Shown here piece after piece: positions 1-64,000 of a stretch of DNA of 64,000 bases. This DNA comes from an uncultured Phenylobacterium sp. GTDB lineage: Bacteria > Pseudomonadota > Alphaproteobacteria > Caulobacterales > Caulobacteraceae. Each line of letters opens with the position of its first letter. The stretch's first letter is position 1. The position numbers and the translations under genes are program-made. Location of the stretch: positions 108,460-172,459 of the forward strand of contig CAZNPJ010000005.1 in the NCBI GenBank assembly GCA_964575195.1, in the 5' to 3' direction. Under the pieces are notes generated by a model. That model saw only the letters and a list, made by a program, of their open reading frames with translations. It did not search any database and was not told the origin of the DNA.

Positions 1-474
1 ATAGGCTTCGTCCTCGCCCGCGTCCGCCCCGACGAACAGGATCTCTCCGCCGCCAAGCTTCTGCTGCAGGCCACGGGCCGGGTGCTTCACCTCCCGTCCC
101 TCAGGGTCCACATCGGTGACCTGGAACGTGGCCCAGGCCGGCTGACCCGCGAAGTCCTCGATGGGGCTCTCCTCGATGGACCCGGAGATTCGTCGGTTGT
201 CCTTGGTCAGCAGCAGATAGAGGAACGGCTTCTCGCTGGCGGCGCGCTGGATCAGCGACTGGTTGACCGCGTCGATGCCGGCGCGGTCGTAGACATCGAC
301 CAGACTACGCATCTCGCGCCGGATCTCCTGATCCGTCCGCCGCGTCGCCTCGCCGGCGGTCGCCACATAGATGTAGGCCAGGAACGCCGAGGCCGCGCTG
401 GCGAACAACGCCAGAAACAGCAACGTCAGCCGGAACGGCGTGGTCCGGAAAATGCGCGGCAGCTTGACCGCCAT
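1..474 (-). CDS. Sensor histidine kinase, N-terminal part (runs off the window start)
   Basis: Manual translation from ATG 474: MAVKLPRIFRTTPFRLTLLFLALFASAASAFLAYIY (TM helix, then periplasmic domain); directly downstream of an OmpR-family regulator. Not in the ORF track. Confidence 0.85.
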   Translation of the reverse strand, partial: MAVKLPRIFRTTPFRLTLLFLALFASAASAFLAYIYVATAGEATRRTDQEIRREMRSLVDVYDRAGIDAVNQSLIQRAASEKPFLYLLLTKDNRRISGSIEESPIEDFAGQPAWATFQVTDVDPEGREVKHPARGLQQKLGGGEILFVGADAGEDEAY

Positions 475-483
475 GTGCGGCGC

Positions 484-1155
484 TTATGCGTCGAGCCGGT
501 AGCCCGCGCCGCGCACGGTCTGCAGCATCGGCCGGTCGAAGCCCTTGTCGATCTTGGAGCGCAGGCGCGAGATGTGGACGTCGATGACGTTCGTCTGCGG
601 GTCGAAGTGGTAGTGCCAGACCTTCTCCAGCAGCATGGTGCGGGTCACCGACTGGCCGGCGTGGCGCATCATGAATTCCAGCAGTTGGAACTCGCGGGGC
701 TGCAAGTCGATGTCCTTGCCGGAGCGATGGACCGTCCGGGCGATCAGGTCCATCTCCAGCTCGCCGACCTTGAGCAGCGTCTGGACCGAGCCGGTGTCCC
801 GACGCCGGGCCAGCGCCTCGATCCGGGCGATCAGCTCGGCGAAGGCGTAGGGTTTGACCAGATAGTCGTCCGCCCCGGCCTGCAGGCCATCGACCCGGTC
901 GCCCACTTCGCCGAGGGCCGACAGGAACAGGACCGGCGTACGGTCCCCTTCCCGCCGAAGCGTCTCGACCAGCTGGACGCCGTTCATCTTGGGCATCATG
1001 CGGTCGACGATCATCACGTCGAACTCGCCGTCGCGGGCGGCGACCAGTCCCTCTTCGCCGTCGGCGCCGCGCGTGCAGGCGTGGCCGGCCTCGGTGAGGC
1101 CGCGCGCCATGGCTTCGGCCGCCTCGAGGTCGTCCTCGACGATCAGGATCCGCAT
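484..1155 (-). CDS. OmpR-family response regulator (CusR/CopR-like)
   Basis: Receiver domain (VEDD, DRMMP, KPY) plus winged helix (VIDVHISRLRSKID, TVRGAGY). Confidence 0.95.
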   Translation of the reverse strand: MRILIVEDDLEAAEAMARGLTEAGHACTRGADGEEGLVAARDGEFDVMIVDRMMPKMNGVQLVETLRREGDRTPVLFLSALGEVGDRVDGLQAGADDYLVKPYAFAELIARIEALARRRDTGSVQTLLKVGELEMDLIARTVHRSGKDIDLQPREFQLLEFMMRHAGQSVTRTMLLEKVWHYHFDPQTNVIDVHISRLRSKIDKGFDRPMLQTVRGAGYRLDA

Positions 1156-1184
1156 GTGATTCCCATCCCCATCAGGTCGGGAAA

Positions 1185-2768
1185 CTAGCCCGAAACCTTG
1201 ATCGGCAGGAAGGCGGTCCGCCCGTTGCGGTAGACGCCGATCAGCACGCTGTTGCGACCGGCCTTCTTCGCGGCGTCGACGACCGCGGCAAACTCCGCCG
1301 GCGCCGCGACAGGACGGCCGTTGACCAGGGTGATCACGTCACCACGGCGCAGCCCCTTGCTCCCGGCGTCCGAAGACTGGTCGACGCTGTCCACCAGCGC
1401 GCCACGCACCTCAGCGGGAAGGCTGAGCCGGTTACGGGCGGCGTCGTCCAGCGGGCTCAGCGACATGCCCAGCACCGGGGCGCGGGCCGCCGCACCAGCG
1501 CCCGGGACGGCACGACCGCCAGGACCAGCGCCGGAGTTGTCGTTCGCCGCGAGTTCCTTTTCGGAGGGGCGCACGCCGGACCGCACATCCACGAAGCGCT
1601 TCTTGCCGTCGCGGATCACTTCCAGGCGAAGATTTTCACCGGCCCGAACGCGCGCAACCTGCCGCGTCAGATCGGACGAACTCTTCACGGTCGCGCCGTT
1701 CACGGAGATCACGACGTCGCCCACCTGCACGCCCGCACGCTGCGAGGGGCCGCCCGGCGAGAGATCGGCGACAATGGCGCCCTTCTGGCCTTCCAGCCCT
1801 TGCGCTTCGGCCATCTCGGCGGTGAAGTTCTGGATCGTCGCGCCGATGTAGCCGCGCTCGATCTTGCCGCCGTTGATGAGTTGCTTGGTCACCGTCTCGG
1901 CCACGTCGGACGGAATGGCGAAGCCGATGCCGACCGAACCGCCGGACGGCGAGAAGATCGCCGTGTTCACACCGATGACGCGACCGTAGACGTCGAACGT
2001 CGGACCGCCCGAGTTGCCCCGGTTAATCGGCGCGTCGATCTGGATGTAGTCGACGAACGTCTCGCCGATGTCACGACCATAGGCCGAAACGATGCCGGCC
2101 GTGGCGGTGCCGCCCAGACCGAAGGGGTTGCCGACGGTGATCACCCAATCGCCGACGCGCGGCTTGCCGGCGTTTTCGAAGTTCACGAACGGGAACGGAC
2201 CGCCGCGCCCCTTCACCTTGATCACTGCAAGGTCGGTAGCCTCGTCGCGGCCCACGACCTCGGCGTCCAGCTCGGTCTCGTCCTTCAGGACGACCTTGAT
2301 GGTCTCGGCGTTCTCGACGACGTGGTTGTTGGTGACGATGTAACCGTCGGCCGAAATGAAGAAGCCGGACCCGGAAGACTGTTGAGTCGGCAGGCGCGGT
2401 TGACCGCGCTCGGTGCGACCGCCCTGGTCGCCGGCGCCGTCATCGCCATCGTCACCGCCGCCGCCGCCGCGCGGACCCGGCAGCGCAAAGGGCAGGCCGG
2501 GGATCTGTCGGAGCGCGGAGGTATCGACGCGGCTGGTCACATTGATCGACACCACGGCCGGCGAGACGCGATCGAAGATGTCGGCGAACGACATCGGCGC
2601 GCCAGGCGGCGGCGCGAAGATCGGCGTCGTCGAGGCCTTGATCAGTCCGCCGTTGGGGAGCTGCGCATGCGCGGAGGGTAGCTGCATGCCTGCGCCCGCG
2701 ACCGCCGCGGCCATGACACCGGCGCCCGCGACGGCGCCCAGGAGGTAACCGGTCTTCTTGGAAGTCAT
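1185..2768 (-). CDS. degP: Do/DegP (HtrA) periplasmic serine protease with two PDZ domains
   Basis: Signal-like N-terminus; TNNHVV (His), DLAVIK (Asp), NRGNSGGP (Ser); two PDZ regions. Confidence 0.93.
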   Translation of the reverse strand: MTSKKTGYLLGAVAGAGVMAAAVAGAGMQLPSAHAQLPNGGLIKASTTPIFAPPPGAPMSFADIFDRVSPAVVSINVTSRVDTSALRQIPGLPFALPGPRGGGGGDDGDDGAGDQGGRTERGQPRLPTQQSSGSGFFISADGYIVTNNHVVENAETIKVVLKDETELDAEVVGRDEATDLAVIKVKGRGGPFPFVNFENAGKPRVGDWVITVGNPFGLGGTATAGIVSAYGRDIGETFVDYIQIDAPINRGNSGGPTFDVYGRVIGVNTAIFSPSGGSVGIGFAIPSDVAETVTKQLINGGKIERGYIGATIQNFTAEMAEAQGLEGQKGAIVADLSPGGPSQRAGVQVGDVVISVNGATVKSSSDLTRQVARVRAGENLRLEVIRDGKKRFVDVRSGVRPSEKELAANDNSGAGPGGRAVPGAGAAARAPVLGMSLSPLDDAARNRLSLPAEVRGALVDSVDQSSDAGSKGLRRGDVITLVNGRPVAAPAEFAAVVDAAKKAGRNSVLIGVYRNGRTAFLPIKVSG

Positions 2769-2900
2769 CAGCCTTCGTTTCCCTGCGCGCTGTCCGTTGA
2801 GGAGGAGGACGCGCCCAAACTATCTAGGTGGCATGCACCGAACCGCAACGCACCTTCAACTTACGCTTATGTCACCCTAGGCGCGGCTTCACGTCCAATA

Positions 2901-3368
2901 TTAGGCGGGATCGTGGCCCGATTTCTCGCCACCAGCCAACCGACGAAGCCGTTCGGATTCCGCAGGGGTCAATTCCACCTCGGGCGTACGGTTCCGCATG
3001 CGCCCCCACAGCAGGGCGACGCCGGCGAGCACCACGAGAAATGGGGCGGCCCAAAGCACGAGGTTTCCGACTGAGAAGCGCGGAGTCAGCAGCACGAACT
3101 CGCCATATCGATCCGTGAGGAAGCGCTTGACCTCGGGCGCGCTTTTGCCGGCCTTCACCTGCTCTCGGACGATCTGGCGAAGATCGTGGGCCAGTTCGGC
3201 CTCGCTATCGTCGATGGACTCGTTCTGACAAACCAGGCAGCGGACATCGCGGAAGATCTCGCGCGCCTGCGCCTCCTGCGCCGGGTCTTGCAGCCGCTCG
3301 GCCGGATCGGACGCGGCCGCGATGCACGCTACCCCGGCCAGAGCCGCCAGGACCAGCCGCGCCTTCAC
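2901..3368 (-). CDS. ccmH: Cytochrome c biogenesis protein CcmH/CycL
   Basis: RCLVCQNESI motif, YGEFVLL, C-terminal TM; probable GTG start at 3368 overlaps the ccmF stop. Confidence 0.92.
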   Translation of the reverse strand: MKARLVLAALAGVACIAAASDPAERLQDPAQEAQAREIFRDVRCLVCQNESIDDSEAELAHDLRQIVREQVKAGKSAPEVKRFLTDRYGEFVLLTPRFSVGNLVLWAAPFLVVLAGVALLWGRMRNRTPEVELTPAESERLRRLAGGEKSGHDPA

Positions 3369-5329
3369 GCCGCCGTCTCCCGACGCCGGCCGACGCCCAG
3401 GCGCAGGCGTCTGTCGGAGAGCGAGATCAGCCCGCCCAGCGCCATGATCACCGGCCCCAGGAAGATCAGGCTGGCCCAGGGGTTCCAATAGGCGCGCACC
3501 AGGTAGGTCCCCCCGTCACGATGCTCGCCCAGCACGATGTAGATATGTGAGGCCCCGCGGTAACAGAGCCCGACTTCCGACGTCGTCTGGCCGCCCGTCG
3601 TATAGGTCCGACGCTCCGGCGCGATCGTGCAGATCGGCTGGCGGTCCCGCGTGACGGTGATCTGGCCCCGGTCGGCGTCGTAGTTCGGACCCGCAACCAG
3701 GTTCACCGCATCGAGGGTGACATGATAGGCGCCGACGTCCAGGCTGCCCCCCACGGGCAGAGCCTCGGCGGCCTCGACCTTCCAGGTGGTTTCGAACACC
3801 GCGCCCAGCACGAACACGCCCAGACCCAGATGGGCGAAGGTCATCCCCCAGGCGCCCCGCGGCAGGCCGGTGAGACGACGCCAGGTTTCGGCCGCCGGGA
3901 CACGGAAGGCGCGGGTGCGTTCGACGATCTCGGCGCAGGCCCCGGCGATCAGCCAGGCGCCCAGGGCCACGCCCAGGATGCCGAACACCTTCTTCGGCGC
4001 GGCCAGCGCCAGCGCCAGCAGGCCGGAACCCGCGGCGATCAGCAGTGCGACCCAGAGGCGCTGGACCACGCCGCGGGCGTCGCCGCGTTTCCAGGCCAGC
4101 AGCGGCCCCGCCGGCAGCAACACAAGCAGCGCCACCATCAGCGGCGTGAAGGTCAGGTTGAAGTAGGGCGGGCCTACCGAGATCGCCTCGCCAGTCATCG
4201 CCTCCCGGATCAGCGGATAGAGCGTGCCCAGCAGCACTGTCGCCGTGGAGGCGGCGAGCAGGATGTTGTTCATCACCAGCGCGCTTTCACGGCTGATGGG
4301 CGCGAACATGCCGCCCTTGGCCAACGTCGGCGCGCGCCACGCGAACAGCGTAAAGCCCAGCCCCGATGTCACCCCCAGGATGATCAGCAGCAAGACGCCA
4401 CGCGTGGGGTCCACGGCGAAGGCGTGAACCGACGTGAGCACACCCGAGCGCACCAGGAACGCGCCCAACATGGAGAAGCTGAACGCCGCCAGGGCCAGGA
4501 ACACCGTCCAGCCGGTAAGCGCGCCGCGCTTTTCGGTGACGACGGCCGAGTGCAGCAGGGCGGTGGCGATCAGCCACGGCATGAAGCTGGCGTTCTCCAC
4601 CGGGTCCCAGAACCACCAACCGCCCCAGCCCAGCTCGTAGTAGGCCCAGAAGGCGCCCAGGGTGATGCCGACCGTCAGCAGGCTCCAAGCCGCCAGGGCC
4701 CAAGGCCGCACCCAGCGTGACCAGGCCGCGTCGATCCGCCCCTCCACGAGGGCGGCCACCGCCAGGGAGAAGATCACCGACATGCCGACATAGCCCGCGT
4801 AGAGGAACGGCGGGTGGACGGCCAGGGCCGGGTCCTGAAGCAGGGGGTTGAGCGATCGCCCCTCGGCCGGCGGGGTCAGAAGCCGCGCAAGCGGGTTGGA
4901 CGCGAAGACGGTGTAGGCCAGGAACACGGTCCCCAGCAGGCCCTGCGTCGCCACCGTCATGGCCCGCAGCCCTCGCGGCAGGTCGCGGCCCAGACCGGCG
5001 ACCGCGGCGCCAAAGCCCGTCAGCGCCAGGCACCACAGCAGCATGGAGCCCTCGTGGCTGCCCCAGGTTCCGGCGACGCGATAGAGCAGCGGCTTCGCCG
5101 AGTGGGAGTTCTGGGCGACGTTCGCCACCGAGAAATCCGAGACGACGAAGGCGTGCATCAGGGCGGCGAACGCGACCGCCACGGACAGGAACGCCCCCAA
5201 GGCCGCGCCCTCGCCCGCCCCGGCCAGCGGACCGGACCGTCGGACCCGCCCGGCAAGGGACAGGACGACCTGGCCGACGGAAAGCGCCAGCGCCAGGGTC
5301 AGCGCAAAGGCGCCGGCTTCAGCGATCAT
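3365..5329 (-). CDS. ccmF: Heme lyase CcmF
   Basis: WGGWWFWDPVENASFMPW motif, HPPFLY, many TM helices. Confidence 0.97.
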   Translation of the reverse strand: MIAEAGAFALTLALALSVGQVVLSLAGRVRRSGPLAGAGEGAALGAFLSVAVAFAALMHAFVVSDFSVANVAQNSHSAKPLLYRVAGTWGSHEGSMLLWCLALTGFGAAVAGLGRDLPRGLRAMTVATQGLLGTVFLAYTVFASNPLARLLTPPAEGRSLNPLLQDPALAVHPPFLYAGYVGMSVIFSLAVAALVEGRIDAAWSRWVRPWALAAWSLLTVGITLGAFWAYYELGWGGWWFWDPVENASFMPWLIATALLHSAVVTEKRGALTGWTVFLALAAFSFSMLGAFLVRSGVLTSVHAFAVDPTRGVLLLIILGVTSGLGFTLFAWRAPTLAKGGMFAPISRESALVMNNILLAASTATVLLGTLYPLIREAMTGEAISVGPPYFNLTFTPLMVALLVLLPAGPLLAWKRGDARGVVQRLWVALLIAAGSGLLALALAAPKKVFGILGVALGAWLIAGACAEIVERTRAFRVPAAETWRRLTGLPRGAWGMTFAHLGLGVFVLGAVFETTWKVEAAEALPVGGSLDVGAYHVTLDAVNLVAGPNYDADRGQITVTRDRQPICTIAPERRTYTTGGQTTSEVGLCYRGASHIYIVLGEHRDGGTYLVRAYWNPWASLIFLGPVIMALGGLISLSDRRLRLGVGRRRETAA

Positions 5330-5835
5330 GTGCCGCTCTGCGCCTTCCCATAGGACTTTGCGTCATAGGTCGCCGGCGGGGCCCCATCGCCGCGCCACTC
5401 GCCCTGTTCCTTCAGCGCGTCGGCGACCTCCTTGGGCATGTAGGTCTCGTCGTGCTTGGCCAGCACGCGCTTGGCTTCAAAGACGCCGTCCGCGCGGTAC
5501 GAGCCTTCCGCGACGATGCCCTGACCTTCGCGGAACAGATCCGGCAGGTCGCCTTGATAGTGGACGCGATCGGCGGAGACCTTGTCCTGCACGGTGAATT
5601 CGACGCGACCGTCGGGATGCTTCACCACCGAACCCGCCGTCACCAGCCCGCCCAGTTGAATAGCGCGACCGGGCGCCGGGTTGGCGGCGGCGGCCTGGGA
5701 GGGCGTGTAGAAGAGCGAGATCGAGTCCCGCATCCCCCAAAGGGTCAGGCCGACGGCGACGGCGACCACAGGGGCGATCACCGACAGCAGCAACAGGCGC
5801 GTGCGCGCCTTGCGGGACTTGGGCAGGAAACTCAT
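5326..5835 (-). CDS. ccmE: Heme chaperone CcmE
   Basis: LPDLFREGQG and LAKHDETYMP (heme-binding H-x-x-x-Y) motifs. Confidence 0.96.
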   Translation of the reverse strand: MSFLPKSRKARTRLLLLSVIAPVVAVAVGLTLWGMRDSISLFYTPSQAAAANPAPGRAIQLGGLVTAGSVVKHPDGRVEFTVQDKVSADRVHYQGDLPDLFREGQGIVAEGSYRADGVFEAKRVLAKHDETYMPKEVADALKEQGEWRGDGAPPATYDAKSYGKAQSGT

Positions 5836-6914
5836 CGCATCGGCTCCGCGCGGGCGGCCTCATCCAACTGTTGCGTCACCTGCGGCTGCTGGGCGTAGCG
5901 GGCCCGGGCGGCGGCATAGGCGGCGTCTCGTTTCGCAGTATCGCCCAGCACCGCGTAGGCGCGAACCAGCTTCACCCATCCCTCGGCGTCGTCGGGGTTG
6001 GCCTCGAGCTTGGCGGCCAGACCGGACACCATGCCCTGGATCATGGTCAGCTGCTGGGGATCGACAGTCGTCGGCGCGGCCTTGCCATCCAGCTTGGCGA
6101 TGGCGGCCTGGACGGCGGCGCGGCGGTCGGTCTCCTCGGCGGGCAGGTCCTCCAGCAGGGCCGTGAGATCCCCCTTGGCCTCGGCGGTGCGCCCCGCGTC
6201 GCCCTTGGCCTCGGCCAGGAAGAAGCGCGCGGTCGGATTGGCGGGGTCTAGCGCCAGCAGGCGCCCGAACGCGGCCTGGGCGTCGGCGTCCACCTTGCCC
6301 TGCGCTTCATAGACCTCGGCCTCGCCCAACATCTGCCAGATGTCCGCGCGCTGCGGCGCCAGGGCCGCGGCGCGGCGTAGCGCGCTGACGGCGGCGACCG
6401 GGTTCTGCGAGGCGCCCTCGGCCAGGCCCAGCAGGCGGAAGCCCTCGGCCTCATTTGGCCGCTCCGCCGTCGCCTGGCGCAACACCGCCGCGATCTCAGG
6501 GGCGCTCAGCGAGGCGAGGTCAGCCGAACGCCAGGCCTCGAGCCGGCGGGCGAAAGGCTGGTCGCCAAGCCCGGGCGAGCCGATGCTCAGATAGAGGCCC
6601 AAGGCCGCCGCCGGCGCCGCTACGACAGCCAGCAGCACCAGCCGACGCGCCTTGGGATCGGCGGACCAGACCTGCGTGGGCGCATCGGCGGCCGCGAGCA
6701 GGCGGCGCGCCGCCTCGGCATGGGCGGCCTTCCGCTCGGCCTCGCCCATCAGGCCGCGCTCGGCCAGATCGTCGATCTCGGACAGTTGTCGGCGGTAGAG
6801 GACAGGGGATGGGTCCGCGGCCTGGACTTGAGCGGCGGCGCCGGCGGCGCGAAACAGGATCAGACCCGCAACGGCAGCGGTTAGGACGCCAACGACAGCC
6901 CAGAACACCAACAT
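5832..6914 (-). CDS. ccmI: Cytochrome c biogenesis protein CcmI/CycH
   Basis: N-terminal TM, YRRQLSEID motif, TPR-like helices; first gene of the ccmI-E-F-H operon. Confidence 0.9.
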   Translation of the reverse strand: MLVFWAVVGVLTAAVAGLILFRAAGAAAQVQAADPSPVLYRRQLSEIDDLAERGLMGEAERKAAHAEAARRLLAAADAPTQVWSADPKARRLVLLAVVAAPAAALGLYLSIGSPGLGDQPFARRLEAWRSADLASLSAPEIAAVLRQATAERPNEAEGFRLLGLAEGASQNPVAAVSALRRAAALAPQRADIWQMLGEAEVYEAQGKVDADAQAAFGRLLALDPANPTARFFLAEAKGDAGRTAEAKGDLTALLEDLPAEETDRRAAVQAAIAKLDGKAAPTTVDPQQLTMIQGMVSGLAAKLEANPDDAEGWVKLVRAYAVLGDTAKRDAAYAAARARYAQQPQVTQQLDEAARAEPMR

Positions 6915-6958
6915 ACTGCGCGTTTAGCTTAAAGCCGGGCCGTGCGCGAGTGAGACTC

Positions 6959-8332
6959 TCAGTCTTCGCCGTGCTGGGACTGGTCGGGGTGCAGGGCGGT
7001 GTGCGCCCTGCGGCGCACCAGGTCCCCGGCCTTGTCGCCCCGGATGAGCTGATTGAAGTGAGCGGCGTGCTCCAGGAAGGCCGCAGCGATCTGTGGATCC
7101 TCGACGTCACCGGCGCGGATCATGTCGATTGTGTCGCCGACGTAGTTGTCGACGTACTCTCCCACGTTCTCGACCATCTTGTTGCGAGCGGCGGAAAAGC
7201 CGCCGTAGTTCGCCGCGCTGCGCAGCTCGTCGGAGAACGACAGCAACGTGAGCGCGCTGGACACCAGCCGTTCGTCCGGCCCGACATCCAGCTTCGGGAG
7301 CTGGCGGCGGACCCGTTGATTCCGCGGCGCGAACATTGGCAACGCCTCCAGCGCAAGCTTTTCGGCGTCTCGCAAGCGCGCTTCCACGACTCCGGCGAGG
7401 CTCATCCGCTGCTTGTGGACGCGCTTGCCCCAGCCATAGTCGCGATTGAGATCGACGCAGGTCTCGATCTCCATGATCTGCTGCACGATCAGTTCCGCCT
7501 GCTTCGCCGCCACCCGGCCGCCAGCGGGGCCGGCATCGCCCGTAAGGCCCCCGATCTCGCCCAAGGCCACGTCGATATCGGCCAGCACGCCCTCGCCGAA
7601 CGCCGCCATCTCTGAATCGGCCAGATAGCCCTCGGTCGGCTTGTCCATCACCGCCGATATGATCCGCATCACCATCCAGCGATGGGCCATCTGGGCGGCC
7701 AGCATCTCGAAAAAGCGGGGGCCGGCGTCCTCGGCGATCGTGGTCGCGTCGCGATAGGCCAGTCGGGCCGCGGCCGAGGTCTCGCCCCCCGGATGAGCCA
7801 GCCACTCGGGCAGGCGCGCGGTCGCTCGTCGCACCACCGGCGCGATATCCAGGCAGGCCGCCAGTTGCTCGGCTCCGCCAGGACGCGCCTGGTCGCAAGC
7901 CTCGGCCGCCATGCGAAACTCCGGCGACTGGCGCTCGCGAAGGCCTTGGGCGGCAGCGCCCGTGACAATGTCCTGCGCCGCGTTGACGCGATGCACCGGG
8001 GTGTCGTTGTCGGCAGCTTCGCGGACGAGCGCGATGGCGTCGATCTCAAGGTTGCGCACGCCGCGCCAGATCAGCCCCAGCACGCGACCTGGGAACGTCA
8101 GGCGATGGACGTCGTCCCCCGCCCCGACGCACATGACCGCGATCGGCTGCAGGATGCTGTTGCGGAGATGGCGGTCGAAAACCTCGACCTCGACCAGGCG
8201 CTTCACACCGCCCAGGGCGCTGTTGTCCGACGTCTCCGCCAGGGCCTGGCGCAGACTGCCGACCACGCGGTCAGGCGCCGACTCGACCAGCGTACGCACG
8301 ATGGCGATTTTGCGCTCGGAAAGCGCCGACAT
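6959..8332 (-). CDS. Hypothetical helical protein
   Basis: 457-aa ORF with host-like codon usage that fills the gap between operons; no motif recognised. Confidence 0.7.
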   Translation of the reverse strand: MSALSERKIAIVRTLVESAPDRVVGSLRQALAETSDNSALGGVKRLVEVEVFDRHLRNSILQPIAVMCVGAGDDVHRLTFPGRVLGLIWRGVRNLEIDAIALVREAADNDTPVHRVNAAQDIVTGAAAQGLRERQSPEFRMAAEACDQARPGGAEQLAACLDIAPVVRRATARLPEWLAHPGGETSAAARLAYRDATTIAEDAGPRFFEMLAAQMAHRWMVMRIISAVMDKPTEGYLADSEMAAFGEGVLADIDVALGEIGGLTGDAGPAGGRVAAKQAELIVQQIMEIETCVDLNRDYGWGKRVHKQRMSLAGVVEARLRDAEKLALEALPMFAPRNQRVRRQLPKLDVGPDERLVSSALTLLSFSDELRSAANYGGFSAARNKMVENVGEYVDNYVGDTIDMIRAGDVEDPQIAAAFLEHAAHFNQLIRGDKAGDLVRRRAHTALHPDQSQHGED

Positions 8333-8412
8333 GAGCCTCTCTGCTCCGGCACAACGCCGTCAGGGCCGGAACATGCCTTCCTCCGGATTAAGACTTTACC
8401 AAGTCTGAGCTT

Positions 8413-9804
8413 TCAGGCCTCGGCGCGGGGCAGATCGACGGCGACCAATAGGCCCCCGAGCGATGAGTCGCCCAGTGTCAGCCCGCCGCGGTAGGCGCGC
8501 GCCAGCTCATCGACGATCGACAGGCCAAGGCCCGAGCCCGGCGCCGACTCGTCCAGCCGCGCACCTCGCCGGATCACTTCGTCGCGGCGGTCGGGCGGCA
8601 GGCCAGGCCCATCATCCTCCACCGTCAGGCGAAACCGCTCCGGACCCGAGGCGACGGCGCGCACTCGCACCTTGCGGCGGCCGAACTTGCCGGCGTTCTC
8701 CATGGCGTTGCCGGCGATTTCCATGAAGTCCTGCCGCTCGCCCAAAAAGACGAGGTCGTCGTTCGCGTCCCAGTCGATCTCGACGCCTTTGTCGCGGAAG
8801 ATTCGTTCCAGGGTGCGCGCCAGTTCGTCCAGCACCTCGGCGACGGATGTCCGCTCGCCCTGCCCCTGGCTACGCGCCGCCGCCCGCGCGCGCCGCAGGT
8901 GGTGATCGACCTGCTGGCGCATGACGTCGGCTTGACGCGTCACAACGTCCGCCAGCGGGCCGGGCCGCTGGTTGGCCTCGGTGATCATTACCGAGATCGG
9001 CGTTTTCAGGGCATGCGCCAGGTTGCCGACATGGGTGCGCTGGCGCTCCACAGTCTCCTGGTTGTGCGCCACCAGGGCGTTTAGCTCGTCGGTCAGCGGA
9101 CGCAGTTCCGAGGGGTAGTCCGCGTTCAGCCGATCCGCCTTGCCCCGTCGGACGTTCGCGACCTCGTGGCGCAGACCGCGCAGCGGCTGCAGACCCACGC
9201 GCACCTGCACGATCACCGCGGCGATCAGCCCCACGCCGAGCAGGGCGAAGGCGACGGCCGTGGTGGTGAAGAAGTTCCGGACTTCGCGGTCGATCGGACG
9301 CCGGTCCTCGGCGGCGATGAACACCAGGGGCGCGTCGCGGCCCGGCAGGCTGGTCCAGCGCGCCACCACCCGCAGCCGCTCCCCCGCCTGGACCCCGGGC
9401 GCGTCGAACGCGATGGGCCGGCGCGGATTGGCCTTCAGGCGCTTCGGCAGATCGGCCGGGATCTTCAGAGACGAATCCCAGAGCGAGCGCGAAGGCACCA
9501 GACTCCTGACCCCGCCCCCCTTAGCCGGCTCGGCGATGTCCCAATATCGGCCGGAGTAGGCGCGCAGCGCGCGTTGATCGGTCAGGGCCGGAGCCACGAC
9601 CTCTCCCGCTTCGATGGTCGAGCCGGAGATCAGGTTGTCGATCAGGTCGGACAGGCCCGCGTCGAACCGGCGAAGCGCCGCCTGTTGGAACAGCAGCGCC
9701 AGCACGACAGCGGCGATCACCAGCGCCGCGAAGCTCCAGCCGACGGCCAGGATGGTGAGCCGTCGGGCCAGCGAAGGCCGCGCCAGGCCGGCGGGCAGCT
9801 TCAC
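8413..9804 (-). CDS. Membrane sensor histidine kinase (QseC/PhoQ/FeuQ-like)
   Basis: Two TMs, HAMP, LAHALKTP H-box, NAGKF N-box, DDGPG and GSGLGLSIV boxes. Confidence 0.93.
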   Translation of the reverse strand: MKLPAGLARPSLARRLTILAVGWSFAALVIAAVVLALLFQQAALRRFDAGLSDLIDNLISGSTIEAGEVVAPALTDQRALRAYSGRYWDIAEPAKGGGVRSLVPSRSLWDSSLKIPADLPKRLKANPRRPIAFDAPGVQAGERLRVVARWTSLPGRDAPLVFIAAEDRRPIDREVRNFFTTTAVAFALLGVGLIAAVIVQVRVGLQPLRGLRHEVANVRRGKADRLNADYPSELRPLTDELNALVAHNQETVERQRTHVGNLAHALKTPISVMITEANQRPGPLADVVTRQADVMRQQVDHHLRRARAAARSQGQGERTSVAEVLDELARTLERIFRDKGVEIDWDANDDLVFLGERQDFMEIAGNAMENAGKFGRRKVRVRAVASGPERFRLTVEDDGPGLPPDRRDEVIRRGARLDESAPGSGLGLSIVDELARAYRGGLTLGDSSLGGLLVAVDLPRAEA

Positions 9805-9873
9805 GCGGCGCGCGCCATCGACTGGCGAAGGCTCCAGGTCGCCGCCTGGGGCGGGCGCCGATCCGCGGTCATC

Positions 9874-10563
9874 CTAGGACGCCGCCTCGCTGTCGACCTC
9901 GTCGGCGGGGCAGATCAGGCGGTAGCCCAGGCCACGCACGGTCTCGATCCGGTCCGAGCCAATCTTCTTGCGCACGCGACCGATGAAGACCTCGATGGTG
10001 TTGCTGTCGCGGTCAAAATCCTGGTCGTAGAGATGTTCGACCAGCTCGGTGCGGCTGATGACCCGGCCCTGGTGCATCATCAGATAGTGCAGCAGGCGGT
10101 ACTCCAGCGAGGTCAGCCGCAGCGGTTCGCCGTTGACGCTGGCGCGGGCGGCGCGGGGATCCAGCCGCAAACCGCCGCAGGCGAGGCTCGGGCTGGCGTG
10201 GCCAGCGGTGCGACGCAGCAGCGCGCGCAGGCGGGCCAGCAGTTCCTCGGTGTGGAATGGCTTGGTCAGATAGTCGTCGGCGCCGGCGTCGAACCCGGCC
10301 ACCTTCTCACTCCAGGCGCCACGGGCGGTCAGGATCAACACGGGGCTGGCCATGTTCTCGCGCCGCCAGCGCTCCAGCACCGACACGCCGTCCACCTTGG
10401 GCAGGCCCAGGTCCAGGATCACCGCATCGTAGGGCTCGGTCTCGCCCAGGAACTGAGCTTCCTCGCCGTCCGGGGCATGATCGACCGCATAGCCGGCGTC
10501 GGCCAGAGCCAGCTTCAGCTGCCGCGACAGATCGGGATCGTCTTCAACAAGCAGGATGCGCAC
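9874..10563 (-). CDS. OmpR-family response regulator (FeuP/PhoP-like)
   Basis: VEDD, DLGLP, KPF; SNTIEVFIGRVRKK helix; TVRGLGY. Confidence 0.95.
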   Translation of the reverse strand: MRILLVEDDPDLSRQLKLALADAGYAVDHAPDGEEAQFLGETEPYDAVILDLGLPKVDGVSVLERWRRENMASPVLILTARGAWSEKVAGFDAGADDYLTKPFHTEELLARLRALLRRTAGHASPSLACGGLRLDPRAARASVNGEPLRLTSLEYRLLHYLMMHQGRVISRTELVEHLYDQDFDRDSNTIEVFIGRVRKKIGSDRIETVRGLGYRLICPADEVDSEAAS

Positions 10564-10596
10564 GTCGCGTCCTTTCGTTCTGAGGATTCAAGAAAC

Positions 10597-10908
10597 CTAG
10601 CCGCCCTGGCGGCCGATGATCTGACCGGACTCGGCGTCGACCACGAACACCACCACCCGACCGTTCTCCATCTGCCATTGCACGTAGTAGGCCGAGCGGC
10701 CGCCCGCATCGCCCATCGTGCTGTTCAGATGACGACCCGGGAAACGCGACGACAGCATGGCCAGAACGCGCGAAAGCGGAACTTGGCGTCGGGCCTGGTC
10801 CTGCCCCCCGCCATCGATGAGCACCATGCGAACGTGGTCGTTCGCCACCGCGGCCACCGGGGTCACGGTGGTCGCCAGCAGGACGGCGAGGGCGAAAAGG
10901 CGTTTCAT
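10597..10908 (-). CDS. Small secreted PepSY-like protein
   Basis: Signal peptide; C-terminal YYVQW...VDAESGQII, typical of PepSY domains upstream of such two-component pairs. Confidence 0.75.
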   Translation of the reverse strand: MKRLFALAVLLATTVTPVAAVANDHVRMVLIDGGGQDQARRQVPLSRVLAMLSSRFPGRHLNSTMGDAGGRSAYYVQWQMENGRVVVFVVDAESGQIIGRQGG

Positions 10909-10971
10909 GCAACCCGTCCTAAGCGCAGGCGACTGAACCCGGCCTGAACGCCGGTATCAGGGTTCCTTAGC

Positions 10972-11931
10972 TTAAGCGCGCCGCTTCGGCGAATAGGGCC
11001 GCTTTGCCTTCTGTTCTTCGGCGAAGGCTTCAAGCGCCGCATCGGGCGGTTCCGGAAGGGTGACGACAAGGCGCGCGAAGAGGTCCCCCCGATGACCCTT
11101 GGCGTCGGCCAAGCCCCGCCCCTTCAACCGAAGGCGCGCCCCGGTGTTCGAACCCTTGGGCACGGTGATGTTCACCGGTCCGTCCGGCGTGGGCGCCTCG
11201 ACCTTCCCGCCCAGCACCGCGTCGTAGAAGGTGATGGGCAGATCCATGATGAGGGTGTCGCCCTCGCGCTTGAATGTCGGGTGCGGCTGGATCGCAATCT
11301 CGATGAAGGCGTCGCCGGGCCCCGCGCGTCCCGGAGCTCCCTGGCCCTTGAGCCGGAGGGTCTGGCCGTCCTGCGCGCCCTTGGGGATCGTCACGTCGAT
11401 GGTGCGGCCGTCGGAGAACGCGATGCGCTGCTTGCCGCCCCGGATGGCGTCGACCAGATCGATCTCCAGCTTGGCGCGGGTGTCCGCGCCGCGTTGGGAA
11501 AAGCCGCCGAAGCCGCCGCCCATGCCGCCGCCGCGCGCGCCGCGCCCGCCCCCACCGCCAAACATCTCGCCCAGGATGTCGCCCAGATCGGCGCCTTCGA
11601 ACGTCTCGGTTCGGAAGCCGCCCCGGCCGTCGCGCTGGCCAAAGCCACCGCCGCCCGGCGCCTGGCCCCACGGTCCTCCGCCGCCGAACCCGCCCGGCGC
11701 GGTCTCGCGGCCGTCGTTGTCCAGCATCCCGGCGTCAAACTTCTTCCGCTTCTCGGCGTCGCCCACGATATCGAAGGCGGCGCTAACTTTCTTGAAGCGC
11801 TCTTCGGCCGCGGCGTTGCCGGGATTGGTGTCGGGATGGTTCTGTTTCGCGAGTTTGCGAAACGCCTTGCGGATCTCGTCCGCCGACGCTGTCCGGGGTA
11901 CGCCCAGCTCCTGATAGGGGTCGCGCGCCAA
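10972..11931 (-). CDS. DnaJ-class (type II, CbpA-like) chaperone
   Basis: J-domain with HPD, G/F-rich linker, DnaJ C-terminal domain, no Zn finger. Confidence 0.93.
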   Translation of the reverse strand: MARDPYQELGVPRTASADEIRKAFRKLAKQNHPDTNPGNAAAEERFKKVSAAFDIVGDAEKRKKFDAGMLDNDGRETAPGGFGGGGPWGQAPGGGGFGQRDGRGGFRTETFEGADLGDILGEMFGGGGGRGARGGGMGGGFGGFSQRGADTRAKLEIDLVDAIRGGKQRIAFSDGRTIDVTIPKGAQDGQTLRLKGQGAPGRAGPGDAFIEIAIQPHPTFKREGDTLIMDLPITFYDAVLGGKVEAPTPDGPVNITVPKGSNTGARLRLKGRGLADAKGHRGDLFARLVVTLPEPPDAALEAFAEEQKAKRPYSPKRRA

Positions 11932-12046
11932 GCTCGTCAGAATCCTCGAAAGACCATGATCGGTGTGTGCCTTCTAGATTGGGCCGGACGTCCCGTCACG
12001 CAAGTGGGTGTGTGGCAGTTTTGCCACATCTCGCGCAACCGATTGC

Positions 12047-12511
12047 CTATTCGTCGCCACGCTCCGCCATCAGGTCCCAGGCCGCGAAGTCGAGCGCATC
12101 CTCCGGGTCGTCGAGCGCCGTCTCATTGATGGTCTGCCCGCGAACCGAGATGCCGGCGCGATGCACGGCTTCCGGATCCCCTGAGACCAACGGGTGCCAG
12201 TCCGCGAGGTCGCGACCTTCGTGCAGGCGCCGGTAGGCGCAGCTCAGCGGCATCCACTCGAGCGCCTCGATGTTGTGCGGCGTCAGCTTGATGCAGTCCG
12301 GCACCTGCTTGTGCCGCTGGGCGTAGTCCGAGCAGCGGCAGGCGTCGGGATCGAACAGCTTGCAGTGGACCCGCGTCGGAATGACCTCGCCGGTGTCCTC
12401 ATCCTCGAAACGCACCAGGCAGCACAGGCCGCAGCCGTCGCAGAGGCTTTCCCACTCCGCCACGGTCATCTGCCCAAGGGTCTTCCGGCGCCAGAAGGGT
12501 TCGCCCGTCAT
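12047..12511 (-). CDS. YcgN/UPF0260 cysteine-cluster protein
   Basis: [32 protein letters not shown] motifs; start re-picked at ATG 12511. Confidence 0.9.
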
Positions 12512-12592
12512 GCCGCGGATGTAGGCCGGCAACGGCGATGACAGAAGCCCGAACTTGCGTCACGCCCTGGACCCTCTATGTGGAGCGCCTCC

Positions 12593-14386
12593 ATGAGAGC
12601 CCCGATCCTCGCCTTGAAAGAGGTCCGTCTCGCCGACGGCCCGATGATGCTGTTCGACGGCGTCGACCTCGCCCTCGATGCGCGGACCCGCGCGTGCCTG
12701 GTCGGTCGCAATGGGGCGGGCAAGTCCACCCTGCTGCGTATCCTGTCGGGGCAGATCGAGGCGGACGCCGGCGAACGCACGGTCACGCCCGGCACGACCA
12801 TCGCCTATGTGCCCCAAGAGCCGGAAATCACCGGCGAGACGATCCTCGACCATGCCACCTCGGGCGGCGCGCCGGACTATCGGGCCGAGGCCGCGTTGCA
12901 GGCCTTCGGCATGGATCCGCAGAAGGCTGCTCAGGGCCTGTCGGGCGGCGAGACGCGACGGGTCGCCCTCGCCAAGGCTTTTGCCGAGGACCCCGACATC
13001 ATCCTGCTGGATGAGCCGACCAACCACCTGGACATCCTGGCCATCGAAGTGCTCGAGGCCGAGATCGCCCAAAGCCGCGCTGCCGCACTGATCGTCAGCC
13101 ACGACCGCGCGTTCCTGGAACGCGTGACCCAGCGCTGCTTCTGGCTCGAGCACCGCCGGGTCCGCCGGTTGGACGCAGGCTTCGCGGGCTTCGAGGAGTG
13201 GGTGGAAAAGATCGAGGCCCAGCAGGCCGAAGAGGCGCGCCGCCAGGACAAGCTGCTGGAGCGCGAACAGCACTGGATGGAACGCGGCGTCACCGCCCGC
13301 CGCGCCCGCAACGAGGGCCGCCGCCGACGCCTGCTCCAGCTGCGCGAAGATCGCAGCGCGCGCCTTCGGGAGAACCGCGGCGCCATGAGCATCGGCCTCG
13401 ACGCCGGCGGCGTGTCGGGGAAGCGCGTCGCCGAGGCCAAGGGGCTGTCGAAGGCCTTCGGCGAGCGGGTAATTCTGAAGGATTTTTCCACCCGCATCCT
13501 CCGCGGCGACCGGGTGGCCATCGTTGGGCCCAACGGGGCCGGCAAGACCACGATGGTCAAGCTGTTGCTGGGCGAACTGGCGCCCGACACCGGCGAGGTG
13601 AAGCTCGGGACAAACCTGGCGATCACCTACATCGACCAGTCGCGCGCCGCCCTCTCGCCCGACATGACGCTGAAGGACGTGCTGACGCCCTTGGGCGGCG
13701 ATCAGGTGCTGGTCCGGGGACAGCCCAAGCATGTGAACGCCTACGCCAAGGACTTCCTGTTTAAGGAAAGCCAGTTGCGCCAGCCGGTTCGCAGCCTGTC
13801 GGGCGGCGAGCGCAACCGCCTGCTGCTGGCCCGCGCCCTCGCCAACGCCGCCAATGTCATGGTGCTGGACGAGCCCACAAACGACCTCGACATGGACACG
13901 CTGGACCTGCTCGAGGATCTGCTGGCCGACTACGAAGGCACCCTGATCCTGGTCAGCCACGACCGTGATTTCATCGACCGACTGGCGACCTCGACCATCG
14001 GCCTGGATGGGACGGGTCGCGCGGTGGAGACCCCTGGCGGCTGGCAGGACTTCCTCAGCCAGAACCCCGGCTTCTTCAGCGCCTCGCACCGGATCGAGAC
14101 GCCCAAGTCCGCGGCCAAGCCAGCGGCGCCGGCGCCCAAGGCGGCAAAACTCTCGTATAAGGACCAGCGGCGGCTTGAGGAGCTCGAAACCCTGATCGCC
14201 GCCATGCCGGCGAAGATGGCGACGGTGGAAGCCGCCCTCGCTGATCCTGGCCTCTACGCACGCGACCCCGCCGGCTTCGAACGCTTCACCCGCGCCCTGG
14301 ACGCCGCCCGCGCCCAATTGGCCGCCGCCGAGGAAGAGTGGCTGACGTTGGAGGAACGCCGGGAAGCGCTGCAGCCTGGCCGCTGA
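12593..14386 (+). CDS. uup: ABC-F family ATPase (Uup-like)
   Basis: Two ABC cassettes (GRNGAGKST/LSGGE/DEPTNHLD and GPNGAGKTT/LSGGE/DEPTNDLD) and a C-terminal KLSYKDQRRLEEL coiled coil. Confidence 0.9.
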   Translation: MRAPILALKEVRLADGPMMLFDGVDLALDARTRACLVGRNGAGKSTLLRILSGQIEADAGERTVTPGTTIAYVPQEPEITGETILDHATSGGAPDYRAEAALQAFGMDPQKAAQGLSGGETRRVALAKAFAEDPDIILLDEPTNHLDILAIEVLEAEIAQSRAAALIVSHDRAFLERVTQRCFWLEHRRVRRLDAGFAGFEEWVEKIEAQQAEEARRQDKLLEREQHWMERGVTARRARNEGRRRRLLQLREDRSARLRENRGAMSIGLDAGGVSGKRVAEAKGLSKAFGERVILKDFSTRILRGDRVAIVGPNGAGKTTMVKLLLGELAPDTGEVKLGTNLAITYIDQSRAALSPDMTLKDVLTPLGGDQVLVRGQPKHVNAYAKDFLFKESQLRQPVRSLSGGERNRLLLARALANAANVMVLDEPTNDLDMDTLDLLEDLLADYEGTLILVSHDRDFIDRLATSTIGLDGTGRAVETPGGWQDFLSQNPGFFSASHRIETPKSAAKPAAPAPKAAKLSYKDQRRLEELETLIAAMPAKMATVEAALADPGLYARDPAGFERFTRALDAARAQLAAAEEEWLTLEERREALQPGR

Positions 14387-14779
14387 ACCGTTGCGCCGAA
14401 ACCTGTGGATGGCGACATCCGGTTGATCTCCGGCGGGAAGCCGCAGGCCATACGCCCTTGTCAACACCGCTCACACAGGTTCTCGACAGGCGCGAGCGGT
14501 CACCGGAACCCCCTCCGCTTGCACCCCCGGGGCATCGGGCGCACCGTCCTCTTGCCGACAGGACCTGCGGCGCGGGGGGACGGAGACGCCGGCGACGGCA
14601 GACCCGGACACCAAGCGAGCAGAGTGGCGGATCCAAGGGTCAAGGGACTGGGGCGACCTGGAACCCGATCGGCGGGTGCGACATCGGCGGCCAGGACGGA
14701 CACGGGGCGACCCGAGACCGGCCGGGCGGACGGCCTAGAGGCGCAGGTCCCCCAACGGACTTGTATGAGAGGGCGATGC

Positions 14780-14868
14780 CCCGGGCGACCGGAGTGTCGC
14801 CCTCTTGCTATGTACATCAGGGCTCCTAGAGGGAGCCCGGGCGACCGGAGTGTCGCCCTCTTGCTATG
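14780..14868. repeat. Two exact 33-bp direct repeats, each with a hairpin
   Basis: cccgggcgaccggagtgtcgccctcttgctatg at 14780-14812 and 14836-14868; gggcgac/gtcgccc stem with a cggagt loop. Confidence 0.95.
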
Positions 14869-14932
14869 CGGACCCCCTTGGAAGCGGGACCGCAGCGCCC
14901 TACCCTTTGAGTGATCGTGCTCGAGGGGTCCC

Positions 14933-15925
14933 ATGAAAGCCTTGCGTAACCTGGTGCTGGCCGCGGCCGTCTTGCTCGCCGCCTGTTCACCCGCGAAGAA
15001 GGCCGAGACGCCCGCCGCCGGTGCGCCGGTGACCATCCGCTTCGCCACCGACTGGCGCGCCCAGGCCGAGCAGGGTGGGTTTTATCAAGCCCTGGCTTCC
15101 GGGGAGTACGCCAAGCGCGGCCTCAATGTGACGATCGTGCAGGGCGGACCGGGCGTGAACGTGCCGCAGCTGCTGGCGGCGGGGGCTGTCGAGCTCGGCA
15201 TGGGCTCCAACAGCTTCATCGTCATGAATCTGGCGCAGGAGGGCGTGCCGGTGAAGGCGGTCGCGGCCTTCATGCAGAAGGATCCGCAGGTGTTGATGGC
15301 CCACCCGGACACCGGCGTGGAGAAGATCGCCGACCTTAAAGGCCGCCCGATTTTGCTCAGCGACGCCTCGGTGACCGCCTTCTGGGTTTGGCTGAAGGCC
15401 AAGTACGGCTTCACCGACGACCAGGTGCGCAAGTACACCTTCAACGCCGCGCCCTTCCTCGCCGACAAGCGGTCGGCCCAGCAGGGCTATGTGACCTCCG
15501 AGCCCTACACCATTGAGAAGCAGGCCGGCCTGAAGCCCAAAGTCTTCCTGCTCGCCGACGAGGGGTATCCGGGCTACGCCACCATGGTGCTGGCGACCGA
15601 CGGGATGATCGCGAAGAACCCCGCGGCGGTGAAGGCATTCGTCGAGGCGTCGGCCAAGGGGTGGCAGGATTACCTGACCGGCGATCCCAAGGCGGCCGAC
15701 GCCCTGATCCTCAAGGACAACCCCGAGATGACCCAGGATGTCCTCGATCAGGCCCGGGACAAGATGCGCAGCTACGGCATCGTCAGCGGTGACAAGGGCG
15801 ACCCGGTGGGTTCGATGAGCGACGCCCGCTGGAAGACCTTCTTCGACATCGCCGCAAGCCAGGGCGTCTATCCGAAGACGCTCGACTACAAGCGCGCCTA
15901 CACCCTGCAGTTCGCGCCGAAGTGA
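14933..15925 (+). CDS. ABC transporter substrate-binding lipoprotein (NMT1/THI5-like)
   Basis: Lipobox LAAC; DWRAQAEQGGFYQA and GGPGVN motifs of the NMT1/THI5-like family. Confidence 0.9.
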   Translation: MKALRNLVLAAAVLLAACSPAKKAETPAAGAPVTIRFATDWRAQAEQGGFYQALASGEYAKRGLNVTIVQGGPGVNVPQLLAAGAVELGMGSNSFIVMNLAQEGVPVKAVAAFMQKDPQVLMAHPDTGVEKIADLKGRPILLSDASVTAFWVWLKAKYGFTDDQVRKYTFNAAPFLADKRSAQQGYVTSEPYTIEKQAGLKPKVFLLADEGYPGYATMVLATDGMIAKNPAAVKAFVEASAKGWQDYLTGDPKAADALILKDNPEMTQDVLDQARDKMRSYGIVSGDKGDPVGSMSDARWKTFFDIAASQGVYPKTLDYKRAYTLQFAPK

Positions 15926-16662
15926 CGTCCATCGCCGCCCTCACAGAGGTCGAGGTCGACTATGCCGCGGGCCGCGCCCTTGGCCCGTTGAGCCTGGAGA
16001 TCGGCGCCGGCGAGACGGTCGCGCTGGTGGGGCCGTCGGGCTGCGGGAAGTCCACGGCGTTGCGGCTGCTGGCCGGGCTGGAGACGCCCACCCGGGGCGA
16101 GGTCCGCCGCGCCGCCGGGCGCGGCGAGACGGCGGTGGTGTTCCAGGCTCCGACCCTGGCGCCCTGGCTCTCGGCGCGGGCCAATGTCGCCTTGCCTCTG
16201 GAGTTGGCCGGCGCGCCCCGCGCCGACGCCCATGGGCGCGCCGGCGCGGCGTTGGCCCAGGTCGGACTGGCGGGCGCTGAGGACAAGCGACCCGCCCAGC
16301 TTTCCGGCGGCATGGCGATGCGCGTCTCCCTCGCCCGCGCCCTGGTCACACAGCCGAAGCTGCTGCTTCTGGACGAACCCTTCGCGGCCCTGGACGAGAT
16401 CACCCGCCGCACCCTGGCCGACGACGTCCTGGACCTCTGGACGCAGACCCGGCCGGCGATCGTCTTCGTCACCCACAATGTCGAGGAAGCCGTCTACATG
16501 GCCTCCCGCGTGGTGGTCATGAGCCGCGGTCCCGGCCGCATCGCCGCCGACCTGCCTGTGGCCGGTCCGATCCCCCGCCCGCCCCATTTCAGGACCACCG
16601 CAGCCTTCCGCGAAACCGCCGAGTCCGTGTCGACGGCGCTGGCCCAGGGCGTCGCGGCATGA
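15922..16662 (+). CDS. ABC transporter ATP-binding protein (NitT/TauT family)
   Basis: GPSGCGKST, LSGGMAMR, LLLLDEPFAALD, VTHNVEEA. Confidence 0.95.
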   Translation: MTSIAALTEVEVDYAAGRALGPLSLEIGAGETVALVGPSGCGKSTALRLLAGLETPTRGEVRRAAGRGETAVVFQAPTLAPWLSARANVALPLELAGAPRADAHGRAGAALAQVGLAGAEDKRPAQLSGGMAMRVSLARALVTQPKLLLLDEPFAALDEITRRTLADDVLDLWTQTRPAIVFVTHNVEEAVYMASRVVVMSRGPGRIAADLPVAGPIPRPPHFRTTAAFRETAESVSTALAQGVAA

Positions 16663-17426
16663 CGCGCCTGCTCACCCGCCTCGCGCCGTGGCTGCTGATC
16701 GGGTTGATGCTCGCCGGCTGGGAACTGGCCTGCCGCGCCTGGCAGATCCCGGTCTACTTCCTGCCGCCGCCCAGCAAGATCGCGACGGCCCTGGTCGAAG
16801 ACTGGCCGAGCCTGGTCGCCGCGGCCTGGTACACCCTCTCCAAGGCGCTCATCGCGCTCGTTATCGCCAGCCTGGTCGCCCAGCTGCTGGCGCTGGCGGT
16901 GACGGTGAGCGGGATCCTGGAGCGTACGATCCAGCCGATCGCGGTGGTCCTGCAGGTGACCCCGGTGATCGCCATCGCACCGCTAGTGAACATCTGGGCA
17001 GGGGTCGATCACCCGGAACGGGCGCTGATCGCCCTGGCCAGCATCGTCGCCTTCTTCCCGATCTATTCGGGCGCCGTCACCGGACTTCGGGCCGTCGACG
17101 CCGATCTGGTCCGCCTTTTCGACCTTTACGGCGCCGGACGGTGGCAGCGCCTGACGCGCCTGCGCCTGCCGTCCGCCGTGCCCTTCCTGCTGGAAGGCCA
17201 CAAGGTGGCGGCCGGCCTGGCCATTGTGGGCGCGGTGGTGGCTGAATTCGTGTCGGGGTCCGGCAAGGTGCAGGGCCTGGCCTGGCGGATCCTGGACGCC
17301 GGCAACCGCCTGCAGACAGCGAAGATGTTCGCCGCCCTTCTGGTGCTAGGAGCCATGGGGGTGGCGCTCTACGCTCTGCTACAGCGGGCCGAGCGCATCG
17401 GCCTCAAATGGTGGCGGGGGCGCTAA
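16659..17426 (+). CDS. ABC transporter permease (NitT/TauT family)
   Basis: TM helices, EAA-like loop, AIVGAVVAEF. Confidence 0.93.
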   Translation: MTRLLTRLAPWLLIGLMLAGWELACRAWQIPVYFLPPPSKIATALVEDWPSLVAAAWYTLSKALIALVIASLVAQLLALAVTVSGILERTIQPIAVVLQVTPVIAIAPLVNIWAGVDHPERALIALASIVAFFPIYSGAVTGLRAVDADLVRLFDLYGAGRWQRLTRLRLPSAVPFLLEGHKVAAGLAIVGAVVAEFVSGSGKVQGLAWRILDAGNRLQTAKMFAALLVLGAMGVALYALLQRAERIGLKWWRGR

Positions 17427-18092
17427 CTACTTCGCGGCCTGCTCGACGGGCTTTAGGTCGAAGCGGACCGGCACGCGGACCTTCGCGCCCACGGTGGGCA
17501 TGCCCTCGGCGCTCATCAGCTCAACCTTGAACTTGGGAGCCAGGGCCAGGATCGAGGGACCGAAGCCCTGCCCCGCCGGCTCCTCCCGATCGACGACGCA
17601 GCCGCTCAGCGCGCCGCCGGTCTGGACCTCGCACACCAGGGTGACCAGGATGTTGTTTGGCCCGCCCTCGGCCTTCGGCACGGCGGTCTGCATGTCTGTG
17701 ACGCTGGGGATCGCCGCCCACTTCGGCGTCTTGACCGTCGCGGTCGTCCCCTTGGCGAGATCGGCCGGGAAGGTCACGGGAAGGCGAACCTCGGCGCCCT
17801 TGGCCACCCCTGACGCCCGCAGGGACTGCTGCGCCAACTTGCGGGCTGCGCCCCCGAACCCGTAGCCGCGGGGACTTTCACCCAGCACATCGCAGTCGGT
17901 CAGCGCGCCATCCCGGCCCGCCGCACACACCAGTTCCACGGCGCCGCCGACACCATCGGCCTTGGCCTTCGCGGGATAGACGGCGGCCATGTCAGCCGTC
18001 GTCGGCGCAGCGGTCCATACCGCCTGCGCGGCGGCCGGGCCGGCGACGCAGATCAAAGCCATTGCGGTAGCCGAAGCGAGGTTGCGGATCAT
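17427..18092 (-). CDS. Secreted protein with two TonB C-terminal-like domains
   Basis: Signal peptide; two repeats of V-x-L-x-C...G-x-L-x-x-C-x-V-x-x-E-x-P-x-G-x-GFG. Confidence 0.8.
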   Translation of the reverse strand: MIRNLASATAMALICVAGPAAAQAVWTAAPTTADMAAVYPAKAKADGVGGAVELVCAAGRDGALTDCDVLGESPRGYGFGGAARKLAQQSLRASGVAKGAEVRLPVTFPADLAKGTTATVKTPKWAAIPSVTDMQTAVPKAEGGPNNILVTLVCEVQTGGALSGCVVDREEPAGQGFGPSILALAPKFKVELMSAEGMPTVGAKVRVPVRFDLKPVEQAAK

Positions 18093-18165
18093 GAGTGGCT
18101 CCTCTCAAGCGGCACAATGCCTGCGTGGAGCCCGCCTGAAAAGGTTATCTGGATCGCTGAACGCG

Positions 18166-19539
18166 CTAACCGCGCGAACGCTCGTGCTGGTCGTGGAGGC
18201 GGTCGATGGCCTCGTTGGCGACGACGCTGAGCGAGCGCAGGCCATGCTCGGCGAAGACGTCGAGGGCGGCGTCGAGGCTCATGAGCGCCGCGGTCCGCTC
18301 GCCACGGTCCTTGCCGGTCATCTTCATCCGGGCCTCGTAAAGGCGCGCGAGATGCAGTTGCGCCAGGGCCCAGCCGACCGGGTCGCGGCGGGGTGACAAA
18401 GCCGCCAGTTCCATCTTCATCGCGGCTTCGGCGGCGTCCAGCACCGCGACGTCGCCGGTGATTTCGGCGGCGCGGGCCAGGCAGACGGCGCGAGCGCCCG
18501 CGGCGAGGCCACGGAGCGGCAGGGTCGGGGTCTCCTTCAGGACGCTGCCCGCGCGGTCATAGCAGGCGACGGCGTGGTCGAAAGCGCGGGCGTCGCCGGA
18601 CACTTCGCCCAGGGCCTGCAGCGCCTGGGCCAGGGCGACCTGGGTGCGCGCCCAATCCATCGGGCTCTGCTCGCGGGTGAGGCTTTCCAGGGCAAGCGCC
18701 AGCGCGCCGGCTCCGGCGGCCAAGGCGTCGACGTCGCCGACCGCCTCGCCGCGCAGGGCCAGGGCTTGGCCGTGGGCGATCTTGGCTCGGGCCCAGGTCA
18801 GCGGCTCGTAGGCCGCGTCCAGGCGCTCGCCGGCGGTCGAGGCTTCGCGCGCGGCCATGTCGAGCAACTCGCCGTCCTTCAGACGGGCGCCCCAACCGCA
18901 GAGGAGGTCAGCGCGGATCAGGCGCGCCTCGGCGGCCAGCGCTCGGGCGGCGGTGACGCGCTTGGCCATGTTGTCCAGGGCCGAGATCGGGGCGTTGAAG
19001 CGCTGGGCGAAGGCTCGCGCCTCGACCGAGTCGATCCGGTCCATGTCGCGACGGCCCTCAAGGGCCAGCAGACCGACATCGGCCAGCGGAGCCGCCAAAC
19101 CGCCCTTCACGTGGCCGCGCGCGTCCCGGAAGGCGACCTCGGCGGCGGCGTTCAGACCGGGATCGCCAAAGATCTCGGCGCCCAGCAGGGCGCAGAACGC
19201 CTGTTCGCAGCGGGCGCGGGCCCAGCCATCCTTGCGGTGCGCCGTCTCGAAGCCGGCGGCTGCGGTCTCCGCGCCAGCGGCGGCCTTGCGCAGCGCCACG
19301 GCGTCGCCGGTGCGACGGGCGACTTCGCGCCAGACGATCGCGGCCTCCAGGCGGCGGCGCGGCTTGTCCTTGGCGCTGATTCGACCGGCGGCCACGTCGG
19401 CGGCCTTGGCCTCCTGCGCCAGCAGCTGGGAATCCAGCAGTTCCAGAAGCGAGGAGTCCCCGCCCGTCAGCCCATCCGCCGGCGCCTTGCCGCGGTCGGC
19501 TGCAAAGAAGCGCTTGAGTTCCCGACCCAACTCGAACAT
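18166..19539 (-). CDS. Hypothetical TPR-like helical repeat protein
   Basis: Repeated P-x-x-WA-x-x-(Q/K) helical units; start re-picked at ATG 19539. Confidence 0.7.
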   Translation of the reverse strand: MFELGRELKRFFAADRGKAPADGLTGGDSSLLELLDSQLLAQEAKAADVAAGRISAKDKPRRRLEAAIVWREVARRTGDAVALRKAAAGAETAAAGFETAHRKDGWARARCEQAFCALLGAEIFGDPGLNAAAEVAFRDARGHVKGGLAAPLADVGLLALEGRRDMDRIDSVEARAFAQRFNAPISALDNMAKRVTAARALAAEARLIRADLLCGWGARLKDGELLDMAAREASTAGERLDAAYEPLTWARAKIAHGQALALRGEAVGDVDALAAGAGALALALESLTREQSPMDWARTQVALAQALQALGEVSGDARAFDHAVACYDRAGSVLKETPTLPLRGLAAGARAVCLARAAEITGDVAVLDAAEAAMKMELAALSPRRDPVGWALAQLHLARLYEARMKMTGKDRGERTAALMSLDAALDVFAEHGLRSLSVVANEAIDRLHDQHERSRG

Positions 19540-19624
19540 CGACCCGCTCCGGCCCGCTGGCGTCCCACCTTGGAACGTCCCCACCGGGCTTTGCTGGAAC
19601 ACAGCAAACCCGGAGCCGCTCCCT

Positions 19625-19657
19625 TTAACAAGTCATTAACTTGCGATGTATGGTTAA
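19625..19657. promoter_or_regulatory. CtrA binding sites (full TTAA-N7-TTAAC box plus TTAACCAT half-site)
   Basis: ttaa-caagtca-ttaac at 19625-19640; atggttaa (TTAACCAT on minus) at 19650-19657; upstream of the 18166-19539 gene. Confidence 0.8.
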
Positions 19658-19728
19658 CGCGGACTGTTTTCCCGATGAGTAAATCGGGCTGGATCAACAG
19701 GTTGGAAGGACCTCGTTGTTAACCTTCC

Positions 19729-20475
19729 TTAAGAGAACAACGCCACCTGGTCCTCAGGGGACAGGATACGCCAGTCGCCGGGCTGGAGGTCCTCGGGCAG
19801 GTCGAGGGCGCCGATGCGGTCGCGGTGCAGATCCGTCACGTGATTGCCGACGGCCGCGAACATTCGTCGCACCTGGTGGTAACGGCCTTCGGTGATCGTC
19901 AGCCGCGCGCGGTTGGGGCCCAGCGGCTCGAGGACAGCGGGGGCCAGCGGCTCGGTCTCGCTCTCCAGCATCAGCGTGCCGGCCGCGAACACCGCCGCCT
20001 CACCGCCCTCAAGCGGTCGGTCCAAGGTGGCGACGTAGCGCTTGGCGACGTTGGCCCGGGGCGAGATCACCCGATGCAGAAATGGCCCGTCGTCGGTGAT
20101 CAGCAGCAGCCCGGAGGTCTCCTTGTCCAGTCGACCGATGGTGGACAGAGCCGGCATCCGCGCCCGCCAGCGCGCAGGCAGCAGTTCGTAGACGCTGCGG
20201 CCCGCCTCCCGGTGCGAACAGACCACGCCCAGGGGTTTGTGCATGATCAGGGTGAGGGGCGCGGGCGGATCGACCGGACGCCCAGCGATGGTCATCCGGG
20301 CGGGCAGGTCCGGGACGATGGGAATCTTGGCCCCCGTATCCTTCACCACGGATCCGTCCAACAGCACCTGTCCCCTTGCGACCAGTGCGCCGACCTCGCG
20401 GCGGGATCCGTAGCCGAGGTTCGCCAGCAGGCGGTCGAGCCGCGCCATCGGGATCTTGGGAGGCGCGGTGCTCAC
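19729..20475 (-). CDS. RsuA-family pseudouridine synthase
   Basis: S4 domain (RLDRLLANLGYGSRRE), GRLDKETSGLLL catalytic motif, EGRYHQVRRMF. Confidence 0.93.
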   Translation of the reverse strand: MSTAPPKIPMARLDRLLANLGYGSRREVGALVARGQVLLDGSVVKDTGAKIPIVPDLPARMTIAGRPVDPPAPLTLIMHKPLGVVCSHREAGRSVYELLPARWRARMPALSTIGRLDKETSGLLLITDDGPFLHRVISPRANVAKRYVATLDRPLEGGEAAVFAAGTLMLESETEPLAPAVLEPLGPNRARLTITEGRYHQVRRMFAAVGNHVTDLHRDRIGALDLPEDLQPGDWRILSPEDQVALFS

Positions 20476-21377
20476 CGGCGGGCCTCGATGACCTTGTAGC
20501 CGCCGGCGTCCTCGCGGACAGTCGTGCTGTCAAAGGCGGCGGCCAGGGCCGCCTCGTAGGGCAGGTGTCGGTTGGCCACCAGCCAGCAGACCCCGCCGCG
20601 CCGCAGCATCCGCGCCGCAGTGCGCACGAAGGCCACGCCCAGGTCGCGGTCCTCGGTCCCGCCGTCGTGGAACGGCGGGTTCATGACGACGAAATCCAGG
20701 CCGACGAGGCTGTCGTCCCACTGGCGCACATCGGCCCAGCGGATCGTGACGCGGGGATCGTTCAGATTGTGCTCGGCGCAGGCGACGGCGCGGCGGTCGA
20801 TGTCCAGGCCGACCAGGCTGGTGACGGCGGGCGAGGCCAGGACCTTCTGCGCCAACAGTCCCACCCCGCACCCGAGATCGGCGCCGTGGCCGGACAGCGT
20901 CGGCAGCTGGGCGATCAGCCGGGCGCTGCCTGGATCGAGCCGGTCCCAGCTGAACACGCCGGGCTGCGACCACGCCTTGAGGCCCGGCACGATCCGCGGG
21001 CCGCCGGCGGCGATGGCCGCGTCCAGGCCGACGGGCTGGTCCGGCCGCTTCACATGGCAGAAGCGGTGATGCTTGCGCGCATCCTCGACAACCGTGCAGC
21101 CGAACCCCTCCAGGGTCTTGCGCAGCCGGGAGCCGCCCTTGTCCTTCGGCGCGAAGGCGAGCAGCGGGGCGCCGGGTTTCAGCGCCCGCAGCGCCTGAGC
21201 CAACACGTAATCCCGTTCCAGGACGCCGCCGGGGGCGAGGATCACGGCTTGGTCGAGGGCCGCGTCCGGGATGACCGCCAGGTCCTGCGAGCCGGGGATC
21301 AACGGCGAAACTTGCTGGGCGCCCGCAGGGATGTCCACCAAGCCGGGCGCAGGCGCGCCGTAGAGGACGGCGGTCAC
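20472..21377 (-). CDS. RsmC-like class I SAM-dependent methyltransferase
   Basis: PGVFSWDRLDPGS, DLGCGVG, VMNPPFH; probable GTG start at 21377. Confidence 0.9.
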   Translation of the reverse strand: MTAVLYGAPAPGLVDIPAGAQQVSPLIPGSQDLAVIPDAALDQAVILAPGGVLERDYVLAQALRALKPGAPLLAFAPKDKGGSRLRKTLEGFGCTVVEDARKHHRFCHVKRPDQPVGLDAAIAAGGPRIVPGLKAWSQPGVFSWDRLDPGSARLIAQLPTLSGHGADLGCGVGLLAQKVLASPAVTSLVGLDIDRRAVACAEHNLNDPRVTIRWADVRQWDDSLVGLDFVVMNPPFHDGGTEDRDLGVAFVRTAARMLRRGGVCWLVANRHLPYEAALAAAFDSTTVREDAGGYKVIEARR

Positions 21378-21379
21378 CC

Positions 21380-22987
21380 CTACGCCCGCTCTTTCGAACG
21401 CTCGAAGCGGACCTTGGGGTACCGGTCGACGGCGTAGCCGACATCCCAGGCGCTCTTGGCCAAGAAGACCGGCTGTTCGTCGATGTCGGTCCCCATGGCC
21501 GAGCGGTGCTTGCTCATGAAGTCTTCGAGGTCGGCCTTGTCTCCTAGGATCCAGCGGGCTTCGCCGAAGGGGCTGGGCTCGAAGATGACGTCGAGCTGAT
21601 ATTCCTCGCGCAGACGATCGGCCATAACCTCGAATTGCAGCTGGCCCACGGCGCCGACGATGAAGTCCGCGCCCAGCGAGGGGCGGAACAGCTGGGTCAC
21701 CCCCTCCTCCGCCAGGCTTTCCAGCGCCTTCTTGAGGTGCTTGGCCTTCAGCGGATCCTTGACCCGCACGCGCTGGAGGATTTCGGGGGCGAAGTTCGGC
21801 AGGCCGGCGAACCGCAGGGTCCCGCTCTCGGAGAGGCTGTCGCCCACCCGCAGGACGCCGTGGTTGGGGATCCCGATCACGTCGCCGGCGAAGGCGTCTT
21901 CGGCCAGTTCGCGGTCGGAGGCGAAGAACATCATCGGCGCGTTCACGCTGAGCTGCTTGCCGGTGTTCTGGACCTTGAGCTTCATGCCGCGGCTGAACTT
22001 GCCCGAGCACAGCTTCAGGAAGGCGATCCGGTCGCGGTGGTTCGGGTCCATGTTCGCCTGGACCTTGAACACGAAGCCGGTGACCTCGCGGTCGCCAGGG
22101 GCGACGTGGATGTTCTCCGCGCCCTTGCGGGCGGCGACGGCCTTGGGCGGCGGGGCGTAGGCGCCCAGCCCTTCCAACAGTTGGTCCACGCCGAAGTGGC
22201 GCAGCGCCGACCCGAAGAAGACCGGCGTCATATGCCCCTCGAGAAACGCCTGGGGATCGAACGCCTTGAGGCCGCCCATCGCCAGTTCGGCGTTCTCGCG
22301 CAGCTCATCCTGTTCGTCCGGGTCCAGGTAGCTGACGATGGCGTTGCCCTGGAACGCGATCGGATCGGGGTGACCATCTTCGTCGCCGGCGGCCCCGCCA
22401 CCCTTTTTCATGAAGGGCAGGAAGCGGTCGCGGCGCAGGTCGAGCATGCCCTTGAACCGGCCGCCGGAGCCGGCGGGCCAGTAGAGCGGCGACGGGTCGA
22501 GCTGCAGCTTCGACGACACCTCGTCCAGCAGTTCGAACGGGTCCTGCGCCTCGCGGTCCATCTTGTTGATGAACGTGACGATGGGGATGTCGCGCATCCG
22601 GCAGACTTCGAACAGCTTCAAGGTCTGAGGCTCGATGCCTTTGGCGGCGTCCAGCACCATGACCGCGGCGTCGGCGGCCGTCAGGGTGCGGTAGGTGTCT
22701 TCCGAGAAGTCTTCGTGACCGGGCGTGTCCAGCAGGTTGAACATCAGACCATCGTGGTCGAAGGTCATCACCGAGGCCGAGACCGAGATCCCGCGTTCGC
22801 GTTCGATCTTCATCCAGTCGGAGCGGGTGCGGCGATTCTCGCCACGGGCGCGCACGGCGCCGGCCGCCCGAATGGCCCCGCCGGCCAGCAGGAGGTTCTC
22901 GGTCAGCGTGGTCTTGCCGGCGTCGGGGTGGGAGATGATCGCGAAGGTCCGCCGACGGGCGGCCTCGGCGGCAGGTGAGGTGCTCAT
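21380..22987 (-). CDS. prfC: Peptide chain release factor 3
   Basis: RRTFAIISHPDAGKTTLTE, LLDTPGHEDFSEDTYRTL, FINKMD, GAVGQLQFEV. Confidence 0.97.
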   Translation of the reverse strand: MSTSPAAEAARRRTFAIISHPDAGKTTLTENLLLAGGAIRAAGAVRARGENRRTRSDWMKIERERGISVSASVMTFDHDGLMFNLLDTPGHEDFSEDTYRTLTAADAAVMVLDAAKGIEPQTLKLFEVCRMRDIPIVTFINKMDREAQDPFELLDEVSSKLQLDPSPLYWPAGSGGRFKGMLDLRRDRFLPFMKKGGGAAGDEDGHPDPIAFQGNAIVSYLDPDEQDELRENAELAMGGLKAFDPQAFLEGHMTPVFFGSALRHFGVDQLLEGLGAYAPPPKAVAARKGAENIHVAPGDREVTGFVFKVQANMDPNHRDRIAFLKLCSGKFSRGMKLKVQNTGKQLSVNAPMMFFASDRELAEDAFAGDVIGIPNHGVLRVGDSLSESGTLRFAGLPNFAPEILQRVRVKDPLKAKHLKKALESLAEEGVTQLFRPSLGADFIVGAVGQLQFEVMADRLREEYQLDVIFEPSPFGEARWILGDKADLEDFMSKHRSAMGTDIDEQPVFLAKSAWDVGYAVDRYPKVRFERSKERA

Positions 22988-23070
22988 GGCGCGCGCCTAT
23001 CACGCGGGGGCCTGAGGCGGAAGCAAGGACGGCAAGCGGCGCCGTGTCGCGCGGGGCGCGCCGAGGCGGC

Positions 23071-24135
23071 TCAGGCCACTCGACGCTCCGGCGCCACCGT
23101 CGACGTCCCCAAGGCGAAAACACGCACGCTGGCCAGGCGGCGGTTGACGTCATGCGCCGCCACGATGGCCCGGTTGAGCGCGTCGGCGTCCATTCGCCCA
23201 CTCGCGCTTCCGGCGCGACAGGCCGCCAGCGCGGCGGCACGGCCGGCTTCTGGCGAGCCGGCGACCGCCATCGGCCCACCCCGCACCACAGCGGCCACGC
23301 CGGCGAACAGGTCGAGATTGAGGGGCGGCGCGTCGAGCACGCGGAGGCTCGGTGCGAACCCACCGGCCAGGGTCAGCGCCAGCATATAGCTGTTGATGGG
23401 CCCGATGCTCACCACACCGTTCTCGGACACCTGAAGGAACGGCATGTACGGCGCAAGTTCGGGCAGGAGGTGGTTCGGCGCGAACCGTTGGCGCCAGTAG
23501 CGGCCGGCGATCCGCGTGAAGTGGTCGAAATCCGCGATCGGCGAGATATCCGCGTCCGCGAACGGGAGAATCTCCACCGGCGGCTTGGTCACGACCACCG
23601 TGTCATTGGCGACATCGACATAGAGAACGCCCACGATCAGGGCGTTCTGGAAGTAGGCGCCACGCAGATCTCCCCAGACGCGCCGCACGAGGCCGCCCGC
23701 AGCGCAAAAGGTACGTAGCGCATCAAGCGCCCGGGCCTCCGCCGCATCGAGGTCGCGCATCGGGCGGCGGTCACCCATCATGTCCTGCAGGCGCGCCTGG
23801 ACCGCCAGGGTGATCTCGAGGCATTGGCCGAGCGGATAGGGCGCGCCGTTCAGGTCCGGCTTCGTGGCCCGCAGCACGGGATCGAGGTGGGCGCGCAGCC
23901 GCAGCAGAAGCCGCATCAATGCCGGCAGGACCGGGCGCAGGTGGGTATCTGTCAGCGCCTGTTGGCGCGCCCTGTCAAATACGGCCGGACGACGGGCCAT
24001 CGCCTCAGCGATGTAGTCGTCCATGGAGGGGGAGAGGACGATCCGACGCCCGGGTATATCCAGGCGCCTGGCGACGACGGCGAGATCGTGGCGATCGGGA
24101 TGGCCTTCGGGCAACTCGTCCGGGAAGCGACGCAT
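23071..24135 (-). CDS. Hypothetical protein (possible transglutaminase/papain-like core)
   Basis: 354-aa ORF; YPLGQCLEIT...WGDLRGAYFQNAL...YVDVANDT; start may be ATG 24022. Confidence 0.7.
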   Translation of the reverse strand: MRRFPDELPEGHPDRHDLAVVARRLDIPGRRIVLSPSMDDYIAEAMARRPAVFDRARQQALTDTHLRPVLPALMRLLLRLRAHLDPVLRATKPDLNGAPYPLGQCLEITLAVQARLQDMMGDRRPMRDLDAAEARALDALRTFCAAGGLVRRVWGDLRGAYFQNALIVGVLYVDVANDTVVVTKPPVEILPFADADISPIADFDHFTRIAGRYWRQRFAPNHLLPELAPYMPFLQVSENGVVSIGPINSYMLALTLAGGFAPSLRVLDAPPLNLDLFAGVAAVVRGGPMAVAGSPEAGRAAALAACRAGSASGRMDADALNRAIVAAHDVNRRLASVRVFALGTSTVAPERRVA

Positions 24136-24195
24136 ACGTTTCTCTAGCTTCAGCCCACCCAGGCGGACATGCGGCGTCGGGTCTCGGGCCGCGCC

Positions 24196-24531
24196 TTAAG
24201 CGCTCTTTTCCACCGGCTCCACCAGGAAGTGGCGCCCCTCGCGGTCCTCGATTTCCACCACCCAGATATCGGGGTCTATCCGGACGGCGCGCTCGATGTA
24301 GCGGTCGAGATCCGGCTCCTGGCGGGAAGAGGCGGGCTCCATCCAGATGCGTTCGCCATCGCCGCGCGTGGCCTCGGACAGCAGGCGCGCGGAGCCGTCG
24401 GTCCGGTTAAGCACCTTGACCAGCACGGCGCCGGCGCGGGGGTCGCCCTTGCGCGCGACCACGGCGAAGCCGCCGCCGATCTCGACGCGGCGGATCAGGG
24501 CGCCGACCCAGATATCGGTGGAAAGCAGCAT
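24196..24531 (-). CDS. DUF1491 family protein
   Basis: WVGALIRR...KGDPRAGAVLVK...DPDIWVVEIEDREGR, as recalled for DUF1491. Confidence 0.85.
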   Translation of the reverse strand: MLLSTDIWVGALIRRVEIGGGFAVVARKGDPRAGAVLVKVLNRTDGSARLLSEATRGDGERIWMEPASSRQEPDLDRYIERAVRIDPDIWVVEIEDREGRHFLVEPVEKSA

Positions 24532-24622
24532 GGGCGCGCAGTTACCGCGTCTCAGGCGCGGACGAAATCGTTAACCGTGCTCGTCCACACCGCCTCAACC
24601 CCGTGACCCGTAAGCGTGCCCC

Positions 24623-25552
24623 GTGAGACGGCCGCGCAAGGCCGCGTCAGATGGTGGATGCATGACCAGCACGCGCAGAAGCGCGATGCCGGCGTCACGG
24701 TGGATGGGGTTGTTGGGAATGGCGCTGGCCGCCATGCCCGGCGTCGCGCTGGCTCAGCCCAGCGACCTGTTCTTCGAGCGTACGGTGATGACGGCGGCCG
24801 ACAGCCGCTGCAACCTCTTCACCCCGGAGGTGTCGGCCGCCCTGGCCGCCGGCGCCGCCCAGGCCCGAAGCGCGGCGCTGCGCGCCGGAACCGACACCAA
24901 GGCCCTGACCGCCCGCGAGGCCGCGGCGCGGCGCTATGCCGGCCAGCTCAACTGCAGGAACCCCAAGGTGCTGGCCGAAGCCGCCCGGGTGCAGCAGGCC
25001 TATTCCGGCTTTGCGCGGGTCACCCGCATGACTTACCCCGGCGACGCCGCCGATTGGCGCGCCGATCGCGGCAGCGGCAAGGCGGCGCGTTGGCGCCTGG
25101 CGCAGGACGCCGCCTTCGCCGGCGGTCGGATGACCTTCGGCCTGGCCGGGCGCGAGGGCGCCAACGCCCTGGTGGCCGTGGCGGACTTCACCGACGGACA
25201 GGCGCCCTATGCGGCGCGGCTAGTGCTGCGGGACGATACGCGCACCCTGGGACCCTACCTCGACCTTCGCGGCAAGCGTGCGCCGTTGAACCGCCGACTG
25301 CCGCCGGCTGGCGCGACGCGGGCCTACATGGCCGAGGCGCGGAGCGAGGCCGACGAGATGCTGCTGCCAAAGGGCGTGGCGGACGCCTGGGCGTTCCGCT
25401 TCCCCGCCGCCGCGGCCCAGGCGCTGGCCGATCTGGACCCGCGCGAGGCGATCGCGGTGGAATTCCTGTTCTCCAGCGGCATTCGCACCGCCTACGTCGA
25501 AGTTGGTGACTTCGCGGCCGGGCGGGCGTTCCTGCAGGTCGCGTCCCGCTAG
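24623..25552 (+). CDS. Secreted hypothetical protein
   Basis: Signal-peptide-like LLGMALAAMPGVALAQ; true start probably downstream of 24623. Confidence 0.7.
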   Translation: MRRPRKAASDGGCMTSTRRSAMPASRWMGLLGMALAAMPGVALAQPSDLFFERTVMTAADSRCNLFTPEVSAALAAGAAQARSAALRAGTDTKALTAREAAARRYAGQLNCRNPKVLAEAARVQQAYSGFARVTRMTYPGDAADWRADRGSGKAARWRLAQDAAFAGGRMTFGLAGREGANALVAVADFTDGQAPYAARLVLRDDTRTLGPYLDLRGKRAPLNRRLPPAGATRAYMAEARSEADEMLLPKGVADAWAFRFPAAAAQALADLDPREAIAVEFLFSSGIRTAYVEVGDFAAGRAFLQVASR

Positions 25553-25556
25553 ACGC

Positions 25557-27200
25557 CTAGTTCGCCTGGCGCAGGCGCGGCGCTTCCGCCACGGCCAGGA
25601 CAGGCATGCGGATTGTCACCGTCGTACCCTCGCCGACCGCGCTTTCCACCGTCATGTCGCCGCCGTGCAGGCGCGCGAAGGCGCGAACCAGGGACAGGCC
25701 CAGGCCCGAGCCCGCGGCCCGCTGCTCGGCGTCGCCCGCCTGTTCGTAGGGCCGGCCCAGGCGGTGAAGGTCGTCCTGGGCGATGCCCACGCCGGTGTCC
25801 GAAACCACCAGCTCCAGCGTATCGTCCGAGCCCTGGACGGTGACCGTGACCGAGCCGCCGCGCGGCGTGAACTTGAGAGCGTTCGAGATCAGGTTGAGCG
25901 CGATCTGCTTCAGCGCCCGGCGGTCCGCCTCGGCGAACAGCGGCCCGATGGGCAGGACGCCGCGCAGGTTGACACCCGACCGGTCAGCCTGGCCGCGCAT
26001 CAGGCGCAGAACGGCCGAGACGGCGTCGCGGGCGTCGAAGGTTTCGATGCTGAGCTCGAACCGCTCGGCCTCGATCTTCGACATGTCGAGCACGTCATTG
26101 ATCAGTTCCAAGAGGTGTGTGCCGCTCTCGTGGATCAGCTCCGCGTACTCGGCGTAGCGGTCGCCGAGCGGGCCGAACAGGCGCTGCCGCATGATGTCGG
26201 AGAAGCCCATGATGGCGTTGAGCGGCGTGCGCAACTCATGGCTCATATTTGCCAAGAAACGGGACTTGCCGGCGTTCTGCTGCTCGGCGGCGAGGCGTTC
26301 GGCCTGCAGACGGCGCTCGTGCATCGCCTGGTCGCGGGCGTCGCGGACAGCGGCCACGAAGCGGTCGGGACCGGCGCTGCGCAGCGAGATCTCCAGCGCG
26401 CCCTCGGGGTCGCCCGGCGGGCCGACATAGACGGCGGCCTTGCCGTCGCGCGAGGCCGTATGGAGCGCGGCGGCCAGCAGCGGCAGATCCGGCTCGGCGA
26501 CCAGATGGCCCAGGCTGCGCCCCTCCAGGGCGGCGGGCGTCTGGCCGGCGACGGGCGCGCCGGCGGCGTTCAGCACGCGACCGCTGCGTTCGATCAGGGC
26601 CAGCAGCAAGGGTTGGCCGTCCAGCAGGGCCAGCACCTGATCGGCGCGGGCGTTACGACGGCTGTCGCGTTGAACGCCCCCCTCGACGCCGATCAGGCCG
26701 ACCGCGAAGCCCAGGGTCACCGAGCCCAGCGACAACAGGCCCAGCCAGGGCGCGAGCGCCGGTGCAGCGACCGGCAGAGGCAGGAGCGTGGCGTCCAGGG
26801 CCGAAACGGCTGCGGCGGCCAGGGCCGTGGCGGCGCCCAGCGCCAGGGTCTCGCGACGACGGAAGGCGGTCGCGGCCGCGGCGGGCGCGAGGCACCAGGC
26901 GGCCAAGGGTCCGGCCGTGCCGCCGGTCAGGTGACAGGCGGCCGCGCCAGCGACGCCCCAGAGCAGGATCGCCGCCACTTGCCCCCGGGGGCCAGCCATC
27001 GCCAGCAGCGCGCCCAGCAAGGCGGCCATCCCGCCGAGGGACAGGGCCAGCAGCTCCGGGCCGACGGGAAGCAGGCCCTGCAGCGACAGGCCACCCATCG
27101 TCGCGGCGACAGCCAGCGCCCAGGCCGCATGCCACAGCACGCCCGGCGCCGCATCGCGGCGGCGGCGTCCTCGCGGGGATCGGGCGGTGGCGCGGGCCAT
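25557..27200 (-). CDS. divJ: Cell-cycle histidine kinase DivJ
   Basis: Multi-TM N-terminus; KSRFLANMSHELRTPLNAIMGFSDIM...YAEYAELIHESG...ADRRALKQIALNLISNALKFTPRGG matches my recollection of Caulobacter DivJ. Start uncertain (27200-27320). Confidence 0.85.
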   Translation of the reverse strand: MARATARSPRGRRRRDAAPGVLWHAAWALAVAATMGGLSLQGLLPVGPELLALSLGGMAALLGALLAMAGPRGQVAAILLWGVAGAAACHLTGGTAGPLAAWCLAPAAAATAFRRRETLALGAATALAAAAVSALDATLLPLPVAAPALAPWLGLLSLGSVTLGFAVGLIGVEGGVQRDSRRNARADQVLALLDGQPLLLALIERSGRVLNAAGAPVAGQTPAALEGRSLGHLVAEPDLPLLAAALHTASRDGKAAVYVGPPGDPEGALEISLRSAGPDRFVAAVRDARDQAMHERRLQAERLAAEQQNAGKSRFLANMSHELRTPLNAIMGFSDIMRQRLFGPLGDRYAEYAELIHESGTHLLELINDVLDMSKIEAERFELSIETFDARDAVSAVLRLMRGQADRSGVNLRGVLPIGPLFAEADRRALKQIALNLISNALKFTPRGGSVTVTVQGSDDTLELVVSDTGVGIAQDDLHRLGRPYEQAGDAEQRAAGSGLGLSLVRAFARLHGGDMTVESAVGEGTTVTIRMPVLAVAEAPRLRQAN

Positions 27201-27321
27201 GAAAATCTCAGCAGCCCCGATGGATGTGCGGATGAAACCGTACGTTGGCCAGAGGATTCGCGCGAGCGCGCGCATCCGCGCAGCGTCGGCTGCAAGACTT
27301 TCGTAAGCGGGATAGGCCACC

Positions 27322-28116
27322 TTGCAGGCCCTGACCCAGCGGGCGCATCGCCGTTACATGCCTCAAGAGGCCCATCCTCCAGCCGGCGCAAAGCGGCGCG
27401 CGCACGCCCGTCTCGCCGCGGCGATGGACGAGCGCAAGCGTTCGTTCCTGCGAATGGTCAGCCATGAGCTGCGCACGCCCTTGAATTCCATCCTGGGCTT
27501 CTCCGAAATTCTCACAGCGGAACTCTACGGCCCTCTCGGAGCTCCTCAGTACAAGGAATATGCCGAGATCATCCACGGCAGTGGCCAAAAGCTGCTGAAA
27601 CTTGTGAATCAGGTGCTGGAGATCGCGCGTCTCGAGAGCCGGGCCTTCGAATTCGACGCCGACGCGGAGCCGCTGGATCCCGCCCTGGACGACGCGCTGG
27701 CGGCCCTGGCGCCGGATCTGGCGGCGCGGGACGTGCGGATCGAGGTCTTGGGCCGCGGCAAGCTGCCGACGGTGACGGCGGATGGGCGGGGACTCCGCTC
27801 AGTTCTGACGCACCTGTTGCACAACGCCGTGGTGTTCTCGCCGGAGGGCGGCACGGTGCAAGTGTCGGTGGCGACAGACGACGGCGAGGTCGAGATCCGC
27901 ATCCGCGACCGGGGCGAGGGCATCGACCCCGCCCAGCTGCGGCGGCTGATGGCGCCCTTCGAGCAGGGCGAGAACGCCCTCACTCGCAAGTCCGAGGGAG
28001 CCGGCCTTGGGCTGCCGATCGCCGACATGACCTGCGCGGCCATGGGCGGGCGACTGACGCTGACATCGACGCCGGGCGACGGCGTCACCGCCGAGGTGCG
28101 CCTGCTGGCGGGCTGA
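27322..28116 (+). CDS. cckN: Soluble DivJ/PleC-family histidine kinase/phosphatase (CckN-like)
   Basis: SHELRTPLNSILGFSE H-box and HATPase with no TM or sensor; divergent from divJ, the position I recall for C. crescentus cckN. Confidence 0.6.
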   Translation: MQALTQRAHRRYMPQEAHPPAGAKRRAHARLAAAMDERKRSFLRMVSHELRTPLNSILGFSEILTAELYGPLGAPQYKEYAEIIHGSGQKLLKLVNQVLEIARLESRAFEFDADAEPLDPALDDALAALAPDLAARDVRIEVLGRGKLPTVTADGRGLRSVLTHLLHNAVVFSPEGGTVQVSVATDDGEVEIRIRDRGEGIDPAQLRRLMAPFEQGENALTRKSEGAGLGLPIADMTCAAMGGRLTLTSTPGDGVTAEVRLLAG

Positions 28117-28157
28117 GCACGGTTGCGGCGGCTGGGACCACGCCTTAAGTCGCGCCC

Positions 28158-28580
28158 ATGGGTACTGACGCCGCGCTGATGGAACTGACCGACGAGTTCG
28201 AGCTCCTGGGCGACTGGGAAGAGCGCTATCGCTATGTCATCGAGCTGGGCAAGGACCTGGTGCCGCTGAGCGACGCGGAGCGCACCGACGCCAACAAGGT
28301 GCGGGGCTGCGCCAGCCAGGTCTGGCTGATCACCGCGCCGGGGGTCGATGGGACGCTCACCTTCCGGGGCGACTCCGACGCCCACATCGTGCGCGGCCTG
28401 ATCGCCATCGTCCTGCGCCTCTATTCGGGCCGGACGCCGGCCGAGATCCTGGCCTTCGACGCCAAGGCGGCCTTCGAGCAGCTGGGCCTGTCCGGCGCCC
28501 TCTCCGCTCAGCGCTCCAACGGTCTGGCCTCGATGGTTGGCCGCATACGTCGGGACGCAGAGTTGGCCATCGCCGCCTGA
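28158..28580 (+). CDS. sufE: Fe-S cluster sulfur acceptor SufE
   Basis: WEERYRYVIELGK, VRGCASQVW, GDSDAHIVRGL, RSNGL. Confidence 0.95.
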   Translation: MGTDAALMELTDEFELLGDWEERYRYVIELGKDLVPLSDAERTDANKVRGCASQVWLITAPGVDGTLTFRGDSDAHIVRGLIAIVLRLYSGRTPAEILAFDAKAAFEQLGLSGALSAQRSNGLASMVGRIRRDAELAIAA

Positions 28581-29249
28581 TCAGGCTGGAAGAAACCGCG
28601 GTTCCAGCCGCGCACGAAGCGGGAAGTATTTCAGCCAGGGCCGCGCCTCAGCCAGGGTGCGGGCCACCGACGGACGGGCGATCAGGCGCTCGAAATAGGC
28701 CGACACTGCGGGAAAGCGGCCGCCAAACGGCGAAACGCAGTTGGCGTAGAACAGGGCTGGCGCGGCGGCGCAGTCGGCGAGGCTGAAATCCGAACCTGCG
28801 GCCCAGGCTCGGCCAGTCATTCTCTGCTCGACCTGGGCATAGGCCGCGTCGAGCATCTCCGCATGCAATGGCCGAGGCTCGACGGCGCCGGCGAGCGCGT
28901 CTCCCACCGCCGCCTGCATGGGCGTATGGATGTAGAGATCAAAGACCCGGTCCCAGAGCCGGACCTCGAGCGCTCGATCTGCCTCGTCCGACAGCAATGG
29001 CTGCGGACCCCGATAGTGGCGGTCCAGGTATTCGATGATGATCGAGGTCTCGAAGACCGTCCGGTCACGGGCGTCGTCGCGCAGGACCGGCATCTTGCCC
29101 CAGGGCGAGATCGCCATGAACGCGGCTCGACCCGCCGGGTCGCTGAGATCCACCATCCGCGCCTCGAAGGGCGCGCCCAGCTCGTAAAGCGCGATCAGGA
29201 CCTTGTGGCAGTAAGACGAGAGCGGATGGGAATGTAGGACCAGGGACAC
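28581..29249 (-). CDS. Glutathione S-transferase family protein
   Basis: HPLSSYCHKV, GKMPVL, ETSIIIEYLD, FSLADCAAAP. Confidence 0.93.
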   Translation of the reverse strand: MSLVLHSHPLSSYCHKVLIALYELGAPFEARMVDLSDPAGRAAFMAISPWGKMPVLRDDARDRTVFETSIIIEYLDRHYRGPQPLLSDEADRALEVRLWDRVFDLYIHTPMQAAVGDALAGAVEPRPLHAEMLDAAYAQVEQRMTGRAWAAGSDFSLADCAAAPALFYANCVSPFGGRFPAVSAYFERLIARPSVARTLAEARPWLKYFPLRARLEPRFLPA

Positions 29250-29266
29250 GGCGGCTCCCTCCCGGA

Positions 29267-29755
29267 TCAGGCGGCGGGGCGAATGCCGCTCTGTACGGCG
29301 CCCAGACCCACGACCGCATCATAGCCCAGGATCATGTCCACGTCGGACCCCTGGGTGACCAGGGGGAGGCGGATCCAGATGAGCGACAGGTGGGACGCGC
29401 CCCGCCAGGCGAGGTTGTGCACGCCCACCCCCGGCCGACGGTCCCGCACCACCCGGCCCAATTCTTCGCGCCAGTAGTCGGCCGCGGCGGTGTTGTAGAT
29501 CTCGGAAAGGCTGCGGCCCGTGATCTCGCGGCCATAGACGCTGTAGAGGCCGGTGCCGGCCAGCCGGACGCGATAGTCGTTGGCGCCCGGCGCCACCTCG
29601 ATGAGGCTGACCGTGGGAAGCAGGCGCTTCATGTCCTTGGGATCGAGCCGGCGGCGGGGCGGCACGGGCGCGTCGACGCGCAGCGAGCTCCAGTAGGCGA
29701 AGAGCTCCTCGTGGGCCCGGATGGCCGCGGCCGGCTGGGCCATCTGCGTCGCCAT
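29267..29755 (-). CDS. Stand-alone PAS-domain protein (PAS_5/DUF1457-like)
   Basis: LFAYWSSLR...P-x-R-x-x-LDP...YRVRLAGT...G-x-EITG pattern. Confidence 0.8.
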   Translation of the reverse strand: MATQMAQPAAAIRAHEELFAYWSSLRVDAPVPPRRRLDPKDMKRLLPTVSLIEVAPGANDYRVRLAGTGLYSVYGREITGRSLSEIYNTAAADYWREELGRVVRDRRPGVGVHNLAWRGASHLSLIWIRLPLVTQGSDVDMILGYDAVVGLGAVQSGIRPAA

Positions 29756-29879
29756 CTTCGGTTACTCTAACAACGGCTTGGATTCATGATGAATCACATA
29801 TCGCCTGAGCCGCGAATCGGCGGCAAGCGGCAATCGCCCGTCACCCTGAGATTGTGATCGGCGCCACCCAGAAATGCAG

Positions 29880-29905
29880 AACGCCCGCCGTTTCCGGCGG
29901 GCGTT
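29880..29905. terminator. Hairpin terminator downstream of mucR
   Basis: aacgcccgccg-tttc-cggcgggcgtt perfect stem. Confidence 0.7.
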
Positions 29906-29933
29906 CAAAGATCCGTGGATGCCGAAGCGGCGC

Positions 29934-30353
29934 TTAGCGCTTCTTGCGGGGAGCCTGACGACCGCCCTGGCCCAGACCCATTTGCTTGGCCAGGTCCGAA
30001 CGCGCCTTGGCGTAGTTCGGGGCGACCATCGGATAGTCCTTCGGCAGGCCCCACTTGGCGCGATATTCCTCGGGGCTCATGTTGTACTTGGTGCGCAGGT
30101 GGCGCTTCAGCGACTTGAACTTGCGCCCGTCCTCGAGGCAGACGAGGTGATCCGGGGTGATCGAGCGACGGATCGGCACCGCCGGTTCCTTCGGCGCGGC
30201 CTCGACAGTCTCGACGCCCGAGGTCACGCCCGCCAACGCCCGGTGAACGCTCTGGATCAGGTTCGGCAGGTCCGCCGCCGCAACAGTGTTATTGCCGACG
30301 TAGGCGGAAACAATGTCCGCAGTCATCTCGATGACTTCCGACTTATCGTCCAT
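29934..30353 (-). CDS. mucR: Ros/MucR transcriptional regulator
   Basis: TADIVSAYV, PAVPIRRSI, CLEDGRKFKSLKRHL, PMVAPNYA; start re-picked at ATG 30353. Confidence 0.95.
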   Translation of the reverse strand: MDDKSEVIEMTADIVSAYVGNNTVAAADLPNLIQSVHRALAGVTSGVETVEAAPKEPAVPIRRSITPDHLVCLEDGRKFKSLKRHLRTKYNMSPEEYRAKWGLPKDYPMVAPNYAKARSDLAKQMGLGQGGRQAPRKKR

Positions 30354-30657
30354 TTCTCTTGGTTCCGAAGGTTCCGCGCCAAAACGGGCGCTCAGTGATT
30401 CACAAGAATGCTGGGCCGTCATTATCGACATCGACGGACGCATACAACAGAGAAATAGAACAACGCGGAGCCCCTGTTACGGAGAACAGAAGTCACGCGC
30501 ATGGCAAACAACATGTGACCGTGGCGCTGAGTTGGCGTCGTCCTCTACCTACTCAATCCGTAAAACCCGCAACCTGAAATGGGACGGTTGATAACGAAAC
30601 GGCGCCCGCGAGGGGCGCCGTCCATGCCGTTTTCTCGGACTGGTCGCCGGGCGGCGG

Positions 30658-31536
30658 TCAGCTGAACGTGGGCGCGGTCCAGTGCGGCCAGATGTCCGGC
30701 AGATCCTTGGAGACCTTGTCCGGATAGTTCGGCGGCCGCTTTTCGAGGAACGAAGTCACACCCTCACGGGCGTCGGCGGCCCGGCCACGCGCCTGGATGC
30801 CGCGGCTATCGGCCTTGTGGGCGTCCATGGGGTGCGCTGCGCCGGCCATCCGGTACATCAGCTGGCGCGTGATCGCGACCGACACGGGCGCGGTGTTATC
30901 GGCGATCTCGCGGGCGATGGCGCGGGCGGCCGGCAGCAGATCGTCAGGGGCGTGGATCGAGCGGATCAGGCCGCCATCCAACGCTTCCTGGGCCGGGAAG
31001 ATGCGGCCGGTGTAGCACCACTCCAGCGCCTGCTGCAGACCGACCAGCCGCGGCAGGAACCAGGACGAACAGGCCTCTGGATTGATGCCGCGGCGGGCGA
31101 AGACGAAGCCGTAGCGGGCGGTGTCCGAGGCCAGGCGAATGTCCATGGCCAGTTGCATCGTGACGCCGATGCCGACCGCCGCGCCGTTGCAGGCCGAGAT
31201 CACCGGCTTCAGCGAGTCGTAGATTCGCAGGGTGACGAGGCCGCCGCCGTCGCGATGGACGCCCTCCTCCTGCCGCGCCGCCTTATCCTCGCCGCCGCGC
31301 TGGTCGTAGTCGAAGGTCGCCGCCCCAGCCGACAGATCGGCCCCGGCGCAGAACGCCCGGCCGGCGCCGGTGACGATCACCGCGCGCACATTGTCGTCGC
31401 CGTCCGTCTCGTCGAAGGCGGCGATCAACTCCTTCATCATGGTGGTGTTGAAGGCGTTCAGCTTGTCGGGCCGGTTCAGGGTGATCGTCGCGACACCGTC
31501 CTCGACGGCGTACAGCAGGGTCTCGAAAGTGGGCAT
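30658..31536 (-). CDS. Enoyl-CoA hydratase/isomerase family protein
   Basis: LNRPDKLNAF, FCAGADL, NGAAVGIG, PEACSSW; start re-picked at ATG 31536. Confidence 0.92.
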   Translation of the reverse strand: MPTFETLLYAVEDGVATITLNRPDKLNAFNTTMMKELIAAFDETDGDDNVRAVIVTGAGRAFCAGADLSAGAATFDYDQRGGEDKAARQEEGVHRDGGGLVTLRIYDSLKPVISACNGAAVGIGVTMQLAMDIRLASDTARYGFVFARRGINPEACSSWFLPRLVGLQQALEWCYTGRIFPAQEALDGGLIRSIHAPDDLLPAARAIAREIADNTAPVSVAITRQLMYRMAGAAHPMDAHKADSRGIQARGRAADAREGVTSFLEKRPPNYPDKVSKDLPDIWPHWTAPTFS

Positions 31537-31723
31537 GTGTCGGGGTCCTCGTCCTTGTTCTCGGGGCACTTCGGAGCGGGTGACGGAGAGGAGGTCAAGG
31601 GCTTTGGGCGATCCGGCGCACGGGCATGCGGGAGCGCGCCAGACGGCTTGACGGACGGTAGGTCAACCTCCGCTACTCCACGCTGAAAAAGGGCGGCTGT
31701 AGACCGTCCGCGGGAGTGACCAC

Positions 31724-33262
31724 ATGCATCCGGCGACACACGCCAAGACCCATCCTGACCGCGCCGCCTATATCATGGCTGGCAGCGGCGAGACCGTGAC
31801 CTACAAGCAGCTGGACGAACGGTCGAACCAGGGGGCGCACCTGTTCCGGTCGCTGGGCCTGAAAGCCGGCGACGTCATCGCCATCTTCATGGACAACCAC
31901 CCCCGCTATTTCGAGATCGCCTGGGCCGCCCAGCGCAGCGGGCTCTACTATACCTGCATCTCGTCGAAGCTGACGGCGGGCGAGGTGGAGTACATCGTTG
32001 GCGACTGCGGGGCGAAGGTGTTGATCACCTCGCCGGGCCTGGGGTCGGTGATCGACGAGCTGCCGGCGGTTCTGCCGGGGGTCAAGCTGTACATGACGGG
32101 CGAGGCGCGGGCGCCCTACCTGAGTTTCGAGGACGCCCGTGCGCCCTTCCCGACCACGCCCATCGCCGATGAGACCGCCGGCTCGGACATGCTCTATTCG
32201 TCCGGCACCACCGGCCGGCCCAAGGGAATCAAGCCCGCCCTGACCGGCGCGCCGATCGACGAGCCCAACGCCCTGGTGATGATGACCCAGTCGCTGTTCG
32301 GCTTCCCGCCGGGCTGCGTCTACATCTCGCCCGCGCCGCTCTATCACGCCGCGCCGCTGCGCTGGTGCATGAGCGTCCACAAGCTGGGCGGCACGGTGAT
32401 CGTGATGGAGAAGTTCGATCCCGAGACCGCGCTGGCGCTGATCGAAAAGTACAAGGTCAACGTCGGCCAGTTCGTGCCGACGCACTTCGTCCGCATGCTG
32501 AAGCTGCCCGAGGAGGTGCGCGCCAAGTACGACGTGTCGTCGATTGTTTCGGCGGTCCACGCCGCGGCGCCCTGCCCCGTGCCGGTCAAGGAACAGATGA
32601 TCGCCTGGTGGGGGCCGGTGATCTACGAGTACTACGCCGGGACCGAGGGCAACGGCTTCTGCTTCATCAAGTCTGACGAATGGCTGACCCATAAGGGGTC
32701 GGTCGGCAAGGCGGTGCTGGGCGAACTGCGCATCTGCGACGAGGACGGCGAAGCCCTGCCGCCCCGCGCCGAGGGCACGGTCCACTTCGCCAACGGCCCG
32801 CCGCTCAGCTACCACAACGCGCCCGAGAAGATCGCCGAAGGCACCAACAAGCACGGCTGGACCACCCTGGGCGACGTGGGTTGGATGGACGAGGAGGGCT
32901 ATCTCTACCTCACCGACCGCAAGAGCTTCATGATCATCTCGGGCGGCGTGAACATCTATCCGCAGGAGATCGAGAATCTGCTGATCGGCCACCCCAAGGT
33001 CGCCGACGCCGCCGTGGTCGGCGGGCCGCACGAAGAGATGGGCGAACAGGTCGTGGCGGTCATCCAGCCGGCGGATTGGGCCGAAGCCGGCGACGCCCTG
33101 CGCGACGAGCTGATGGCCTACGCCCGCGCCAACCTCAGCCACGTGAAGTCGCCGCGGAAGCTGGACTTCATGCAGGAGCTGCCCCGCCATCCGACGGGCA
33201 AGCTCTACAAGCGCCTGATCCGCGACGCCTACTGGGGCAAGGAAGGTTCCAAGATCGTCTGA
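31724..33262 (+). CDS. Acyl-CoA synthetase (AMP-binding enzyme)
   Basis: YSSGTTGRPKG, YYAGTEG, TLGDVG, DRKSFMIISGG, PTGKLYKR. Confidence 0.93.
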   Translation: MHPATHAKTHPDRAAYIMAGSGETVTYKQLDERSNQGAHLFRSLGLKAGDVIAIFMDNHPRYFEIAWAAQRSGLYYTCISSKLTAGEVEYIVGDCGAKVLITSPGLGSVIDELPAVLPGVKLYMTGEARAPYLSFEDARAPFPTTPIADETAGSDMLYSSGTTGRPKGIKPALTGAPIDEPNALVMMTQSLFGFPPGCVYISPAPLYHAAPLRWCMSVHKLGGTVIVMEKFDPETALALIEKYKVNVGQFVPTHFVRMLKLPEEVRAKYDVSSIVSAVHAAAPCPVPVKEQMIAWWGPVIYEYYAGTEGNGFCFIKSDEWLTHKGSVGKAVLGELRICDEDGEALPPRAEGTVHFANGPPLSYHNAPEKIAEGTNKHGWTTLGDVGWMDEEGYLYLTDRKSFMIISGGVNIYPQEIENLLIGHPKVADAAVVGGPHEEMGEQVVAVIQPADWAEAGDALRDELMAYARANLSHVKSPRKLDFMQELPRHPTGKLYKRLIRDAYWGKEGSKIV

Positions 33263-33392
33263 CCCGTCTGGCCCGGGCTTTGCAGACCTGTCTGGCATAG
33301 CCTGGTCCGTGTCCCGAAAGCACACGGCCGCGACCCGTTGAAGGCGCTCACAACGAGCGACCCGGGATCAGGGCTTCGACGGGACTTGTAAT

Positions 33393-34286
33393 ATGCGGAC
33401 GTTTTCCAAGGCGCTGGCCACCCTCACCCTCGGCGCGACCCTCGCGTTCGGAGCCACGGCTGCGCAGGCCTCCACGGTGATCCTGGACGTGGGTAAGATG
33501 CAGAACGCCCGCACGGTGAACATCGCGGGAATCGGCAACGTCATGGCCGCGCCGATGCAGTTCAAGGCCACCTACGACGGCAAGCCCACGAACCTGCTGG
33601 CCTGGTGCGTGGACGTCTATCACTCGATCACGGCGCAGGATTACTCGCCGAACTTGGTCTACACCGACACCAGCACGCTGAGCACCGACTTCAACGGCCA
33701 CGCTCTGGACAACGGTGACGTGCTGAAGATCGGCCTGCTGGCCAACTATGGTCAGGCGATCTTCGACGCCGCGCCGGTGGCCCCGGCGGCCTTCACCATG
33801 GTAGAGCCCAAGCGCAGCAGCTATCCCTACGGATCGGCCGGCACGACGGCCTACAACAACGCCAAGGCCGCCTACAACAGCGCCAAGAGCACGTACAACA
33901 CCGCGGTCGCCAACTACAACGCCGCCGTCTCGGCGCGGAACACCCGTCTCTCGGCGGTCCAGGGCGCCATCTGGCAGGTGGCCTCGAACCGCAACGTCAG
34001 CAGCAGCGACAGCGCCTTCGACCTGCTGGTCGACAACCTGTCGGGCGCGCACATGACCGACTTTTTCACGGGCGTCTCGACCCGCGACTACGGCATCCAG
34101 CTGATCACGCCGGTCCAGCAGTACGGCGGTCGTAACGGCCGCACGCCGCTGGCGCTGACCCAGTCCTTCGTGTTCGCGACGGGCGCGGTGCCGGAACCCT
34201 CGACCTGGGCCCTGCTGATCCTGGGCTTCGGCGGCGCCGGCGCCATGCTTCGCCGCCAGCGCCGGGCGATGGCGTTCGCCGCCTAG
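33393..34286 (+). CDS. PEPxxWA-CTERM exosortase-target surface protein with thioester-domain-like motifs
   Basis: Signal peptide; C-terminal VPEPSTWALLILGFGGAGAMLRRQRR; internal WCVD and VQGAIWQ motifs. Confidence 0.9.
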   Translation: MRTFSKALATLTLGATLAFGATAAQASTVILDVGKMQNARTVNIAGIGNVMAAPMQFKATYDGKPTNLLAWCVDVYHSITAQDYSPNLVYTDTSTLSTDFNGHALDNGDVLKIGLLANYGQAIFDAAPVAPAAFTMVEPKRSSYPYGSAGTTAYNNAKAAYNSAKSTYNTAVANYNAAVSARNTRLSAVQGAIWQVASNRNVSSSDSAFDLLVDNLSGAHMTDFFTGVSTRDYGIQLITPVQQYGGRNGRTPLALTQSFVFATGAVPEPSTWALLILGFGGAGAMLRRQRRAMAFAA

Positions 34287-34310
34287 TCTCAGACCCTTGC
34301 AGATATCCTG

Positions 34311-34338
34311 GACCCAGGCCGCGAGGCCTGGGTCTTTT
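34311..34338 (+). terminator. Rho-independent terminator
   Basis: gacccaggcc-gcga-ggcctgggtc followed by tttt. Confidence 0.85.
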
Positions 34339-34433
34339 GCTGTCCGCGTCCCGCGGCGTCGCCTCCGACTTGCCCTGATCCAAACAGATGTTAGAGGCTT
34401 GTGGTCGAATTCAACACGCGAGGGAGTGAGCGA

Positions 34434-34883
34434 ATGAACCCGGTCGAAATGACGGATCTGCCCGGACTGGTGGGCCAGGAAGTGGGCGTGTCGGACTGGG
34501 TGGAGATCACCCAGGAGCGGGTGAACCAGTTCGCCGAGGCGACCGGCGACCACCAGTGGATCCACGTGGACGTCGAGCGCGCCACCAAGGAGATCGGCGG
34601 CCCGATCGCCCACGGCTACCTGACCCTGTCGCTGATCCCGTTCCTGGGCGCCGGCATGCTGCCGGTGAAGGGTGTGACCCGCGGCATCAACTATGGCTCG
34701 GACAAGGTCCGCTTCATCAACATGGTCCGCGTCGGCAAGCGCGTCCGCATGCGCCAGAAGCTGATCGGCGCCGAACCCAAGGCCGGCGGCATGCAACTGA
34801 AGAACGAGTGCACCATCGAGATCGAAGGCGAGGCCAAGCCCGCCTGCATCGCCGAGACGATTTCGGTCATCTACGGCGGCTGA
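34434..34883 (+). CDS. MaoC-family dehydratase
   Basis: FAEATGDHQWIHVD, IAHGYLTLSL, NYGSDKVRF. Confidence 0.92.
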   Translation: MNPVEMTDLPGLVGQEVGVSDWVEITQERVNQFAEATGDHQWIHVDVERATKEIGGPIAHGYLTLSLIPFLGAGMLPVKGVTRGINYGSDKVRFINMVRVGKRVRMRQKLIGAEPKAGGMQLKNECTIEIEGEAKPACIAETISVIYGG

Positions 34884-34917
34884 TCTGACGGGCGGCCCCG
34901 GTGCGCCCGGGCCGCCT

Positions 34918-35751
34918 TCAGTTCTTGGCGGCGGCCTCTTCCGCGGAGGCCGTCCGACCGCCCACGACGGGCGTGGCGTCGGCGACCGTGGCTGGCGCCA
35001 GCGGATTTTGCATCAGGGCCAGCGTCTCGCGCACAAACTTGGCGTGGGTGACGATCCCGATCTCCAGCCGCTCACTGTTCAGTTCGACCTGCTGGGTCAA
35101 AAGGCCGGCGATGAAGCCGGGATCCTCGTCGTCGGCGACCTGGGTCATGCCTTGGGTCTTCGACGCGCGACTGATGAACACCGGCCCGCCCGAGTTGCCC
35201 GGAAACACCGAGAAATCGAGCAGGAAGGTGGGGAACACCTTGGCCGGCCCCAACGGATAGGACGCCACGCGCCCGGACCGCAGAATCGGGAAGCCCGCCG
35301 CGTTGGCCGACAGGCCGCGGGGGAAGCCCAGGGCCATCATCTCGTCGCCGGCGTTGACCTTGTAGGTGTCGAAGGTGTCGTCGGCGGCCAGGTAGCGTTC
35401 CGGCAAGGCCGCCTTGGCGAACTCGGCCGGCGCCTTGATGGTGATGGCGGCCACGTCGCGGCTGGGATGGTGAGTCCACAGCTCATGGCCGTCGTTGTCG
35501 CGAATCTTGACCTGTTGCGGCGAGTAGCTCCACGAGCCGTCGGGGTTGGAGACGCGGTAGCCGATGCGGGCGTTCTGGCCGGGCATCTTCTGAAGCACAT
35601 GGTTGGCGGTGATCAGCACCGTGCGGGTCGTGCCGTCGGCGTTGGGCGTCGAGATCAGGAAGCCGGTCCCGACCGTGCGCGTCCCATCGCCCAGCGGCTG
35701 TTCAAGCTGAACCGTCGCGTGGATCAGCTCGACGGCAAGATCCATGACCAT
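34918..35751 (-). CDS. Trypsin-like serine protease
   Basis: TANHVL (His), RDVAAI (Asp), FPGNSGGPVF (Ser). Confidence 0.88.
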   Translation of the reverse strand: MVMDLAVELIHATVQLEQPLGDGTRTVGTGFLISTPNADGTTRTVLITANHVLQKMPGQNARIGYRVSNPDGSWSYSPQQVKIRDNDGHELWTHHPSRDVAAITIKAPAEFAKAALPERYLAADDTFDTYKVNAGDEMMALGFPRGLSANAAGFPILRSGRVASYPLGPAKVFPTFLLDFSVFPGNSGGPVFISRASKTQGMTQVADDEDPGFIAGLLTQQVELNSERLEIGIVTHAKFVRETLALMQNPLAPATVADATPVVGGRTASAEEAAAKN

Positions 35752-35959
35752 GGCAGGCCCCTAAAGCTCGATGTGCTACACGCGTCTTGATGCGCGTTGT
35801 GGATGCATAAGTAGTGAATGGCGGATCGCCGTCTGCCAACAAGCCGCCACATTCCCTGCGGTCGAACGTCGCGCGGTGGTTCCGGAAAAGCACACCCCCC
35901 CGGGGCGCCTCGGCCGGTCTGCGCTTGAGTGCGACCGATCGGCGTCGCATCTAACAGCC

Positions 35960-38068
35960 ATGACCTCTCCCAAGTCCCTCGCCGCCCCCGTCGCCGCGAA
36001 AATCCCGCACCGCATCGAACAGTTGGGTCGCGTGCGGACCGACGACTACGCCTGGATGAAGGACGACAACTGGCAGCAGGTGCTGCGCGACCCCAAGACG
36101 CTGCGGGCCGACGTCCGGACCCATCTCGACGCCGAGAACGCCTTCACCAAGGCGGTGCTGGCCGACACCGAGGCGCTGCAGGCGCAGATGTTCGCCGAGA
36201 TGAAGGGACGGGTAAAGGAGGACGACAGCTCGGTCCCCTCGCCCGACGGGCCGTGGGAATACTATTCCCGCTACGCCATCGGCGCCGAACACCCGATCCA
36301 CGCCCGGCGGCCGAAAGGTCAGGCGGACGGCGAGGAGATCCTGCTGGACGAGGACGCACTGGCCAAGGGCAAGGCGTTCTTCCAGGTAGGCGCGGCCAGC
36401 CACAGCCCCGACCACGCGCTCTACGCCTGGGCTGCGGACGAACAAGGCTCGGAATACTACCGGATCCGCGTGAAGGACCTGACGACGGGTCAGGAGGTCG
36501 GCTCGGCGATCGAGAGCGCCTACGGCGACTTCACCTTCTCGCCGGACAGCCAGTGGATCTTCTGGATCTGGCGCGACGAGAACGCCCGGCCGGCCAAGAT
36601 CTTCCGTCGTCCCGCGCGCCCGGGCTCAGAAGGCGGCGGGGACGACACGCTAGTCTATGAAGAGCCGGACGACGGCATGTTCCTGGGCGTCGGCGTCGCC
36701 TCCGACGACAGCCACATCCTGATCCACGTGGGCAACCAGGAGACCACCGAGATCCTGCTGATCCCCGCCGGCGATCCGACGGCGGCGCCGGTGGTGGCCG
36801 AGCCCCGGCGCGTGGGCGTGAAGTACAGCCTGGACCACTGGACCGACCGTTGGGTGATCCGCACCAACGACGACGGTGCAGTGGACTTCAAGCTGTGCGT
36901 CTCCGAAGCGGCGGTCCCGGCCAAGGCGACTTGGCGCGACTGGATCGCCCACACGCCGGGCCACTACGTCACCGGCTTCGCGGCCTTCGCCGGCCATCTG
37001 GTGCGCGCCGAGCGGGTGAACGCCCTGGATCGGCTGGTGGTGATGGCGCGCGACGGGGCCGAGCACATCGTCGCCTTCGACGAAGAGGCCTACGCGCTGA
37101 ACCTCGAAGGCGGCTACGAGTACGACACGACGGTCACCCGCTTCGTCTACCAGTCGCCGACCACGCCGCGGCAGACCTTCGACTACGACATGGCGACCCG
37201 CGAGCGGACGCTGCGCAAGACCCAGGAAATCCCGTCGGGCCACGATCCCGCGCGCTATGTGGCGCGGCGGGTGACCGCCCGGGCGCCGGACGGCGCCGAG
37301 GTGCCGGTCACGCTGCTGATGCTGAAGGACACGCCGCAGGACGGTTCGGCGCCGGTGCTGCTGTACGGCTACGGCTCTTACGGCCACGCCATGGAGCCCA
37401 GTTTCTCGATCCGCAACCTCAGCTTGGTGGACCGGGGCTGGATCTGGGCCACGGCGCACATCCGAGGCGGGTCGGACAAGGGCTGGGGCTGGTTCCTGGA
37501 CGGGCGCAAGGACAAGAAGCCCAACACCTTCACGGACTTCATCGCCTGCGCCGAGCATCTGGTCGCCGAGGGCTATGCGTCGAAGGGGCGGATCGCGGCC
37601 TATGGCGGATCGGCGGGCGGCATGCTGATGGGCGCGGTGGCGAACCTGCGGCCGGATCTCTGGGGCGCGATCATCGCGGCGGTGCCGTTCGTGGACGTGC
37701 TGAACACCATGAGCGACACCACTCTGCCCCTCACCCCGCCCGAGTGGCCCGAGTGGGGCAACCCAATCGAAGATCCCGCCGCCTACGACGTCATCGCAAG
37801 CTACAGCCCCTATGACCGGGTCAGCGCCCAGGCCTATCCGCCGATCCTTGCCACCGGCGGCCTGTCCGACCCGCGGGTGACCTATTGGGAGCCGGCCAAG
37901 TGGGTGGCCAGGCTGCGCGAACAGACGACGGGCAACGCGCCCATCCTGCTCAAGATCAATATGGAGGCCGGCCACGGCGGCGCGTCGGGCCGGTTCGACT
38001 TCCTGAAGGAGATCGCGCTCGACTACGCTTTCGCGGTGTGGGCGCTGGAAGGAAGCTGGAAATCGTGA
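35960..38068 (+). CDS. ptrB: Oligopeptidase B (S9A)
   Basis: DDYAWM, beta-propeller region, GGSAGG nucleophile, DPRVTYWEP, EAGHGG. Confidence 0.92.
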   Translation: MTSPKSLAAPVAAKIPHRIEQLGRVRTDDYAWMKDDNWQQVLRDPKTLRADVRTHLDAENAFTKAVLADTEALQAQMFAEMKGRVKEDDSSVPSPDGPWEYYSRYAIGAEHPIHARRPKGQADGEEILLDEDALAKGKAFFQVGAASHSPDHALYAWAADEQGSEYYRIRVKDLTTGQEVGSAIESAYGDFTFSPDSQWIFWIWRDENARPAKIFRRPARPGSEGGGDDTLVYEEPDDGMFLGVGVASDDSHILIHVGNQETTEILLIPAGDPTAAPVVAEPRRVGVKYSLDHWTDRWVIRTNDDGAVDFKLCVSEAAVPAKATWRDWIAHTPGHYVTGFAAFAGHLVRAERVNALDRLVVMARDGAEHIVAFDEEAYALNLEGGYEYDTTVTRFVYQSPTTPRQTFDYDMATRERTLRKTQEIPSGHDPARYVARRVTARAPDGAEVPVTLLMLKDTPQDGSAPVLLYGYGSYGHAMEPSFSIRNLSLVDRGWIWATAHIRGGSDKGWGWFLDGRKDKKPNTFTDFIACAEHLVAEGYASKGRIAAYGGSAGGMLMGAVANLRPDLWGAIIAAVPFVDVLNTMSDTTLPLTPPEWPEWGNPIEDPAAYDVIASYSPYDRVSAQAYPPILATGGLSDPRVTYWEPAKWVARLREQTTGNAPILLKINMEAGHGGASGRFDFLKEIALDYAFAVWALEGSWKS

Positions 38069-38616
38069 TCGTCCGGGCGGCGGCGGAGAGCGACGCGGAG
38101 GCCCTGGCGGCGATCTATGAGCCGGCGGTCCTGCATGGGTTCGGCACGTTCGAGACGGTCCCGCCGGACGCGGCGTGGTGGGAGATGCGCCGCCGCGACA
38201 TCCAGGGATTGGGCTTGCCTTTCGTTGTGGCCGAGCGGGACGGTCGGGTGCTGGGTTACGCCTATGCGGGCCCCTTCCGGCCGCGGCCGGGCTACCGGTT
38301 CACGGCGGAAGACAGCGTCTATGTGGCGCCTGACGCCCAGGGCCAGGGCGTGGGTCGCGCGGTGCTCAGCGCGGTCATCGAGGCCTGCGAGGCCTGCGAG
38401 GCCTTCGGCCTGCGCCAACTGGTGGCTGTGATCGGCGATTCCGAGAACCACGGCTCCATCAATCTGCATCGATCTCTGGGGTTCGAGCACTCCGGTGTGG
38501 GCAAGAGCCTCGGCTTCAAGCATGGCCGCTGGGTCGACATCGTCTGGATGCAGAAGGCGCTGAATGGCGGAAGCGAAACCGCACCCGAAGGACTCGGCAT
38601 CCTGACCGTCGGGTAG
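38065..38616 (+). CDS. GNAT acetyltransferase (phosphinothricin N-acetyltransferase/YncA-like)
   Basis: GTFETVPP, EDSVYV, QGQGVGR, GFKHGRWVDIVWMQ; GTG start overlaps the ptrB stop. Confidence 0.9.
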   Translation: MIVRAAAESDAEALAAIYEPAVLHGFGTFETVPPDAAWWEMRRRDIQGLGLPFVVAERDGRVLGYAYAGPFRPRPGYRFTAEDSVYVAPDAQGQGVGRAVLSAVIEACEACEAFGLRQLVAVIGDSENHGSINLHRSLGFEHSGVGKSLGFKHGRWVDIVWMQKALNGGSETAPEGLGILTVG

Positions 38617-38780
38617 GAGACGCAAGTCCTCGCCCGAATAGATGCAGATCTCACCGGAATTCGCCGCAAACGCGAATAGCCCTGCAGGTCCTTACCCTTA
38701 TGTACTTCTACGTAATTGCTTAGCCGTCAAAATTTCCGCAGAACACGTTTGTCGGAAACGGGGCCGACGCGGAATGTAGA

Positions 38781-40304
38781 ATGCATTTTAGGTTGTGGAC
38801 GGGAAATCACACAACCGGCGTGGCAAGTAGGGTTGCAGGCCTTCACGTTCTGAAAGGCCAACTTTTGGCGATCGGCGGATCTGTCGCGGCCCTGGCCGCG
38901 CTCTATGCCGCGCGTCCAATGCTCGGCCACTCGGTCTATCTGTTCTGCGCGCCGGTGCTGCTGGCGTGCGCCGCCTATGGCGGAGCCGCGGCTGTGCTGA
39001 CGGCCGCGGTGCTGATGACGGCCGGCGGGTTGGGTCTGGACGCCCTGGCCGGCCTGCCGCTGCTGGAACGGTTGGCCCGCGCCGGCTGGTTCCTGGCCCT
39101 GGGGCTGGGCCTGGCCATCTGGGTGCGAACGGTGACGCGCGAGCGCGTGGCCGCGGCCGAGATCATCGCCGACCAGGCCGAACGCGAGGAATTGCTGCAG
39201 GCCAGCCTCGAGATCGTCGCCGACGCGCTGATCCTGATCGACGCCGACGGTGTCATCCAGAGCTTCAGTCATCCTGCCGAGCGGCTGTTCGGCTGGACGG
39301 CGGCGGAGGTCGTCGGGCAGCACATCAATGGGCTGATGCCCCCGCACGAGGCCGGCGCCCTGACGGGCCGAACGACGGGCGACGACGCCGACGTGAGCGG
39401 CAGCTACCGCAAGCTCACCGGCCTGCGGCGAGACGGCGCCTCGTTCCCGATGGAGGTGCGGGTCGGCGACGTCACCATCGCCTCGCGGCGCCTGCTGACG
39501 ATGGTCGTGCGAGACCTGACCTCGGTTCAGGAGGCCGAGCGTCGGTCCGAGGAACTGCGCCAACAACTGACACAGGTCTGGAGCGCCAACTCCATGGGCG
39601 AGATGGCCTCGGTGCTGGCGCACGAGTTGAACCAGCCCCTGTCGGCGGTGGCCAACTATCTGCGCGCCGCGCGCAACCTCATCGCCCGGCTTGAGCTGGA
39701 CGACGACGACCTGCTGGACGCCGTCGCCCGCGCCGGCGACCAGGCGGTGCGCGCCGGCGAGATCATCCGCACCATGCGCGACCTGGCCAACCGCGGAGGC
39801 ACCCTCCAAAAGCCGGAAAGCCTGTCCGGCATGATCGGCGAGGTGGACTTCATCATCGCCCTGATGGCGCGCGATGCGAACGTTCGTCTGGTCTACGACC
39901 TCCACAAGGGGGACGACACGGTCATCGCCGACCGGATTCAGATCCAGCAACTTGTCGTCAACCTGGCGCGCAACGGCATCGAAGCTGTGACCAAGTACCC
40001 GAACCGCCAGATCAACATTTCGACCCGCCTGGATTCAGGCAATCAGCTGGTGACGACAGTCGAGGACAGTGGACCGGGCGTCGACCCCAGCGTCGCCGAC
40101 CGGTTGTTTCAGCCCTTGGCTAGCACAAAGCCGGAAGGCATGGGGCTAGGCCTCTCAATTTCCAGTGCTATAGTCGAAAATCATAAGGGGCGTATCTGGG
40201 TCGAATCCAGTCGTCTCGGGGGCGCCGCATTCCGTTTCGTGCTGGCGCGGGCAGGTGAGGATGGCGAGCGCAGCGGGGGATCGGACGGTGTTCGTCGTCG
40301 ATGA
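38781..40304 (+). CDS. FixL-like membrane PAS sensor histidine kinase
   Basis: N-terminal TMs, PAS (DALILID...AERLFG...RRDGASFPME), MGEMASVLAHELNQPL H-box, GMGLGLSIS; start uncertain. Confidence 0.88.
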   Translation: MHFRLWTGNHTTGVASRVAGLHVLKGQLLAIGGSVAALAALYAARPMLGHSVYLFCAPVLLACAAYGGAAAVLTAAVLMTAGGLGLDALAGLPLLERLARAGWFLALGLGLAIWVRTVTRERVAAAEIIADQAEREELLQASLEIVADALILIDADGVIQSFSHPAERLFGWTAAEVVGQHINGLMPPHEAGALTGRTTGDDADVSGSYRKLTGLRRDGASFPMEVRVGDVTIASRRLLTMVVRDLTSVQEAERRSEELRQQLTQVWSANSMGEMASVLAHELNQPLSAVANYLRAARNLIARLELDDDDLLDAVARAGDQAVRAGEIIRTMRDLANRGGTLQKPESLSGMIGEVDFIIALMARDANVRLVYDLHKGDDTVIADRIQIQQLVVNLARNGIEAVTKYPNRQINISTRLDSGNQLVTTVEDSGPGVDPSVADRLFQPLASTKPEGMGLGLSISSAIVENHKGRIWVESSRLGGAAFRFVLARAGEDGERSGGSDGVRRR

Positions 40305-40881
40305 TGACGACGCGGCGCGTGATTCCCTTGTCATGCTCCTGAAGTCCGATGGCCTGACGGCCCGTGGCTATGCCTCAGCCCACGATTTCCTCGCCACGTT
40401 CGATCCCCAGGCGCGCGGCTCGATCATCACCGACCTGCGGATGCCCAGTATGGACGGGATCGAGTTGATACGGGCGCTGAAGGCGGTGGGGTGCATCCTG
40501 CCTGTGATCGTCATCACCGGGCACGCGGACGTGAGCCGGGCGGTCGACGCCATGAAGGCCGGCGCCGTGGATTTCATCGAGAAGCCCTACGAGAGCGAAC
40601 TGATCCTCCGGGTGGTGCGCCACTGCCTGGAAGAAAACGACGCCGCCGTGGACGCCGGGGCCTCGCGCACGCGGGTGCTGCGGCGCCTGGAAAGCCTGAC
40701 CCCACGCGAGCGCCAGGTGCTGGATCTGATCATCGACGGGGCCAGCAACAAGGTGATCGCCGCCAGCCTGGCGATCAGTCCGCGCACCGTGGAGATCTAC
40801 AGGGCGAATGTGATGTCGAAGATGCGAGCTGACAGTCTGTCGGACCTGATCCGTTCGACCATCACGGCGGGCGCGGCCTAA
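40261..40881 (+). CDS. FixJ-like response regulator (REC + LuxR HTH)
   Basis: VVDDD, TDLRMP, ITGHADV, EKPY, LTPRERQV, ISPRTVEIYRANVMSKM. Confidence 0.92.
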   Translation: MASAAGDRTVFVVDDDDAARDSLVMLLKSDGLTARGYASAHDFLATFDPQARGSIITDLRMPSMDGIELIRALKAVGCILPVIVITGHADVSRAVDAMKAGAVDFIEKPYESELILRVVRHCLEENDAAVDAGASRTRVLRRLESLTPRERQVLDLIIDGASNKVIAASLAISPRTVEIYRANVMSKMRADSLSDLIRSTITAGAA

Positions 40882-41723
40882 GCGCGCGGCAGATACAGGG
40901 TCGCGATCGTGCCGCGCCCTGGCGCGGACACCAGCTTCAAGGCGCCCCCGGCGCGCTCGGCGAAGGCGCGAACGCCGCTCAGGCCCAGGCCCGTGCCGCC
41001 CCGACCCGCGCGGGTCGTGAAAAAGGGGTCGGTCGCCCGCGCCAGGACCTCGGGCGACATGCCGATCCCGCGATCGATCACCGAGAAGGCGACGTAGGGC
41101 GCGCCACGGACAGACGCGGCCTTGGTGGCGATCTGGACGGCGCCGCCATCGGGCATGGCGTGGCCGGCGTTGATGCACAGGTTCAGCAGCGCCGATTCCA
41201 GCCCGGTGCGGTCGGCGCGGCAGGCCAGCGGCTCGGCCATGGCCAGGGCGACGACGGTGATGCTGGATGCCGTCGCCACCTGGGCGAGGCGCGACGTGGT
41301 CACCACGACCTCCGCGGCGTCGATCACCCCGTCGTCGATCTCCGGTTGGGTCAGGTCGACCAGCCGGGCCAGGAGATCGGCGCCCTTCTCGGCGGCTTCC
41401 TGCGCCACGCGGGCCAACTCCCAGGCGTCGGAGCCCTCGGCCATCTGAGCGGCCAGCGCCTCGTTCGCCGCCAGGATCACCCCCAGCAGGTTGTTGAAGT
41501 CATGCGCCAGCACGCCTGCGCGGGACTGCGCGGAGTCGGGACGCCGGTCGTCGGCGATGCTCCGCAGTGTCCCGTGGCGCGCCGCGCGGACAGGCGATCG
41601 CCGAGGCGCCTGCGCCACGGCGCGCACCGCCGGTCGGTCCCGCAGGCCCTTCGAAACCGCCATCCCGTCAGCGCTCATCGCCGCCGCCCCGTCCTCGCCA
41701 TGGCCAACCGTGGCCCGGTCCAT
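40878..41723 (-). CDS. Sensor-less, receiver-less histidine kinase (CckA/NtrB-type core)
   Basis: AHDFNNLLGVI H-box, LLNLCINA N-box, DRGIGM, PFFTT..GTGLGLS. Confidence 0.85.
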   Translation of the reverse strand: MDRATVGHGEDGAAAMSADGMAVSKGLRDRPAVRAVAQAPRRSPVRAARHGTLRSIADDRRPDSAQSRAGVLAHDFNNLLGVILAANEALAAQMAEGSDAWELARVAQEAAEKGADLLARLVDLTQPEIDDGVIDAAEVVVTTSRLAQVATASSITVVALAMAEPLACRADRTGLESALLNLCINAGHAMPDGGAVQIATKAASVRGAPYVAFSVIDRGIGMSPEVLARATDPFFTTRAGRGGTGLGLSGVRAFAERAGGALKLVSAPGRGTIATLYLPRA

Positions 41724-41728
41724 CGCCG

Positions 41729-42424
41729 TCAGGCCGCCAGCCGTTCGGACTTGGCGTCGCGCAGCATGTAGCCGCCGCCCCAGACGGTCTCGATCTGGCT
41801 GTCGCCACCCGCCGCCGCCGCGATCTTCTTCCGCAGCTTGCAGATGAAAACGTCGATGATCTTGATCTCGGGCTCGCTTAGGCCGTTGTAGAGGTGGTTG
41901 AGGCAGGCCTCTTTGGTGAGGACCGTGTTCTTCCGCAGAGAGAGCAGCTCCAGCATCTTGTACTCGCTGGGCGTCAGGTGGATCTGTTTGCCGGCCACCT
42001 CGACCGTTCGGGTGTTGAGGTTGAGCGCGATCTGGCCCGTGCGCAGGATCGACTCGACGTGCCCGCGCGAGCGCCGCACCACCGCCGTGATCCGCGCGCC
42101 CAGCTCGGACTTGTGGAACGGCTTGGTCACATAGTCGTCGGCGCCGGCCGCCAGGGCCGCAACCTTGGTCTCCACGTCGGTCGTGCCCGACAGAATGATC
42201 ACCGGCGTCGGGTTCTTACGCAGCCGAAGTTCCCGCAGCGCCTCGACCCCGCTGATGTCCTCGAGGTCCAGGTCCATCAGGATCGCGTCGTATTCGTAGA
42301 TCTCGGCCAGCTCGATGGACTCCTCGCCCGACGCTGTCATCGAGACATTATGGCCCTCGGCGCCCAGGATCAGCTTCACGCTGCGGGCGGTCGCGTCGTT
42401 ATCTTCCACAAGCAGAATATGCAT
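41729..42424 (-). CDS. Divergent CtrA-family response regulator
   Basis: 231 aa; YKMLELLSLRK, LNHLY, EPEIKIIDVFICKLRKK, IETVWG; receiver domain clearly diverged from canonical CtrA as recalled. Confidence 0.9.
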   Translation of the reverse strand: MHILLVEDNDATARSVKLILGAEGHNVSMTASGEESIELAEIYEYDAILMDLDLEDISGVEALRELRLRKNPTPVIILSGTTDVETKVAALAAGADDYVTKPFHKSELGARITAVVRRSRGHVESILRTGQIALNLNTRTVEVAGKQIHLTPSEYKMLELLSLRKNTVLTKEACLNHLYNGLSEPEIKIIDVFICKLRKKIAAAAGGDSQIETVWGGGYMLRDAKSERLAA

Positions 42425-42435
42425 CGGATCTTCCC

Positions 42436-42849
42436 CTAACGATCGGTCGTATTGATGGCGGTTTCGGTGGTCGCGGGTGCGTCAGAGATGACCGCTTGGG
42501 ACATCTTCATCAGCTCGGACATACGGAAGGGCTTGGCCAGCACCTGGTCGGCGCCGAGGTGGCGGGCCCAGCTCAGATAGTCAGCGCCGCGGGCGCGGCC
42601 CGCGCCGGAGATGGCGATCACCTTGGGCGGCCGAGCGCCCTGCTTAATCGCGCGGATGCAGCCGATGCCCTCGATGTCGGGCATGACGATGTCGGTCACC
42701 ACGAGGTCGGGCTTGTAGGCGCCGGCCATGCGCAGCCCGGAGCGGCCGTTGTCGGCGGCGGCGGTCTGATAGCCCGCCGCTTCGAACGCCATCGACATCA
42801 GGCGCAACAGCGCCGCGTCGTCGTCGATAATCAGAACTCTACCACCCAT
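42436..42849 (-). CDS. Single-domain response regulator (receiver only)
   Basis: IIDDD, TDIVMP, AISG, AKPF; start re-picked at ATG 42849. Confidence 0.9.
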   Translation of the reverse strand: MGGRVLIIDDDAALLRLMSMAFEAAGYQTAAADNGRSGLRMAGAYKPDLVVTDIVMPDIEGIGCIRAIKQGARPPKVIAISGAGRARGADYLSWARHLGADQVLAKPFRMSELMKMSQAVISDAPATTETAINTTDR

Positions 42850-42956
42850 GGTCGTCCCCAACCGTCGAGGACCGCCCTCGAACCGACGCCCCAGCCCCCG
42901 GGGTGCGCGCGCTTCTGAGGAGTGTCCCGAGGTCATCCGTGGCCCGTCTTTCGTCG

Positions 42957-42974
42957 TTAATCCGTATGGTTAAC
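42957..42974 (-). promoter_or_regulatory. CtrA-type half-sites upstream of the REC/CtrA-like/kinase operon
   Basis: Minus strand reads TTAACCATacggaTTAAC: TTAACCAT motif plus a second TTAAC at 9-bp spacing. Confidence 0.55.
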
Positions 42975-43128
42975 GAGTAAGAACCACAGTGATTCGGGGC
43001 GTGGAAACCTGGGACGATTGCTTAGGTAGAGTCCCCGAGTGACGGGGTGTCGCAGCATCGTGGGGTTGTCTGATCCGGGCAGCTCTGCCTTGGCGGCCTG
43101 GAGAAGGCCGGCGCAGGACGACGAACCG

Positions 43129-43172
43129 TGGCTGGGGAACTAGGACTCGAACCTAGAATGACGGTACCAAAA
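43129..43172 (-). mobile_element. Prophage att site: 3' half of tRNA-Gln(UUG), from anticodon loop to CCA
   Basis: Minus strand TTTTGGT ACCGT CATT CTAGG TTCGAGT CCTAG TTCCCCA GCCA; the upstream bases (ACCGA) cannot pair with ACCGT, so the 5' half is absent. Confidence 0.88.
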
Positions 43173-43191
43173 TCGGTCCCGTTTCCCGCAA

Positions 43192-43249
43192 ATTCAACGG
43201 CTTATCCTGTAAAATCCCCTCGGAGCGCCGACGGGAAATCAAGGACTTA
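43192..43249 (+). promoter_or_regulatory. IHF-like sites in the att arm
   Basis: AATCAA-GGAC-TTA (43237-43249) matches WATCAANNNNTTR exactly; ATTCAA-CGGC-TTA (43192-43204) has one mismatch. Confidence 0.6.
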
Positions 43250-43306
43250 CGGGACGCTGTGTAAACGTTTTGGGCCGCTCGCGCTACCCATGCGCGGCGT
43301 TTTCGG

Positions 43307-43657
43307 GTGACGAGCGCCCGCGTCGGCGACCGCCCGCCCCTCACCCTCGCCCAGCTCCGCGCCGAGGTGGAGCGATGGCCCGCCGAGCGCGGGCTCTATC
43401 GCCTGTGCCATGACGCCCCACCCCTGGACCCGCGCCGGCCGCCGGCCAACCTGCGATGGCTGCTGTTCAGCTCGCACTACGTCGCGACCGCCGGCGCCTA
43501 TGCCCTGGGCGCGGCCGGCGCGCCGCTTCCCGAGGGCGAGCATCATTTCATTTGGCGGGCGGCTTGGCTGGCGGGTCTGGACGCTACGGCCGCCCACAAC
43601 CTGACCTCCGATTCGGGCTCACGGCCGCCAGAGCGGAACAATGCGCGAATTTCCTGA
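43307..43657 (+). CDS. Prophage hypothetical protein
   Basis: 116-aa ORF next to att; no motif recognised. Confidence 0.5.
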   Translation: MTSARVGDRPPLTLAQLRAEVERWPAERGLYRLCHDAPPLDPRRPPANLRWLLFSSHYVATAGAYALGAAGAPLPEGEHHFIWRAAWLAGLDATAAHNLTSDSGSRPPERNNARIS

Positions 43658-43785
43658 CCGAATTCCTTAGTGAATTCAGCGCGAGAACCAATTTGCTGTG
43701 GGTGACGGAGCCTCACCGACATAACGCCGGTCAACTCGCGTTATGATTGGGCTGCGGCACATTGGCCGTAGATAAGGAGCAAACC

Positions 43786-43917
43786 ATGCCTGATCGTAAG
43801 CAGGTCCAACACCGCGACTCCAAGACCGGTCACTTCATCACGAAACGCGAAGCTGACCGTCGCCCTGCTCAATCCGAGCGCGAGGTGATTAGACACCCCG
43901 CGCCCAAGAAGAAGTAA
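43786..43917 (+). CDS. 43-aa basic small protein (accessory gene)
   Basis: TAAGGAG RBS; MPDRKQVQHRDSKTGHFITKREADRRPAQSEREVIRHPAPKKK; below the ORF-track cutoff. Confidence 0.75.
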   Translation: MPDRKQVQHRDSKTGHFITKREADRRPAQSEREVIRHPAPKKK

Positions 43918-44065
43918 GGCCTCCGGTCTTTCCTTAAGGGGTGAGGGCGACCCAGACGCCGGCCAGCTGACAGGCCGTCCTCCCCCCGCTTTTCGAGCCA
44001 GAGGCACCCGACGACTATATGCGCGCCGCCGCCGCGGGCAACGCGCGCATAAGGGGAACGCCGAA

Positions 44066-44091
44066 GAACTAGAACGGAACATCTTGAGAAC
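44066..44091 (+). promoter_or_regulatory. Tandem alphaproteobacterial LexA (SOS) boxes
   Basis: GAAC-tagaacg-GAAC-atcttga-GAAC, i.e. two chained GAAC-N7-GAAC boxes, 27 bp upstream of ATG 44119. Confidence 0.85.
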
Positions 44092-44118
44092 ATTGCACGG
44101 CCACGCTAGGGGTTCGGC

Positions 44119-44295
44119 ATGCTCGATGCGCCCGCCCAGACCTCGCACGCCGACGCCAGCACGGCCAACGACAACGCCCCGCCGTCTGCCTGGATGATCC
44201 CCATCGTCGGCCAGGTCGGCGACGGCGGCCGGGTCAGGCTCAACGCCGCCTGGGCCGCCGCCACGCCCTTCCCCAACGATCACCGCGAGGCGTGA
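44119..44295 (+). CDS. 58-aa small protein downstream of the SOS boxes
   Basis: MLDAPAQTSHADASTANDNAPPSAWMIPIVGQVGDGGRVRLNAAWAAATPFPNDHREA; TGA is 1 bp before the next ATG. Confidence 0.65.
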   Translation: MLDAPAQTSHADASTANDNAPPSAWMIPIVGQVGDGGRVRLNAAWAAATPFPNDHREA

Positions 44296-44296
44296 C

Positions 44297-44557
44297 ATGG
44301 GAACGCGCAAGGGGCCGATCTACTGGATGACGTGGCAGAAAACCCTTGGCGGCATGGCCGACGCCGGCGTCCGCGTCCGCCAGCGGTGCGAGGCCTGCGA
44401 CGTGTCGGCCGACATCGACGTCGGCGAATGGCTGGCGTTCTACGGCCCCGACCATAGCTTGGTGAATTTCCGCCCGCCCTGCGACACCTGCGGCGTGCCG
44501 ACCTGGTTCTCCGCCTCGCCAGGGCCGTCGACACCATTCCGTCCGCTGAAGGACTGA
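44297..44557 (+). CDS. Small zinc-ribbon-like protein
   Basis: TLGGMADAGVRVRQRCEAC...RPPCDTCG (CxxC...CxxC). Confidence 0.8.
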   Translation: MGTRKGPIYWMTWQKTLGGMADAGVRVRQRCEACDVSADIDVGEWLAFYGPDHSLVNFRPPCDTCGVPTWFSASPGPSTPFRPLKD

Positions 44558-44571
44558 CACGCGGCCGAACG

Positions 44572-44602
44572 AAAAAGCCCCCGACGCGTGAGCGCCAGGG
44601 GC
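44572..44602 (-). terminator. Rho-independent terminator ending the phage late operon
   Basis: Minus strand gcccctggcgc-tcac-gcgtcgggggc-ttttt. Confidence 0.75.
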
Positions 44603-44652
44603 CTGTGAGCGGTCATCGCCGCGGGGGATGATGCGTCAGCCCGCCGGCGTGG

Positions 44653-44991
44653 TCAGCCGACGCAGATCTTGCCGCGCGGGTTGTCTTCGCCGCATCGCTT
44701 GCAGCGCAGGGTATGGATCTCTCCGTTTGGCGCCTTAATCTCGCGCGGGCACTCGGCCTCACCCGGCATCCAGAAGTCATGCTTCAGTGGGCCACCCAAG
44801 CCGATCAAGGCGCGGCCCAGCAGGGCGATGGCCTCGGCCATAGGCACCTCGTAACTGGTGGTCAGCGGGTCATCCCCCTCGCTTCGGATCGTGAAGCGCA
44901 CGCGCTCGCCACAGTCGGTCGCTTGCATGTTCACGTAACCGACGTGACCCTTGTCGGGCATCGGGCCGGTGTAGGCGTATTGGTCGCTCAT
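44653..44991 (-). CDS. Prophage hypothetical protein after the spanins
   Basis: ATG 44991 with a GGAGA RBS; C-terminal Cys cluster (C...HTLRCKRC...C). Confidence 0.7.
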   Translation of the reverse strand: MSDQYAYTGPMPDKGHVGYVNMQATDCGERVRFTIRSEGDDPLTTSYEVPMAEAIALLGRALIGLGGPLKHDFWMPGEAECPREIKAPNGEIHTLRCKRCGEDNPRGKICVG

Positions 44992-45029
44992 CGCTCTATC
45001 TCCTGTTTTGATGAATCCCGCCGGCGGGG

Positions 45030-45329
45030 TCAGTGACAGGCCTGTCGTCGGGCGAGGTCCGCCCGCTCCCATCCTCGCCGCCCCCAGGCGCGGGCCTCCG
45101 CCTCGCCATTCAGGAACGCCTCGGTCTCCGCGCGCTCGCGATCGGTCGCCGGCTGGACGATGCCGCCCTGGACCGGCGGCTCGGCCTCGATCCGCGCGCA
45201 GAGGCGGGGGTCGGCGGCTTTCGGCGCCGGTTCAGCGACCGGGGCCGGCCTGGAGCGCGTCGCGCAGGCGCTCAGCGCCAACGACGCCACGAACAGGACA
45301 GCCAGCGGCGTCCGCTTTGACGGGTGCAT
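45030..45329 (-). CDS. o-spanin (Rz1-like lipoprotein)
   Basis: Lipobox LSAC, Pro-rich segment, overlaps the 3' end of the upstream TM protein. Confidence 0.8.
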   Translation of the reverse strand: MHPSKRTPLAVLFVASLALSACATRSRPAPVAEPAPKAADPRLCARIEAEPPVQGGIVQPATDRERAETEAFLNGEAEARAWGRRGWERADLARRQACH

Positions 45330-45639
45330 AGGCGATCTCCCTTATGACCTTGGCCGAGGCGCGGGCCTGCTTTACCCGCACGTCGCATTGCAGGGCGGTA
45401 TCGTTGACGGCGGTGCGCGCCTGGACGTTCTCTTCGCCCCGGAGGCGTTCGGCCTTGCGGAAACCGGCTTCCCACCCGCGGGCCGCATCCTTCCAATCGT
45501 CGGCCGCCACGCGCCAGGCGTCGCGGTCCTGCCCGATCCGGTGAAGCTGGGCGCCGTAGCCGATGACCGGCGTGACGTGGGCGATGGCGATGACCAGGCT
45601 GGCCGCCACCGCATAGGCGATCAGGCGAAGGGTGATCAT
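45232..45639 (-). CDS. i-spanin (Rz-like)
   Basis: N-terminal TM (MITLRLIAYAVAASLVIAIA) then coiled coil; ATG overlaps the endolysin stop. Confidence 0.75.
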   Translation of the reverse strand: MITLRLIAYAVAASLVIAIAHVTPVIGYGAQLHRIGQDRDAWRVAADDWKDAARGWEAGFRKAERLRGEENVQARTAVNDTALQCDVRVKQARASAKVIREIAYAPVKADAAGCPVRGVVGAERLRDALQAGPGR

Positions 45640-46118
45640 AGGCCGCGCTCGCACAGGGTCCGCTCGGCCGCCCGGCGGCGCACCAGGCCCGCCATCTCCC
45701 GCCCGCCGGCCTTCGTCCAACGCGACAGCTCAGCACACGCGCCGCGGAGATCGCCTGCCAGCGCCTTGCGCGACAGGGTCGATTTGCAGAAGGCCCCGGT
45801 CCCGACGTTGAAGCCGAACGACGTGAAGGCAGCCCGCGTCTCGATGGGCAGGTCCGCCGGCAGGCAAGGGGCGATCTCCAGCCCGTGCTTCACCGCGTCG
45901 GCGGCCAGCATGTTCGCGCACTCCTGTTCGGTGTAGCGCCGGCCGATGACGATGCCCGCCGTCGCGCCGTAGCAGGCCGTCGGCAGCTTCACGCCCAGCG
46001 CCGGGTCGGGATAGCCCACGGGCACGAAGCCCTCGAAGTCGGCGATCAGCGGGACAGCCAGGGCGCCGGCCGCCATGACAGCGGCCACGCCGGCGGCGAT
46101 GCTCTTGCCCTTGCTCAT
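45636..46118 (-). CDS. SAR endolysin (GH24 lysozyme)
   Basis: Lys-rich start, Ala/Gly-rich SAR segment, FEG-x7-D, TACYG, FNVGTGAFCKSTL, GLVRRRAAE. Confidence 0.92.
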   Translation of the reverse strand: MSKGKSIAAGVAAVMAAGALAVPLIADFEGFVPVGYPDPALGVKLPTACYGATAGIVIGRRYTEQECANMLAADAVKHGLEIAPCLPADLPIETRAAFTSFGFNVGTGAFCKSTLSRKALAGDLRGACAELSRWTKAGGREMAGLVRRRAAERTLCERGL

Positions 46119-46567
46119 GGATGCGCCGCCAGGATGGCCGCGTGAATCGCCACGATGCCGGGCCACAGGATTTGATAGGCCAGAACGGCCCCGCCCAGCG
46201 CGCCCAGGATCGTGCCGGCGATCTTGAGATGGCCCCGCCACCCCATGTCCGCCTTGATCTTCACCGTGCCGGTCTGCAACTGGCCGCCGAGGGCCTTGGC
46301 GAGCGCCGAGACGCTGCCCTCGGTGACCGTCTGCCGGGTGTTCAACGTGCCGACCGTCGTGGCGATGTCCTCGACCTGCCGGCCCAGGGCCTCGCGCTTC
46401 TCGTTGGCGATCTCGTGCGCGGCCTCTGTCGCGCGGATGTGGGTTTCGAGACACCCGTGGGTGGCCTCCGCCTGCTTTAGCGCGGCGATCAGCAGTTGCC
46501 GGTCGGTCTTGCCCCTCGGGTCGATGCGGACGAATTCACCCACCGCGCGATCTCCATGCGATTTCAT
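46115..46567 (-). CDS. Membrane protein upstream of the endolysin (candidate holin/antiholin)
   Basis: Coiled-coil N-terminus with a C-terminal hydrophobic segment; stop overlaps the endolysin ATG. Confidence 0.6.
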   Translation of the reverse strand: MKSHGDRAVGEFVRIDPRGKTDRQLLIAALKQAEATHGCLETHIRATEAAHEIANEKREALGRQVEDIATTVGTLNTRQTVTEGSVSALAKALGGQLQTGTVKIKADMGWRGHLKIAGTILGALGGAVLAYQILWPGIVAIHAAILAAHP

Positions 46568-46607
46568 CAAGGTTCCGCTCCATTGATCCACCCCCCACGC
46601 GCACGCC

Positions 46608-46760
46608 CTAATCGTCCAGATCCGTGAAAACCCCGGCCGCCGCCGGCCATTCCTGCACCTCGCCGGCGTTCGGCGCGTCAGGCCGCGGCGCAACGGGCGG
46701 CGGCTCCGGCGCGGCCGGAATCGCCAGCCTCCGCCAGCCGCTTTCGGTTCGAATGAGCAT
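46608..46760 (-). CDS. 50-aa Pro-rich small phage protein
   Basis: MLIRTESGWRRLAIPAAPEPPPVAPRPDAPNAGEVQEWPAAAGVFTDLDD fills the gap in the late operon. Confidence 0.5.
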   Translation of the reverse strand: MLIRTESGWRRLAIPAAPEPPPVAPRPDAPNAGEVQEWPAAAGVFTDLDD

Positions 46761-46766
46761 GGCCGG

Positions 46767-47159
46767 TCAGACCACCAGGGCGGCGGCGACGAACAGGTCG
46801 TCGAGCTGCTCGGGCGTCCAGCCCATCGCCAGGCGCATCTGCTCGATCGCCGGGTGCGCCCGGTGGAAGTCGCTGGCCTCGGCCCAATAGATGCGGATCT
46901 GCGCGGGCGCCGCGGCGACGGCGGCCTCGACCGCGTCCAGCAGCTCGGCATCCGCCAGCGCCATCTTGGCCTGCAGGCGCGAGACCACGGCGGGCGGCGG
47001 CTCGGCGACGTCGGTTGCGACAACCCCGATCGTCGCCAGCTCGTCGTTGCTCCAGCGGTCGAGAACCGCGACGGGATGCTGCGTCCCGGCCTCGTCTGTG
47101 AACGGGCCGTAGGGAAGCTCGACCGCCTCGCCGTCGCGCAGGATCGTGAAGGTTCGCAT
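46767..47159 (-). CDS. Tail fibre assembly-like protein
   Basis: Position after the Gly-rich gene; VSRLQAKMAL...IYWAEASDFHR...LDDLF pattern seen in tail-fibre-associated small proteins. Confidence 0.6.
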   Translation of the reverse strand: MRTFTILRDGEAVELPYGPFTDEAGTQHPVAVLDRWSNDELATIGVVATDVAEPPPAVVSRLQAKMALADAELLDAVEAAVAAAPAQIRIYWAEASDFHRAHPAIEQMRLAMGWTPEQLDDLFVAAALVV

Positions 47160-47160
47160 A

Positions 47161-47865
47161 TCAGATCACCGTGAACGTGCCGGAGGACGTGAAGGTGTGG
47201 ACGGTGTAGGCGCCGACTGTTGTGATCGTGCCGCCGGTGGCCTGGGGCGCGCCCGGATACCGAATGATGACGATCCCGGCCCGACCCGCGCCGCCCAGGC
47301 CGCTGCCCGAGCCGACACCCCCGACCCCGCCCTCGCCGTAGGCGCTCCCGCCCGCGCCGCCGCCGGGCGCATAGGTGACGGGCGTTCCGGTAATGCTGCT
47401 GCTGAGACCGGGGCCGGGCGAGCCGGAGGGGGAGCCGCCGGCCCCGCCGCCGAAGCCGCCGCCGACCACATCCCCCAGCCCACCGGCGTAGCCCTGCCCG
47501 GCCGTTCCAGCGCCACCCGCTGACGTTCCGCCCGTGGTCCGTCCGCCGCCGCCGCCCGAGCCGCCCGCGCCGCCAGGACCGCTCGGCGTGCTGCCGCCTT
47601 TGCCGCCGCCCAGCGCCGTGACCAGGGCGGCGATTGAACTGCTGGACCCCTGGGTGTTGCGCGCGCCGCCCGCGCCGACGGTGATCGCATAGGCGACGCC
47701 AGAGCCCAGGGTCACCGAGCCGCTCAGCAGCCCGCCAGCGCCGCCCGCGCCGCCGAAGTCGCCGGAGCCAAGGGTTGCGTCGCCCCCGCCGCCGCCGCCC
47801 GCGACGACGAGATACTCCGCCTGGACGCCGTTGCTCGCCAGCAGCAGACTTGCGTGCGGATACAT
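47161..47865 (-). CDS. Glycine-rich tail-associated protein
   Basis: YLVVAGGGGGG...GAGGAGG...GIVIIRY...GGTIT...HTFTSSGTF glycine-rich domain. Confidence 0.75.
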   Translation of the reverse strand: MYPHASLLLASNGVQAEYLVVAGGGGGGDATLGSGDFGGAGGAGGLLSGSVTLGSGVAYAITVGAGGARNTQGSSSSIAALVTALGGGKGGSTPSGPGGAGGSGGGGGRTTGGTSAGGAGTAGQGYAGGLGDVVGGGFGGGAGGSPSGSPGPGLSSSITGTPVTYAPGGGAGGSAYGEGGVGGVGSGSGLGGAGRAGIVIIRYPGAPQATGGTITTVGAYTVHTFTSSGTFTVI

Positions 47866-48767
47866 CAGCCGGCCTTACGGAAGCTGGCTTCCAGCTTGCC
47901 CCGCGCGGCGTTGTATTGCGCGACGACCTTGTCCTCCTTGCCGACCGCAGTGCTGAGGTTCGGCAGGCCAGGGACGCCGAAGTCCCAGATCGAGGCCCAC
48001 GAAAGGGTGTAGGAGCCGGAACCGCCCTGGATCGGCTGCAGCGTGTAAGTCACCCCATCCTGCAGGTTCGTCGGCGCGCCCATCGTGCGGTTGGCGGTCA
48101 GCGTGACCTTCGCGTTGAAGCCTTGGGTCGCCGTGTCCCAGGCAATGGTCGATGTCTCGGTCAAGGTCTGAAACGCGGCGGCCAGCCGCAACGCCTTGGG
48201 CGAGGTCGCCAGATAGTTGTTCGCCCCGGCCCAGATCTCCGCCGGCTCCGCCCCCTGCTGCGCGTAGAAGGCGTCGATGATCTGCCACGCCGAGTATGGC
48301 CCCGACCCGCCCGTCCCGATGCGGAAGCCGTCGGCCGCCACCGTCCCCGTGATGCTGCCCGCCGACGACGCGCCGGCGTCGATCACCAGGTACATGACGC
48401 TGTCGAGATCCGCCTTCGCCCCGATCAGCACGGCCGTGCACTGATGCAGCGTCCGCCCGCTCTCGGTGATCGCGAACGTCTTCGTTCCCGACCCGACGCT
48501 GTTGGGCGTGATCGACGACCCCGCCCGCGTGGTCACCCCCAGCGCCGCCGCCGCGGCGGCCGAGGCGGAGGACGAGGCGCTCGCCGCGGCGTCGGCATAG
48601 CCTGAGATCAGCCCAACCTTGACGCCGATCCAGGTGACAAACGCGATGCACTCGCTTGAGAACGTCACCATCCAGGCCAGAAAGCCGGCCATGTTGGCGT
48701 TGAAGACGGCCTTCGCCTGCGTCCGCGCGGGCGCAGTCGGGGCGGGCGTGAAGGTCGGATCGCTCAT
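47865..48767 (-). CDS. Tail fibre/appendage-like protein
   Basis: ATG 48767; ASASSSASAAAAAA hinge; C-terminal TLTANRTMGAPTN...YTLSW domain. Confidence 0.65.
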   Translation of the reverse strand: MSDPTFTPAPTAPARTQAKAVFNANMAGFLAWMVTFSSECIAFVTWIGVKVGLISGYADAAASASSSASAAAAAALGVTTRAGSSITPNSVGSGTKTFAITESGRTLHQCTAVLIGAKADLDSVMYLVIDAGASSAGSITGTVAADGFRIGTGGSGPYSAWQIIDAFYAQQGAEPAEIWAGANNYLATSPKALRLAAAFQTLTETSTIAWDTATQGFNAKVTLTANRTMGAPTNLQDGVTYTLQPIQGGSGSYTLSWASIWDFGVPGLPNLSTAVGKEDKVVAQYNAARGKLEASFRKAG

Positions 48768-49678
48768 CAGGTGAGGCCCTTGATTTCGAGACTGCAGAGG
48801 GTCAGGTCGGGATAGGCGATCTCTTCGTCGAACGACGCGAAGAAGCCCCAGATCGCGGTCGAGGTGTATTGGCCGGAGGCCACCCAGAGGGCCGGCGTCG
48901 CCCGGTATGCGGCCAGGGTCTCGGCCAGCTCGTCGGTGAAGTCCGCCGCCACGTTGATCACCGCGTTCATCGTCTTCGAGAAGGCGCGCTCGACCACGAC
49001 GAAGTTGCCGAGTTCGTTGACCTCTTTGCGGGAATAGTCGTCGATCCCGATCCGCACGCCCCACTGCGTCGTGCCCAGAGACTTCGCCAGACCGGGCGTG
49101 ACCAGGCCGCACTTGGCGACCGCGCCCGGATCAGAGAGCACCACGTCCAGCGTCACGCCGGGATAGGGCGGGAGGTCCTGCAGCAGCACAGACTTGAGCC
49201 GCGAGATGGGCTCGAAGCACCATCCATAGAAGTCGGTGATCCCCGATAGCGAGATCAGATCGAAGCTCGCCTCTCGAACGACGCCGTCGACCGCGTCGGT
49301 GATCGTGACGTCCAACGTGGCCGCGTCGAGATTGTCCAGCCAAAGGGTATCCAGCAGGACGCCGCCGTCGAACGCGATCGAGACGGTGATCGTCTCGGCG
49401 TTCTCGGTCTGCGACTGCACCGCGTTGTCGAACATCTTGAAGGCGTTGACCGCCCCGAGATCGACCCAATGATCCTCGGCCACATCGAGCGCCGGGTCGT
49501 TGCCCAGATTGGTCCCGTGAAGACTCTCGAACCGATGCCAGATGTCGTCCTTGAGACGACGCACGATGGCCGCGTCGGCATAGGTCGTCAGCGCCGCCCA
49601 GGCGGCCTCGGTCATGGCAACATTGGTCGTCACCATGCCTGCCGTGATCGGCTCCGGCCGGATAAGGTCGAAGGTCAT
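48767..49678 (-). CDS. Post-tape-measure tail protein (Dit-like, possible carbohydrate-binding insert)
   Basis: ATG overlaps the tape measure stop; DYSRKE...RATPALW...IKGL C-terminal region. Confidence 0.65.
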   Translation of the reverse strand: MTFDLIRPEPITAGMVTTNVAMTEAAWAALTTYADAAIVRRLKDDIWHRFESLHGTNLGNDPALDVAEDHWVDLGAVNAFKMFDNAVQSQTENAETITVSIAFDGGVLLDTLWLDNLDAATLDVTITDAVDGVVREASFDLISLSGITDFYGWCFEPISRLKSVLLQDLPPYPGVTLDVVLSDPGAVAKCGLVTPGLAKSLGTTQWGVRIGIDDYSRKEVNELGNFVVVERAFSKTMNAVINVAADFTDELAETLAAYRATPALWVASGQYTSTAIWGFFASFDEEIAYPDLTLCSLEIKGLT

Positions 49679-52600
49679 GCGACGTCCCTGATTTCGGGCA
49701 TGCCGTCGCCGTTCCAAAGCCTCAGATAGCGAAGGTTGCCGGTGTTGACGACGCCTTGCTCCGTGGCGATCGTGAGCTTGGCGAGGGCCGCGACCACGTC
49801 GGCGTTGGAGATGTTCATGCCGGCGGCGGACAGGTCGACCGCCTCCGATCCGCCAAGCCCCGCGACGGTCGCCTGTGCCGCCGCGACATCGATTCCAACG
49901 AGGCTGGCGGGATCGACGCTCACGACCGGCGTGCTGATATTGGTCGCGGATGCAGCCGACGAGGCCGCCTGCACGGCGGCGGCGACTTGTGAAGCTACGG
50001 CGGCGAGCGCACCGTTCGCCTGGGCCTGGACGGCCGCAGCCGCCTGCACCGCCTTGACGACATCGAGAACGCGATCCTCGACAGCCTTGACGCCGAGCCG
50101 AATGCCGAGCTGTCCCTCGACCATGGAATTCAGCGCGTCGATCTCTGTGCGTGCGGCTGCAGCTTGAGCCTTCGCCAGCGCCTCGCCGTTCGTAAGCGCG
50201 CGACGGATCGACGCCATGTTGCGTGCATTCTCGGCCGAGCTGGCCGCGCCGCCCCGCGAGGCATCGGCGAAGGCCTTCGCAGCGGCGCCCAGCCCATCCA
50301 AAGCCGTTGCGTCACCGCCCGATACCCGCGACGCCAGATTGTCGAACTGTCGCTTCGACGCAGCCAGAGAGCTGGCCGGGCTCGTCGCCAGGCTCTCCGC
50401 TCGGAGACTAGCGTTGAGGTCCGCCAACGACTCGGCCAGGCCATCGAACCGCTCGGCGGTCTTTTCAAGTTGATCGGTGGCCGCGTCGGTAGCGGCCTCG
50501 ACCTGGGCCGTCGACGCTTCGATCTTGGCCGCCCAATCCGCCTCGGCGGCTTCGCGGGCCGCCGTCGCGTCGATGACGTCGTAGATCGCTTGCTTACGGG
50601 CGCGAAGGCCTTCGTCGGTGATGGCCTTGAGTTCGTCTTGCCGCTGCAGGGCCAACGCACCCTGCGCGTCGCCGAGCGCCTCAAGCATTTCCAGCTCAAG
50701 CGCCCGCTGTTGGTCGACCAACTTCTGCGCGTCCTGCTTGGCCCAAATCTCCTTCTGTAGCGCAGCGTTCTCGGCGCTCATTCCCTTGAGCACTTCTTCG
50801 CGCAGCGCCGCCTCGGCGCCCAAGGCGTCACCCGACGCTTCGAGAAGCTGGATTTCGAGCGCGCGCTTAGTCGCGGCCTCCTGCGCGGCCTTCTGTTCGG
50901 CCTCCGCCTTGGCCTTGGCCTCGGCTTCTTTCTTGGCTTTCTTCTTGGCTTTCGACTTGCCGAACAGTCCGCCGATCAGGCCACCGATACCGCCCACGAC
51001 CGCCCCAATGGCGGTGCCGATGCCAGGCACGATCGAACCGAGCTGCGCGCCCAAGGCAACGCCGGAGAGAACCGACCCGCCCACGCCGCCGACATAGGGC
51101 GCGACCGCCCCGGCCGCCGCCCCGACGCCTCCCGCGATTCCGTTGGCCTGTGAGCCCAGCCCACCGGTCATTGCCTTGCCGGCTGCATACGCCTTCTTAA
51201 TGCCGGCGATAGCGCCCTCGATCCCGGAGATCGCGCCGACCCAATCCTTGTTTTTGAAGGCACGGAACAGCCCGTCCACGCTCGCGCTGACGTCGTCGGC
51301 GGCTTCACGGAAGCTCTGGGCAACCGCATCGGTCGCACTAGCCGCCGGCTCGACCATCAACGGACCGAGCTTATCGAACCAGTCGCCGACTTCCTCGACC
51401 ATGTCCGGCACATAGGAATGCCCGACGACAGCGTCGTACATCTTGAAGAAGGCGTCCGAGACCCCTTGAACCTTCTTCTTCACGCTATCGAAGATGGCGG
51501 TCAGCTTATCGACCAACCAGGTCTTCACGGCCAGGAAGGTCTGCTGCACCCACTTGGCGACCTCGGGATACATTGTCCCGAAGGCGTTGGAGACGCCCTT
51601 GACGAACGCCTGCACCGCGCGACCGACGTGCTCGAACGCGCCGCTGAAATCCCCCTTGAACAGTGCGACGATGGCTTGCACCACGTGGGTGACCGCGCCG
51701 ATCATGCCGGTCAGCAAATCGACCACGCCGCCAAGGTAGCGCGCCGCCGCCGCCGCGAAGAAATTGAGGGCCTCGCTCGCGCCGCCCGCGCCGGGCCCGA
51801 AGATCAGGCCGAACACCTCACCCAACGCGGCGACCGCGCCCTTCACCGCCTCGAACAGCGGCGCGACCTTCGGCCCCACGACATCCTGCAGCGTCGTCCA
51901 GAACACCTTGAGCGCCGGCACGATCTGATTCTTGAACAGCAGGAAGGCCGCGACCACGGCGGCGACAGCCAGGCCGACCGGCCCCAGCAACGGCACAAGG
52001 CCCGCCAGCATCGGACCGACGACCGCCATCGCCGAGATCACCGAACCCAGTGCCGAGGTGAAGGCGCCACCGACGAGAACAGCGGCGCCGAACGCCGCCG
52101 CCGCCGCGGCGACCGCGACGCCGACCTTGAGCAGCACAGGGTCGGCTTCGCTTAGCTTTTCGAGCAGACCCGTCAAGCCGCTGACGAGGGCGGTGGCCGC
52201 CTGCAAGAGACCGGCTTTCCCGATGGCGATGCCCAGATCCTCGAACGACCCGCGCAGTTGTTCCATCTGGCCGGCGAAGCCTTCCATCCGCTTCGCCGCC
52301 TGGGCCGCTGCGTCGGTCTCCGCGATCTTCTGCTTGATCTTGTCCAGGCCTTGCGCGCCCAGATCCATCAAGCCAAGCGCCGTCCGCATGGCGTCGGTCC
52401 CGAAGATGTCCTTCAGAACTTCGTTCTTCGCCTCGTCGGACAGGCCGCCCAGCTTCTCCCGCAGCATCTCGGCGATGTCGGAAACCGACTTCATCCGGCC
52501 GCCAGCGTCAAAGAACGACAGGCCGTACTGCTGCATGGCCGCCGCGGCGTCTTTCGACTTCGGGACAAGCGTCGTCAGGAACGTTTTGAAGCTCGTCCCC

Positions 52601-53289
52601 GCATCAGAACCCGACGAGAACAACGCTGAGGTCCCGGCGATCGCGGCGTTGAAATCCTCGAAGCTGACACCCAGGCCCGCCGCCACGCCGCCGGCCTGAC
52701 CCAACGCCAGCGCATAGTCGTCGAACGACAGCTTCGATTGGTTCACCGCGCCGGTGATCTGATTGACCGTCGCGGGAAGCTGGTCGCTGCTCCGCTTGAA
52801 CTGCTGGATGCTGTCGCTGATCGCCGAGGCCGCAGGCTCCAGCTCGCTACCCGCCGCGGCCGCGAGATCGACCGCCGCCTTCGCCGCGCCGCCCAGGATC
52901 GTTTGCACGTCCAGGCCGGTCTTCGCCAGCATATCCATGGCATCCGCCGCCTCGCTGGCGCTGAACACCGTACTCTTGCCGATCTGGCGGGCGGCCGTTT
53001 CCAGCGCCCCCATCTCCTTCGCTGTCGCCTGCGTGGAGATCGACACCTTGTTCATGGCCGTTTGGAAATTGGCCGAGGCCTTGAGCGCGCTCGCGCCGAG
53101 GGCCACCACAGGGGCGGTGATGCCGATGGCCAGGATGCCCCCAACCTTCTCCATCGCCGCACCCACGGACTGCATCCGCGCGCCAGCCTTCCGCAACTCG
53201 ACCTGGGCCTTGCTCAGGCCTTCGGTGAAGGTTGCGGACTCCAGACCCAGCACGACGCGAAGGGCGCCGATGGTGGCGTTACCGGCCAT
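49675..53289 (-). CDS. Phage tail tape measure protein
   Basis: 1204 aa Ala-rich; TP901-type core (FSASEAADAM...GSDAGTSFKT...IFGTDAMR); follows the tail chaperones. Confidence 0.95.
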   Translation of the reverse strand: MAGNATIGALRVVLGLESATFTEGLSKAQVELRKAGARMQSVGAAMEKVGGILAIGITAPVVALGASALKASANFQTAMNKVSISTQATAKEMGALETAARQIGKSTVFSASEAADAMDMLAKTGLDVQTILGGAAKAAVDLAAAAGSELEPAASAISDSIQQFKRSSDQLPATVNQITGAVNQSKLSFDDYALALGQAGGVAAGLGVSFEDFNAAIAGTSALFSSGSDAGTSFKTFLTTLVPKSKDAAAAMQQYGLSFFDAGGRMKSVSDIAEMLREKLGGLSDEAKNEVLKDIFGTDAMRTALGLMDLGAQGLDKIKQKIAETDAAAQAAKRMEGFAGQMEQLRGSFEDLGIAIGKAGLLQAATALVSGLTGLLEKLSEADPVLLKVGVAVAAAAAAFGAAVLVGGAFTSALGSVISAMAVVGPMLAGLVPLLGPVGLAVAAVVAAFLLFKNQIVPALKVFWTTLQDVVGPKVAPLFEAVKGAVAALGEVFGLIFGPGAGGASEALNFFAAAAARYLGGVVDLLTGMIGAVTHVVQAIVALFKGDFSGAFEHVGRAVQAFVKGVSNAFGTMYPEVAKWVQQTFLAVKTWLVDKLTAIFDSVKKKVQGVSDAFFKMYDAVVGHSYVPDMVEEVGDWFDKLGPLMVEPAASATDAVAQSFREAADDVSASVDGLFRAFKNKDWVGAISGIEGAIAGIKKAYAAGKAMTGGLGSQANGIAGGVGAAAGAVAPYVGGVGGSVLSGVALGAQLGSIVPGIGTAIGAVVGGIGGLIGGLFGKSKAKKKAKKEAEAKAKAEAEQKAAQEAATKRALEIQLLEASGDALGAEAALREEVLKGMSAENAALQKEIWAKQDAQKLVDQQRALELEMLEALGDAQGALALQRQDELKAITDEGLRARKQAIYDVIDATAAREAAEADWAAKIEASTAQVEAATDAATDQLEKTAERFDGLAESLADLNASLRAESLATSPASSLAASKRQFDNLASRVSGGDATALDGLGAAAKAFADASRGGAASSAENARNMASIRRALTNGEALAKAQAAAARTEIDALNSMVEGQLGIRLGVKAVEDRVLDVVKAVQAAAAVQAQANGALAAVASQVAAAVQAASSAASATNISTPVVSVDPASLVGIDVAAAQATVAGLGGSEAVDLSAAGMNISNADVVAALAKLTIATEQGVVNTGNLRYLRLWNGDGMPEIRDVA

Positions 53290-53304
53290 CTGATCTCCTG
53301 TCGG

Positions 53305-53637
53305 CTAGGGTTTCTCGGCCATGCGACGGCGCACCCGATCTGACGCAGGCGTCGGAACGGCGCCGGGTTCGGCGCGAGGCGGCGTCACGGATTGCCAACG
53401 GGCCAGGAACGCCATCGCCTGACCCAGAGTTTGCTTGGCCTGGGAGGCCCGCTCGCCCATCAGCTTGCGAAGCGGGATCAACCGCTTCATTCGTCCCAAG
53501 GCCACGACGTGCCAGGCCAGCCAGGCCCGGCCCTTTTGCGCCGTCGCCTCGGCGCGCCAGGCCCCGCGAAGGGCCAGGCGCAGGAGGCGTGGCGTCAACC
53601 GCCAAAACTCGTCGGATGAGCCTAGGCGGTATTCCAT
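53305..53637 (-). CDS. Tail assembly chaperone T-like ORF
   Basis: EFWRLTPR...AWLAWHVVAL motif; lies between chaperone G and tape measure. Confidence 0.75.
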   Translation of the reverse strand: MEYRLGSSDEFWRLTPRLLRLALRGAWRAEATAQKGRAWLAWHVVALGRMKRLIPLRKLMGERASQAKQTLGQAMAFLARWQSVTPPRAEPGAVPTPASDRVRRRMAEKP

Positions 53638-53684
53638 CCACTGGCCGTAGAGGCTGGGCCAGTTCCAGCCGACGCCGTCGGCCC

Positions 53685-54038
53685 TTAGACCGTCGGCGCC
53701 CGCGGAGGGTCCCCGGCGGCTTCGCCGGCCTCCGTGTCGCTGGCGAACGCCGCCGAGAAGGCCTCGGCGATCAGGGCGCCGGCTCGGCCCAAGCCGATGC
53801 GGTCGATTATCTCGCCCGCGGCCTTGGCCGATATGTCGGGGTGATGCGCCGCAAGCCCAGCCTGGAACACGCCGCGGAGCATCTTCAGCCGCATCTTGTT
53901 TTGCATGGCCTCGCCAATCTCGGCGACGCTCATGTCGAAGGTCTCCTCAAGGCCGCAAAGCGCGTCCAGATTGAAGAGCAGGACGAAGGTGTCCTCCCCA
54001 GCGGGGAAGGACACTTCGCCTTTCAGCTTGTTGGTCAT
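53685..54038 (-). CDS. Tail assembly chaperone G-like protein
   Basis: NKLKGEV...FNLDALCGLEE; follows the tail tube gene. Confidence 0.8.
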   Translation of the reverse strand: MTNKLKGEVSFPAGEDTFVLLFNLDALCGLEETFDMSVAEIGEAMQNKMRLKMLRGVFQAGLAAHHPDISAKAAGEIIDRIGLGRAGALIAEAFSAAFASDTEAGEAAGDPPRAPTV

Positions 54039-54046
54039 CGGGCCGC

Positions 54047-54478
54047 TTAGCTCGCGACGACCGTGGCGGTGACCTTGACCGTGAGGGTCGCGGTCATCTT
54101 GTCGTCAAACGGCGCGTCGGGCTCCCAGCCCGTGACGAACGCGTCGAACTCCCACACGACGTTGTTCGGGAACGTGATGCGGCAAGTCCGCACCTCGCGC
54201 GAGATCCGCCAGGCGCGCACGAAGGCGTCGCCATTCGTGGCCGCGTTCGTACCGGGGATGAAGTTGCACCCCAGCGACGCCTCGCCCGGATCGGTGAGTC
54301 CCTGGATGAATTCGCGGGTCGAGTTCGGGCTACCCGTATGGGTCACGTCGATCACGTCGACGCTGTCGCTCGGCGGCGACAGGGACGTCACCTCGGGCAT
54401 CTCGAAGAAGACGTTGGAGTTGGCGGCGGTTTCGACTTCGAACTTTGCGCCGTAACCCGTCATGGCGTTGGTAGACAT
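54047..54478 (-). CDS. Major tail (tube) protein
   Basis: IDVTHTGSPNSTREFIQGLTDPGE...FDAFVTG...MTATLTVKVT. Confidence 0.9.
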   Translation of the reverse strand: MSTNAMTGYGAKFEVETAANSNVFFEMPEVTSLSPPSDSVDVIDVTHTGSPNSTREFIQGLTDPGEASLGCNFIPGTNAATNGDAFVRAWRISREVRTCRITFPNNVVWEFDAFVTGWEPDAPFDDKMTATLTVKVTATVVAS

Positions 54479-54492
54479 CGCGTTGAATCCTT

Positions 54493-54900
54493 TCAGTTAT
54501 CTTCGCTGTGACAGACCCGGTAGTCACGCCGGATGCGGTAGATCTCGGTTGCGGACTTGCCGCCCTGCGGCCCCGCCGCCGGCTCCCAGCCCTCGCCCTC
54601 GTCTTCGAGCATCCAGCCCGAGAGGAAAGGCGCGCCGGCAAGGCCGTTCAGCGCGTGACGGACCGCCTCGGCGACCGCAAAGGCCTCGGCATAGTCGAGG
54701 CCCCGGCTGTCGATCTGGACGCGGCTTCGAACGAAGCCATCCGGGCCCTTCTGAGTCTGGCCGCGAGGTCCGCTGACGACCGTGAGGGTGACATTCGGAT
54801 AGGCGACGCCCTGCCGGTGGACGACCCACTCGACACGGCGATCGACAAGCTCGATCAGCGCGGGATCGTCGCGGAGGTGCGTTCGCGTCTCGGCGCGCAT
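54493..54900 (-). CDS. Tail terminator (DUF3168-like)
   Basis: SRVQIDSRG...AEAVRHAL; position before the tail tube. Confidence 0.8.
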   Translation of the reverse strand: MRAETRTHLRDDPALIELVDRRVEWVVHRQGVAYPNVTLTVVSGPRGQTQKGPDGFVRSRVQIDSRGLDYAEAFAVAEAVRHALNGLAGAPFLSGWMLEDEGEGWEPAAGPQGGKSATEIYRIRRDYRVCHSEDN

Positions 54901-54901
54901 C

Positions 54902-55357
54902 TCAACCCCTTTTTGACTTGAGCTTGGCCGCGCGCTTCGCCTGACGCCTCGCGGCCTTCATAATCTCATCGCCCAGCGCTTCGGCGGTGCGGGCGAGAAC
55001 CTTGTTTTTCGTCGCGTCCCAGGCCGGACGCACGGCAGGCTGGGCTGGATGGTTCTTGTTGCCGAACTCCTGCTGCACCGCCTGTGGGTCGGGACCTGGG
55101 CCAGCAAAGACCTCGACCGCCGATTCCCGACGGACGCCCCGCCGACTTTTCAGCTTCGATCCAACCCCGCCCGTGTCCTTGAGGTGAGGCGCTTTGCGTT
55201 CGCGACCCTCTGCACGCACGGGTACCTTCGGACGCCACGCCTCATCGAACGGCTCTAGCCCAATCCGACCGGCGCGCCGCAGCACACCTCGGCCGGCGGA
55301 CTTCGAAAGCTCGCCGAGCGCACGGTCCAATTCCTTGCCGCCGATAAACTTCGACAC
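54902..55357 (-). CDS. HK97 gp10-like neck/tail completion protein
   Basis: EFGNKNHPAQPAVRPAWD motif. Confidence 0.85.
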   Translation of the reverse strand: MSKFIGGKELDRALGELSKSAGRGVLRRAGRIGLEPFDEAWRPKVPVRAEGRERKAPHLKDTGGVGSKLKSRRGVRRESAVEVFAGPGPDPQAVQQEFGNKNHPAQPAVRPAWDATKNKVLARTAEALGDEIMKAARRQAKRAAKLKSKRG

Positions 55358-55359
55358 AG

Positions 55360-55713
55360 CTAGGTCCGCGCCTCGCCGGCTCGGCTGGCGGTGATTTCAA
55401 GGCCTTCGCGGCGACCGACCGGCTTCACCGCGCGGATGTCATAAGCCCAGCCGTCGAAGGTCAGTTGATGTTCAGCGCCGAGGCCTGCCACGTCCGGCGT
55501 CCAGCGGATCAGAAAGCGATCGGTGACCGAGACGGACGTAGCCGCCAAGGCACGCGCACGCTCGTCATCGAGCACCGGCGTGTGCTTTGCCCACACCGCG
55601 CCGTCCGGCGCCGAACTTCCGAACGAAACCCAATCCACCCCGTCGGAGAGCGGCCCCTCGCTTGGGACCGCCCGCCGCAGGATGACGCGGCGATCAAGTT
55701 CGCCCGCGTTCAA
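55360..55713 (-). CDS. Head closure / head-tail adaptor (SPP1 gp16-like)
   Basis: AGELDRRV...VWA...FLIRW...YDIRAV...GLEI; TTG start. Confidence 0.85.
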   Translation of the reverse strand: MNAGELDRRVILRRAVPSEGPLSDGVDWVSFGSSAPDGAVWAKHTPVLDDERARALAATSVSVTDRFLIRWTPDVAGLGAEHQLTFDGWAYDIRAVKPVGRREGLEITASRAGEART

Positions 55714-55715
55714 CG

Positions 55716-56219
55716 TCAGGCGCCGATGACGACGATGTCGAAGGTCACGGACGACCCGGACCCGCCGTTGGCGATCTTCAGCAGATCGGCCGTCGCGGCG
55801 GTCAGCGCGAAGCCGTTGGCCGTCGGCGCGGTCAGCAGCAGAAGGCCGCCCGGCGGAATCTTGACCTTGTCGGTCGCCGACCCGAACATGCTGACGAAGC
55901 CGTTCGAGGCGGCGCCGCCGACCACCACATCGTTCGTATTCGCAGCGGCGGCCGAGATCATCAGCGCCTTGATCTTCGTCGGCGAGAACGTGGCGCCGAA
56001 CCCATCGGTCAGGGTGCCGTTGAGGTCGAGATCCTCAGAGGACGACGCGGAAAGGCTGCGGGTGTCGGAGAAGACCTTGTTCGCCTGGTTCAGACCCGCC
56101 CCGTTGGCGAAGCTGACCTTTTTGGTGACAGCGAACTTCTGCTCCAGCGTGGAGAGATCGTTGTCGCCACGATAGACACCGGCGATCGACGCCAGGATTT
56201 CAAGCGCAAGCGTGCTCAT
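55716..56219 (-). CDS. Phage hypothetical beta-rich structural-type protein
   Basis: 167 aa, Ser/Thr/Gly/Ala-rich, inside the head-tail joining module. Confidence 0.7.
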   Translation of the reverse strand: MSTLALEILASIAGVYRGDNDLSTLEQKFAVTKKVSFANGAGLNQANKVFSDTRSLSASSSEDLDLNGTLTDGFGATFSPTKIKALMISAAAANTNDVVVGGAASNGFVSMFGSATDKVKIPPGGLLLLTAPTANGFALTAATADLLKIANGGSGSSVTFDIVVIGA

Positions 56220-56280
56220 GTTGAGCCTCCGTAGGGTTGAATGTCAGGAAGGGCCGGCGATACGCGCCGGGGGAACGGGG

Positions 56281-57450
56281 TCAGGCCAGCACGAGGCGCG
56301 CGGCTTCGATCTTGGCGGACAGCGCCTTGACGCCATCGGCCAGGGTCAGGGCCTCGGCCGTGCGGGCGGCCAGTTGGGCGTCGCGGTCGGCCAGCGCGGC
56401 CTTGGCCGCCGCCAGCTCGGCCTTGGCGGACTTGAACTCGGCTTCGTCCAGCGCGGCGGCGAGGCTGATGTCCGCGCCGGGCTTCACCACGTCGGCGTCG
56501 TCGTCGCCCCGCTTGCCCGCGCCCGGCGCCACGGTATTTCCGCTGCGGATCAGGCCCGTGCAGGACGAGACGTTGATCGAGGCGCGGCCCTCCGGCTGCG
56601 GATAGGTGCTGACCGCGTTGCGGAGGATCCGCACGTCGCGGCCCTCGCTCACACAGATGCCGTGCGGGAAGGCGACGCAGATGTCGTTGTCCTCGATCAG
56701 CACACGGTCGAAGCCGCCGTCGTTCAACCGCTCGGCCACCGTCAGCTTGCGGCCATCGGCCAGGGTCGTTCCGGCGGGATAGCTGCGCGTGTGGTTGAAC
56801 ATGCCCACGCCCTGGGCGCGGCCCTGCATCTTGTTGCGGCGAATGACGATGTCGGCGCAGGGCGGCGAGGTCGCCCGGCTCCAGAGCTGCACACAGTCCG
56901 GGTGCGCGCCCGCGGGCGGCATGAACCCGGCGAACCGGTTGTCCTCGATCGTCACGTCCTGCGAGCTGCCGAACTGACAGCCATCCGTGCCCATGCGGCT
57001 GAAGCCATTGTCATGCACCCACGCCTTGCGGCAGCGGTCGCCGACGACGCCCGAGCGGACGTTCTGGAACAGGCCGTTCTTGACCTCGATGTCCTCGCAC
57101 CCGATCAGCCAGATTCCGTTGCCATCGACCTGCACCAGGTCGTCGCCGGTCACCGTCTGGCCGTCGAACACCAGGCGCTTGCCGCCGTCGATCCGCAGCG
57201 GATTGGCCCCGCGCAGCTCGCCGCCCTTGAACACCACGCCCGACAGGCGCGCGTACCAGCCCAGGGCTTGCTTCGTGATCCCGCCGCTGTCGATCACGGC
57301 GCCGGTCAGGTCCAGCGTCACCGACGGCGAGAAGTCACCCCCGTGGCGCATCATGCCCTTGAACACGCCCACCATTTTCAGCGTGTCGCCGCCCCGCACC
57401 TTCGGCCAGACGGCGGCCATGGTTTCGGGCGTCGCGGTCAGGATGGTCAT
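56281..57450 (-). CDS. Right-handed beta-helix (pectin lyase-like) protein with C-terminal coiled coil
   Basis: Repeats DIEVKNGLF, KAWVHDNGF, DVTIEDNRF, DIVIRRNKM, RVLIEDNDI, DVRILRNAV; HPDCVQ; start re-picked at ATG 57450. Confidence 0.85.
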   Translation of the reverse strand: MTILTATPETMAAVWPKVRGGDTLKMVGVFKGMMRHGGDFSPSVTLDLTGAVIDSGGITKQALGWYARLSGVVFKGGELRGANPLRIDGGKRLVFDGQTVTGDDLVQVDGNGIWLIGCEDIEVKNGLFQNVRSGVVGDRCRKAWVHDNGFSRMGTDGCQFGSSQDVTIEDNRFAGFMPPAGAHPDCVQLWSRATSPPCADIVIRRNKMQGRAQGVGMFNHTRSYPAGTTLADGRKLTVAERLNDGGFDRVLIEDNDICVAFPHGICVSEGRDVRILRNAVSTYPQPEGRASINVSSCTGLIRSGNTVAPGAGKRGDDDADVVKPGADISLAAALDEAEFKSAKAELAAAKAALADRDAQLAARTAEALTLADGVKALSAKIEAARLVLA

Positions 57451-57461
57451 GGCGCAGGCTC

Positions 57462-59336
57462 CTAGACGGTCTTCAGGTAGCCGCGCTCGGTCATCCCCGA
57501 GAGCAGCCAGGAGTTGAAGGCGAGGCGCAGGCTGGCCGAGCCCAGGTTGATACCGCGGCGGAAGTCGGTCGCCCGACCGCGCCACAACTCCTGCGGGACG
57601 ACGCCGTCAACGGACCCATCCGAACTCGCCAGCCAGGCGCTGGCGGGCGTGGCGCTCGAAGCCCCAGCCAGGGCGAACTTCTCGCGGTTGGCCTGGACGT
57701 CGGGGTCCCAATAGCTGCCGAAGACGGCGAAGTCCCCAAGCCGGAAGCGGCCGACCAGGGCGCCGGGCGTACCCGAGCCCACCGGGAAGGTGCCGTGACC
57801 GAAGCCGCGGATCGACCCCGCCAAATTGGCTTTGGCGCCGGGGTTGGCGACGATATGGGCTGTGGAGTTGGTCACCGACGTTGGCGTCACCGACGGGTTT
57901 ACGAAGTGCCGGACCTTGGCGATGCCGTTCGGGATGTCCCACGCCATCATCACCCAGCGGGCCGCCGTTGGCGCGCCGCCCGAGGTCCAGACGTTCGTCG
58001 AGAAGTCGGCGTTGAAGACGTTGCCCGAAGCATCGGAACCCAGCGTCACGTTCATGCCGCCGGTCGTCTGCATGGTGATGCCGGGCGCGATCCGGTTCTG
58101 CAGGCCAACGCCCGCCGCCGTGGCCTGGGCCCTGAAGATGATGAGCCCCGTCGCCGTGCTGGTGAGCTGGCCGGCGTAGGCCGCATAGAGGATGCTGGCG
58201 CCGTCGAACTCGACCAGGAAGCTCTCGCCGGCGGCCGCGCGCTCGCCCACCAGGATCCGCTTCTGCACCTTGTCCACGTAGCCGGATTTCCGGGTGCGGA
58301 CGTGCACTTCGGTGAGATCGCGCGCTGGGACGATTGCGGTCTTACGGGTAATCAGGCCCGAGGCCGAGACGTCATAGTCGGACTGCACATTGCTCGGCGC
58401 CAGGTCCACGCCGGACGAGACCGCCGCGTAGGTGTTCGTCGCGTTGTCCCAGGCGCTGTAAAAGACGATCGACCCGATGCTGTCGTTGATCGCCGGCGTT
58501 GACGGAGCCTGCGGCGTGATCCGCTGACGCAGCGGGTATGGGGTGCCGCCGTCGATGGCTTCGCGGACGTGAGCGACCTCCTGCCCGACCGTCTCGTAGC
58601 CGTTGTCGTTCATGTGTGACCCGTTGGTCATCATGGCCGACCGCGGCGAGTTCAGGCGGTTCATGTCGGTCGTGTCGTTGGCATCGACCGCCGTGTAGTT
58701 GTCCATCAGGGCGTAGAAGAAGTCGATGACCCGGCCCGGCGTGTCCTCGCTATGGAGGTCGAAAAGCAGCTCCTTGTTGTAGTAGGTGGCCGATCCGGGG
58801 GCCTCCGAATAAGCCGACGTGCCGTTCCAGGATCCGCGCGTGTTCACGCACATCAGGAAGGGGCCGACGCTGGAGATCGAGGCCCGTAGCGCGGCGAGGC
58901 CGGTCTTAACCGTCGTCAGTTCGGCGGCGCTGTCGACGCCCCCGTCGTTGTCACCGACGTGCAGGATGAAGAAGTCGTCGGCGGCGAAATTGCTGCTCTC
59001 GTTGTTGAACCGGGTCGTGACCATGGCGATCGTGTCGCCGTTGACGCCATGGTTATGCACCACCTTGCCATTGGTCGCCGTGTACTTCCGGTTCGTATAG
59101 GTGACCGAGCCGAATTGCTCGGTCGCTATGGTGTATGAGGGGTCGGCCAGGGCCGCCATCTTCTTGGTGATGTTCCAATTGACTTGGCCCGTGCCTTCCA
59201 TCGAAGACGAGCCATATCCCCAGACATTCCGCGCCAGGGCCGGGATCGTCGTTCCCGGCGTGACGCCGCCTTGCGTCACACCCTTCGGCCGGACCCCCAC
59301 GCCGAACGCCGACAGACCGTTGAGACCGTAGGGCAT
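57462..59336 (-). CDS. SGNH/GDSL-like hydrolase domain fused to a beta-sandwich region (putative head/neck fibre)
   Basis: GSSSMEG (block I), NHGVNG (II), HVGDND (III), NGSHMN (V); Ser/Thr/Gly-rich C-terminal half. Confidence 0.75.
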   Translation of the reverse strand: MPYGLNGLSAFGVGVRPKGVTQGGVTPGTTIPALARNVWGYGSSSMEGTGQVNWNITKKMAALADPSYTIATEQFGSVTYTNRKYTATNGKVVHNHGVNGDTIAMVTTRFNNESSNFAADDFFILHVGDNDGGVDSAAELTTVKTGLAALRASISSVGPFLMCVNTRGSWNGTSAYSEAPGSATYYNKELLFDLHSEDTPGRVIDFFYALMDNYTAVDANDTTDMNRLNSPRSAMMTNGSHMNDNGYETVGQEVAHVREAIDGGTPYPLRQRITPQAPSTPAINDSIGSIVFYSAWDNATNTYAAVSSGVDLAPSNVQSDYDVSASGLITRKTAIVPARDLTEVHVRTRKSGYVDKVQKRILVGERAAAGESFLVEFDGASILYAAYAGQLTSTATGLIIFRAQATAAGVGLQNRIAPGITMQTTGGMNVTLGSDASGNVFNADFSTNVWTSGGAPTAARWVMMAWDIPNGIAKVRHFVNPSVTPTSVTNSTAHIVANPGAKANLAGSIRGFGHGTFPVGSGTPGALVGRFRLGDFAVFGSYWDPDVQANREKFALAGASSATPASAWLASSDGSVDGVVPQELWRGRATDFRRGINLGSASLRLAFNSWLLSGMTERGYLKTV

Positions 59337-59340
59337 GGCG

Positions 59341-59649
59341 TCAGGCGCTCGCGATCATGGCGACGCGTTCGTTCGCCACGGTGACGTTGAACTCATAGGG
59401 GCCGCCCGCCGGCAGCAGATGCCCCGCATCCTCGGCCGCCGTGGGCGTGCCCGCGCCGTGCTTGGTGAAGGCGTCGCCGCCGGTCAGCACGATCCGCCAC
59501 ACCTGCCCCGGCTGGCCGGTCAGGTCCGAGAGCTGGCTCGACCCGGTCAGGGTCTTGGTGTCGGCGCCGATCTCGACCGAGTCCGGCGCGTTGATCCCAT
59601 TGACCCCGCGCATGCCGGCGGACAGCAGGACGATGTGCATTTTCGCCAT
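59341..59649 (-). CDS. Small phage protein (possible head-spike base)
   Basis: 102-aa beta-rich ORF between the connector and the large fibre-like gene. Confidence 0.65.
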   Translation of the reverse strand: MAKMHIVLLSAGMRGVNGINAPDSVEIGADTKTLTGSSQLSDLTGQPGQVWRIVLTGGDAFTKHGAGTPTAAEDAGHLLPAGGPYEFNVTVANERVAMIASA

Positions 59650-59727
59650 GGGCCAGGATCTCCAGTGCTGTTCGGGGTGTCGGGCGCGAAGTCTCTAAAG
59701 ACTTCGGCGCGGGCCGGTCGGCGGGCG

Positions 59728-60300
59728 TCAGGCGACGCCGAGCGGCCGATAGTTGCTGATGACGTCCAGGGCGCGTTGCGGGGTCGCCCCGCCCTCGCGA
59801 TCCTTGTGCAGGGCGCCGACCATGAGCTTCAGCGCGCCGATCAGGTTGCCGGGAATGTCCGCCGGGTCGGGACCGAAGCCGGCCTTGAATTCGATGCGGA
59901 CCGCCCCCGGCTCGCACCGGGTCGTCGGCCAGCACGTGCCGAAGGTGGGCGACAGGACGGCGGGGTCGATCCCCGTCGCCAGTTGATAGTCGCCGGGGTC
60001 GACCGCCTGCAGCACGCCGGCGACGTCCACATACTTGACCGACACGATCGCCGACGTCGGGCCGAGCGGGATCGCGATATGCCGCTCGAACCGATCCAGC
60101 GTCAGCCGCCAGGTCTGTTCGATCAGGCAGAACCCCTTGCCCTTCGGCCCGTCGATCTCCGCGATCGCGTCGGCGACCAGGCCCTCGATCACCGAGTCCT
60201 CATAAGCCCCCTCGACCTTCAGATGCGCCTTCGCATCCTCGACCGACAGCGCCAGGACCGCCGGCGCCGTCACAAGCGTCAGCCGGTCCCAGCCGCTCAT
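59728..60300 (-). CDS. Head-tail connector (gp6-like, phiE125 gp8 type)
   Basis: LSVEDAKAHL...LIEQTWRL...VRIEFKAGFG...ALKLMVGALHKDRE. Confidence 0.9.
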   Translation of the reverse strand: MSGWDRLTLVTAPAVLALSVEDAKAHLKVEGAYEDSVIEGLVADAIAEIDGPKGKGFCLIEQTWRLTLDRFERHIAIPLGPTSAIVSVKYVDVAGVLQAVDPGDYQLATGIDPAVLSPTFGTCWPTTRCEPGAVRIEFKAGFGPDPADIPGNLIGALKLMVGALHKDREGGATPQRALDVISNYRPLGVA

Positions 60301-60566
60301 TCGGAGACGGCCTTGCGCGGCGCACGCTTGCCACGACCGGCGGCGGTCTCGACGTCGGCGTGATCGGCCTGCGCCGTCTCGACGTCCGGCATGGCGTCGA
60401 TCTCCGGGGCGGTCGCCGTCGGCGCGCGGCTCACCGGCGCGTCGGTCGTCGCCTCGGCATAGCCGGCCTCGATCAGGCGGCCCGCTTCGTCAGCGTCCAC
60501 GTCGGCCACGTCGCCGGGGTGACGGTCGGGGGCGCCGGCCATCGAGACGAGATATTTGATCTTCAT
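60297..60566 (-). CDS. Small phage protein after the capsid
   Basis: MKIK...PGDVADV...EAGRLIEAGYAE pattern in the post-capsid position. Confidence 0.75.
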   Translation of the reverse strand: MKIKYLVSMAGAPDRHPGDVADVDADEAGRLIEAGYAEATTDAPVSRAPTATAPEIDAMPDVETAQADHADVETAAGRGKRAPRKAVSE

Positions 60567-60651
60567 GGGAGGTCTCCTGCGGTAGCCCTTGGCGGAGCCG
60601 CGCGACGCGGCTCGGCGAAGGGCCCGGCCCCGAAGGACCGGGCCGCAGGCG

Positions 60652-61926
60652 CTAGGCCAGCTTGAGGTGCTTCACGGCCGCGGCCGTGCCCAGCTCGCCG
60701 TCGAAACGGATCAAGCCGGCGATGCCCATGTCCGGCCAGAACCGCTCGCGCAGCACGCCGATGACCGGCGCGCCGACCTTGCGGACGTAGTAGCGGCCGA
60801 GGTCACCGAACAGGATCAGCTTCTGCCCCGTGGTGAAGGCGGAACTCATGTCCTGATTGATGCTGTAGTTGTAGCCCAGCAGCGTGCCGGGCGCGCCCGT
60901 GCGGACGTCGCCCATCTGCCACAGGTAGTTGCCTTGGCCGTCCTTGAGCTTGCGGATGGCCGCGAACACCAGGTCGTGGAACATGAACCGCGCCTTCGGC
61001 GAGCGGCGATAGGCCGGGTCCACCGAATGCAGCAGGTCGATGATCTCGTCCGCGGTGAAGGCGGTCGTCGATGCGGCGGTCTTGCCGGCCGCCGAGGCGG
61101 TGACGATCCCGTTCGGCGCCGAGCTGCCCGAACCCGTGGTGAGCTGGGCGTTGCCGATGCGGCCCAGGCGTTCGCCCAGCAGCGAGCCCAACAGGCTTTC
61201 CATCGAGAAGATGCTGTCGGAGTCCAGCTCCCACGACCACTTCACGAACTCGGTGTCGAAGCTGAAGGCGTCCAGCGACTTCTGACCGAAGGTCACGTCC
61301 TCCGAGCCATCGTCCGTCAGGGCCGCCGCTTCCGTGTGGGCGGCGCCGCTCTTGGCGGTGTCGTCGACGGTCGGGATCTTCAGCGGGTTGCCGCCCGAGG
61401 TCGTGATGACCGTGGCGACATCGCTGTCGTACATCGGCCCCCAATCCTTCATGGCCTTCTCGATGAAGCCCAGGATTTCGGTCGGGACGGTGAAGCCGCC
61501 GGCCGTGGTCGTGCCGGCCGTCTGCGCGCGCTGTTCGAACTTGGCCGTGCCGGCCCGCAGGACGGCGCGTTCCTCGGGTTCGAGGTCGGCGGGGTTCACG
61601 CCGCAGACCACCTTGGCGAAGACGTGGCGATAGGTGATCTCGGCGTCGCCTGGACCCGACTTGTCGTTCTCGGACGAGCGGTCCTCTTGGTTCGGGCGCC
61701 GGCCAGCGTTGGCGTTGCGCGCGCGCTCCTCGGCTTCGACGAGCTTGGTCTCGCGCTGGGCGCGGGCTTCCAGCTTGTCCCACTCCGCCATGGCGGCGTC
61801 GTGCTGGATCTCCAGCTCCTTCGAGCGGCTTTCGTCGGTCGAGGTGCTGATCTGGTTGAGACGCTCGCGAGCTTCGGCCAGCAGTGTGGCCTGCTTCTCA
61901 CGGAGCTCCCGGAGGTGCTGAGACAT
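60652..61926 (-). CDS. HK97-fold major capsid protein
   Basis: N-terminal coiled-coil delta domain, GGFTVPTE, GSGSSAPNGI, KLKDGQGNYLW, RFDG. Confidence 0.96.
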   Translation of the reverse strand: MSQHLRELREKQATLLAEARERLNQISTSTDESRSKELEIQHDAAMAEWDKLEARAQRETKLVEAEERARNANAGRRPNQEDRSSENDKSGPGDAEITYRHVFAKVVCGVNPADLEPEERAVLRAGTAKFEQRAQTAGTTTAGGFTVPTEILGFIEKAMKDWGPMYDSDVATVITTSGGNPLKIPTVDDTAKSGAAHTEAAALTDDGSEDVTFGQKSLDAFSFDTEFVKWSWELDSDSIFSMESLLGSLLGERLGRIGNAQLTTGSGSSAPNGIVTASAAGKTAASTTAFTADEIIDLLHSVDPAYRRSPKARFMFHDLVFAAIRKLKDGQGNYLWQMGDVRTGAPGTLLGYNYSINQDMSSAFTTGQKLILFGDLGRYYVRKVGAPVIGVLRERFWPDMGIAGLIRFDGELGTAAAVKHLKLA

Positions 61927-61996
61927 GGGGTTTTCCCTGTGTGGTTGGAGGATGTGAAAAGCCGGCCCTAGCGGGTCGGGTAGAACTCGCGTCCGA

Positions 61997-62596
61997 CTAG
62001 AGGCGCGAAGCCGTGCGGGCGCGCAGGTCGATGTCCGCGCGCAGCCGAAGGGGATTGGCCGCCGCCGGCGACCGCGATTTCAACTGACCGGCGCTGCGCG
62101 CCTCGGCCAGGCAGCGAACGCCGACCTGTGTGTCATCGTAGGCGGGATACGTCACCGGCGAGACGTCGAGCAGCTCGACCTCCAGAATGGTCCGCACCGG
62201 CAGCTCGCCGGTGTCGTCCCACTCTTGCCGCGTCGCGCGGAAGGCAAAGCTCGATTGGCTGACGTCGCCACGGTCGATCAGCGTGACCAGGTCACGCGCC
62301 CAGGCGGTGTCGGGCGTATCGACCTCGTACCGCAGCCCCTTTTCGTCTTCCGACAGACGCAGCGTCCCCGAGGCCGTCCGCCCCAGAACCAGGTTGTCGG
62401 AATGGTTGAACAGGCAGCGGACGTCGTCGCGCGCGATGGCCGCCGCGAAGGCGCCCGGCGCGATGCGCTCGATAAAATAATCCCCGATCCGCGCGTCGGA
62501 ATTGAACACGGCGGCATAGCCCACGATCTGGCGCGGCTGACCCTCAACGGGGGCGCGGCGTTCGATCTGGCCCAAGGTGCGGACTTCACGCGTCAT
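61997..62596 (-). CDS. HK97-family prohead protease
   Basis: GYAAVFN, LFNH, SFAF, DVSPVTYPAY; start re-picked at ATG 62596. Confidence 0.95.
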   Translation of the reverse strand: MTREVRTLGQIERRAPVEGQPRQIVGYAAVFNSDARIGDYFIERIAPGAFAAAIARDDVRCLFNHSDNLVLGRTASGTLRLSEDEKGLRYEVDTPDTAWARDLVTLIDRGDVSQSSFAFRATRQEWDDTGELPVRTILEVELLDVSPVTYPAYDDTQVGVRCLAEARSAGQLKSRSPAAANPLRLRADIDLRARTASRL

Positions 62597-63902
62597 CGGT
62601 CGATTCCCCTTCGGTGTTGCTTTGCGGATCGACCGGCATGTCGCCGATTTGGCCGGGCGGATTGGCGGTCTCGCCCGCCTTCTCCAGCGGAACGGTCGCC
62701 CCCTGGACAAGCAGGTCGTCGCCGCCGGGAAGCGGCGGCCGGTTCTCGCGGGCGCGGGCTTCGTTCGGCGTGAGCTGGCCGGTCTGGATGGCGCGGGCGT
62801 TGCCCTCCATCCGGGTTTTGAAGTCGCCGCGCTGCAGGCCGTCCATGCCGAGTTCGACGTATCGGGCGAAGTTTCGCGGGCCGTAGAACTTGGCGTTGCA
62901 CTCGGTTTCGAGCTGCTCGCACCAGTGCGCGACGGTGTGCTTCGAGACGTGCAGATCCTGCTGTTCGGTATTGGCGAACGAGCCGTGCGTCAGATCCTGC
63001 AGGAAGATCGGCGGCAGATTGAGGATGCGGGCGAACTGCTCGACCAGGAACCGTTGCCAATCGACGAGCTGGGCCTTCTGCGGATCGAAGGCCACCGGCA
63101 CAAGCTCATAGCCATCGGGCACGAGCAGGATCGGGTCGCCGTTCGCGTTCGCGCTGGCGATCGTGGCGTTCACGTCCTTCTTCGCGCGCGCCGCGGCGCC
63201 GGGCGAACCGATGGCGCCCTTGAGCGCCAGCGGCGGCACGCCGCCCTTGCCGAAGAACTTCAGCCCGTATTTCTCAATCACCAGGGCCAGGGCGAACAGA
63301 TCGCGATACCGCTCGACCGGGTTGAAGATGCTCACGCCGTCCAGCTTGTCGGCCCAGACCAGGTCGAGAACCTCGGCGACCGGATAGACCTGCGGCGGGC
63401 CGCCGTCGCGATAGACGAACCGCGTCCGCCCGCGCACCCGTTCCTTGGTCGTATGCCGCGTCTCCAGCGGCCACAGGTTCACTGGCTTGCCGCCGGCGTC
63501 CTGCTCGATCCACGTCCGCCCGGCGCCGGTCAGGAACACCGACCGCAGGCTTTGCTCGCGCCACTTGTAGGACGTCAGATAGTCGTCGTTCACCGTGCCG
63601 GCCAACATGCCGGCGATCATTCCGCGCTCGACGCGTTCGGTTCCGCCGGCGGCCTTCTTGAACTCATGGAACGGCAGCGCCGCCATGGTCCGCGCCAGGA
63701 AGTTCACGCCGCAGGCGTAGGCGGGCACGCTCATCACCGTGTCGGCGTTGACGACGATACCGACCGACACGGCCCAATCGGCCATGCCGAAAAGCGACGC
63801 CATGCCGGCCGTGTCCGACAGCGGAACGAGCGGGTTCTCAAGCGGCTGTTCGCGCTTCTCGCCCCCCTGCCCCCAACGGATCTCGACCGGTCCAAACCGC
63901 AC
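62586..63902 (-). CDS. HK97-family portal protein
   Basis: PAYACGVNFLA, FARILNLPP, SFANTEQQ, TPNEARARENRPP. Confidence 0.95.
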   Translation of the reverse strand: MRFGPVEIRWGQGGEKREQPLENPLVPLSDTAGMASLFGMADWAVSVGIVVNADTVMSVPAYACGVNFLARTMAALPFHEFKKAAGGTERVERGMIAGMLAGTVNDDYLTSYKWREQSLRSVFLTGAGRTWIEQDAGGKPVNLWPLETRHTTKERVRGRTRFVYRDGGPPQVYPVAEVLDLVWADKLDGVSIFNPVERYRDLFALALVIEKYGLKFFGKGGVPPLALKGAIGSPGAAARAKKDVNATIASANANGDPILLVPDGYELVPVAFDPQKAQLVDWQRFLVEQFARILNLPPIFLQDLTHGSFANTEQQDLHVSKHTVAHWCEQLETECNAKFYGPRNFARYVELGMDGLQRGDFKTRMEGNARAIQTGQLTPNEARARENRPPLPGGDDLLVQGATVPLEKAGETANPPGQIGDMPVDPQSNTEGESTDDA

Positions 63903-64000
63903 TAGGCCGCCCTCCCTATGCTGTAGTTTTCGTCTTCCCAGGGGCTCTCAGGCTCGGCCTCGGCCTCGTCGGGGCACGCCAGGCGCACGGCCATGACCAG
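63902..64000 (-). CDS. Terminase large subunit, 3' end (partial)
   Basis: Translates LVMAVRLACPDEAEAEPESPWEDENYSIGRAA*; stop overlaps the portal GTG; matches typical TerL C-termini. Confidence 0.75.
   Translation of the reverse strand: MVMAVRLACPDEAEAEPESPWEDENYSIGRAA

What the first reader, a model, noticed from the sequence alone, without database searches (positions are those of the whole stretch)
41729..42424. Second, divergent CtrA with conserved recognition helix and AA tail but an altered wing
Seen: 231 aa, phospho-acceptor Asp retained (ILMDL), recognition region EPEIKIIDVFICKLRKK, C-terminus ...RLAA, wing IETVWGGGY. Established (from recall): CtrA is normally highly conserved in Caulobacterales, has WGRGY, and is degraded by ClpXP via its terminal AA. 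Inference: a paralog that could bind CtrA boxes with altered affinity and take input from another kinase, acting as a competitor or condition-specific substitute for the master regulator.
Basis: partly seen in the sequence, partly recalled or inferred. Interest (0 to 1): 0.7.

Follow-up and report, generated by a model that had tools for sequence, protein, structure and literature searches.

The report
Second, divergent CtrA with own kinase
A Phenylobacterium-type bacterium carries, besides its normal cell-cycle master regulator CtrA, a conserved and faster-evolving second CtrA that keeps the same DNA-reading helix, sits in its own three-gene signalling operon and appears wired into the cell-cycle circuit.

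Summary
All the quoted motifs are present. The protein belongs to the CtrA lineage: 321.9 bits on the curated CtrA model against 153.7 for the next family, and 100% bootstrap with CtrAs. It is not the orthologue. It falls below the 350-bit cut-off, whereas canonical CtrAs score 410-428. It is about 60% identical to every canonical CtrA, never groups with Caulobacteraceae CtrA, and lies in different synteny. It defines a conserved clade in Phenylobacterium-like genomes: WGGGY in 116/118 members, C-terminal LAA in 97/118, and dN/dS 0.21-0.31. A canonical fliI-ctrA contig tracks the window's depth across seven runs from four studies (ratio 0.91-1.26), so both genes very probably share one genome. 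Same-contig proof is missing. The gene is the middle of an operon: a CheY-like receiver, ctrA2, and a sensor-less kinase whose core resembles CckA. Upstream lies a rigidly spaced conserved block, GCGAC, two GANTC sites and GTTAACCATA, the motif types of ctrA promoter P1. A competitor or substitute role is untested. I rate it a new variant of a known kind, of moderate to high interest.

The parts
41729..42424 (-). ctrA2: a 231-aa OmpR/PhoB-type response regulator of the CtrA lineage. It has D51, the recognition helix KIIDVFICKLRKK, the wing WGGGY and a C-terminal LAA.
   Evidence: ORF and translation. Pfam domains. NF045991 scores 321.9 bits against a 350 cut-off, and the next family scores 153.7. 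The clade is conserved at 71-99% identity. AF2 model pLDDT 84 with G217 at the wing tip. dN/dS 0.21-0.31.
42436..42849 (-). Single-domain CheY-like receiver, first gene of the operon. The mechanical ORF runs up to 42936, but the homologues are 125-138 aa, which fits the ATG at 42849. There are 11 nt between its stop and the ctrA2 ATG.
   Evidence: Pfam Response_reg 81.7 bits. Present upstream of ctrA2 in every locus examined. The acceptor Asp (TDIVMPD), Ser and Lys are conserved. The nearest solved structures are generic CheY/RR468. CpdR model 53 bits against a 180 cut-off.
40878..41723 (-). Sensor-less histidine kinase consisting of DHp + CA only. It has the H-box HDFNNLL and N, G1 and G2 boxes. 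The N-terminus is variable and low-complexity, so the true start may lie downstream of 41723. The gene starts 5 nt after the ctrA2 stop.
   Evidence: HATPase_c 72.8 bits. The best solved match is the C. crescentus CckA DHp-CA core, 5IDJ, E 3.5e-20. Motifs are conserved across 7 lineages and the N-terminus varies from 0 to 65 aa. Absent in L178 and on the P0118 contig.
42955..43068 (-). Conserved non-coding regulatory block upstream of the operon. It holds GCGAC (43049-43053), GANTC#1 (43029-43033, GACTC), GANTC#2 (42991-42995, GAATC) and G-TTAACCAT-A (TTAACCAT at 42966-42973). A second TTAAC at 42956-42960 is found only in this window.
   Evidence: Alignment of 8 lineages with invariant cores. 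Spacing is rigid at 19-20 / 38 / 22 nt, while the distance to the start codon floats from 60 to 181 nt. TTAACCAT occurs twice in 64 kb against 0.07 expected. No Rfam family matches. Motif meanings come from PMC4287350, PMC4083442 and PMC6180460.
43129..43173 (-). 3' remnant of tRNA-Gln(UUG) that marks the ancestral upstream boundary of the locus. The tRNA is intact in L001 and in P. kunshanense. Here it is split by an integrated prophage.
   Evidence: ARAGORN finds tRNA-Gln intact at the same place in L001 and L174, and no tRNA in the window or L003. The alignment shows the shared 3' end. A 47-nt repeated word with raised depth lies at 43126-43172, and a loose end there reads into the tRNA 5' half.

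Best explanation
The ORF encodes a functional, conserved paralog of the cell-cycle regulator CtrA ('CtrA2'). It is found in Phenylobacterium-like Caulobacteraceae alongside the canonical ctrA. It is the middle gene of an operon: CheY-like receiver, ctrA2, then a sensor-less kinase with a CckA-like core. Proposed mechanism, with the status of each step marked. (a) [inferred] The operon kinase, and not ChpT, phosphorylates CtrA2 on D51 and also the small receiver. The receiver would act as a phosphate sink or a modulator of the kinase. (b) [inferred from an identical 13-residue recognition helix] CtrA2~P reads TTAA-type CtrA half-sites. (c) [shown as sequence, consequence inferred] Ten DBD residues that are invariant or nearly so in canonical CtrA are replaced: G152P, K153S, G166N, T168V, F174C, G180N, M182L, D183S, wing-tip R217G and V220M. 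These would change flanking or backbone contacts, affinity or half-site geometry, and the RNA-polymerase-facing loop. CtrA2 would therefore address an overlapping but distinct set of promoters, or the same promoters with a different outcome. (d) [inferred] The conserved C-terminal LAA makes it a ClpXP substrate. (e) [shown as conserved DNA, function inferred] The operon is itself plugged into the cell-cycle circuit. Its upstream block carries GCGAC (SciP-type), two GANTC (CcrM) sites and GTTAACCATA (the extended CtrA/SciP box). It is therefore probably activated or auto-activated by CtrA or CtrA2 in a replication- and methylation-dependent window.
For: CtrA lineage. NF045991 scores 321.9 bits against 153.7 for PhoB. 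The clade groups with CtrAs in 100/100 bootstraps. The receiver model superposes on Brucella CtrA REC, 4QPJ_C, at TM 0.96.

Not the orthologue. All 6 clade members tested score 305-337, below 350, while canonical CtrAs of four lineages score 410-428. Identity to canonical CtrA is 59.7-60.5%, whereas Caulobacter and Sphingomonadales CtrAs are 75-79% identical to each other. The clade groups with Caulobacteraceae CtrA in 0/100 bootstraps. Synteny is tRNA-Gln / receiver / ctrA2 / kinase / fixJL, against flhA-fliJ-fliI / ctrA / M23 peptidase for the canonical gene.

Coexistence with canonical ctrA. The fliI-ctrA contig has depths 46.8/16.6/13.1/13.3/7.64/6.8/3.9. The window locus has 49.9/18.2/12.1/10-13.6/7.43/4.5-6.4/3-5.

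Functional constraint. dN/dS is 0.21-0.31. The recognition helix and wing are frozen, with entropy 0.11 and 0.02. E7, D8, D51, S/T79 and K101 are invariant.

Separate kinase input. The kinase is adjacent in 8 of 10 lineages. Alpha1 positions 16/17/19 have H = 0.14-0.28 in canonical CtrA across orders but 1.65-2.29 in the clade. The kinase core is closest to CckA, 5IDJ.

Degron. LAA ends 97/118 members, and xAA ends all but 2.

Regulatory block., read with PMC4287350 (ctrA P1 = GCGAC at -78, GANTC at -29, TTAA half-site at -14), PMC4083442 ((G/A)TTAACCAT(A/G)) and PMC6180460.
Against: No contig or single assembly was shown to hold both genes. Coexistence rests on depth co-variation in metagenomes and on a published canonical CtrA in another Phenylobacterium species. 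No expression, DNA-binding, phosphotransfer or proteolysis data exist, and no usable RNA run was found. The kinase is missing in two lineages, so it cannot be the only input everywhere. The motifs in the block are short. Their conservation argues for function but does not say which protein binds them, and no TSS is known. The simple sigma-70 scan found no promoter, although Caulobacter promoters differ from that consensus. The tree is neighbour-joining with two outgroups. The placement of the clade outside all canonical CtrAs (76%) may be long-branch attraction. No CtrA DBD-DNA structure is in the PDB copy, so the effect of R217G is extrapolated from other OmpR/PhoB regulators.
Confidence: 0.6

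Rival explanations
1. It is the organism's only CtrA, an orthologue that simply diverged in this lineage.
For: The window contains no other ctrA. JGI's KO-based annotation calls clade members 'cell cycle response regulator CtrA'. No single contig with both genes was found.
Against: A canonical fliI-ctrA contig is present at matching depth in all seven runs examined from four studies. Phenylobacterium has a canonical CtrA 93% identical to the Caulobacter protein, and it complements ctrA(ts) (PMC2529317). The clade never groups with Caulobacteraceae CtrA (0/100), lies in different synteny and fails the curated cut-off that all canonical CtrAs pass.
Confidence: 0.05
2. It is a non-activating competitor or decoy. 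It occupies CtrA sites, or forms mixed dimers with CtrA, and damps the CtrA regulon instead of driving a regulon of its own.
For: The recognition helix is identical. The loop before the recognition helix, which in this family faces RNA polymerase, is altered at positions invariant in canonical CtrA: G180N, M182L and D183S. The operon carries a CtrA-type box, which would create negative feedback.
Against: There is no evidence on activation, and the loop changes could equally retarget activation. The dedicated kinase and receiver, together with strong conservation of D51 and the acid pocket, point to a regulated, phosphorylation-dependent output and not a passive decoy.
Confidence: 0.2
3. It has been retargeted. 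Despite the conserved helix, the ten DBD substitutions and the wing change give it a different DNA motif and a regulon unrelated to the cell cycle. The regulon might be linked to the neighbouring FixLJ oxygen-sensing system.
For: Ten canonical-invariant or near-invariant DBD residues are replaced and fixed. fixJ/fixL are adjacent in most lineages. The gene evolves at the pace of an ordinary regulator such as fixJ.
Against: All 13 residues of the base-reading helix are unchanged across the clade. L177 has the module without fixLJ, so the adjacency is not obligatory. The conserved upstream box is a CtrA-type motif.
Confidence: 0.12
4. It is a decaying or neutral duplicate, or cargo of the neighbouring prophage, with no host function.
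For: In the window and in L003 it lies next to an integrated element. It evolves far faster than canonical ctrA.
Against: dN/dS is 0.21-0.31, the reading frames are intact in all lineages, and the catalytic and DNA-reading residues are invariant. The operon lies on the chromosomal side of tRNA-Gln and is present where the tRNA is intact and no phage is inserted (L001, L174).
Confidence: 0.03

Closest known systems
Canonical CtrA (C. crescentus CtrA = P0121; Phenylobacterium-type P0199; NCBIfam NF045991)
   Same: Same two-domain OmpR/PhoB architecture and the same length (231 aa). E7, D8, D51, S79 and K101 are kept. The recognition helix KIIDVFICKLRKK is identical, T170 is kept, and the C-terminus ends in AA. 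Identity is about 60%, and the clade is monophyletic with CtrAs.
   Different: It fails the curated cut-off (305-337 against 410-428 bits). There are 25 positions fixed-different between the clades. These include wing-tip R217G, G152P/K153S, G166N, T168V, F174C, G180N/M182L/D183S, and the receiver changes P55E/D and N53D. The alpha1 specificity residues are unconstrained. It lies in different synteny with its own kinase. It diverges as fast as fixJ, whereas canonical ctrA is at least 90% identical across the family.
CckA-ChpT-CtrA/CpdR phosphorelay
   Same: A kinase core closest to CckA (5IDJ), a CtrA-type output and a single-domain receiver are encoded together. This recalls ChpT feeding both CtrA and CpdR (established knowledge, recalled).
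   Different: The kinase has no PAS or transmembrane sensor and no receiver domain, and no Hpt/ChpT-like protein is present. The CckA models score 82-103 bits against a cut-off of 1000, and CpdR scores 53 against 180. A direct two-component transfer is therefore inferred instead of a relay. The input signal is unknown.
ctrA P1 promoter of C. crescentus (PMC4287350)
   Same: The same three motif types occur in the same 5'-3' order: SciP-type GCGAC, a CcrM GANTC site, and a CtrA half-site. They are conserved across 8 lineages.
   Different: Spacing differs: GCGAC to GANTC#2 is 58 nt and GANTC#2 to TTAA is 22 nt, against about 49 and 15 nt. There is a second GANTC. The half-site is the extended GTTAACCATA form, typical of SciP-associated S-phase promoters (PMC4083442). 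There is no other sequence similarity to the canonical ctrA upstream region. The TSS is unknown.
Extra ctrA copies annotated on plasmids (for example Mesorhizobium sp. AR02 95-kb plasmid, Sphingomonas sp. JE1 220-kb plasmid)
   Same: These show that additional CtrA-type genes exist in alphaproteobacterial genomes.
   Different: PGAP names them CtrA, so they pass the model cut-off. They are 58-62% identical to this protein and are not members of this clade. No clade member was found on any plasmid.

Membership tests
CtrA (NCBIfam NF045991 equivalog / canonical cell-cycle CtrA) | Receiver + OmpR/PhoB winged-helix architecture | tested here: met
   Pfam Response_reg 95 bits and Trans_reg_C 66.6 bits. 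AF2 model pLDDT 84 with the expected secondary-structure elements. Foldseek top hits are all OmpR/PhoB regulators.
CtrA (NCBIfam NF045991 equivalog / canonical cell-cycle CtrA) | Score at or above the curated equivalog cut-off (350 bits) | tested here: not met
   321.9 bits. Five other clade members score 305-337. Canonical CtrAs of Caulobacter, the Phenylobacterium type, Sphingomonadales and two further lineages score 410-428.
CtrA (NCBIfam NF045991 equivalog / canonical cell-cycle CtrA) | Closer to CtrA than to any other OmpR-family regulator | tested here: met
   The next family, PhoB, scores 153.7 bits. Paralog plus canonical CtrAs are monophyletic in 100/100 bootstraps against two OmpR-family outgroups.
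CtrA (NCBIfam NF045991 equivalog / canonical cell-cycle CtrA) | Orthology: groups with the CtrA of its own family and shares its synteny (fliI-fliJ side) | tested here: not met
   Groups with Caulobacteraceae CtrA in 0/100 bootstraps, and the canonical CtrAs of all sampled orders exclude it in 76/100. Synteny is tRNA-Gln/receiver/ctrA2/kinase against flhA-fliJ-fliI/ctrA.
CtrA (NCBIfam NF045991 equivalog / canonical cell-cycle CtrA) | Recognition helix KIIDVFICKLRKK | tested here: met
   Identical over all 13 residues. K188-K200 are invariant or nearly so across the 40-sequence alignment, and the entropy is 0.11.
CtrA (NCBIfam NF045991 equivalog / canonical cell-cycle CtrA) | Wing WGRGY and the other DBD residues invariant across orders (G152, K153, G166, T168, F174, G180, M182, D183) | tested here: not met
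   All nine are replaced and near-fixed in the clade, while the canonical set is 51/51 invariant at each.
CtrA (NCBIfam NF045991 equivalog / canonical cell-cycle CtrA) | Phospho-acceptor Asp51 and an intact active-site pocket | tested here: met
   E7, D8, D51 and K101 are 118/118, and S/T79 is kept. However, P55 (51/51 in canonical) is E or D in 103/118, and N53 is D in 107/118.
CtrA (NCBIfam NF045991 equivalog / canonical cell-cycle CtrA) | C-terminal Ala-Ala ClpXP degron | tested here: met
   Ends in RLAA. 116/118 clade members end in xAA, and 97/118 in LAA. Actual degradation was not tested.
CtrA (NCBIfam NF045991 equivalog / canonical cell-cycle CtrA) | Phosphorylated through CckA-ChpT | not testable with these tools
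   There is indirect evidence against. Alpha1 positions 16/17/19, nearly invariant in canonical CtrA (H 0.14-0.28), vary freely in the clade (H 1.65-2.29), and a dedicated kinase is adjacent.
CtrA (NCBIfam NF045991 equivalog / canonical cell-cycle CtrA) | Binds TTAA-N7-TTAA / TTAACCAT and controls cell-cycle genes; essential | not testable with these tools
   The only evidence is the presence of a conserved GTTAACCATA upstream of its own operon.
CckA (for the adjacent kinase) | PAS/transmembrane sensor region + DHp-CA + C-terminal receiver; score at or above the curated cut-off | tested here: not met
   Only DHp-CA is present. NF046020 scores 102.6 and NF046026 scores 82.5 bits against a cut-off of 1000. 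The core is nevertheless closest to CckA 5IDJ among solved structures.
CpdR / DivK (for the small receiver) | Score at or above the curated cut-off of the CpdR or DivK-type models | tested here: not met
   CpdR NF046022 scores 53.2 against 180. The DivK-type NF045717 scores 49.2 against 160. The PDB neighbours are generic CheY/RR468.

The most novel reading that the evidence does not exclude
The receiver-CtrA2-kinase operon is a self-contained auxiliary CtrA circuit that the master cell-cycle circuit switches on, through the CtrA/SciP box and CcrM methylation sites. Its output protein reads the same half-sites as CtrA. Its changed wing and polymerase-facing loop would then partition or re-time part of the CtrA regulon, possibly through mixed CtrA:CtrA2 dimers. 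That would be a natural two-paralog version of the 'one master regulator, two promoter classes' problem in Caulobacter.
Probability: 0.25. Interest if true: 0.75.

Novelty: new variant of a known kind. Interest (0 to 1): 0.58.

Why it matters
CtrA is one of the best-studied bacterial master regulators and is usually treated as a single-copy, almost invariant protein. This clade is a natural experiment. The base-reading helix is frozen, while the wing tip, the polymerase-facing loop, the receiver's partner surface and the degron have all been re-set, and the protein has its own minimal kinase. That makes three questions directly testable. Which CtrA residues outside the recognition helix set promoter choice and affinity? 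How are paralogous two-component pathways insulated from ChpT? Can a second CtrA-type factor share or gate the cell-cycle regulon? On the practical side, KO-based annotation labels these proteins 'CtrA'. Regulon and gene-content surveys of Caulobacterales can therefore miscount ctrA or pick the wrong copy.

Tried and rejected
It returned no Phenylobacterium locus. It gave only Sphingomonadales canonical CtrAs, which were useful as references. I had briefly thought WGGGY might link the clade to sphingomonads, but all of them have WGRGY.

2. I looked for same-contig proof by matching 'longest contig' lengths between the paralog and canonical hit lists. No match turned up.

3. The listing of cluster members on ten canonical hits gave singleton clusters and no organism names.

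I got round this with a canonical locus from the metagenome collection, L094.

5. The window's own protein is not on record in the encoding-contig index.

6. Plasmid location was rejected. No clade member occurs in PLSDB.

7. A leader RNA or riboswitch reading of the conserved upstream block was rejected. There is no Rfam hit. The central GACAG-N-CTGTC palindrome leaves too small a loop. The DNA between the block and the start codon is not conserved.

8. Homology between the block and the canonical ctrA promoter was rejected, because only the TTAACCA word is shared.

9. A perfect TTAA-N7-TTAA at the locus is absent. The only one in the window is at 19625.

10. Literature searches for a described CtrA paralog in Phenylobacterium or Caulobacterales found nothing.

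11. Expression evidence: no usable RNA run exists.

12. The simple sigma-70 promoter scan found nothing at the locus.
Full report
OBSERVATION. The coordinates 41729-42424 hold a complete ATG-to-stop ORF of 231 aa, but it is on the minus strand. The plus-strand reading contains a stop. Pfam finds a receiver domain (95 bits) and an OmpR/PhoB-type winged-helix domain (66.6 bits). The window has 68.4% G+C and contains no other ctrA. The only other relatives are two ordinary OmpR-family regulators at 36-39% identity, at about 493-1155 and 9916-10563.

WHAT IT IS: CtrA LINEAGE, NOT THE ORTHOLOGUE. Against NCBI's curated models the protein scores 321.9 bits on the CtrA equivalog NF045991. That is more than twice the next family (PhoB, 153.7) but below the 350-bit cut-off. 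The separation is clean. Canonical CtrAs of C. crescentus, the Phenylobacterium type, a sphingomonad and two further lineages score 410-428, while six members of this protein's clade score 305-337. My recalled C. crescentus CtrA sequence proved exact (P0121, 100%).

The window protein is 59.7-60.5% identical to Caulobacteraceae CtrAs (receiver 55.8%, DNA-binding domain 64.0%). It is 55-59% identical to Sphingomonadales CtrAs, and 58-62% identical to CtrAs of Rhizobiales, Rhodobacterales and Azospirillum. By contrast, C. crescentus CtrA is 75-79% identical to the sphingomonad proteins. In a neighbour-joining tree with 100 bootstraps, the clade is monophyletic in 100/100 and groups with canonical CtrAs against two OmpR-family outgroups in 100/100. 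The canonical CtrAs of all sampled orders unite to its exclusion in 76/100, and it never joins the Caulobacteraceae CtrAs (0/100). Its position outside all canonical CtrAs may be a long-branch effect. I therefore do not decide between a lineage-specific duplication followed by acceleration and an older origin.

A CONSERVED CLADE UNDER SELECTION. The large protein database holds a clade at 71-99% identity. Where members are named, the labels are Phenylobacterium (including the isolate P. kunshanense), Caulobacterales, or unclassified alphaproteobacterial MAGs. Of 118 full-length members, 116 have WGGGY and 97 end in LAA, and all but two end in xAA. Of 148 close canonical CtrAs, 147 have WGRGY. 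Twenty-five positions are at least 90% conserved within each group but differ between the two groups.

Against a broad canonical set of 51 sequences from several orders, nine DNA-binding-domain positions are invariant in canonical CtrA and are replaced by a different near-fixed residue in the clade. They are G152P, K153S, G166N, T168V, F174C, G180N, M182L, D183S and R217G; V220M behaves similarly. In the receiver, P55 (51/51 canonical) is E or D in 103/118, and N53 is D in 107/118. E7, D8, D51, S/T79 and K101 are untouched.

An AlphaFold2 model (pLDDT 84.1) places G217 in the turn at the tip of the wing hairpin (strands 211-214 and 218-221). P152 and S153 lie at the N-cap of the first DBD helix. 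C174 is in the second helix, and N180, L182 and S183 are in the loop preceding the recognition helix (189-205). The receiver half superposes on the Brucella CtrA receiver from the ChpT complex at TM 0.96 and 1.0 Å rmsd. No CtrA DNA-binding domain has been solved.

dN/dS between the window gene and six other lineages is 0.21-0.31, so the gene is maintained by selection. In the same genome pairs it diverges about as much as fixJ (75-85% against 79-84% identity). The clade's mean pairwise identity (0.774) equals that of canonical CtrAs sampled across whole orders (0.797). CtrA2 therefore evolves like an ordinary regulator and not like the near-frozen master regulator. Its recognition helix and wing are nevertheless as invariant as in CtrA, with entropy 0.11 and 0.02.

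IS THERE A CANONICAL ctrA IN THE SAME GENOME? The window occurs in four runs of a bioreactor metagenome (X1-X4) and in runs of three other studies. On a canonical Caulobacteraceae-type locus from the metagenome collection (L094, in which 2-1081 is fliI and 1924-2601 is ctrA), X1 has a single 5,847-nt contig. That contig carries fliI and, starting exactly at the ATG, the first 325 nt of a canonical ctrA. The corresponding contigs in X2-X4 and in X5, X7 and X8 show the same differences from L094.

The depths of these contigs are 46.8, 16.6, 13.1, 13.3, 7.64, 6.8 and 3.9. The window's ctrA2 contigs have 49.9, 18.2, 12.1, 10.1-13.6, 7.43, 4.5-6.4 and 3.1-5.0. The ratio stays between 0.91 and 1.26, with r = 0.998. 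This is the logic of differential-coverage binning, and it makes a shared genome very probable. Independently, P. zucineum has a canonical CtrA 93% identical to the Caulobacter protein, and it complements a ctrA(ts) strain (PMC2529317). I could not show both genes on one contig. That remains the main gap.

THE LOCUS. In ten lineages examined, ctrA2 is always preceded by a 125-138-aa single-domain receiver. In eight of them it is followed by a small histidine kinase. In the window the gaps are 11 nt and 5 nt, so the three genes form an operon. The kinase consists only of a DHp domain (H-box HDFNNLL) and a catalytic domain with N, G1 and G2 boxes, behind a variable, domain-less N-terminus of 0-65 aa. 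It has no sensor and no receiver domain. Among solved structures its core is closest to C. crescentus CckA (5IDJ, E 3.5e-20), but it fails the CckA models by a wide margin. It is the fastest-evolving partner (55-62% identity, dN/dS 0.37-0.53).

The small receiver is a generic CheY-like domain with all the phosphorylation residues. It is neither CpdR nor DivK by the curated models. In canonical CtrA, alpha1 positions 16, 17 and 19 lie on the surface that docks the phosphodonor and are nearly invariant across orders (entropy 0.14-0.28). In the clade they vary freely (1.65-2.29). This is what one expects if CtrA2 no longer has to fit ChpT and instead co-evolves with its own kinase. That is an inference.

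fixJ (258.7 bits against a 255 cut-off) and a fixL-like gene lie convergently downstream in most lineages but not in L177, so that adjacency is not obligatory. Canonical ctrA has a wholly different neighbourhood: flhA, DUF4282, fliJ, fliI | ctrA | M23 peptidase.

A CONSERVED REGULATORY BLOCK. Ancestrally the operon follows tRNA-Pro(-) and tRNA-Gln(+) (L001, P. kunshanense). Between the tRNA and the receiver gene lies a block of about 110 nt that is conserved in all eight lineages compared, while the sequence on either side is not. Its invariant cores are CTGCGAC...GTCAC, a GANTC site whose middle base varies (GACTC, GAATC, GATTC), CGAATCA..GTGGTTC containing a second GANTC, and CGTTAACCA(T). 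The spacing is rigid at 19-20, 38 and 22 nt, whereas the distance to the start codon floats between 60 and 181 nt. TTAACCAT occurs only twice in the 64-kb window, against 0.07 expected.

In C. crescentus, TTAACCAT is the ungapped variant of the CtrA box (PMC6180460). (G/A)TTAACCAT(A/G), exactly the form found here, is the motif derived from SciP ChIP-seq peaks at S-phase CtrA promoters (PMC4083442). GANTC is the CcrM methylation site. The ctrA P1 promoter is described as GCGAC (SciP) at -78, GANTC at -28/-29 and a TTAA half-site at -14 (PMC4287350). The block thus carries the same three motif types in the same order, with different spacing and no other similarity to the canonical ctrA upstream region. 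There is no Rfam match, and the non-conserved leader argues against a riboswitch. I read the block as a promoter or operator that ties the operon to the CtrA/SciP/CcrM(GcrA) circuit, or to autoregulation by CtrA2. Which protein binds it is not shown.

MECHANISM PROPOSED. The operon is transcribed under cell-cycle control. The sensor-less kinase phosphorylates CtrA2, and also the small receiver, which may act as a sink or as a modulator of the kinase. CtrA2~P reads TTAA-type half-sites through its unchanged helix. Its altered wing tip, helix-1 cap and pre-recognition loop change affinity, spacing tolerance or the contact with RNA polymerase. The LAA tail delivers it to ClpXP.

What is shown: the sequence features, their conservation, the operon structure and the probable coexistence with canonical ctrA. 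What is inferred: every biochemical step. By analogy with other OmpR/PhoB-DNA complexes (recalled), loss of the wing-tip arginine should remove a backbone or minor-groove contact.

CONTEXT AND NOVELTY. The exhaustive search of cluster representatives shows many CtrA-like representatives at 45-60% identity, with assorted wing variants: WGQGY, WGHGY, WGSGY, and three WGGGY/IWGGGY that also have a changed helix. Divergent CtrA-like proteins are therefore not rare. Among the representatives that keep the exact CtrA helix, however, none has WGGGY. Extra ctrA copies are also annotated on plasmids of Mesorhizobium and Sphingomonas. I found no description of this clade or of any Caulobacterales CtrA paralog in the paper library, including the P. 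zucineum genome paper, a 2025 Caulobacterales survey and the 2010 comparative study of alphaproteobacterial cell-cycle genes. I therefore rate it a new variant of a known kind. It is a genuine, conserved second CtrA with its own minimal signalling module, and its function is untested.

VERDICT. Interest is 0.58.

Noticed in passing
window 43129-64000 (att remnant 43129-43173; endolysin 45636-46454; tape measure 49675-53289; major head 60652-61926; portal 62586-63902, all minus strand): A tailed prophage is integrated into tRNA-Gln(UUG) immediately upstream of the operon and runs off the end of the window. Only the tRNA's 3' end remains next to the operon. The same tRNA is intact in L001 and L174 and is disrupted by different cargo in L003, so this is an integration hot spot.
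   Followed up: partly
window 19625-19657 (TTAACAAGTCATTAA at 19625-19639; TTAACCAT on the minus strand at 19650-19657): The window's only perfect TTAA-N7-TTAA box and its only other TTAACCAT lie 10 nt apart. They sit in the intergenic region upstream of a 478-aa minus-strand gene (18166-19602) that has no Pfam domain, just downstream of a pseudouridine synthase gene. This is a strong candidate CtrA (or CtrA2) target.
   Followed up: partly
window 41832-41865: The Logan assemblies of all runs break at the codons of the recognition helix. A 34-nt word there has 120x depth in X1 against about 50x for the flanks. The exact DNA word is shared with ctrA genes of other community members. One neighbouring contig reads ...KLAHACGGENY, a sphingomonad-type CtrA. 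Nucleotide-level conservation of this stretch across orders can therefore fragment or chimerise ctrA genes in metagenome assemblies.
   Followed up: partly
window 38781-40881 (+): A fixL-like PAS-histidine kinase (38781-40304) and fixJ (40255-40881; 258.7 bits, just above the 255 cut-off) overlap each other by 50 nt. They converge on the ctrA2-operon kinase gene, whose stop overlaps the fixJ stop by 4 nt. This neighbourhood is conserved in most lineages but not in all.
   Followed up: partly
L178 (GCA_964495645.1) and the P0118 contig (JGI 3300071358): Two divergent clade members have the receiver-ctrA2 pair but no kinase gene after it. In L178 a 216-aa protein of unknown family on the opposite strand takes its place. 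In these lineages CtrA2 must take its phosphate from elsewhere.
   Followed up: no
clade members P0100 and P0117: Two of 118 clade members have WGRGY, and also V220, yet nest well inside the WGGGY clade in the tree. This looks like reversion to the canonical wing.
   Followed up: no
window 39187-39765 and 42806, run X4 only: One low-depth X4 contig (10.4x) joins 39187 to 39744 (skipping 556 nt, with 19 foreign letters between) and joins 39765 to 42806. The anchors are only 21-22 nt long, so this is probably an assembly-graph artefact and not a real deletion variant.
   Followed up: no
window 493-1155 (-) and 9916-10563 (-): Two further OmpR/PhoB-family response regulators lie in the window, 36-39% identical to ctrA2. 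I used them as outgroups. They are ordinary family members with TVRG.GY wings.
   Followed up: partly

Follow-up and report, generated by a model that had tools for sequence, protein, structure and literature searches.

What is controlled by a dense cluster of GAAC repeats close to the end of a prophage, and what part might the two small genes that follow it play when host DNA is damaged? These questions are raised by a locus within a 64 kb stretch of DNA, which was analysed whole and is referred to here as the window. An earlier note had read the repeats as an alphaproteobacterial LexA operator in front of two coupled ORFs at the prophage end, had offered an induction switch, an SOS-modulating unit or a toxic pair as their possible role, and had suggested looking for the box together with the ORFs in other prophages. 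We favour, and hold on balance to be probable, the explanation that the two genes are cargo of a siphovirus-like prophage whose host is an alphaproteobacterium of Caulobacteraceae type, and that they form an operon which is repressed by LexA, inducible by DNA damage and active in the handling of that damage. The features of the locus are listed in Table 1.

Table 1. Features of the cassette and its surroundings, in window coordinates.
Feature	Position	Strand	Basis or score
att-type core, 3' part of a tRNA (T-arm, acceptor strand, CCA)	43126–43172	-	tRNA fragment and depth
Hairpin tatgcgcg(c)...(g)cgcgcata, 5' of the boxes	44018–44051	+	-22.7 kcal/mol, z = -1.5
Weak LexA-like box, reverse complement GTTCCGTTCTAGTTC	44066–44080	-	PWM 13.9 bits
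Main LexA operator (predicted) GAACATCTTGAGAAC, reverse complement GTTCTCAAGATGTTC	44077–44091	-	PWM 20.1 bits
Putative promoter: -35-like TTGAGA (44084–44089), -10-like GCTAGGGG/TAGGGG (44105–44112)	44084–44112	+	read by eye
ORF-A, 58 aa	44119–44295	+	GC3 0.93
ORF-B, 86 aa, four-Cys zinc ribbon	44297–44557	+	GC3 0.87
Terminator hairpin common to both converging units	44575–44604	-	13-bp stem and U-run, z = -3.0

The prophage end and the gene pair

The boundary of the prophage is given by a 47-bp tRNA 3' fragment, at which ARAGORN and Rfam detected no full tRNA. Of four metagenome runs, three show the unitig of this fragment at about double the depth of the sequence flanking it, and in all four the flanking contigs end or begin there. 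Judged from sequence and depth together, it marks the left prophage end, so that the cassette formed by ORF-A and ORF-B, 0.9–1.4 kb further in, falls inside the prophage, as had been proposed. From 44653 to the end of the window the minus strand is occupied by late genes, among them spanin-like ORFs and genes for an endolysin, a tape measure protein, the major head protein and the portal. The cassette has the att site on one side and the end of the late (lysis) operon on the other, and its two plus-strand genes converge on that operon; the immunity region and the integrase of the prophage lie outside the window.

Between the stop codon of ORF-A and the ATG of ORF-B there is a single base, with a GAGG 6 nt 5' of that ATG, and this stop/start coupling is conserved: the frame, start, stop and coupling of ORF-A are all kept in the related loci L001, L005 and L008. 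Values of dN/dS are 0.45–0.67 for ORF-A and 0.20–0.66 for ORF-B (0.32–0.39 for the window ORF against L001, L005 and L008). Together with the high values of third-codon-position G+C (GC3) and the conserved coupling, they indicate that both ORFs are coding. The G+C content is 0.69–0.72 across the ORFs, the same as in the flanks.

ORF-B ends 18 nt short of a hairpin (44575–44604) that, read on the minus strand, is a strong intrinsic terminator for the late operon; this hairpin is likely also to stop the ORF-A/ORF-B transcript. On the plus strand it is weaker and is without the U-run. It has been kept in L001 along with the cassette. Upstream of the cassette, a 43-aa gene has a terminator-like hairpin of its own. 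The description of the locus given in the earlier note, with three spaced GAACs, two coupled ORFs and a direction of reading against the late operon towards its terminator, is thus borne out here. Its upstream hairpin fared differently: it is present at 44018–44051 but is ordinary for the local G+C content and has no counterpart in L001 or L008. Being neither conserved nor thermodynamically unusual, this hairpin was rejected as a part of the conserved module.

ORF-A is a small, non-hydrophobic protein with a conserved N-terminal ML..NDNAP and a conserved C-terminal FPN(D/E)xREA. It matched nothing in the family libraries (Pfam, PHROGs, NCBIfam, PADLOC), and beyond the window it was detected in L001, L005 and L008 alone; it is absent from L009–L012, L016, L017 and L019, where the ORF-B homologue stands alone. 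As read from the translations, neither ORF-A nor ORF-B has a membrane segment of the SidA/DidA kind.

Two small, translationally coupled genes under predicted LexA control could form a toxic module, either an SOS-induced toxin–antitoxin pair or a source of a damage-induced inhibitor of growth or division (ORF-B/ORF-A) like SulA, SidA or SfiC of prophage e14, and LexA-controlled toxin–antitoxin systems and division inhibitors do occur in Caulobacter (PMC12700426, PMC4211646). The absence of ORF-A from most ORF-B loci, however, means that the pair is not obligate, which argues against a toxin–antitoxin system. No toxin–antitoxin or defence model in Pfam or PADLOC was matched, and a SidA/DidA-like membrane segment is missing from both proteins. 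We consider the toxic module quite improbable, although ORF-B by itself might still act as a division inhibitor.

The predicted LexA operator

Three GAACs, starting at 44066, 44077 and 44088 and separated by gaps of 7 nt, make up a GAAC-N7-GAAC-N7-GAAC array (44066–44091) upstream of ORF-A. Two further GAACs start at 44056 and 44072, and the resulting five in 40 bp are the densest GAAC cluster of the window. The array was scored with a position weight matrix (PWM) built from 32 ChIP-mapped boxes of Caulobacter crescentus, whose own scores range from 14.7 to 26.3 bits with a median of 20.3 bits; the LexA of the present host is encoded outside the window. At 20.1 bits, close to the training median, the main box is the top match in the window and stands 6 bits above the runner-up (14.0 bits). 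A single spacer base distinguishes it from the CCNA_01141 and CCNA_02004 boxes of C. crescentus, and by the PWM its spacer fits the T-rich preferences of validated GTTC-N7-GTTC boxes. The second box, which overlaps the first and has the middle GAAC in common with it, scores slightly below the training minimum. This double box is peculiar to the window, the related loci having a single one. The main box stops 28 nt short of the ORF-A ATG, and genuine C. crescentus boxes lie at approximately -133 to 107 nt from the coding sequence. We conclude that 44077–44091 is a high-scoring alphaproteobacterial LexA operator, which host LexA would be expected to bind.

A promoter can be proposed by eye on the plus strand, where the -35-like hexamer overlaps the third GAAC. 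The assignment was made against the Caulobacter sigma-73 consensus; a generic sigma-70 scan did not report it and gave no plus-strand promoter. Transcription from this putative promoter would start at or adjoining the ORF-A ATG. A search for RNA-seq runs that contain the locus found none.

Conservation of the operator

Homologues of ORF-B provide 14 independent loci for comparison, and in nine of them (the window, L001, L005, L008, L009, L010, L011, L012 and L017) the 100 nt 5' of the operon start contain a perfect GTTC-N7-GTTC box. Across these nine the ORF-B proteins are 42–69% identical; the spacers all differ while the tetramers are kept. With a background density of 4.4e-5 boxes per bp, the binomial probability of nine in 14 is 1.3e-18. 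Boxes with one mismatch are found in L016 (17.2 bits) and L019 (11.8 bits), and the box is absent from the remaining three loci, L014, L018 and L020. The orientation of the box relative to the gene varies among loci.

The repeats could also be fortuitous, or serve another factor, with the operon outside LexA control. The lone 15-mer GAAC-N7-GAAC is indeed not rare: the window has five copies where 1.5 would be expected, a number that five of 100 shuffles reach. Of 2000 first-order Markov simulations, only 10 produced the exact triple. Against a fortuitous origin stand the PWM score, which matches the median of genuine boxes and is the highest in the window, and the conservation at nine of 14 loci with diverged spacers, which has a probability of about 1e-18. 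This possibility is therefore most improbable. The operator has stayed with the gene even where the relatives have diverged, and LexA regulation of the cassette is well supported by these comparisons. Both the identification of the box as a LexA operator and its association with the ORFs in other prophages, as anticipated in the earlier note, are thus supported by sequence and comparison. From the operator and its conservation in many other prophages, the cassette is predicted with high confidence to be switched on by DNA damage.

The DNA homology between the window and L001 begins near the box and runs precisely up to the stop codon that closes the last late gene, and the flanks are unrelated, with a T4-type lysozyme set in the window versus GH108, BubE and DUF1353 in L001. 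ORF-B homologues are also found at this place in prophages whose lysis genes are unrelated.

ORF-B, a zinc ribbon of an unannotated family

ORF-B has two cysteine pairs, C31-x2-C34 and C62-x2-C65, and a conserved C-terminal tail, ASPGxxTPFxPL. Its family comprises 231 representatives at E<=1e-3, and the type of host is judged from relatives, namely a Caulobacteraceae MAG and Phenylobacterium. A second, paralogous ribbon is present in L005, L010 and L018 as well. Neither by sequence nor by fold was a significant match to ORF-B obtained in Pfam, NCBIfam, PHROG, PADLOC or the PDB. Searches of the family libraries with 42 short-form and 47 long-form members returned only sub-threshold generic zinc-ribbon noise, and PDB sequence profiles gave nothing. 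AlphaFold2 models were confident (pLDDT 86.5 for ORF-B and 84.8 for a second model), but Foldseek matched them to no PDB entry at E<1, the best viral match being one unnamed 87-aa protein (E = 1e-3). Deposited phage genomes held no homologue and IMG/VR a single one, on the same contig as L018. Among the named hits of the family there was none from C. crescentus. On this evidence ORF-B is a zinc-ribbon protein of a previously unannotated family.

Its size and its four-Cys ribbon resemble those of small phage activators, and it usually heads its operon and adjoins the late operon. It might thus be a zinc-finger transcription or DNA-binding factor like Ogr of P2, turning on neighbouring cargo or late genes after SOS induction. 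Neither Ogr/Delta nor any other DNA-binding family was matched, however, and Ogr/Delta (PF04606) was not among the Pfam matches of ORF-B at E<=1 or of the 42 and 47 family members at E<=0.1. The fold has no DNA-binding relative, and ORF-B is not upstream of the late operon but convergent with it. A regulatory role is, in our view, no more probable than the toxic module.

Neighbours of the ORF-B homologues

Indications of function come from the genes that accompany ORF-B homologues, which are usually the first gene of their operon. SRAP lies directly downstream of the homologue in L012 and in the P0193 locus, an arrangement that implies co-transcription. Ku is found near the homologue in L016 and L019, an ATP-dependent DNA ligase in L010, a PNKP-type HAD protein in L011 and a divergent 3-methyladenine glycosylase in L001, while the early operon of L018 that contains a homologue also encodes ERF, YqaJ and a RecA-dependent nuclease. 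Because homologues accompany SRAP, Ku, ligase, PNKP, glycosylase and phage recombination genes, the most likely target of ORF-B is damaged DNA or else a protein of DNA repair or recombination, which it could bind, protect or recruit. Of the three roles offered in the earlier note, the SOS-modulating or DNA-damage-related one therefore fits best. No repair gene adjoins the cassette in the window, and adjacency to repair genes may reflect no more than the gathering of SOS-regulated cargo at this spot. The small genes upstream of a Bosea plasmid SRAP have no Cys pairs and are not zinc ribbons, and SRAP is without a zinc-ribbon neighbour on the Asticcacaulis and Methylocystis plasmids.

The family is not confined to prophage ends. 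Homologues without a box are embedded in the early operons of phages (L014 and L018), and others are found on integrative islands and on one plasmid, pSWIT02, where the homologue is without a LexA box and is followed by a zeta-toxin-like kinase. They co-occur with serine as well as with tyrosine integrases. A recombination directionality factor was considered and rejected, since both integrase types co-occur with the family, which moreover is placed at the end of the prophage away from the likely position of the integrase.

These distributions bear on the induction switch. In this alternative ORF-B, with ORF-A, would be a LexA-repressed antirepressor of the type of Tum of coliphage 186 or Ant of the Salmonella Gifsy and Fels-2 prophages (PMC3121763), inactivating a non-cleavable prophage repressor after damage. 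In those systems, and as predicted for the cassette, a small phage gene that does not belong to the immunity operon has a host LexA operator within its promoter, and its expression is thereby tied to the host SOS response. A LexA box before a small phage gene transcribed apart from the late operon is the same arrangement (PMC3121763, PMC9437464), and the main box is the sole strong LexA site in the prophage sequence within the window. Expression would be independent of repressor-controlled lytic operons in the window and eight other loci, but not in L014 and L018, where an antirepressor inside a box-less early operon could not start induction. ORF-B also differs from Tum and Ant in sequence and fold: no similarity to antirepressor families was found in Pfam or PHROGs, no match in NCBIfam, and no PDB or informative viral fold match. 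The occurrence of homologues on islands and a plasmid, with integrases of both types, and their co-transcription with SRAP likewise disfavour the switch. We regard ORF-B as less likely to be an induction trigger than a damage-handling protein, and the antirepressor itself as distinctly unlikely.

Proposed mode of action

In the damage-handling operon that we favour, host LexA would occupy the main box in an unstressed lysogen, possibly aided by the weaker overlapping site. As the operator overlaps the putative promoter, the operon would be kept silent irrespective of the repressor that the phage itself encodes. Upon DNA damage RecA would be activated, LexA would cleave itself, and host RNA polymerase would transcribe the operon into a short, bicistronic and possibly leaderless mRNA ending at the hairpin common with the late operon. 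ORF-A and ORF-B would be translated by coupling, with ORF-B as the effector and ORF-A as a lineage-specific accessory partner.

A wider proposal, which we hold to be unlikely, though less so than the antirepressor, is that ORF-B is the founder of an unrecognised class of mobile-element SOS effectors. In Caulobacterales and related Alphaproteobacteria, such zinc ribbons would have been placed under host LexA by prophages, islands and plasmids, and would sense or process DNA damage. They might, for instance, load or regulate SRAP or Ku-type end repair, or protect the element while it excises or replicates. ORF-B could instead be a new and structurally unrelated kind of induction trigger under LexA control.

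Comparison with known systems

The GTTC-N7-GTTC boxes of the C. crescentus SOS regulon (PMC12700426, citing da Rocha 2008) share the motif and a similar distance from the coding sequence with the cassette, and CCNA_02004, whose box is nearly identical to the main box, as is that of CCNA_01141, has two boxes like the window operator. The cassette differs from the members of that regulon in being prophage-encoded and in having an operator that is predicted.

Two uncharacterised Zn-ribbon families, ZnR1 and ZnR2, have been described in alphaproteobacterial SRAP/Ku operons (Aravind, Anand and Iyer 2013; PMC3765255). They are small four-Cys ribbons directly 5' of SRAP, near Ku and sometimes in tandem, and ORF-B homologues resemble them in description and neighbourhood. 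Adjacency to SRAP or Ku is seen in L012, the P0193 locus, L016 and L019, not for the window copy. The published examples are chromosomal operons of Bradyrhizobiaceae, whereas the ORF-B loci are prophage-end cassettes in Caulobacteraceae.

Phage GIL01 offers another LexA-centred switch that includes a small phage protein: there the lytic promoter itself is the target of LexA repression, and gp7 is a LexA-binding protein (PMC4551915). Unlike gp7, ORF-B would be a target of LexA and is not known to interact with it.

The self-contained organisation of the cassette, with a putative promoter, its gene or genes and a terminator set between att and the late-gene end and with unrelated flanks in different prophages, recalls that of phage morons. 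Morons are cargo of the lambdoid 'b-region' with their own promoter and terminator. The cassette differs from them in a G+C content that does not deviate from that of its neighbours and in its predicted regulation by LexA.

Implications

LexA-controlled genes on mobile elements decide how prophage and host respond to DNA-damaging stress, antibiotics included, and to our knowledge almost nothing is known of such genes in Alphaproteobacteria. What is new here is a conserved zinc-ribbon family with a clear regulatory signature, tied to the poorly understood SRAP, Ku and ligase cargo of prophage ends. A concrete operator, gene pair and set of orthologous loci are now available for work in Caulobacter, a tractable model. 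If ORF-B acts in repair or in induction, it would be a new component of the alphaproteobacterial SOS network.

The LexA-type operator

The array GAAC-N7-GAAC-N7-GAAC reported in the earlier note is present on the plus strand, within the stretch 44056-44091 (GGGGAACGCCGAAGAACTAGAACGGAACATCTTGAGAAC), its tetramers starting at 44066, 44077 and 44088 with spacers of 7 nt. Additional GAAC tetramers lie at 44056 and 44072, and the five within 40 bp are the window's densest GAAC cluster. An exact triple arose in 10 of 2000 Markov simulations. The bare 15-mer GAAC-N7-GAAC is not rare, with five copies in the 64-kb window against 1.5 expected, a count reached in 5 of 100 shuffles.

The reading of this motif as the alphaproteobacterial LexA operator is borne out for Caulobacter, where the LexA motif is GTTC-N7-GTTC (PMC12700426). 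The same study lists 32 boxes of C. crescentus SOS promoters with their LexA ChIP-seq peak heights, from which we made a position weight matrix. On this matrix the main box (44077-44091; GTTCTCAAGATGTTC as its reverse complement) reaches 20.1 bits, compared with a training median of 20.3 (range 14.7-26.3), and the second-ranked site of the window scores 14.0. It differs at one spacer position from the CCNA_01141 box (GTTCGCAAGATGTTC) and likewise at one from the CCNA_02004 box (GTTCACAAGATGTTC). The overlapping box at 44066-44080 is marginal (13.9 bits), and the 'triple' is peculiar to the window, since the relatives carry one box only. Judged from sequence and comparison, the cassette is very probably under LexA control.

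A generic scan found no plus-strand promoter. A putative -35-like TTGAGA would overlap the third GAAC, and a putative Caulobacter-type -10 (GCTAGGGG) would have transcription begin at the ORF-A ATG. At several other loci, recognisable -35 or -10 elements share bases with the box or lie immediately before it. The tatgcgcg/cgcgcata hairpin noted just upstream does exist (44018-44051), but it is thermodynamically ordinary (z = -1.5) and not conserved.

Features of the window and of related loci
Feature	Position	Strand	Remark
ORF-A	44119-44295	+	58 aa
ORF-B	44297-44557	+	86 aa; GAGG 6 nt before ATG
ORF between att and cassette	43307-43657		
ORF between att and cassette	43786-43917		43 aa, very basic (MPDRKQVQHRDSKTGHFITKREADRRPAQSEREVIRHPAPKKK); good Shine-Dalgarno AAGGAG
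Near-LexA box	43636-43650		reverse complement ATTCGCGCATTGTTC; 13.1 bits, rank 4 in window
tRNA 3' part	43126-43172	-	T-arm, acceptor strand, CCA
Response regulator and receiver genes	41729-42424, 42436-42936	-	host flank
Last late-operon gene	44653-44991	-	112 aa, Cys-rich
Overlapping ORFs 3' of endolysin gene	45030-45720	-	162 and 99 aa
Last late-operon gene, L001	1631-2005		BubE (PF20137)
Second zinc ribbon, L005	482-751		downstream of ORF-B homologue
Second zinc ribbon, L010	7355-7753		downstream of ORF-B homologue
Second zinc ribbon, L018	7534-8001		upstream of ORF-B homologue

The two ORFs and the prophage end

ORF-A and ORF-B are coupled, as had been claimed, with one base between stop and start. 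Their third-position G+C (0.93 and 0.87 respectively) is typical for genuine genes of a 68% G+C sequence. They do run against the late operon, converging on minus-strand phage genes for a 112/139-aa ORF, Rz/Rz1-like spanins, an endolysin (PF00959) and tape measure, tail, head-tail connector (adaptor), major head and portal proteins, which extend to the window end. The late-operon terminator proposed between them is the hairpin at 44575-44604. Read on the minus strand it forms a strong intrinsic terminator with a 13-bp stem and a U-run (z = -3.0), and on the plus strand a weaker hairpin that lacks the U-run.

The last late-operon gene has no family match; its counterpart in L001, a locus otherwise syntenic with the window prophage, encodes a BubE protein. 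Beyond the endolysin gene, the 162-aa ORF and the embedded or overlapping 99-aa ORF, the latter with a lipobox-like N-terminus, look like Rz/Rz1-type spanins, with weak PHROG and Pfam LysC/Rz matches.

No tRNA gene was called within the window, and the tRNA 3' part at 43126-43172 lacks the 5' half. The sequence was found in four bioreactor metagenome runs. In all four the flanking contigs break off or start here, a 47-bp unitig was recovered in three at ∼2x the depth of the flanks, and in run X2 an alternative left-hand context (…GGGGATTTTCTGAATGAATT) is joined to the core. Such a pattern is characteristic of integration into a tRNA gene that has duplicated the att core, the prophage being on the right. 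The cassette is therefore phage-borne and, as the earlier note had it, at the prophage end, lying 0.9-1.4 kb inside. Both the integrase and the immunity region fall outside the window.

In three of the four runs the prophage side is 1.2-1.36x deeper than the host side (53.8 vs 39.6, 92.4 vs 70.9, 23.8 vs 19.7), which could reflect a share of phage DNA that is free or replicating, or the presence of another strain with the same prophage. The host flank beside att encodes a CtrA-like OmpR-family response regulator with a single-domain receiver protein immediately upstream. On the prophage side, the near-LexA box lies at the 3' end of a 116-aa ORF, with ∼135 nt between it and the 43-aa ORF downstream, and is followed by two GAATTC-containing repeats (gaccGAATTCcttagtGAATTCagc). 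The 43-aa ORF has no family match; its own terminator-like hairpin (43938-43995) precedes GCTTTTC.

Conservation of the box with ORF-B

Co-occurrence of box and ORFs was examined in the window and 13 further independent loci carrying ORF-B homologues. A perfect GAAC/GTTC-N7 box precedes the operon start by ≤100 nt in nine of the 14 (window, L001, L005, L008, L009, L010, L011, L012 and L017; binomial P = 1.3e-18 at a background density of 4.4e-5 per bp in the same sequences), so that box and ORFs are conserved together. One-mismatch boxes occur in L016 (17.2 bits) and L019 (11.8 bits), and L014, L018 and L020 have none. In most loci no other box of this kind, or no better matrix match, exists over as much as 16 kb. 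Between boxed loci the tetramers are kept and every spacer is different; relative to the gene, the box reads GAAC-sense at three loci (window, L001, L008) and GTTC-sense at the others. L009 (2790-2880) and L012 (7890-7975) share an upstream element (GGAACGAAGCGGAAA[A/T]CTCC) ∼60-70 nt before the LexA box.

DNA homology between the window and L001 sets in close to the box and breaks off precisely at the last late-gene stop codon; the flanks are unrelated, and the L001 lysis genes (GH108, DUF1353, BubE) are unlike those of the window. An att-proximal position convergent on lysis genes recurs in L012 (GH108), L016 and L019 (PF11860 muramidase) and L010 (GH19). L010 and L019 each have a serine integrase directly upstream, and L009 has an integrase and a tRNA fragment upstream. 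In its behaviour the cassette resembles a phage moron, though one of non-deviant G+C. An integrase-specific excision factor was also considered; occurrence of the family with both integrase classes speaks against it.

The ORF-B family

Close relatives of ORF-B are very few, and its sole genome match is a Caulobacteraceae MAG. Among 1.84 billion representatives, profile searching identified 231 family proteins at E<=1e-3; a second search gave 95, all unnamed or 'hypothetical', the named ones from Phenylobacterium. The family has a short form (∼80-130 aa) and a long form (∼185 aa), the latter lengthened by a conserved C-terminal segment. In the structural model of ORF-B a zinc ribbon carries a helix insertion, and the conserved ASPGxxTPFxPL tail is extended. 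Its dN/dS is 0.20-0.66 (0.32-0.39 for the window copy against L001, L005 and L008), and that of ORF-A 0.45-0.67. ORF-A relatives are restricted to the three closest loci; these retain both motifs (ML..NDNAP and FPN(D/E)xREA) as well as the coupling to ORF-B.

A second, paralogous and distantly related CxxC...CxxC zinc-ribbon gene lies directly beside the ORF-B homologue in L005, L010 and L018, those of L005 and L010 being clear homologues of each other. In L008 (2626-3950), from the Caulobacteraceae MAG, ORF-B is cut after ∼80 codons and continues into integrase-gene-3'-like sequence, with tRNA-Gly(CCC) next at 3990-4064; either the locus is rearranged here or the assembly is chimeric.

Gene context and possible function

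Family libraries, PDB profiles and fold search gave no functional lead. The earlier note had offered an induction switch, or an SOS-modulating or toxic pair. A toxin-antitoxin pair is argued against by the dispensability of ORF-A in most loci and by the lack of a match to any toxin-antitoxin model. A role as induction trigger is weakened by box-less copies within early operons and by others on islands and a plasmid.

Repair genes recur around the ORF-B homologues. SRAP follows in the same operon in L012 and the P0193 locus, Ku adjoins in L016 and L019, an ATP-dependent DNA ligase is near in L010, and in L011 the homologue directly follows a PNKP-type HAD gene. A 3-methyladenine glycosylase is divergent from it in L001, and in L018 it lies within an early operon with ERF, YqaJ and a RecA-dependent nuclease. 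The context matches that of ZnR1 and ZnR2, Zn-ribbon families described as uncharacterised in alphaproteobacterial ZnR1-ZnR2-SRAP operons beside Ku (PMC3765255). With gene context the only guide, we tentatively favour ORF-B as an accessory in DNA-damage or DNA-end handling.

In L020 (pSWIT02, 4959-6455) a distant plasmid homologue, Swit_4941, precedes a 102-aa gene and one for a zeta-toxin-like kinase (PF06414); it is without a LexA box and has imuA-/imuB-like genes 3 kb downstream.

By placing ORF-B under host LexA, prophages would have it made once the SOS response fires. Antirepressors, co-repressors or lytic genes of phages are controlled from LexA sites on the phage genome (PMC3121763, PMC4551915, PMC9437464), and the regulatory logic of the cassette is of this known kind. 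The effector belongs to an unannotated family without a known earlier link to LexA.

Follow-up and report, generated by a model that had tools for sequence, protein, structure and literature searches.

A relocatable trio of a small all-β protein, an anchor-bearing putative fiber, and a β-helix protein in the neck gene block of a Phenylobacterium-type prophage

The window, which denotes the whole 64,000-nucleotide stretch of DNA analyzed here, contains four genes from a prophage of a Phenylobacterium-type bacterium (Table 1). All open reading frames (ORFs) of this slot and of its borders are located on the minus strand. ORF calls, along with phrog and Pfam matches on both flanks, bear out the original prediction that four co-oriented genes lie between the connector or adaptor gene and the head closure gene. 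The intergenic gaps, from the adaptor through head closure, are 78, 4, 11, 61, and 2 nt, rather than 2–60 bp as had been proposed. For the β-helix gene, the most likely start is the ATG at position 57450, as the mechanically called 434-amino acid ORF (GTG at 57585) would overlap the 624-amino acid gene by 124 nt. The GC3 values of the four slot genes (0.88–0.94) are like those of neighboring genes. Between 53.5 and 62 kb, sites resembling promoters or terminators did not exceed chance, and the slot genes thus appear embedded in the late operon. Flanking repeats marking a mobile element were not found around these genes, and PADLOC returned no match to them.

Table 1. Features of the slot and its borders (positions in the window).
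Feature	Position	Strand	Basis
Head-tail adaptor (Ad1, gp6-like), 190 aa; upstream border	59728..60300	-	phrog_442, E 2e-21; PF05135, 19 bits, below its cut-off
p102, 102 aa; small all-β protein, proposed oligomeric socket (spike base analog)	59341..59649	-	Unnamed family; phrog_32858, weak match
Anchor peptide, p624 residues 1–33 (MPYGLNGLSAFGVGVRPKG...); proposed plug for p102 oligomer	59238..59336	-	Conserved with p102 in L135 and C17
p624, 624 aa; putative fiber/enzyme with anchor, SGNH-like domain, and C-terminal body	57462..59336	-	Lipase_GDSL_2, below cut-off
SGNH-like putative esterase domain of p624, about amino acids 35–265	58542..59234	-	Alignment of homologs; partial Pfam match
p389, right-handed β-helix, 389 aa	56281..57450	-	PF13229, 39.1 bits (gathering threshold 25.9); NosD, 27.1 bits (cut-off 23.6)
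p167, jelly-roll, 167 aa; slot resident outside the trio	55716..56219	-	phrog_22694, E 2e-53
Head closure protein (Hc1), 117 aa; downstream border	55360..55713	-	PF05521, 48.2 bits (cut-off 25); phrog_25

As part of the overall explanation favored below, the slot probably holds two separate things, p167 and a relocatable trio (p102, p624, and p389) that was put between the adaptor gene and p167. The four genes do not make up the single cassette originally proposed: p167 occupies the slot in its own right, its homolog being the sole gene of the adaptor/head-closure interval in Mae-JY04, ppBeUSDA76-1, L015, and L098, and the trio moves separately. The p167 family has at least 375 protein clusters and at least 470 IMG/VR matches, and elsewhere its members are found at many neck-gene and tail-tube junctions. 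The AF2 model of p167 (pLDDT 91) is a jelly roll, for which a Foldseek search of the PDB found no strong match, the best being generic jelly rolls (TM 0.3–0.45); the Pam1 capsid chain 7eel_H matched with an E-value of 9e-3 and a TM of 0.31. The candidacy of p167 as a capsid cement or decoration protein (e.g., PF09956 Phage_cement_2) was not supported, as there was no Pfam or NCBIfam match and the folds matched were only generic jelly rolls. p167 is thus a widespread accessory jelly roll, probably of the virion.

p102 belongs to a family of 359 representative clusters (50% identity) at E ≤ 1e-3, without annotation anywhere. Its AF2 model (pLDDT 93) is all-β and has seven strands, and matches in BFVD with TM values of 0.7–0.9 are all to unnamed phage proteins. 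In one family member, P0241, the p102 domain is fused to the N-terminus of a 1086-amino acid protein encoded on the chromosome, within an EPS/type I secretion locus, which argues that binding to capsids is not an inherent property of the p102 fold.

Next after a p102-family gene, at −4 to +58 nt, there is almost always an ORF whose product opens with a peptide of alternating leucines and glycines (star peptide), as exemplified by MALSLGLGMGLNRNKG (Caulobacter phage DMCA), MTMVSLGLGLGLTM (L031), and MSLSLGLGLALTRNKG (L036). In many star peptides, every second position is hydrophobic, for a total of exactly five such residues. Star scores of 4 or above were reached at 10 of 19 and 7 of 12 p102-family loci (17 of 31 together), as compared with 1.8% of a background of 1484 host-genome gene ends scored in the same way. 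The start of p624 (MPYGLNGLSAFGVGVRPKG) has six hydrophobic residues with irregular spacing (2, 3, 3, 2, 2), and its star score is only 3, a value reached by 10.8% of the background. The RPKG tail of this anchor aligns with the RNKG and SKGG tails of regular star peptides, and the anchor is 58% identical to a 50-amino acid ORF downstream of the p102 homolog in the C17 prophage. Short 'plug' ORFs of 47–54 amino acids are present in DMCA, C17, L032, L036, L039, L141, and L142.

L135 encodes a p102 that is 89% identical, followed by a protein that has in common with p624 just residues 1–31 (68% identity) and is otherwise unrelated. A paralog in the C16 prophage (50% identical) and P0006 (35–37% identical over p624 residues 34–624) are homologous to p624 only from residue 34 on. 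There is a module boundary in p624 at residues 31–34, and the payload beyond it is swapped. The proposed pairing of a small base with the N-terminus of a fiber is upheld and is the strongest finding here, the p102 family being linked to the anchor peptide. Payload swapping among relatives is upheld as well, L135 keeping p102 and 31 residues and replacing the rest.

An adaptor gene precedes the p102-family gene in this lineage and in two others (L033/L141 and L146), as does the portal gene in L013 and L144; in L033 the p102-family gene lies directly before the head closure gene Hc3. p102-family genes recur in the exact adaptor/head-closure interval in two or three unrelated backbones. A p102 homolog and a fiber come directly after tail-tip genes in the C17 prophage, G148, DMCA, L031, and L039, and after a holin-like or endolysin gene in G333 and L030. 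About half of all p102-family genes occupy the tail end or adjoin lysis genes, so that gene position cannot tell head mounting from tail mounting.

The trio is relocatable, and its placement here between two neck genes is unusual. In IMG/VR contig 3300048855_000185, whose tape measure is 59% identical over 675 amino acids, the slot is Ad1-p167-Hc1, and p102, a 784-amino acid star fiber, and a 414-amino acid β-helix protein are encoded at the tail end. The p102-type module is likewise located at the tail end in the C17 prophage of the same host. The original prediction took the slot as evidence for head or neck mounting, an argument undone by this same-backbone sister phage and by C17. As for the originally proposed compensation for a minimal tail tip, the same module is carried by sister phages whose distal-tail protein is homologous. 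In a comparison of the C5 and C17 prophages, the tail-tip proteins rank among the most conserved (p130, 76% identical; p234 C-terminus, 64%) and the anchor is 58% identical, whereas head and neck proteins are just 24–39% identical.

With p624 as a whole, the match to Lipase_GDSL_2 (PF13472) scored 22.7 bits, and with its N-terminal piece 24.4 bits, both below the gathering threshold of 32.9. In an alignment of p624, the C16 paralog, and P0006, amino acids Ser44, Gly97, Asn130, and His241 are invariant, corresponding to blocks I, II, III, and V. The p624 motifs are GYGSSS in block I (with Ser44), GDND in block III (with Asn130), and NGSH in block V (with His241). The position of the triad Asp, three residues before the His, is Asn238 in p624 and Asp in both homologs. 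In other phages, star anchors bear payloads such as Lipase_GDSL_2 (44.9 bits) and SASA (84 bits). Searches with phmmer and profiles against PDB chain sequences found nothing for p624. Its C-terminal body is conserved and presumably glycan-binding. Phage tailspikes and fibers with SGNH or sialate-O-acetylesterase-type de-O-acetylase domains exist (e.g., the O-antigen deacetylase gp63.1 of coliphage G7C), and these are tail-anchored through trimeric N-terminal adaptor domains. Like these proteins, p624 would be a virion-borne carbohydrate esterase that both binds and modifies the receptor, and its Ser, His, and oxyanion residues are conserved. Unlike these proteins, p624 has as its proposed anchor a 31–33-residue peptide matched to a small putative socket protein.

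P0006 is found in the Phenylobacterium phage L136, where it starts 1 nt past a 79-amino acid protein that matches NF048002 ('spike base protein, RCAP_Rcc01079 family') with 45.8 bits (cut-off 28). Bases are interchangeable, in that a p624-type body pairs with p102 here and with a curated spike base in L136.

p389, which ends in a coiled-coil-like tail, is 39% identical to a lipoprotein-like β-helix protein encoded in a chromosomal exosortase/EPS locus (contig C2), and is likely an exopolysaccharide glycanase. A β-helix gene is also located downstream of the star fiber in L031, and an esterase-like gene adjoins a β-helix gene in the C16 and C17 prophages of the same host. The proposed pairing of an esterase with a β-helix depolymerase is plausible; however, the C16 and C17 β-helix proteins have Sec-type signal peptides, and this type of enzyme therefore need not be part of the virion. 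Neither p389 nor p624 has a signal peptide. TspA (rcc00171) of the Rhodobacter capsulatus gene transfer agent (RcGTA) is reported to be a β-helix polysaccharide-degrading tailspike that is loosely attached and detaches as a free biofilm-degrading enzyme (bioRxiv 10.64898/2026.07.19.739414). p389 would resemble TspA in being a β-helix of glycan-degrading type, located beside a head-spike-type device and related to host polysaccharide loci, and would differ from it in having the C-terminal tail and no recognized N-terminal docking domain.

The RcGTA head spike consists of the base Rcc01079 (GhsA; NF048002) and the head fiber Rcc01080 (GhsB) (Westbye 2016; Hynes 2016, PMC5026251; Bardy 2020, PMC7296036). 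Residues 2–10 of the fiber (IALGLGLGL) bind the pentameric base, which is located on capsid pentons (PMC7296036). In RcapNL, gp30 has a star-type start (MGLGLGIGLGLS) and follows gp29, an Rcc01079 homolog annotated as 'tail fiber protein' (phrog_12296); this spike-base gene sits at the end of the late region, after a lysis gene. The star peptides with five alternate hydrophobics match both the anchoring segment of the RcGTA fiber and the start of gp30. p102 had no match to the NF048002 model at E ≤ 0.01 (cut-off 28 bits), as compared with 106 bits for the control RcapNL gp29 and the score given above for the L136 protein. In hhalign comparisons, the p102-family alignment had a probability of 0.19% against a 12-sequence GhsA alignment and 0.7% against RcapNL gp29. 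Sequence and profile searches of the PDB found nothing for p102, and no RcGTA chains were among its top 50 Foldseek PDB matches. By these negative results, p102 is not a recognizable member of the Rcc01079 (GhsA) family, nor a recognizable homolog of the RcGTA spike base.

Nevertheless, the star-peptide linkage, the anchor swap, and the pairing of a p624-type body with an NF048002 base suggest that p102 acts like a spike base. As in the RcGTA spike, the gene of a small all-β protein (about 85–105 amino acids) immediately precedes that of a protein whose N-terminus alternates hydrophobic with small residues; the distal part can be exchanged and targets glycans, and the genes move between late regions of phages and polysaccharide loci. 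Unlike the RcGTA base, the p102 model has an extra long N-terminal β-hairpin, and unlike the RcGTA fiber, p624 carries a predicted esterase domain and an anchor with six irregular rather than five alternating hydrophobics. The original interpretation is thus supported in part, for base-fiber pairing, payload swapping, and the plausibility of an esterase with a β-helix glycanase, but not for a single cassette, the argument from position, or base homology.

We favor, at a probability of roughly 0.55, an explanation in which a p102 socket, a p624 plug/esterase fiber, and a p389 glycanase form a receptor-handling module, with p167 separate from it. p102 would oligomerize into a small virion-borne socket; on the model of the RcGTA head spike, this would be a pentamer at the five-fold vertices of the capsid. 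The first 31–33 residues of p624, which are glycine-rich with spaced hydrophobics, would plug into this socket, and the protein beyond them would hang as a flexible fiber, composed of an SGNH-type carbohydrate esterase followed by the C-terminal body. p624 would bind and de-O-acylate the host surface polysaccharide. p389, as kin to an enzyme of the host exopolysaccharide locus, would cut the same polymer, being either loosely attached to the particle or freed at lysis. We infer the oligomeric state of p102, the enzyme activities, and the substrate; unlike the RcGTA spike, whose penton location is solved, p102 and p624 are assigned to the capsid by analogy.

A tail-mounted side fiber, with p102 as a tail-tip or baseplate adaptor and p624 and p389 as an ordinary tail fiber and tailspike whose genes merely moved into the neck block, appears rather unlikely to us. 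The location of a p102 homolog and fiber in C17, G148, DMCA, L031, and L039 is the classical one for tail fibers, anchor conservation between C5 and C17 tracks that of the tail tip and not that of the head and neck, and the Rcc01079 homolog of RcapNL bears a tail fiber annotation. However, the solved precedent for a peptide in a socket is on capsid pentons (PMC7296036), and in several unrelated backbones p102-family genes come after those for portal, capsid, or adaptor. A star peptide of five residues in a central position is also easier to reconcile with a free five-fold axis than with a tail axis filled by tube or tape measure. Nor does a tail-end gene imply a tail location, since true head-spike base genes also end late regions, as in RcapNL.

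The neck passage structure and collar-whisker proteins of lactococcal siphophages are accessory carbohydrate-binding structures at the neck. An arrangement of this kind (cf. also T4 whiskers), with p102 and possibly p167 on the adaptor or head-closure rings and p624 as a neck fiber, would fit the recurrence of p102-family genes between adaptor and head closure and the many neck-gene junctions occupied by p167 homologs. It is nonetheless improbable: p102-family genes are equally often distant from neck genes, the module being as often encoded at the tail end in relatives, and a star peptide with five hydrophobics is mismatched to 6- or 12-fold rings. Moreover, Foldseek of the PDB detected no similarity of p102 or p167 to known collar or whisker proteins, and there is no sequence or fold similarity to lactococcal neck passage proteins. 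We give similarly little credence to the genes encoding nonvirion enzymes, either soluble polysaccharide strippers released at lysis or modifiers of the lysogen surface, with p102 as a chaperone or unrelated small protein. While the signal peptides of the C16 and C17 β-helix homologs, the reported detachment of TspA, and the p102 domain fused into the EPS-locus protein P0241 are in keeping with this, p624 and p389 have no such peptides, and the genes are inside a late structural operon, at gaps of 4 and 11 nt and with no promoter- or terminator-like sites above chance. Co-inheritance of the anchor with p102 and payload swapping at a fixed boundary are, in addition, hallmarks of a virion-docked receptor-binding protein. 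For p389 alone, a nonvirion role is plausible.

Returning to the socket-and-plug module, we suggest tentatively, at somewhat short of even odds, that the p102 family constitutes a second, structurally unrelated capsid-vertex socket, which converged on or was exchanged into the docking of a five-point peptide in a pentamer as in GhsA. In that case, a modular adsorption layer of enzyme-tipped head spikes would be general among tailed phages, extending beyond gene transfer agents, and the short 'plug' ORFs would be free-standing adaptor peptides.

The minus-strand late operon of the window belongs to an HK97-like siphophage prophage, and its gene order agrees with the original prediction that four co-oriented genes separate the adaptor from the head-closure gene. 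The gaps from the adaptor (Ad1) through p102, p624, p389, and p167 to head closure (Hc1) are 78, 4, 11, 61, and 2 nt, and the GC3 of the four genes is like that of their neighbors. Promoter-like or terminator-like sites above chance were not found around them, which leaves independent transcription without backing. Likewise, no significant flanking repeats were found, so that a mobile-element signature is absent, and a PADLOC search gave no match that would back a reading as a defense-system moron. The 78-nt gap between Ad1 and p102 contains a short perfect hairpin, GAAGTCT-tta-AGACTTC (window 59680-59700, minus strand), without a T-run.

Genes of the late operon of the window, in operon order
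Feature	Position	Strand	Remark
Portal	62586-63902	-	First in the listed late-operon order, then protease
Major capsid protein	60652-61926	-	PF05065; then an 89-aa gene
Adaptor Ad1	59728-60300	-	Borders the four genes upstream
p102	59341-59649	-	First of the four genes after Ad1
p624	57462-59336	-	Second of the four genes
p389	56281-57450	-	Beta-helix protein; placed from an ATG start (our choice)
p167	55716-56219	-	Fourth of the four genes
Head closure Hc1	55360-55713	-	PF05521; borders the four genes downstream
After Hc1		-	Tc-type neck/tail-completion protein (phrog_5), tail terminator, major tail protein
Tape measure	49675-53289	-	After the major tail protein
After tape measure		-	Distal-tail-like protein, a few small tip genes, endolysin

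A p102 profile, run through a full HMMER search, collected 359 representative clusters, nearly all of them stand-alone proteins of 100–110 amino acids. A word-indexed search had returned three relatives for p102 and one for p624, and a scan of viral contigs with p102 alone gave no match. The p102 model (pLDDT 93) has only unnamed phage proteins as its matches in BFVD, at TM-scores of 0.7–0.9. In p102-family loci with DNA to inspect, to which our survey was limited, the next ORF starts −4 to +58 nt after the p102-family gene and encodes at its N-terminus an alternating Leu/Gly peptide (the star, or anchor, peptide) followed by a basic-Gly tail. Examples are Caulobacter phage DMCA (MALSLGLGMGLNRNKG) and loci L032 (MMALGLGLGLGVSTLSKGGG), L036 and L138 (MSLSLGLGLALTRNKG), L031 (MTMVSLGLGLGLTM), G148 (MAGMSLGLSLGLNL), and L137 (MLGMGLGLGISLGRG). 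Regular star peptides have five hydrophobic residues, one at every second position. Scored by one fixed rule, the peptide reached a star score of at least 4 in 10 of 19 loci of a first set and 7 of 12 of a second; among 1484 gene ends of the host genome, the same rule gave at least 4 in 1.8% and at least 6 in 0.07%.

The star peptide forms a separate ORF of 46–54 amino acids before the large gene in phage DMCA (gp023), in C17 (one of two further prophages of the host), and in L032, L036, L039, L141, and L142. This ORF would encode either a separate ‘plug’ protein or a segment joined to the next gene by frameshifting. These free-standing peptide ORFs, among them C17:35481-35633 and L028:16065-16208 (DMCA gp023), have a short internal repeat in the C-terminal half. 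A literature search for phage DMCA found no paper. In one family member, P0241 (L027:10001-13261, Logan contig SRR31358627_82), the p102-family domain is the N-terminus of a 1086-amino acid protein; its locus is a chromosomal EPS cluster that also encodes type I secretion, glycosyltransferases, a beta-helix protein, and a hexapeptide transferase. In G143 (L013), a stand-alone p102 homologue is followed by a 215-aa gene that by eye is hexapeptide-transferase-like.

The p624 protein starts MPYGLNGLSAFGVGVRPKG, with six hydrophobic residues spaced 2, 3, 3, 2, and 2; its star score of 3 is by itself not significant, being reached by 10.8% of the background. The predicted pairing of a small base with the N-terminus of a fibre is instead borne out by comparison of p102 and its anchor with related loci. 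The 50-aa ORF of C17, which also follows a p102 homologue, is 58% identical to the p624 N-terminus. In L135, the protein encoded after a p102 gene (89% identical) is 68% identical to p624 residues 1–31 and unrelated beyond, and two further proteins, a paralogue in C16 (the other additional prophage) and P0006 (in locus L136), align with p624 from residue 34 only. Taken together, the three comparisons mark residues 1–31/33 of p624 as a module that goes with p102. P0006, the one homologue of the p624 body that the word-indexed search found elsewhere, starts 1 nt after a 79-amino acid protein that passes NF048002 (45.8 bits against a cut-off of 28), the curated NCBIfam family of GhsA (Rcc01079), the spike base of the Rhodobacter capsulatus gene transfer agent (RcGTA). 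One fibre body thus goes with a true spike base in a Phenylobacterium phage and with p102 in the window; p102 and GhsA behave as interchangeable sockets.

In RcGTA, the head fibre Rcc01080 inserts its residues 2–10 (IALGLGLGL) as a five-point star into hydrophobic pockets of the Rcc01079 pentamer, which sits on capsid pentons (PMC7296036). Phage RcapNL has an Rcc01079 homologue (gp29) followed by gp30, which starts MGLGLGIGLGLS. The star peptides of p102-family loci match this solved feature. Homology of p102 to the RcGTA base, from which the original prediction had drawn its analogy, was rejected on searches that were all negative. No match to NF048002 was found in NCBIfam, hhalign gave probabilities of 0.19% against a 12-sequence GhsA alignment and 0.7% against RcapNL gp29, phmmer and profile hmmsearch against the PDB found nothing, and the top 50 Foldseek matches of p102 in the PDB include no RcGTA chain. 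Two genes of the host genome encode a p102 protein and none encodes GhsA. We have filed p102 as a protein that would work like a spike base but lies outside the Rcc01079 family; the device of the window is a different socket family from GhsA.

For the kind of device, an esterase with a glycanase appears to have been the right guess, both roles being predicted from sequence (SGNH residues in p624 and PF13229 in p389). The match of p624 to Lipase_GDSL_2 (Pfam) is below threshold. Its SGNH residues are Ser44 (GYGSSS), Gly97, Asn130 (GDND), and His241, all four invariant in three homologues, and the position before the histidine at which Asp is expected is Asn238. A PDB profile search for the fold of the p624 body was empty, and a LamG-like look to the C-terminal part is an impression from motifs read by eye, which we do not claim. 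Esterase domains are clear in star-anchored proteins of other phages (Lipase_GDSL_2 at 44.9 bits in L030, SASA at 84 bits in L022), and one such protein combines a beta-helix with LamG domains (G148).

The p389 protein passes PF13229 and lacks a signal peptide. A lipoprotein-like beta-helix protein that shares 39% identity with it is encoded on C2, a chromosomal contig of the same genome, in a locus with exosortase, glycosyltransferase, and dTDP-sugar genes. This exosortase-type exopolysaccharide locus (C2:~41000-72200) has three beta-helix paralogues of p389, which are 39%, 27%, and 27% identical to it. The phage enzyme may derive from this locus, whose product is a candidate receptor polymer. 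The beta-helix proteins of C16 and C17 start with Sec-type signal peptides and end in long coiled-coil-like tails, which suggests that they are exported glycanases and not virion parts, odd as this is beside fibre genes. By eye, the N-terminal regions of these two proteins (C17:38161-39444 and C16:~53600-54799) are nearly identical.

The trio of p102, p624, and p389 is relocatable within phage genomes. In C17, the p102 homologue (39% identical) is located directly after the last tail-tip gene and is followed by the 50-aa ORF, a 211-aa ORF, a 614-aa protein with an SGNH-like block I, a 427-aa beta-helix protein, and lysis genes, while the slot between adaptor and head closure holds a 138-aa gene (C17:25173-25589). 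The C16 paralogue, 50% identical to p624 over residues 34–623 with a different N-terminus of ~130 amino acids, adjoins a beta-helix gene where the tail module ends. IMG/VR contig 3300048855_000185 has the same backbone as the window (tape measure 59% identical over 675 amino acids), with Ad1, p167, and Hc1 in the slot and p102, a 784-aa fibre, and a 414-aa beta-helix protein at the tail end. In closer relatives, p102 stays directly after the adaptor and the large gene changes. The anticipated swapping of payloads is seen here: after Ad1 and p102, one metagenome contig has proteins of 789 and 165 amino acids and then Hc1, and L135 a protein of at least 595 amino acids; in L025, Ad1 and a p102-family gene are followed by a 136-aa protein and Hc1, its slot being without a fibre. 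The 136-aa protein (L025:1598-2008), the only slot protein of this size that was scored, weakly matches Phage_cement_2 (PF09956, E 3e-3). In this lineage, the slot may serve generally to accommodate accessory genes of the capsid surface.

The four genes do not form the single unit that they had been taken for: p167 stands alone in the slot of Microcystis phage Mae-JY04, Bradyrhizobium phage ppBeUSDA76-1, phage contig L015, and 3300048855_000185. It matches phrog_22694 (E 2e-53) and has homologues in at least 375 protein clusters and at least 470 IMG/VR matches; at loci elsewhere, the neighbors are HK97-gp10-like, tail-tube, terminator, or head-closure genes. Its identity is 58–66% between phages whose adaptors are only ~30% identical. 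Across the window and L041-L120, conservation of p167 homologues is far above that of surrounding structural genes, and their position shifts among junctions of the neck and tail-tube blocks. In Streptomyces phages Keanu and Hiyaa, the homologue follows the capsid gene, in a block ahead of the adaptor that also has a methyltransferase and a 1106-aa protein. AF2 models p167 as a jelly roll preceded by a long hairpin at the N-terminus (pLDDT 91), for which solved structures offered only generic jelly-roll folds and no convincing match. Pfam, NCBIfam, and PDB sequence searches were empty, and p167 was rejected as a known protein of the decoration, cement, or collar type. Kinship with p102 was also rejected because the hhalign probability is 0.4%, despite the shared layout of an N-terminal hairpin and then a beta sandwich. 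We regard p167 as a mobile accessory protein, probably part of the virion.

As to where p102 and its fibre are mounted, we favor the capsid vertices, with a probability of about 0.5. This reading is by analogy: the sole solved case of a peptide docked in a socket is on capsid pentons, a five-point peptide would suit a free five-fold axis, and p102-family genes follow adaptor or portal genes in several backbones. They come after adaptor genes in at least three (the window lineage; L033 and L141, where the gene directly precedes head closure Hc3; and L146); in L013 and L144, they come behind the portal gene. Roughly half of these genes lie at the tail end or among lysis genes, a position that is neutral because true GhsA homologues also lie there.

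Against the capsid, or at best neutral, are the observations that the prophages of the window and C17 share tail-tip proteins and the anchor best, and that a p102 domain is part of a fusion protein encoded in a chromosomal EPS/type I secretion locus (P0241). Mounting on the tail is a rather unlikely alternative. Location between adaptor and head closure had been offered as evidence of mounting, which it is not, as a sister phage has the trio at the tail end; attachment at the neck we consider improbable. More generally, the position of a gene in the late operon poorly predicts the place of a fibre on the particle.

The most useful product of this analysis is a sequence rule by which an unnamed family of small phage proteins is tied to swappable fibres that bear enzymes and are anchored by a peptide: a small beta protein, then an ORF starting with (Leu-Gly)n and a basic-Gly tail. 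The p624 body occurs with two unrelated bases, and the same base and anchor with unrelated bodies, making these clean plug-and-socket modules of host range. One member of the family is encoded by Caulobacter phage DMCA, which is cultured on the laboratory strain C. vibrioides CB15. Should p102 indeed serve as a socket into which fibres plug by a peptide, this large family, now without annotation, would acquire a role, and the rule would flag receptor-binding proteins that are now missed or labelled ‘hypothetical’.
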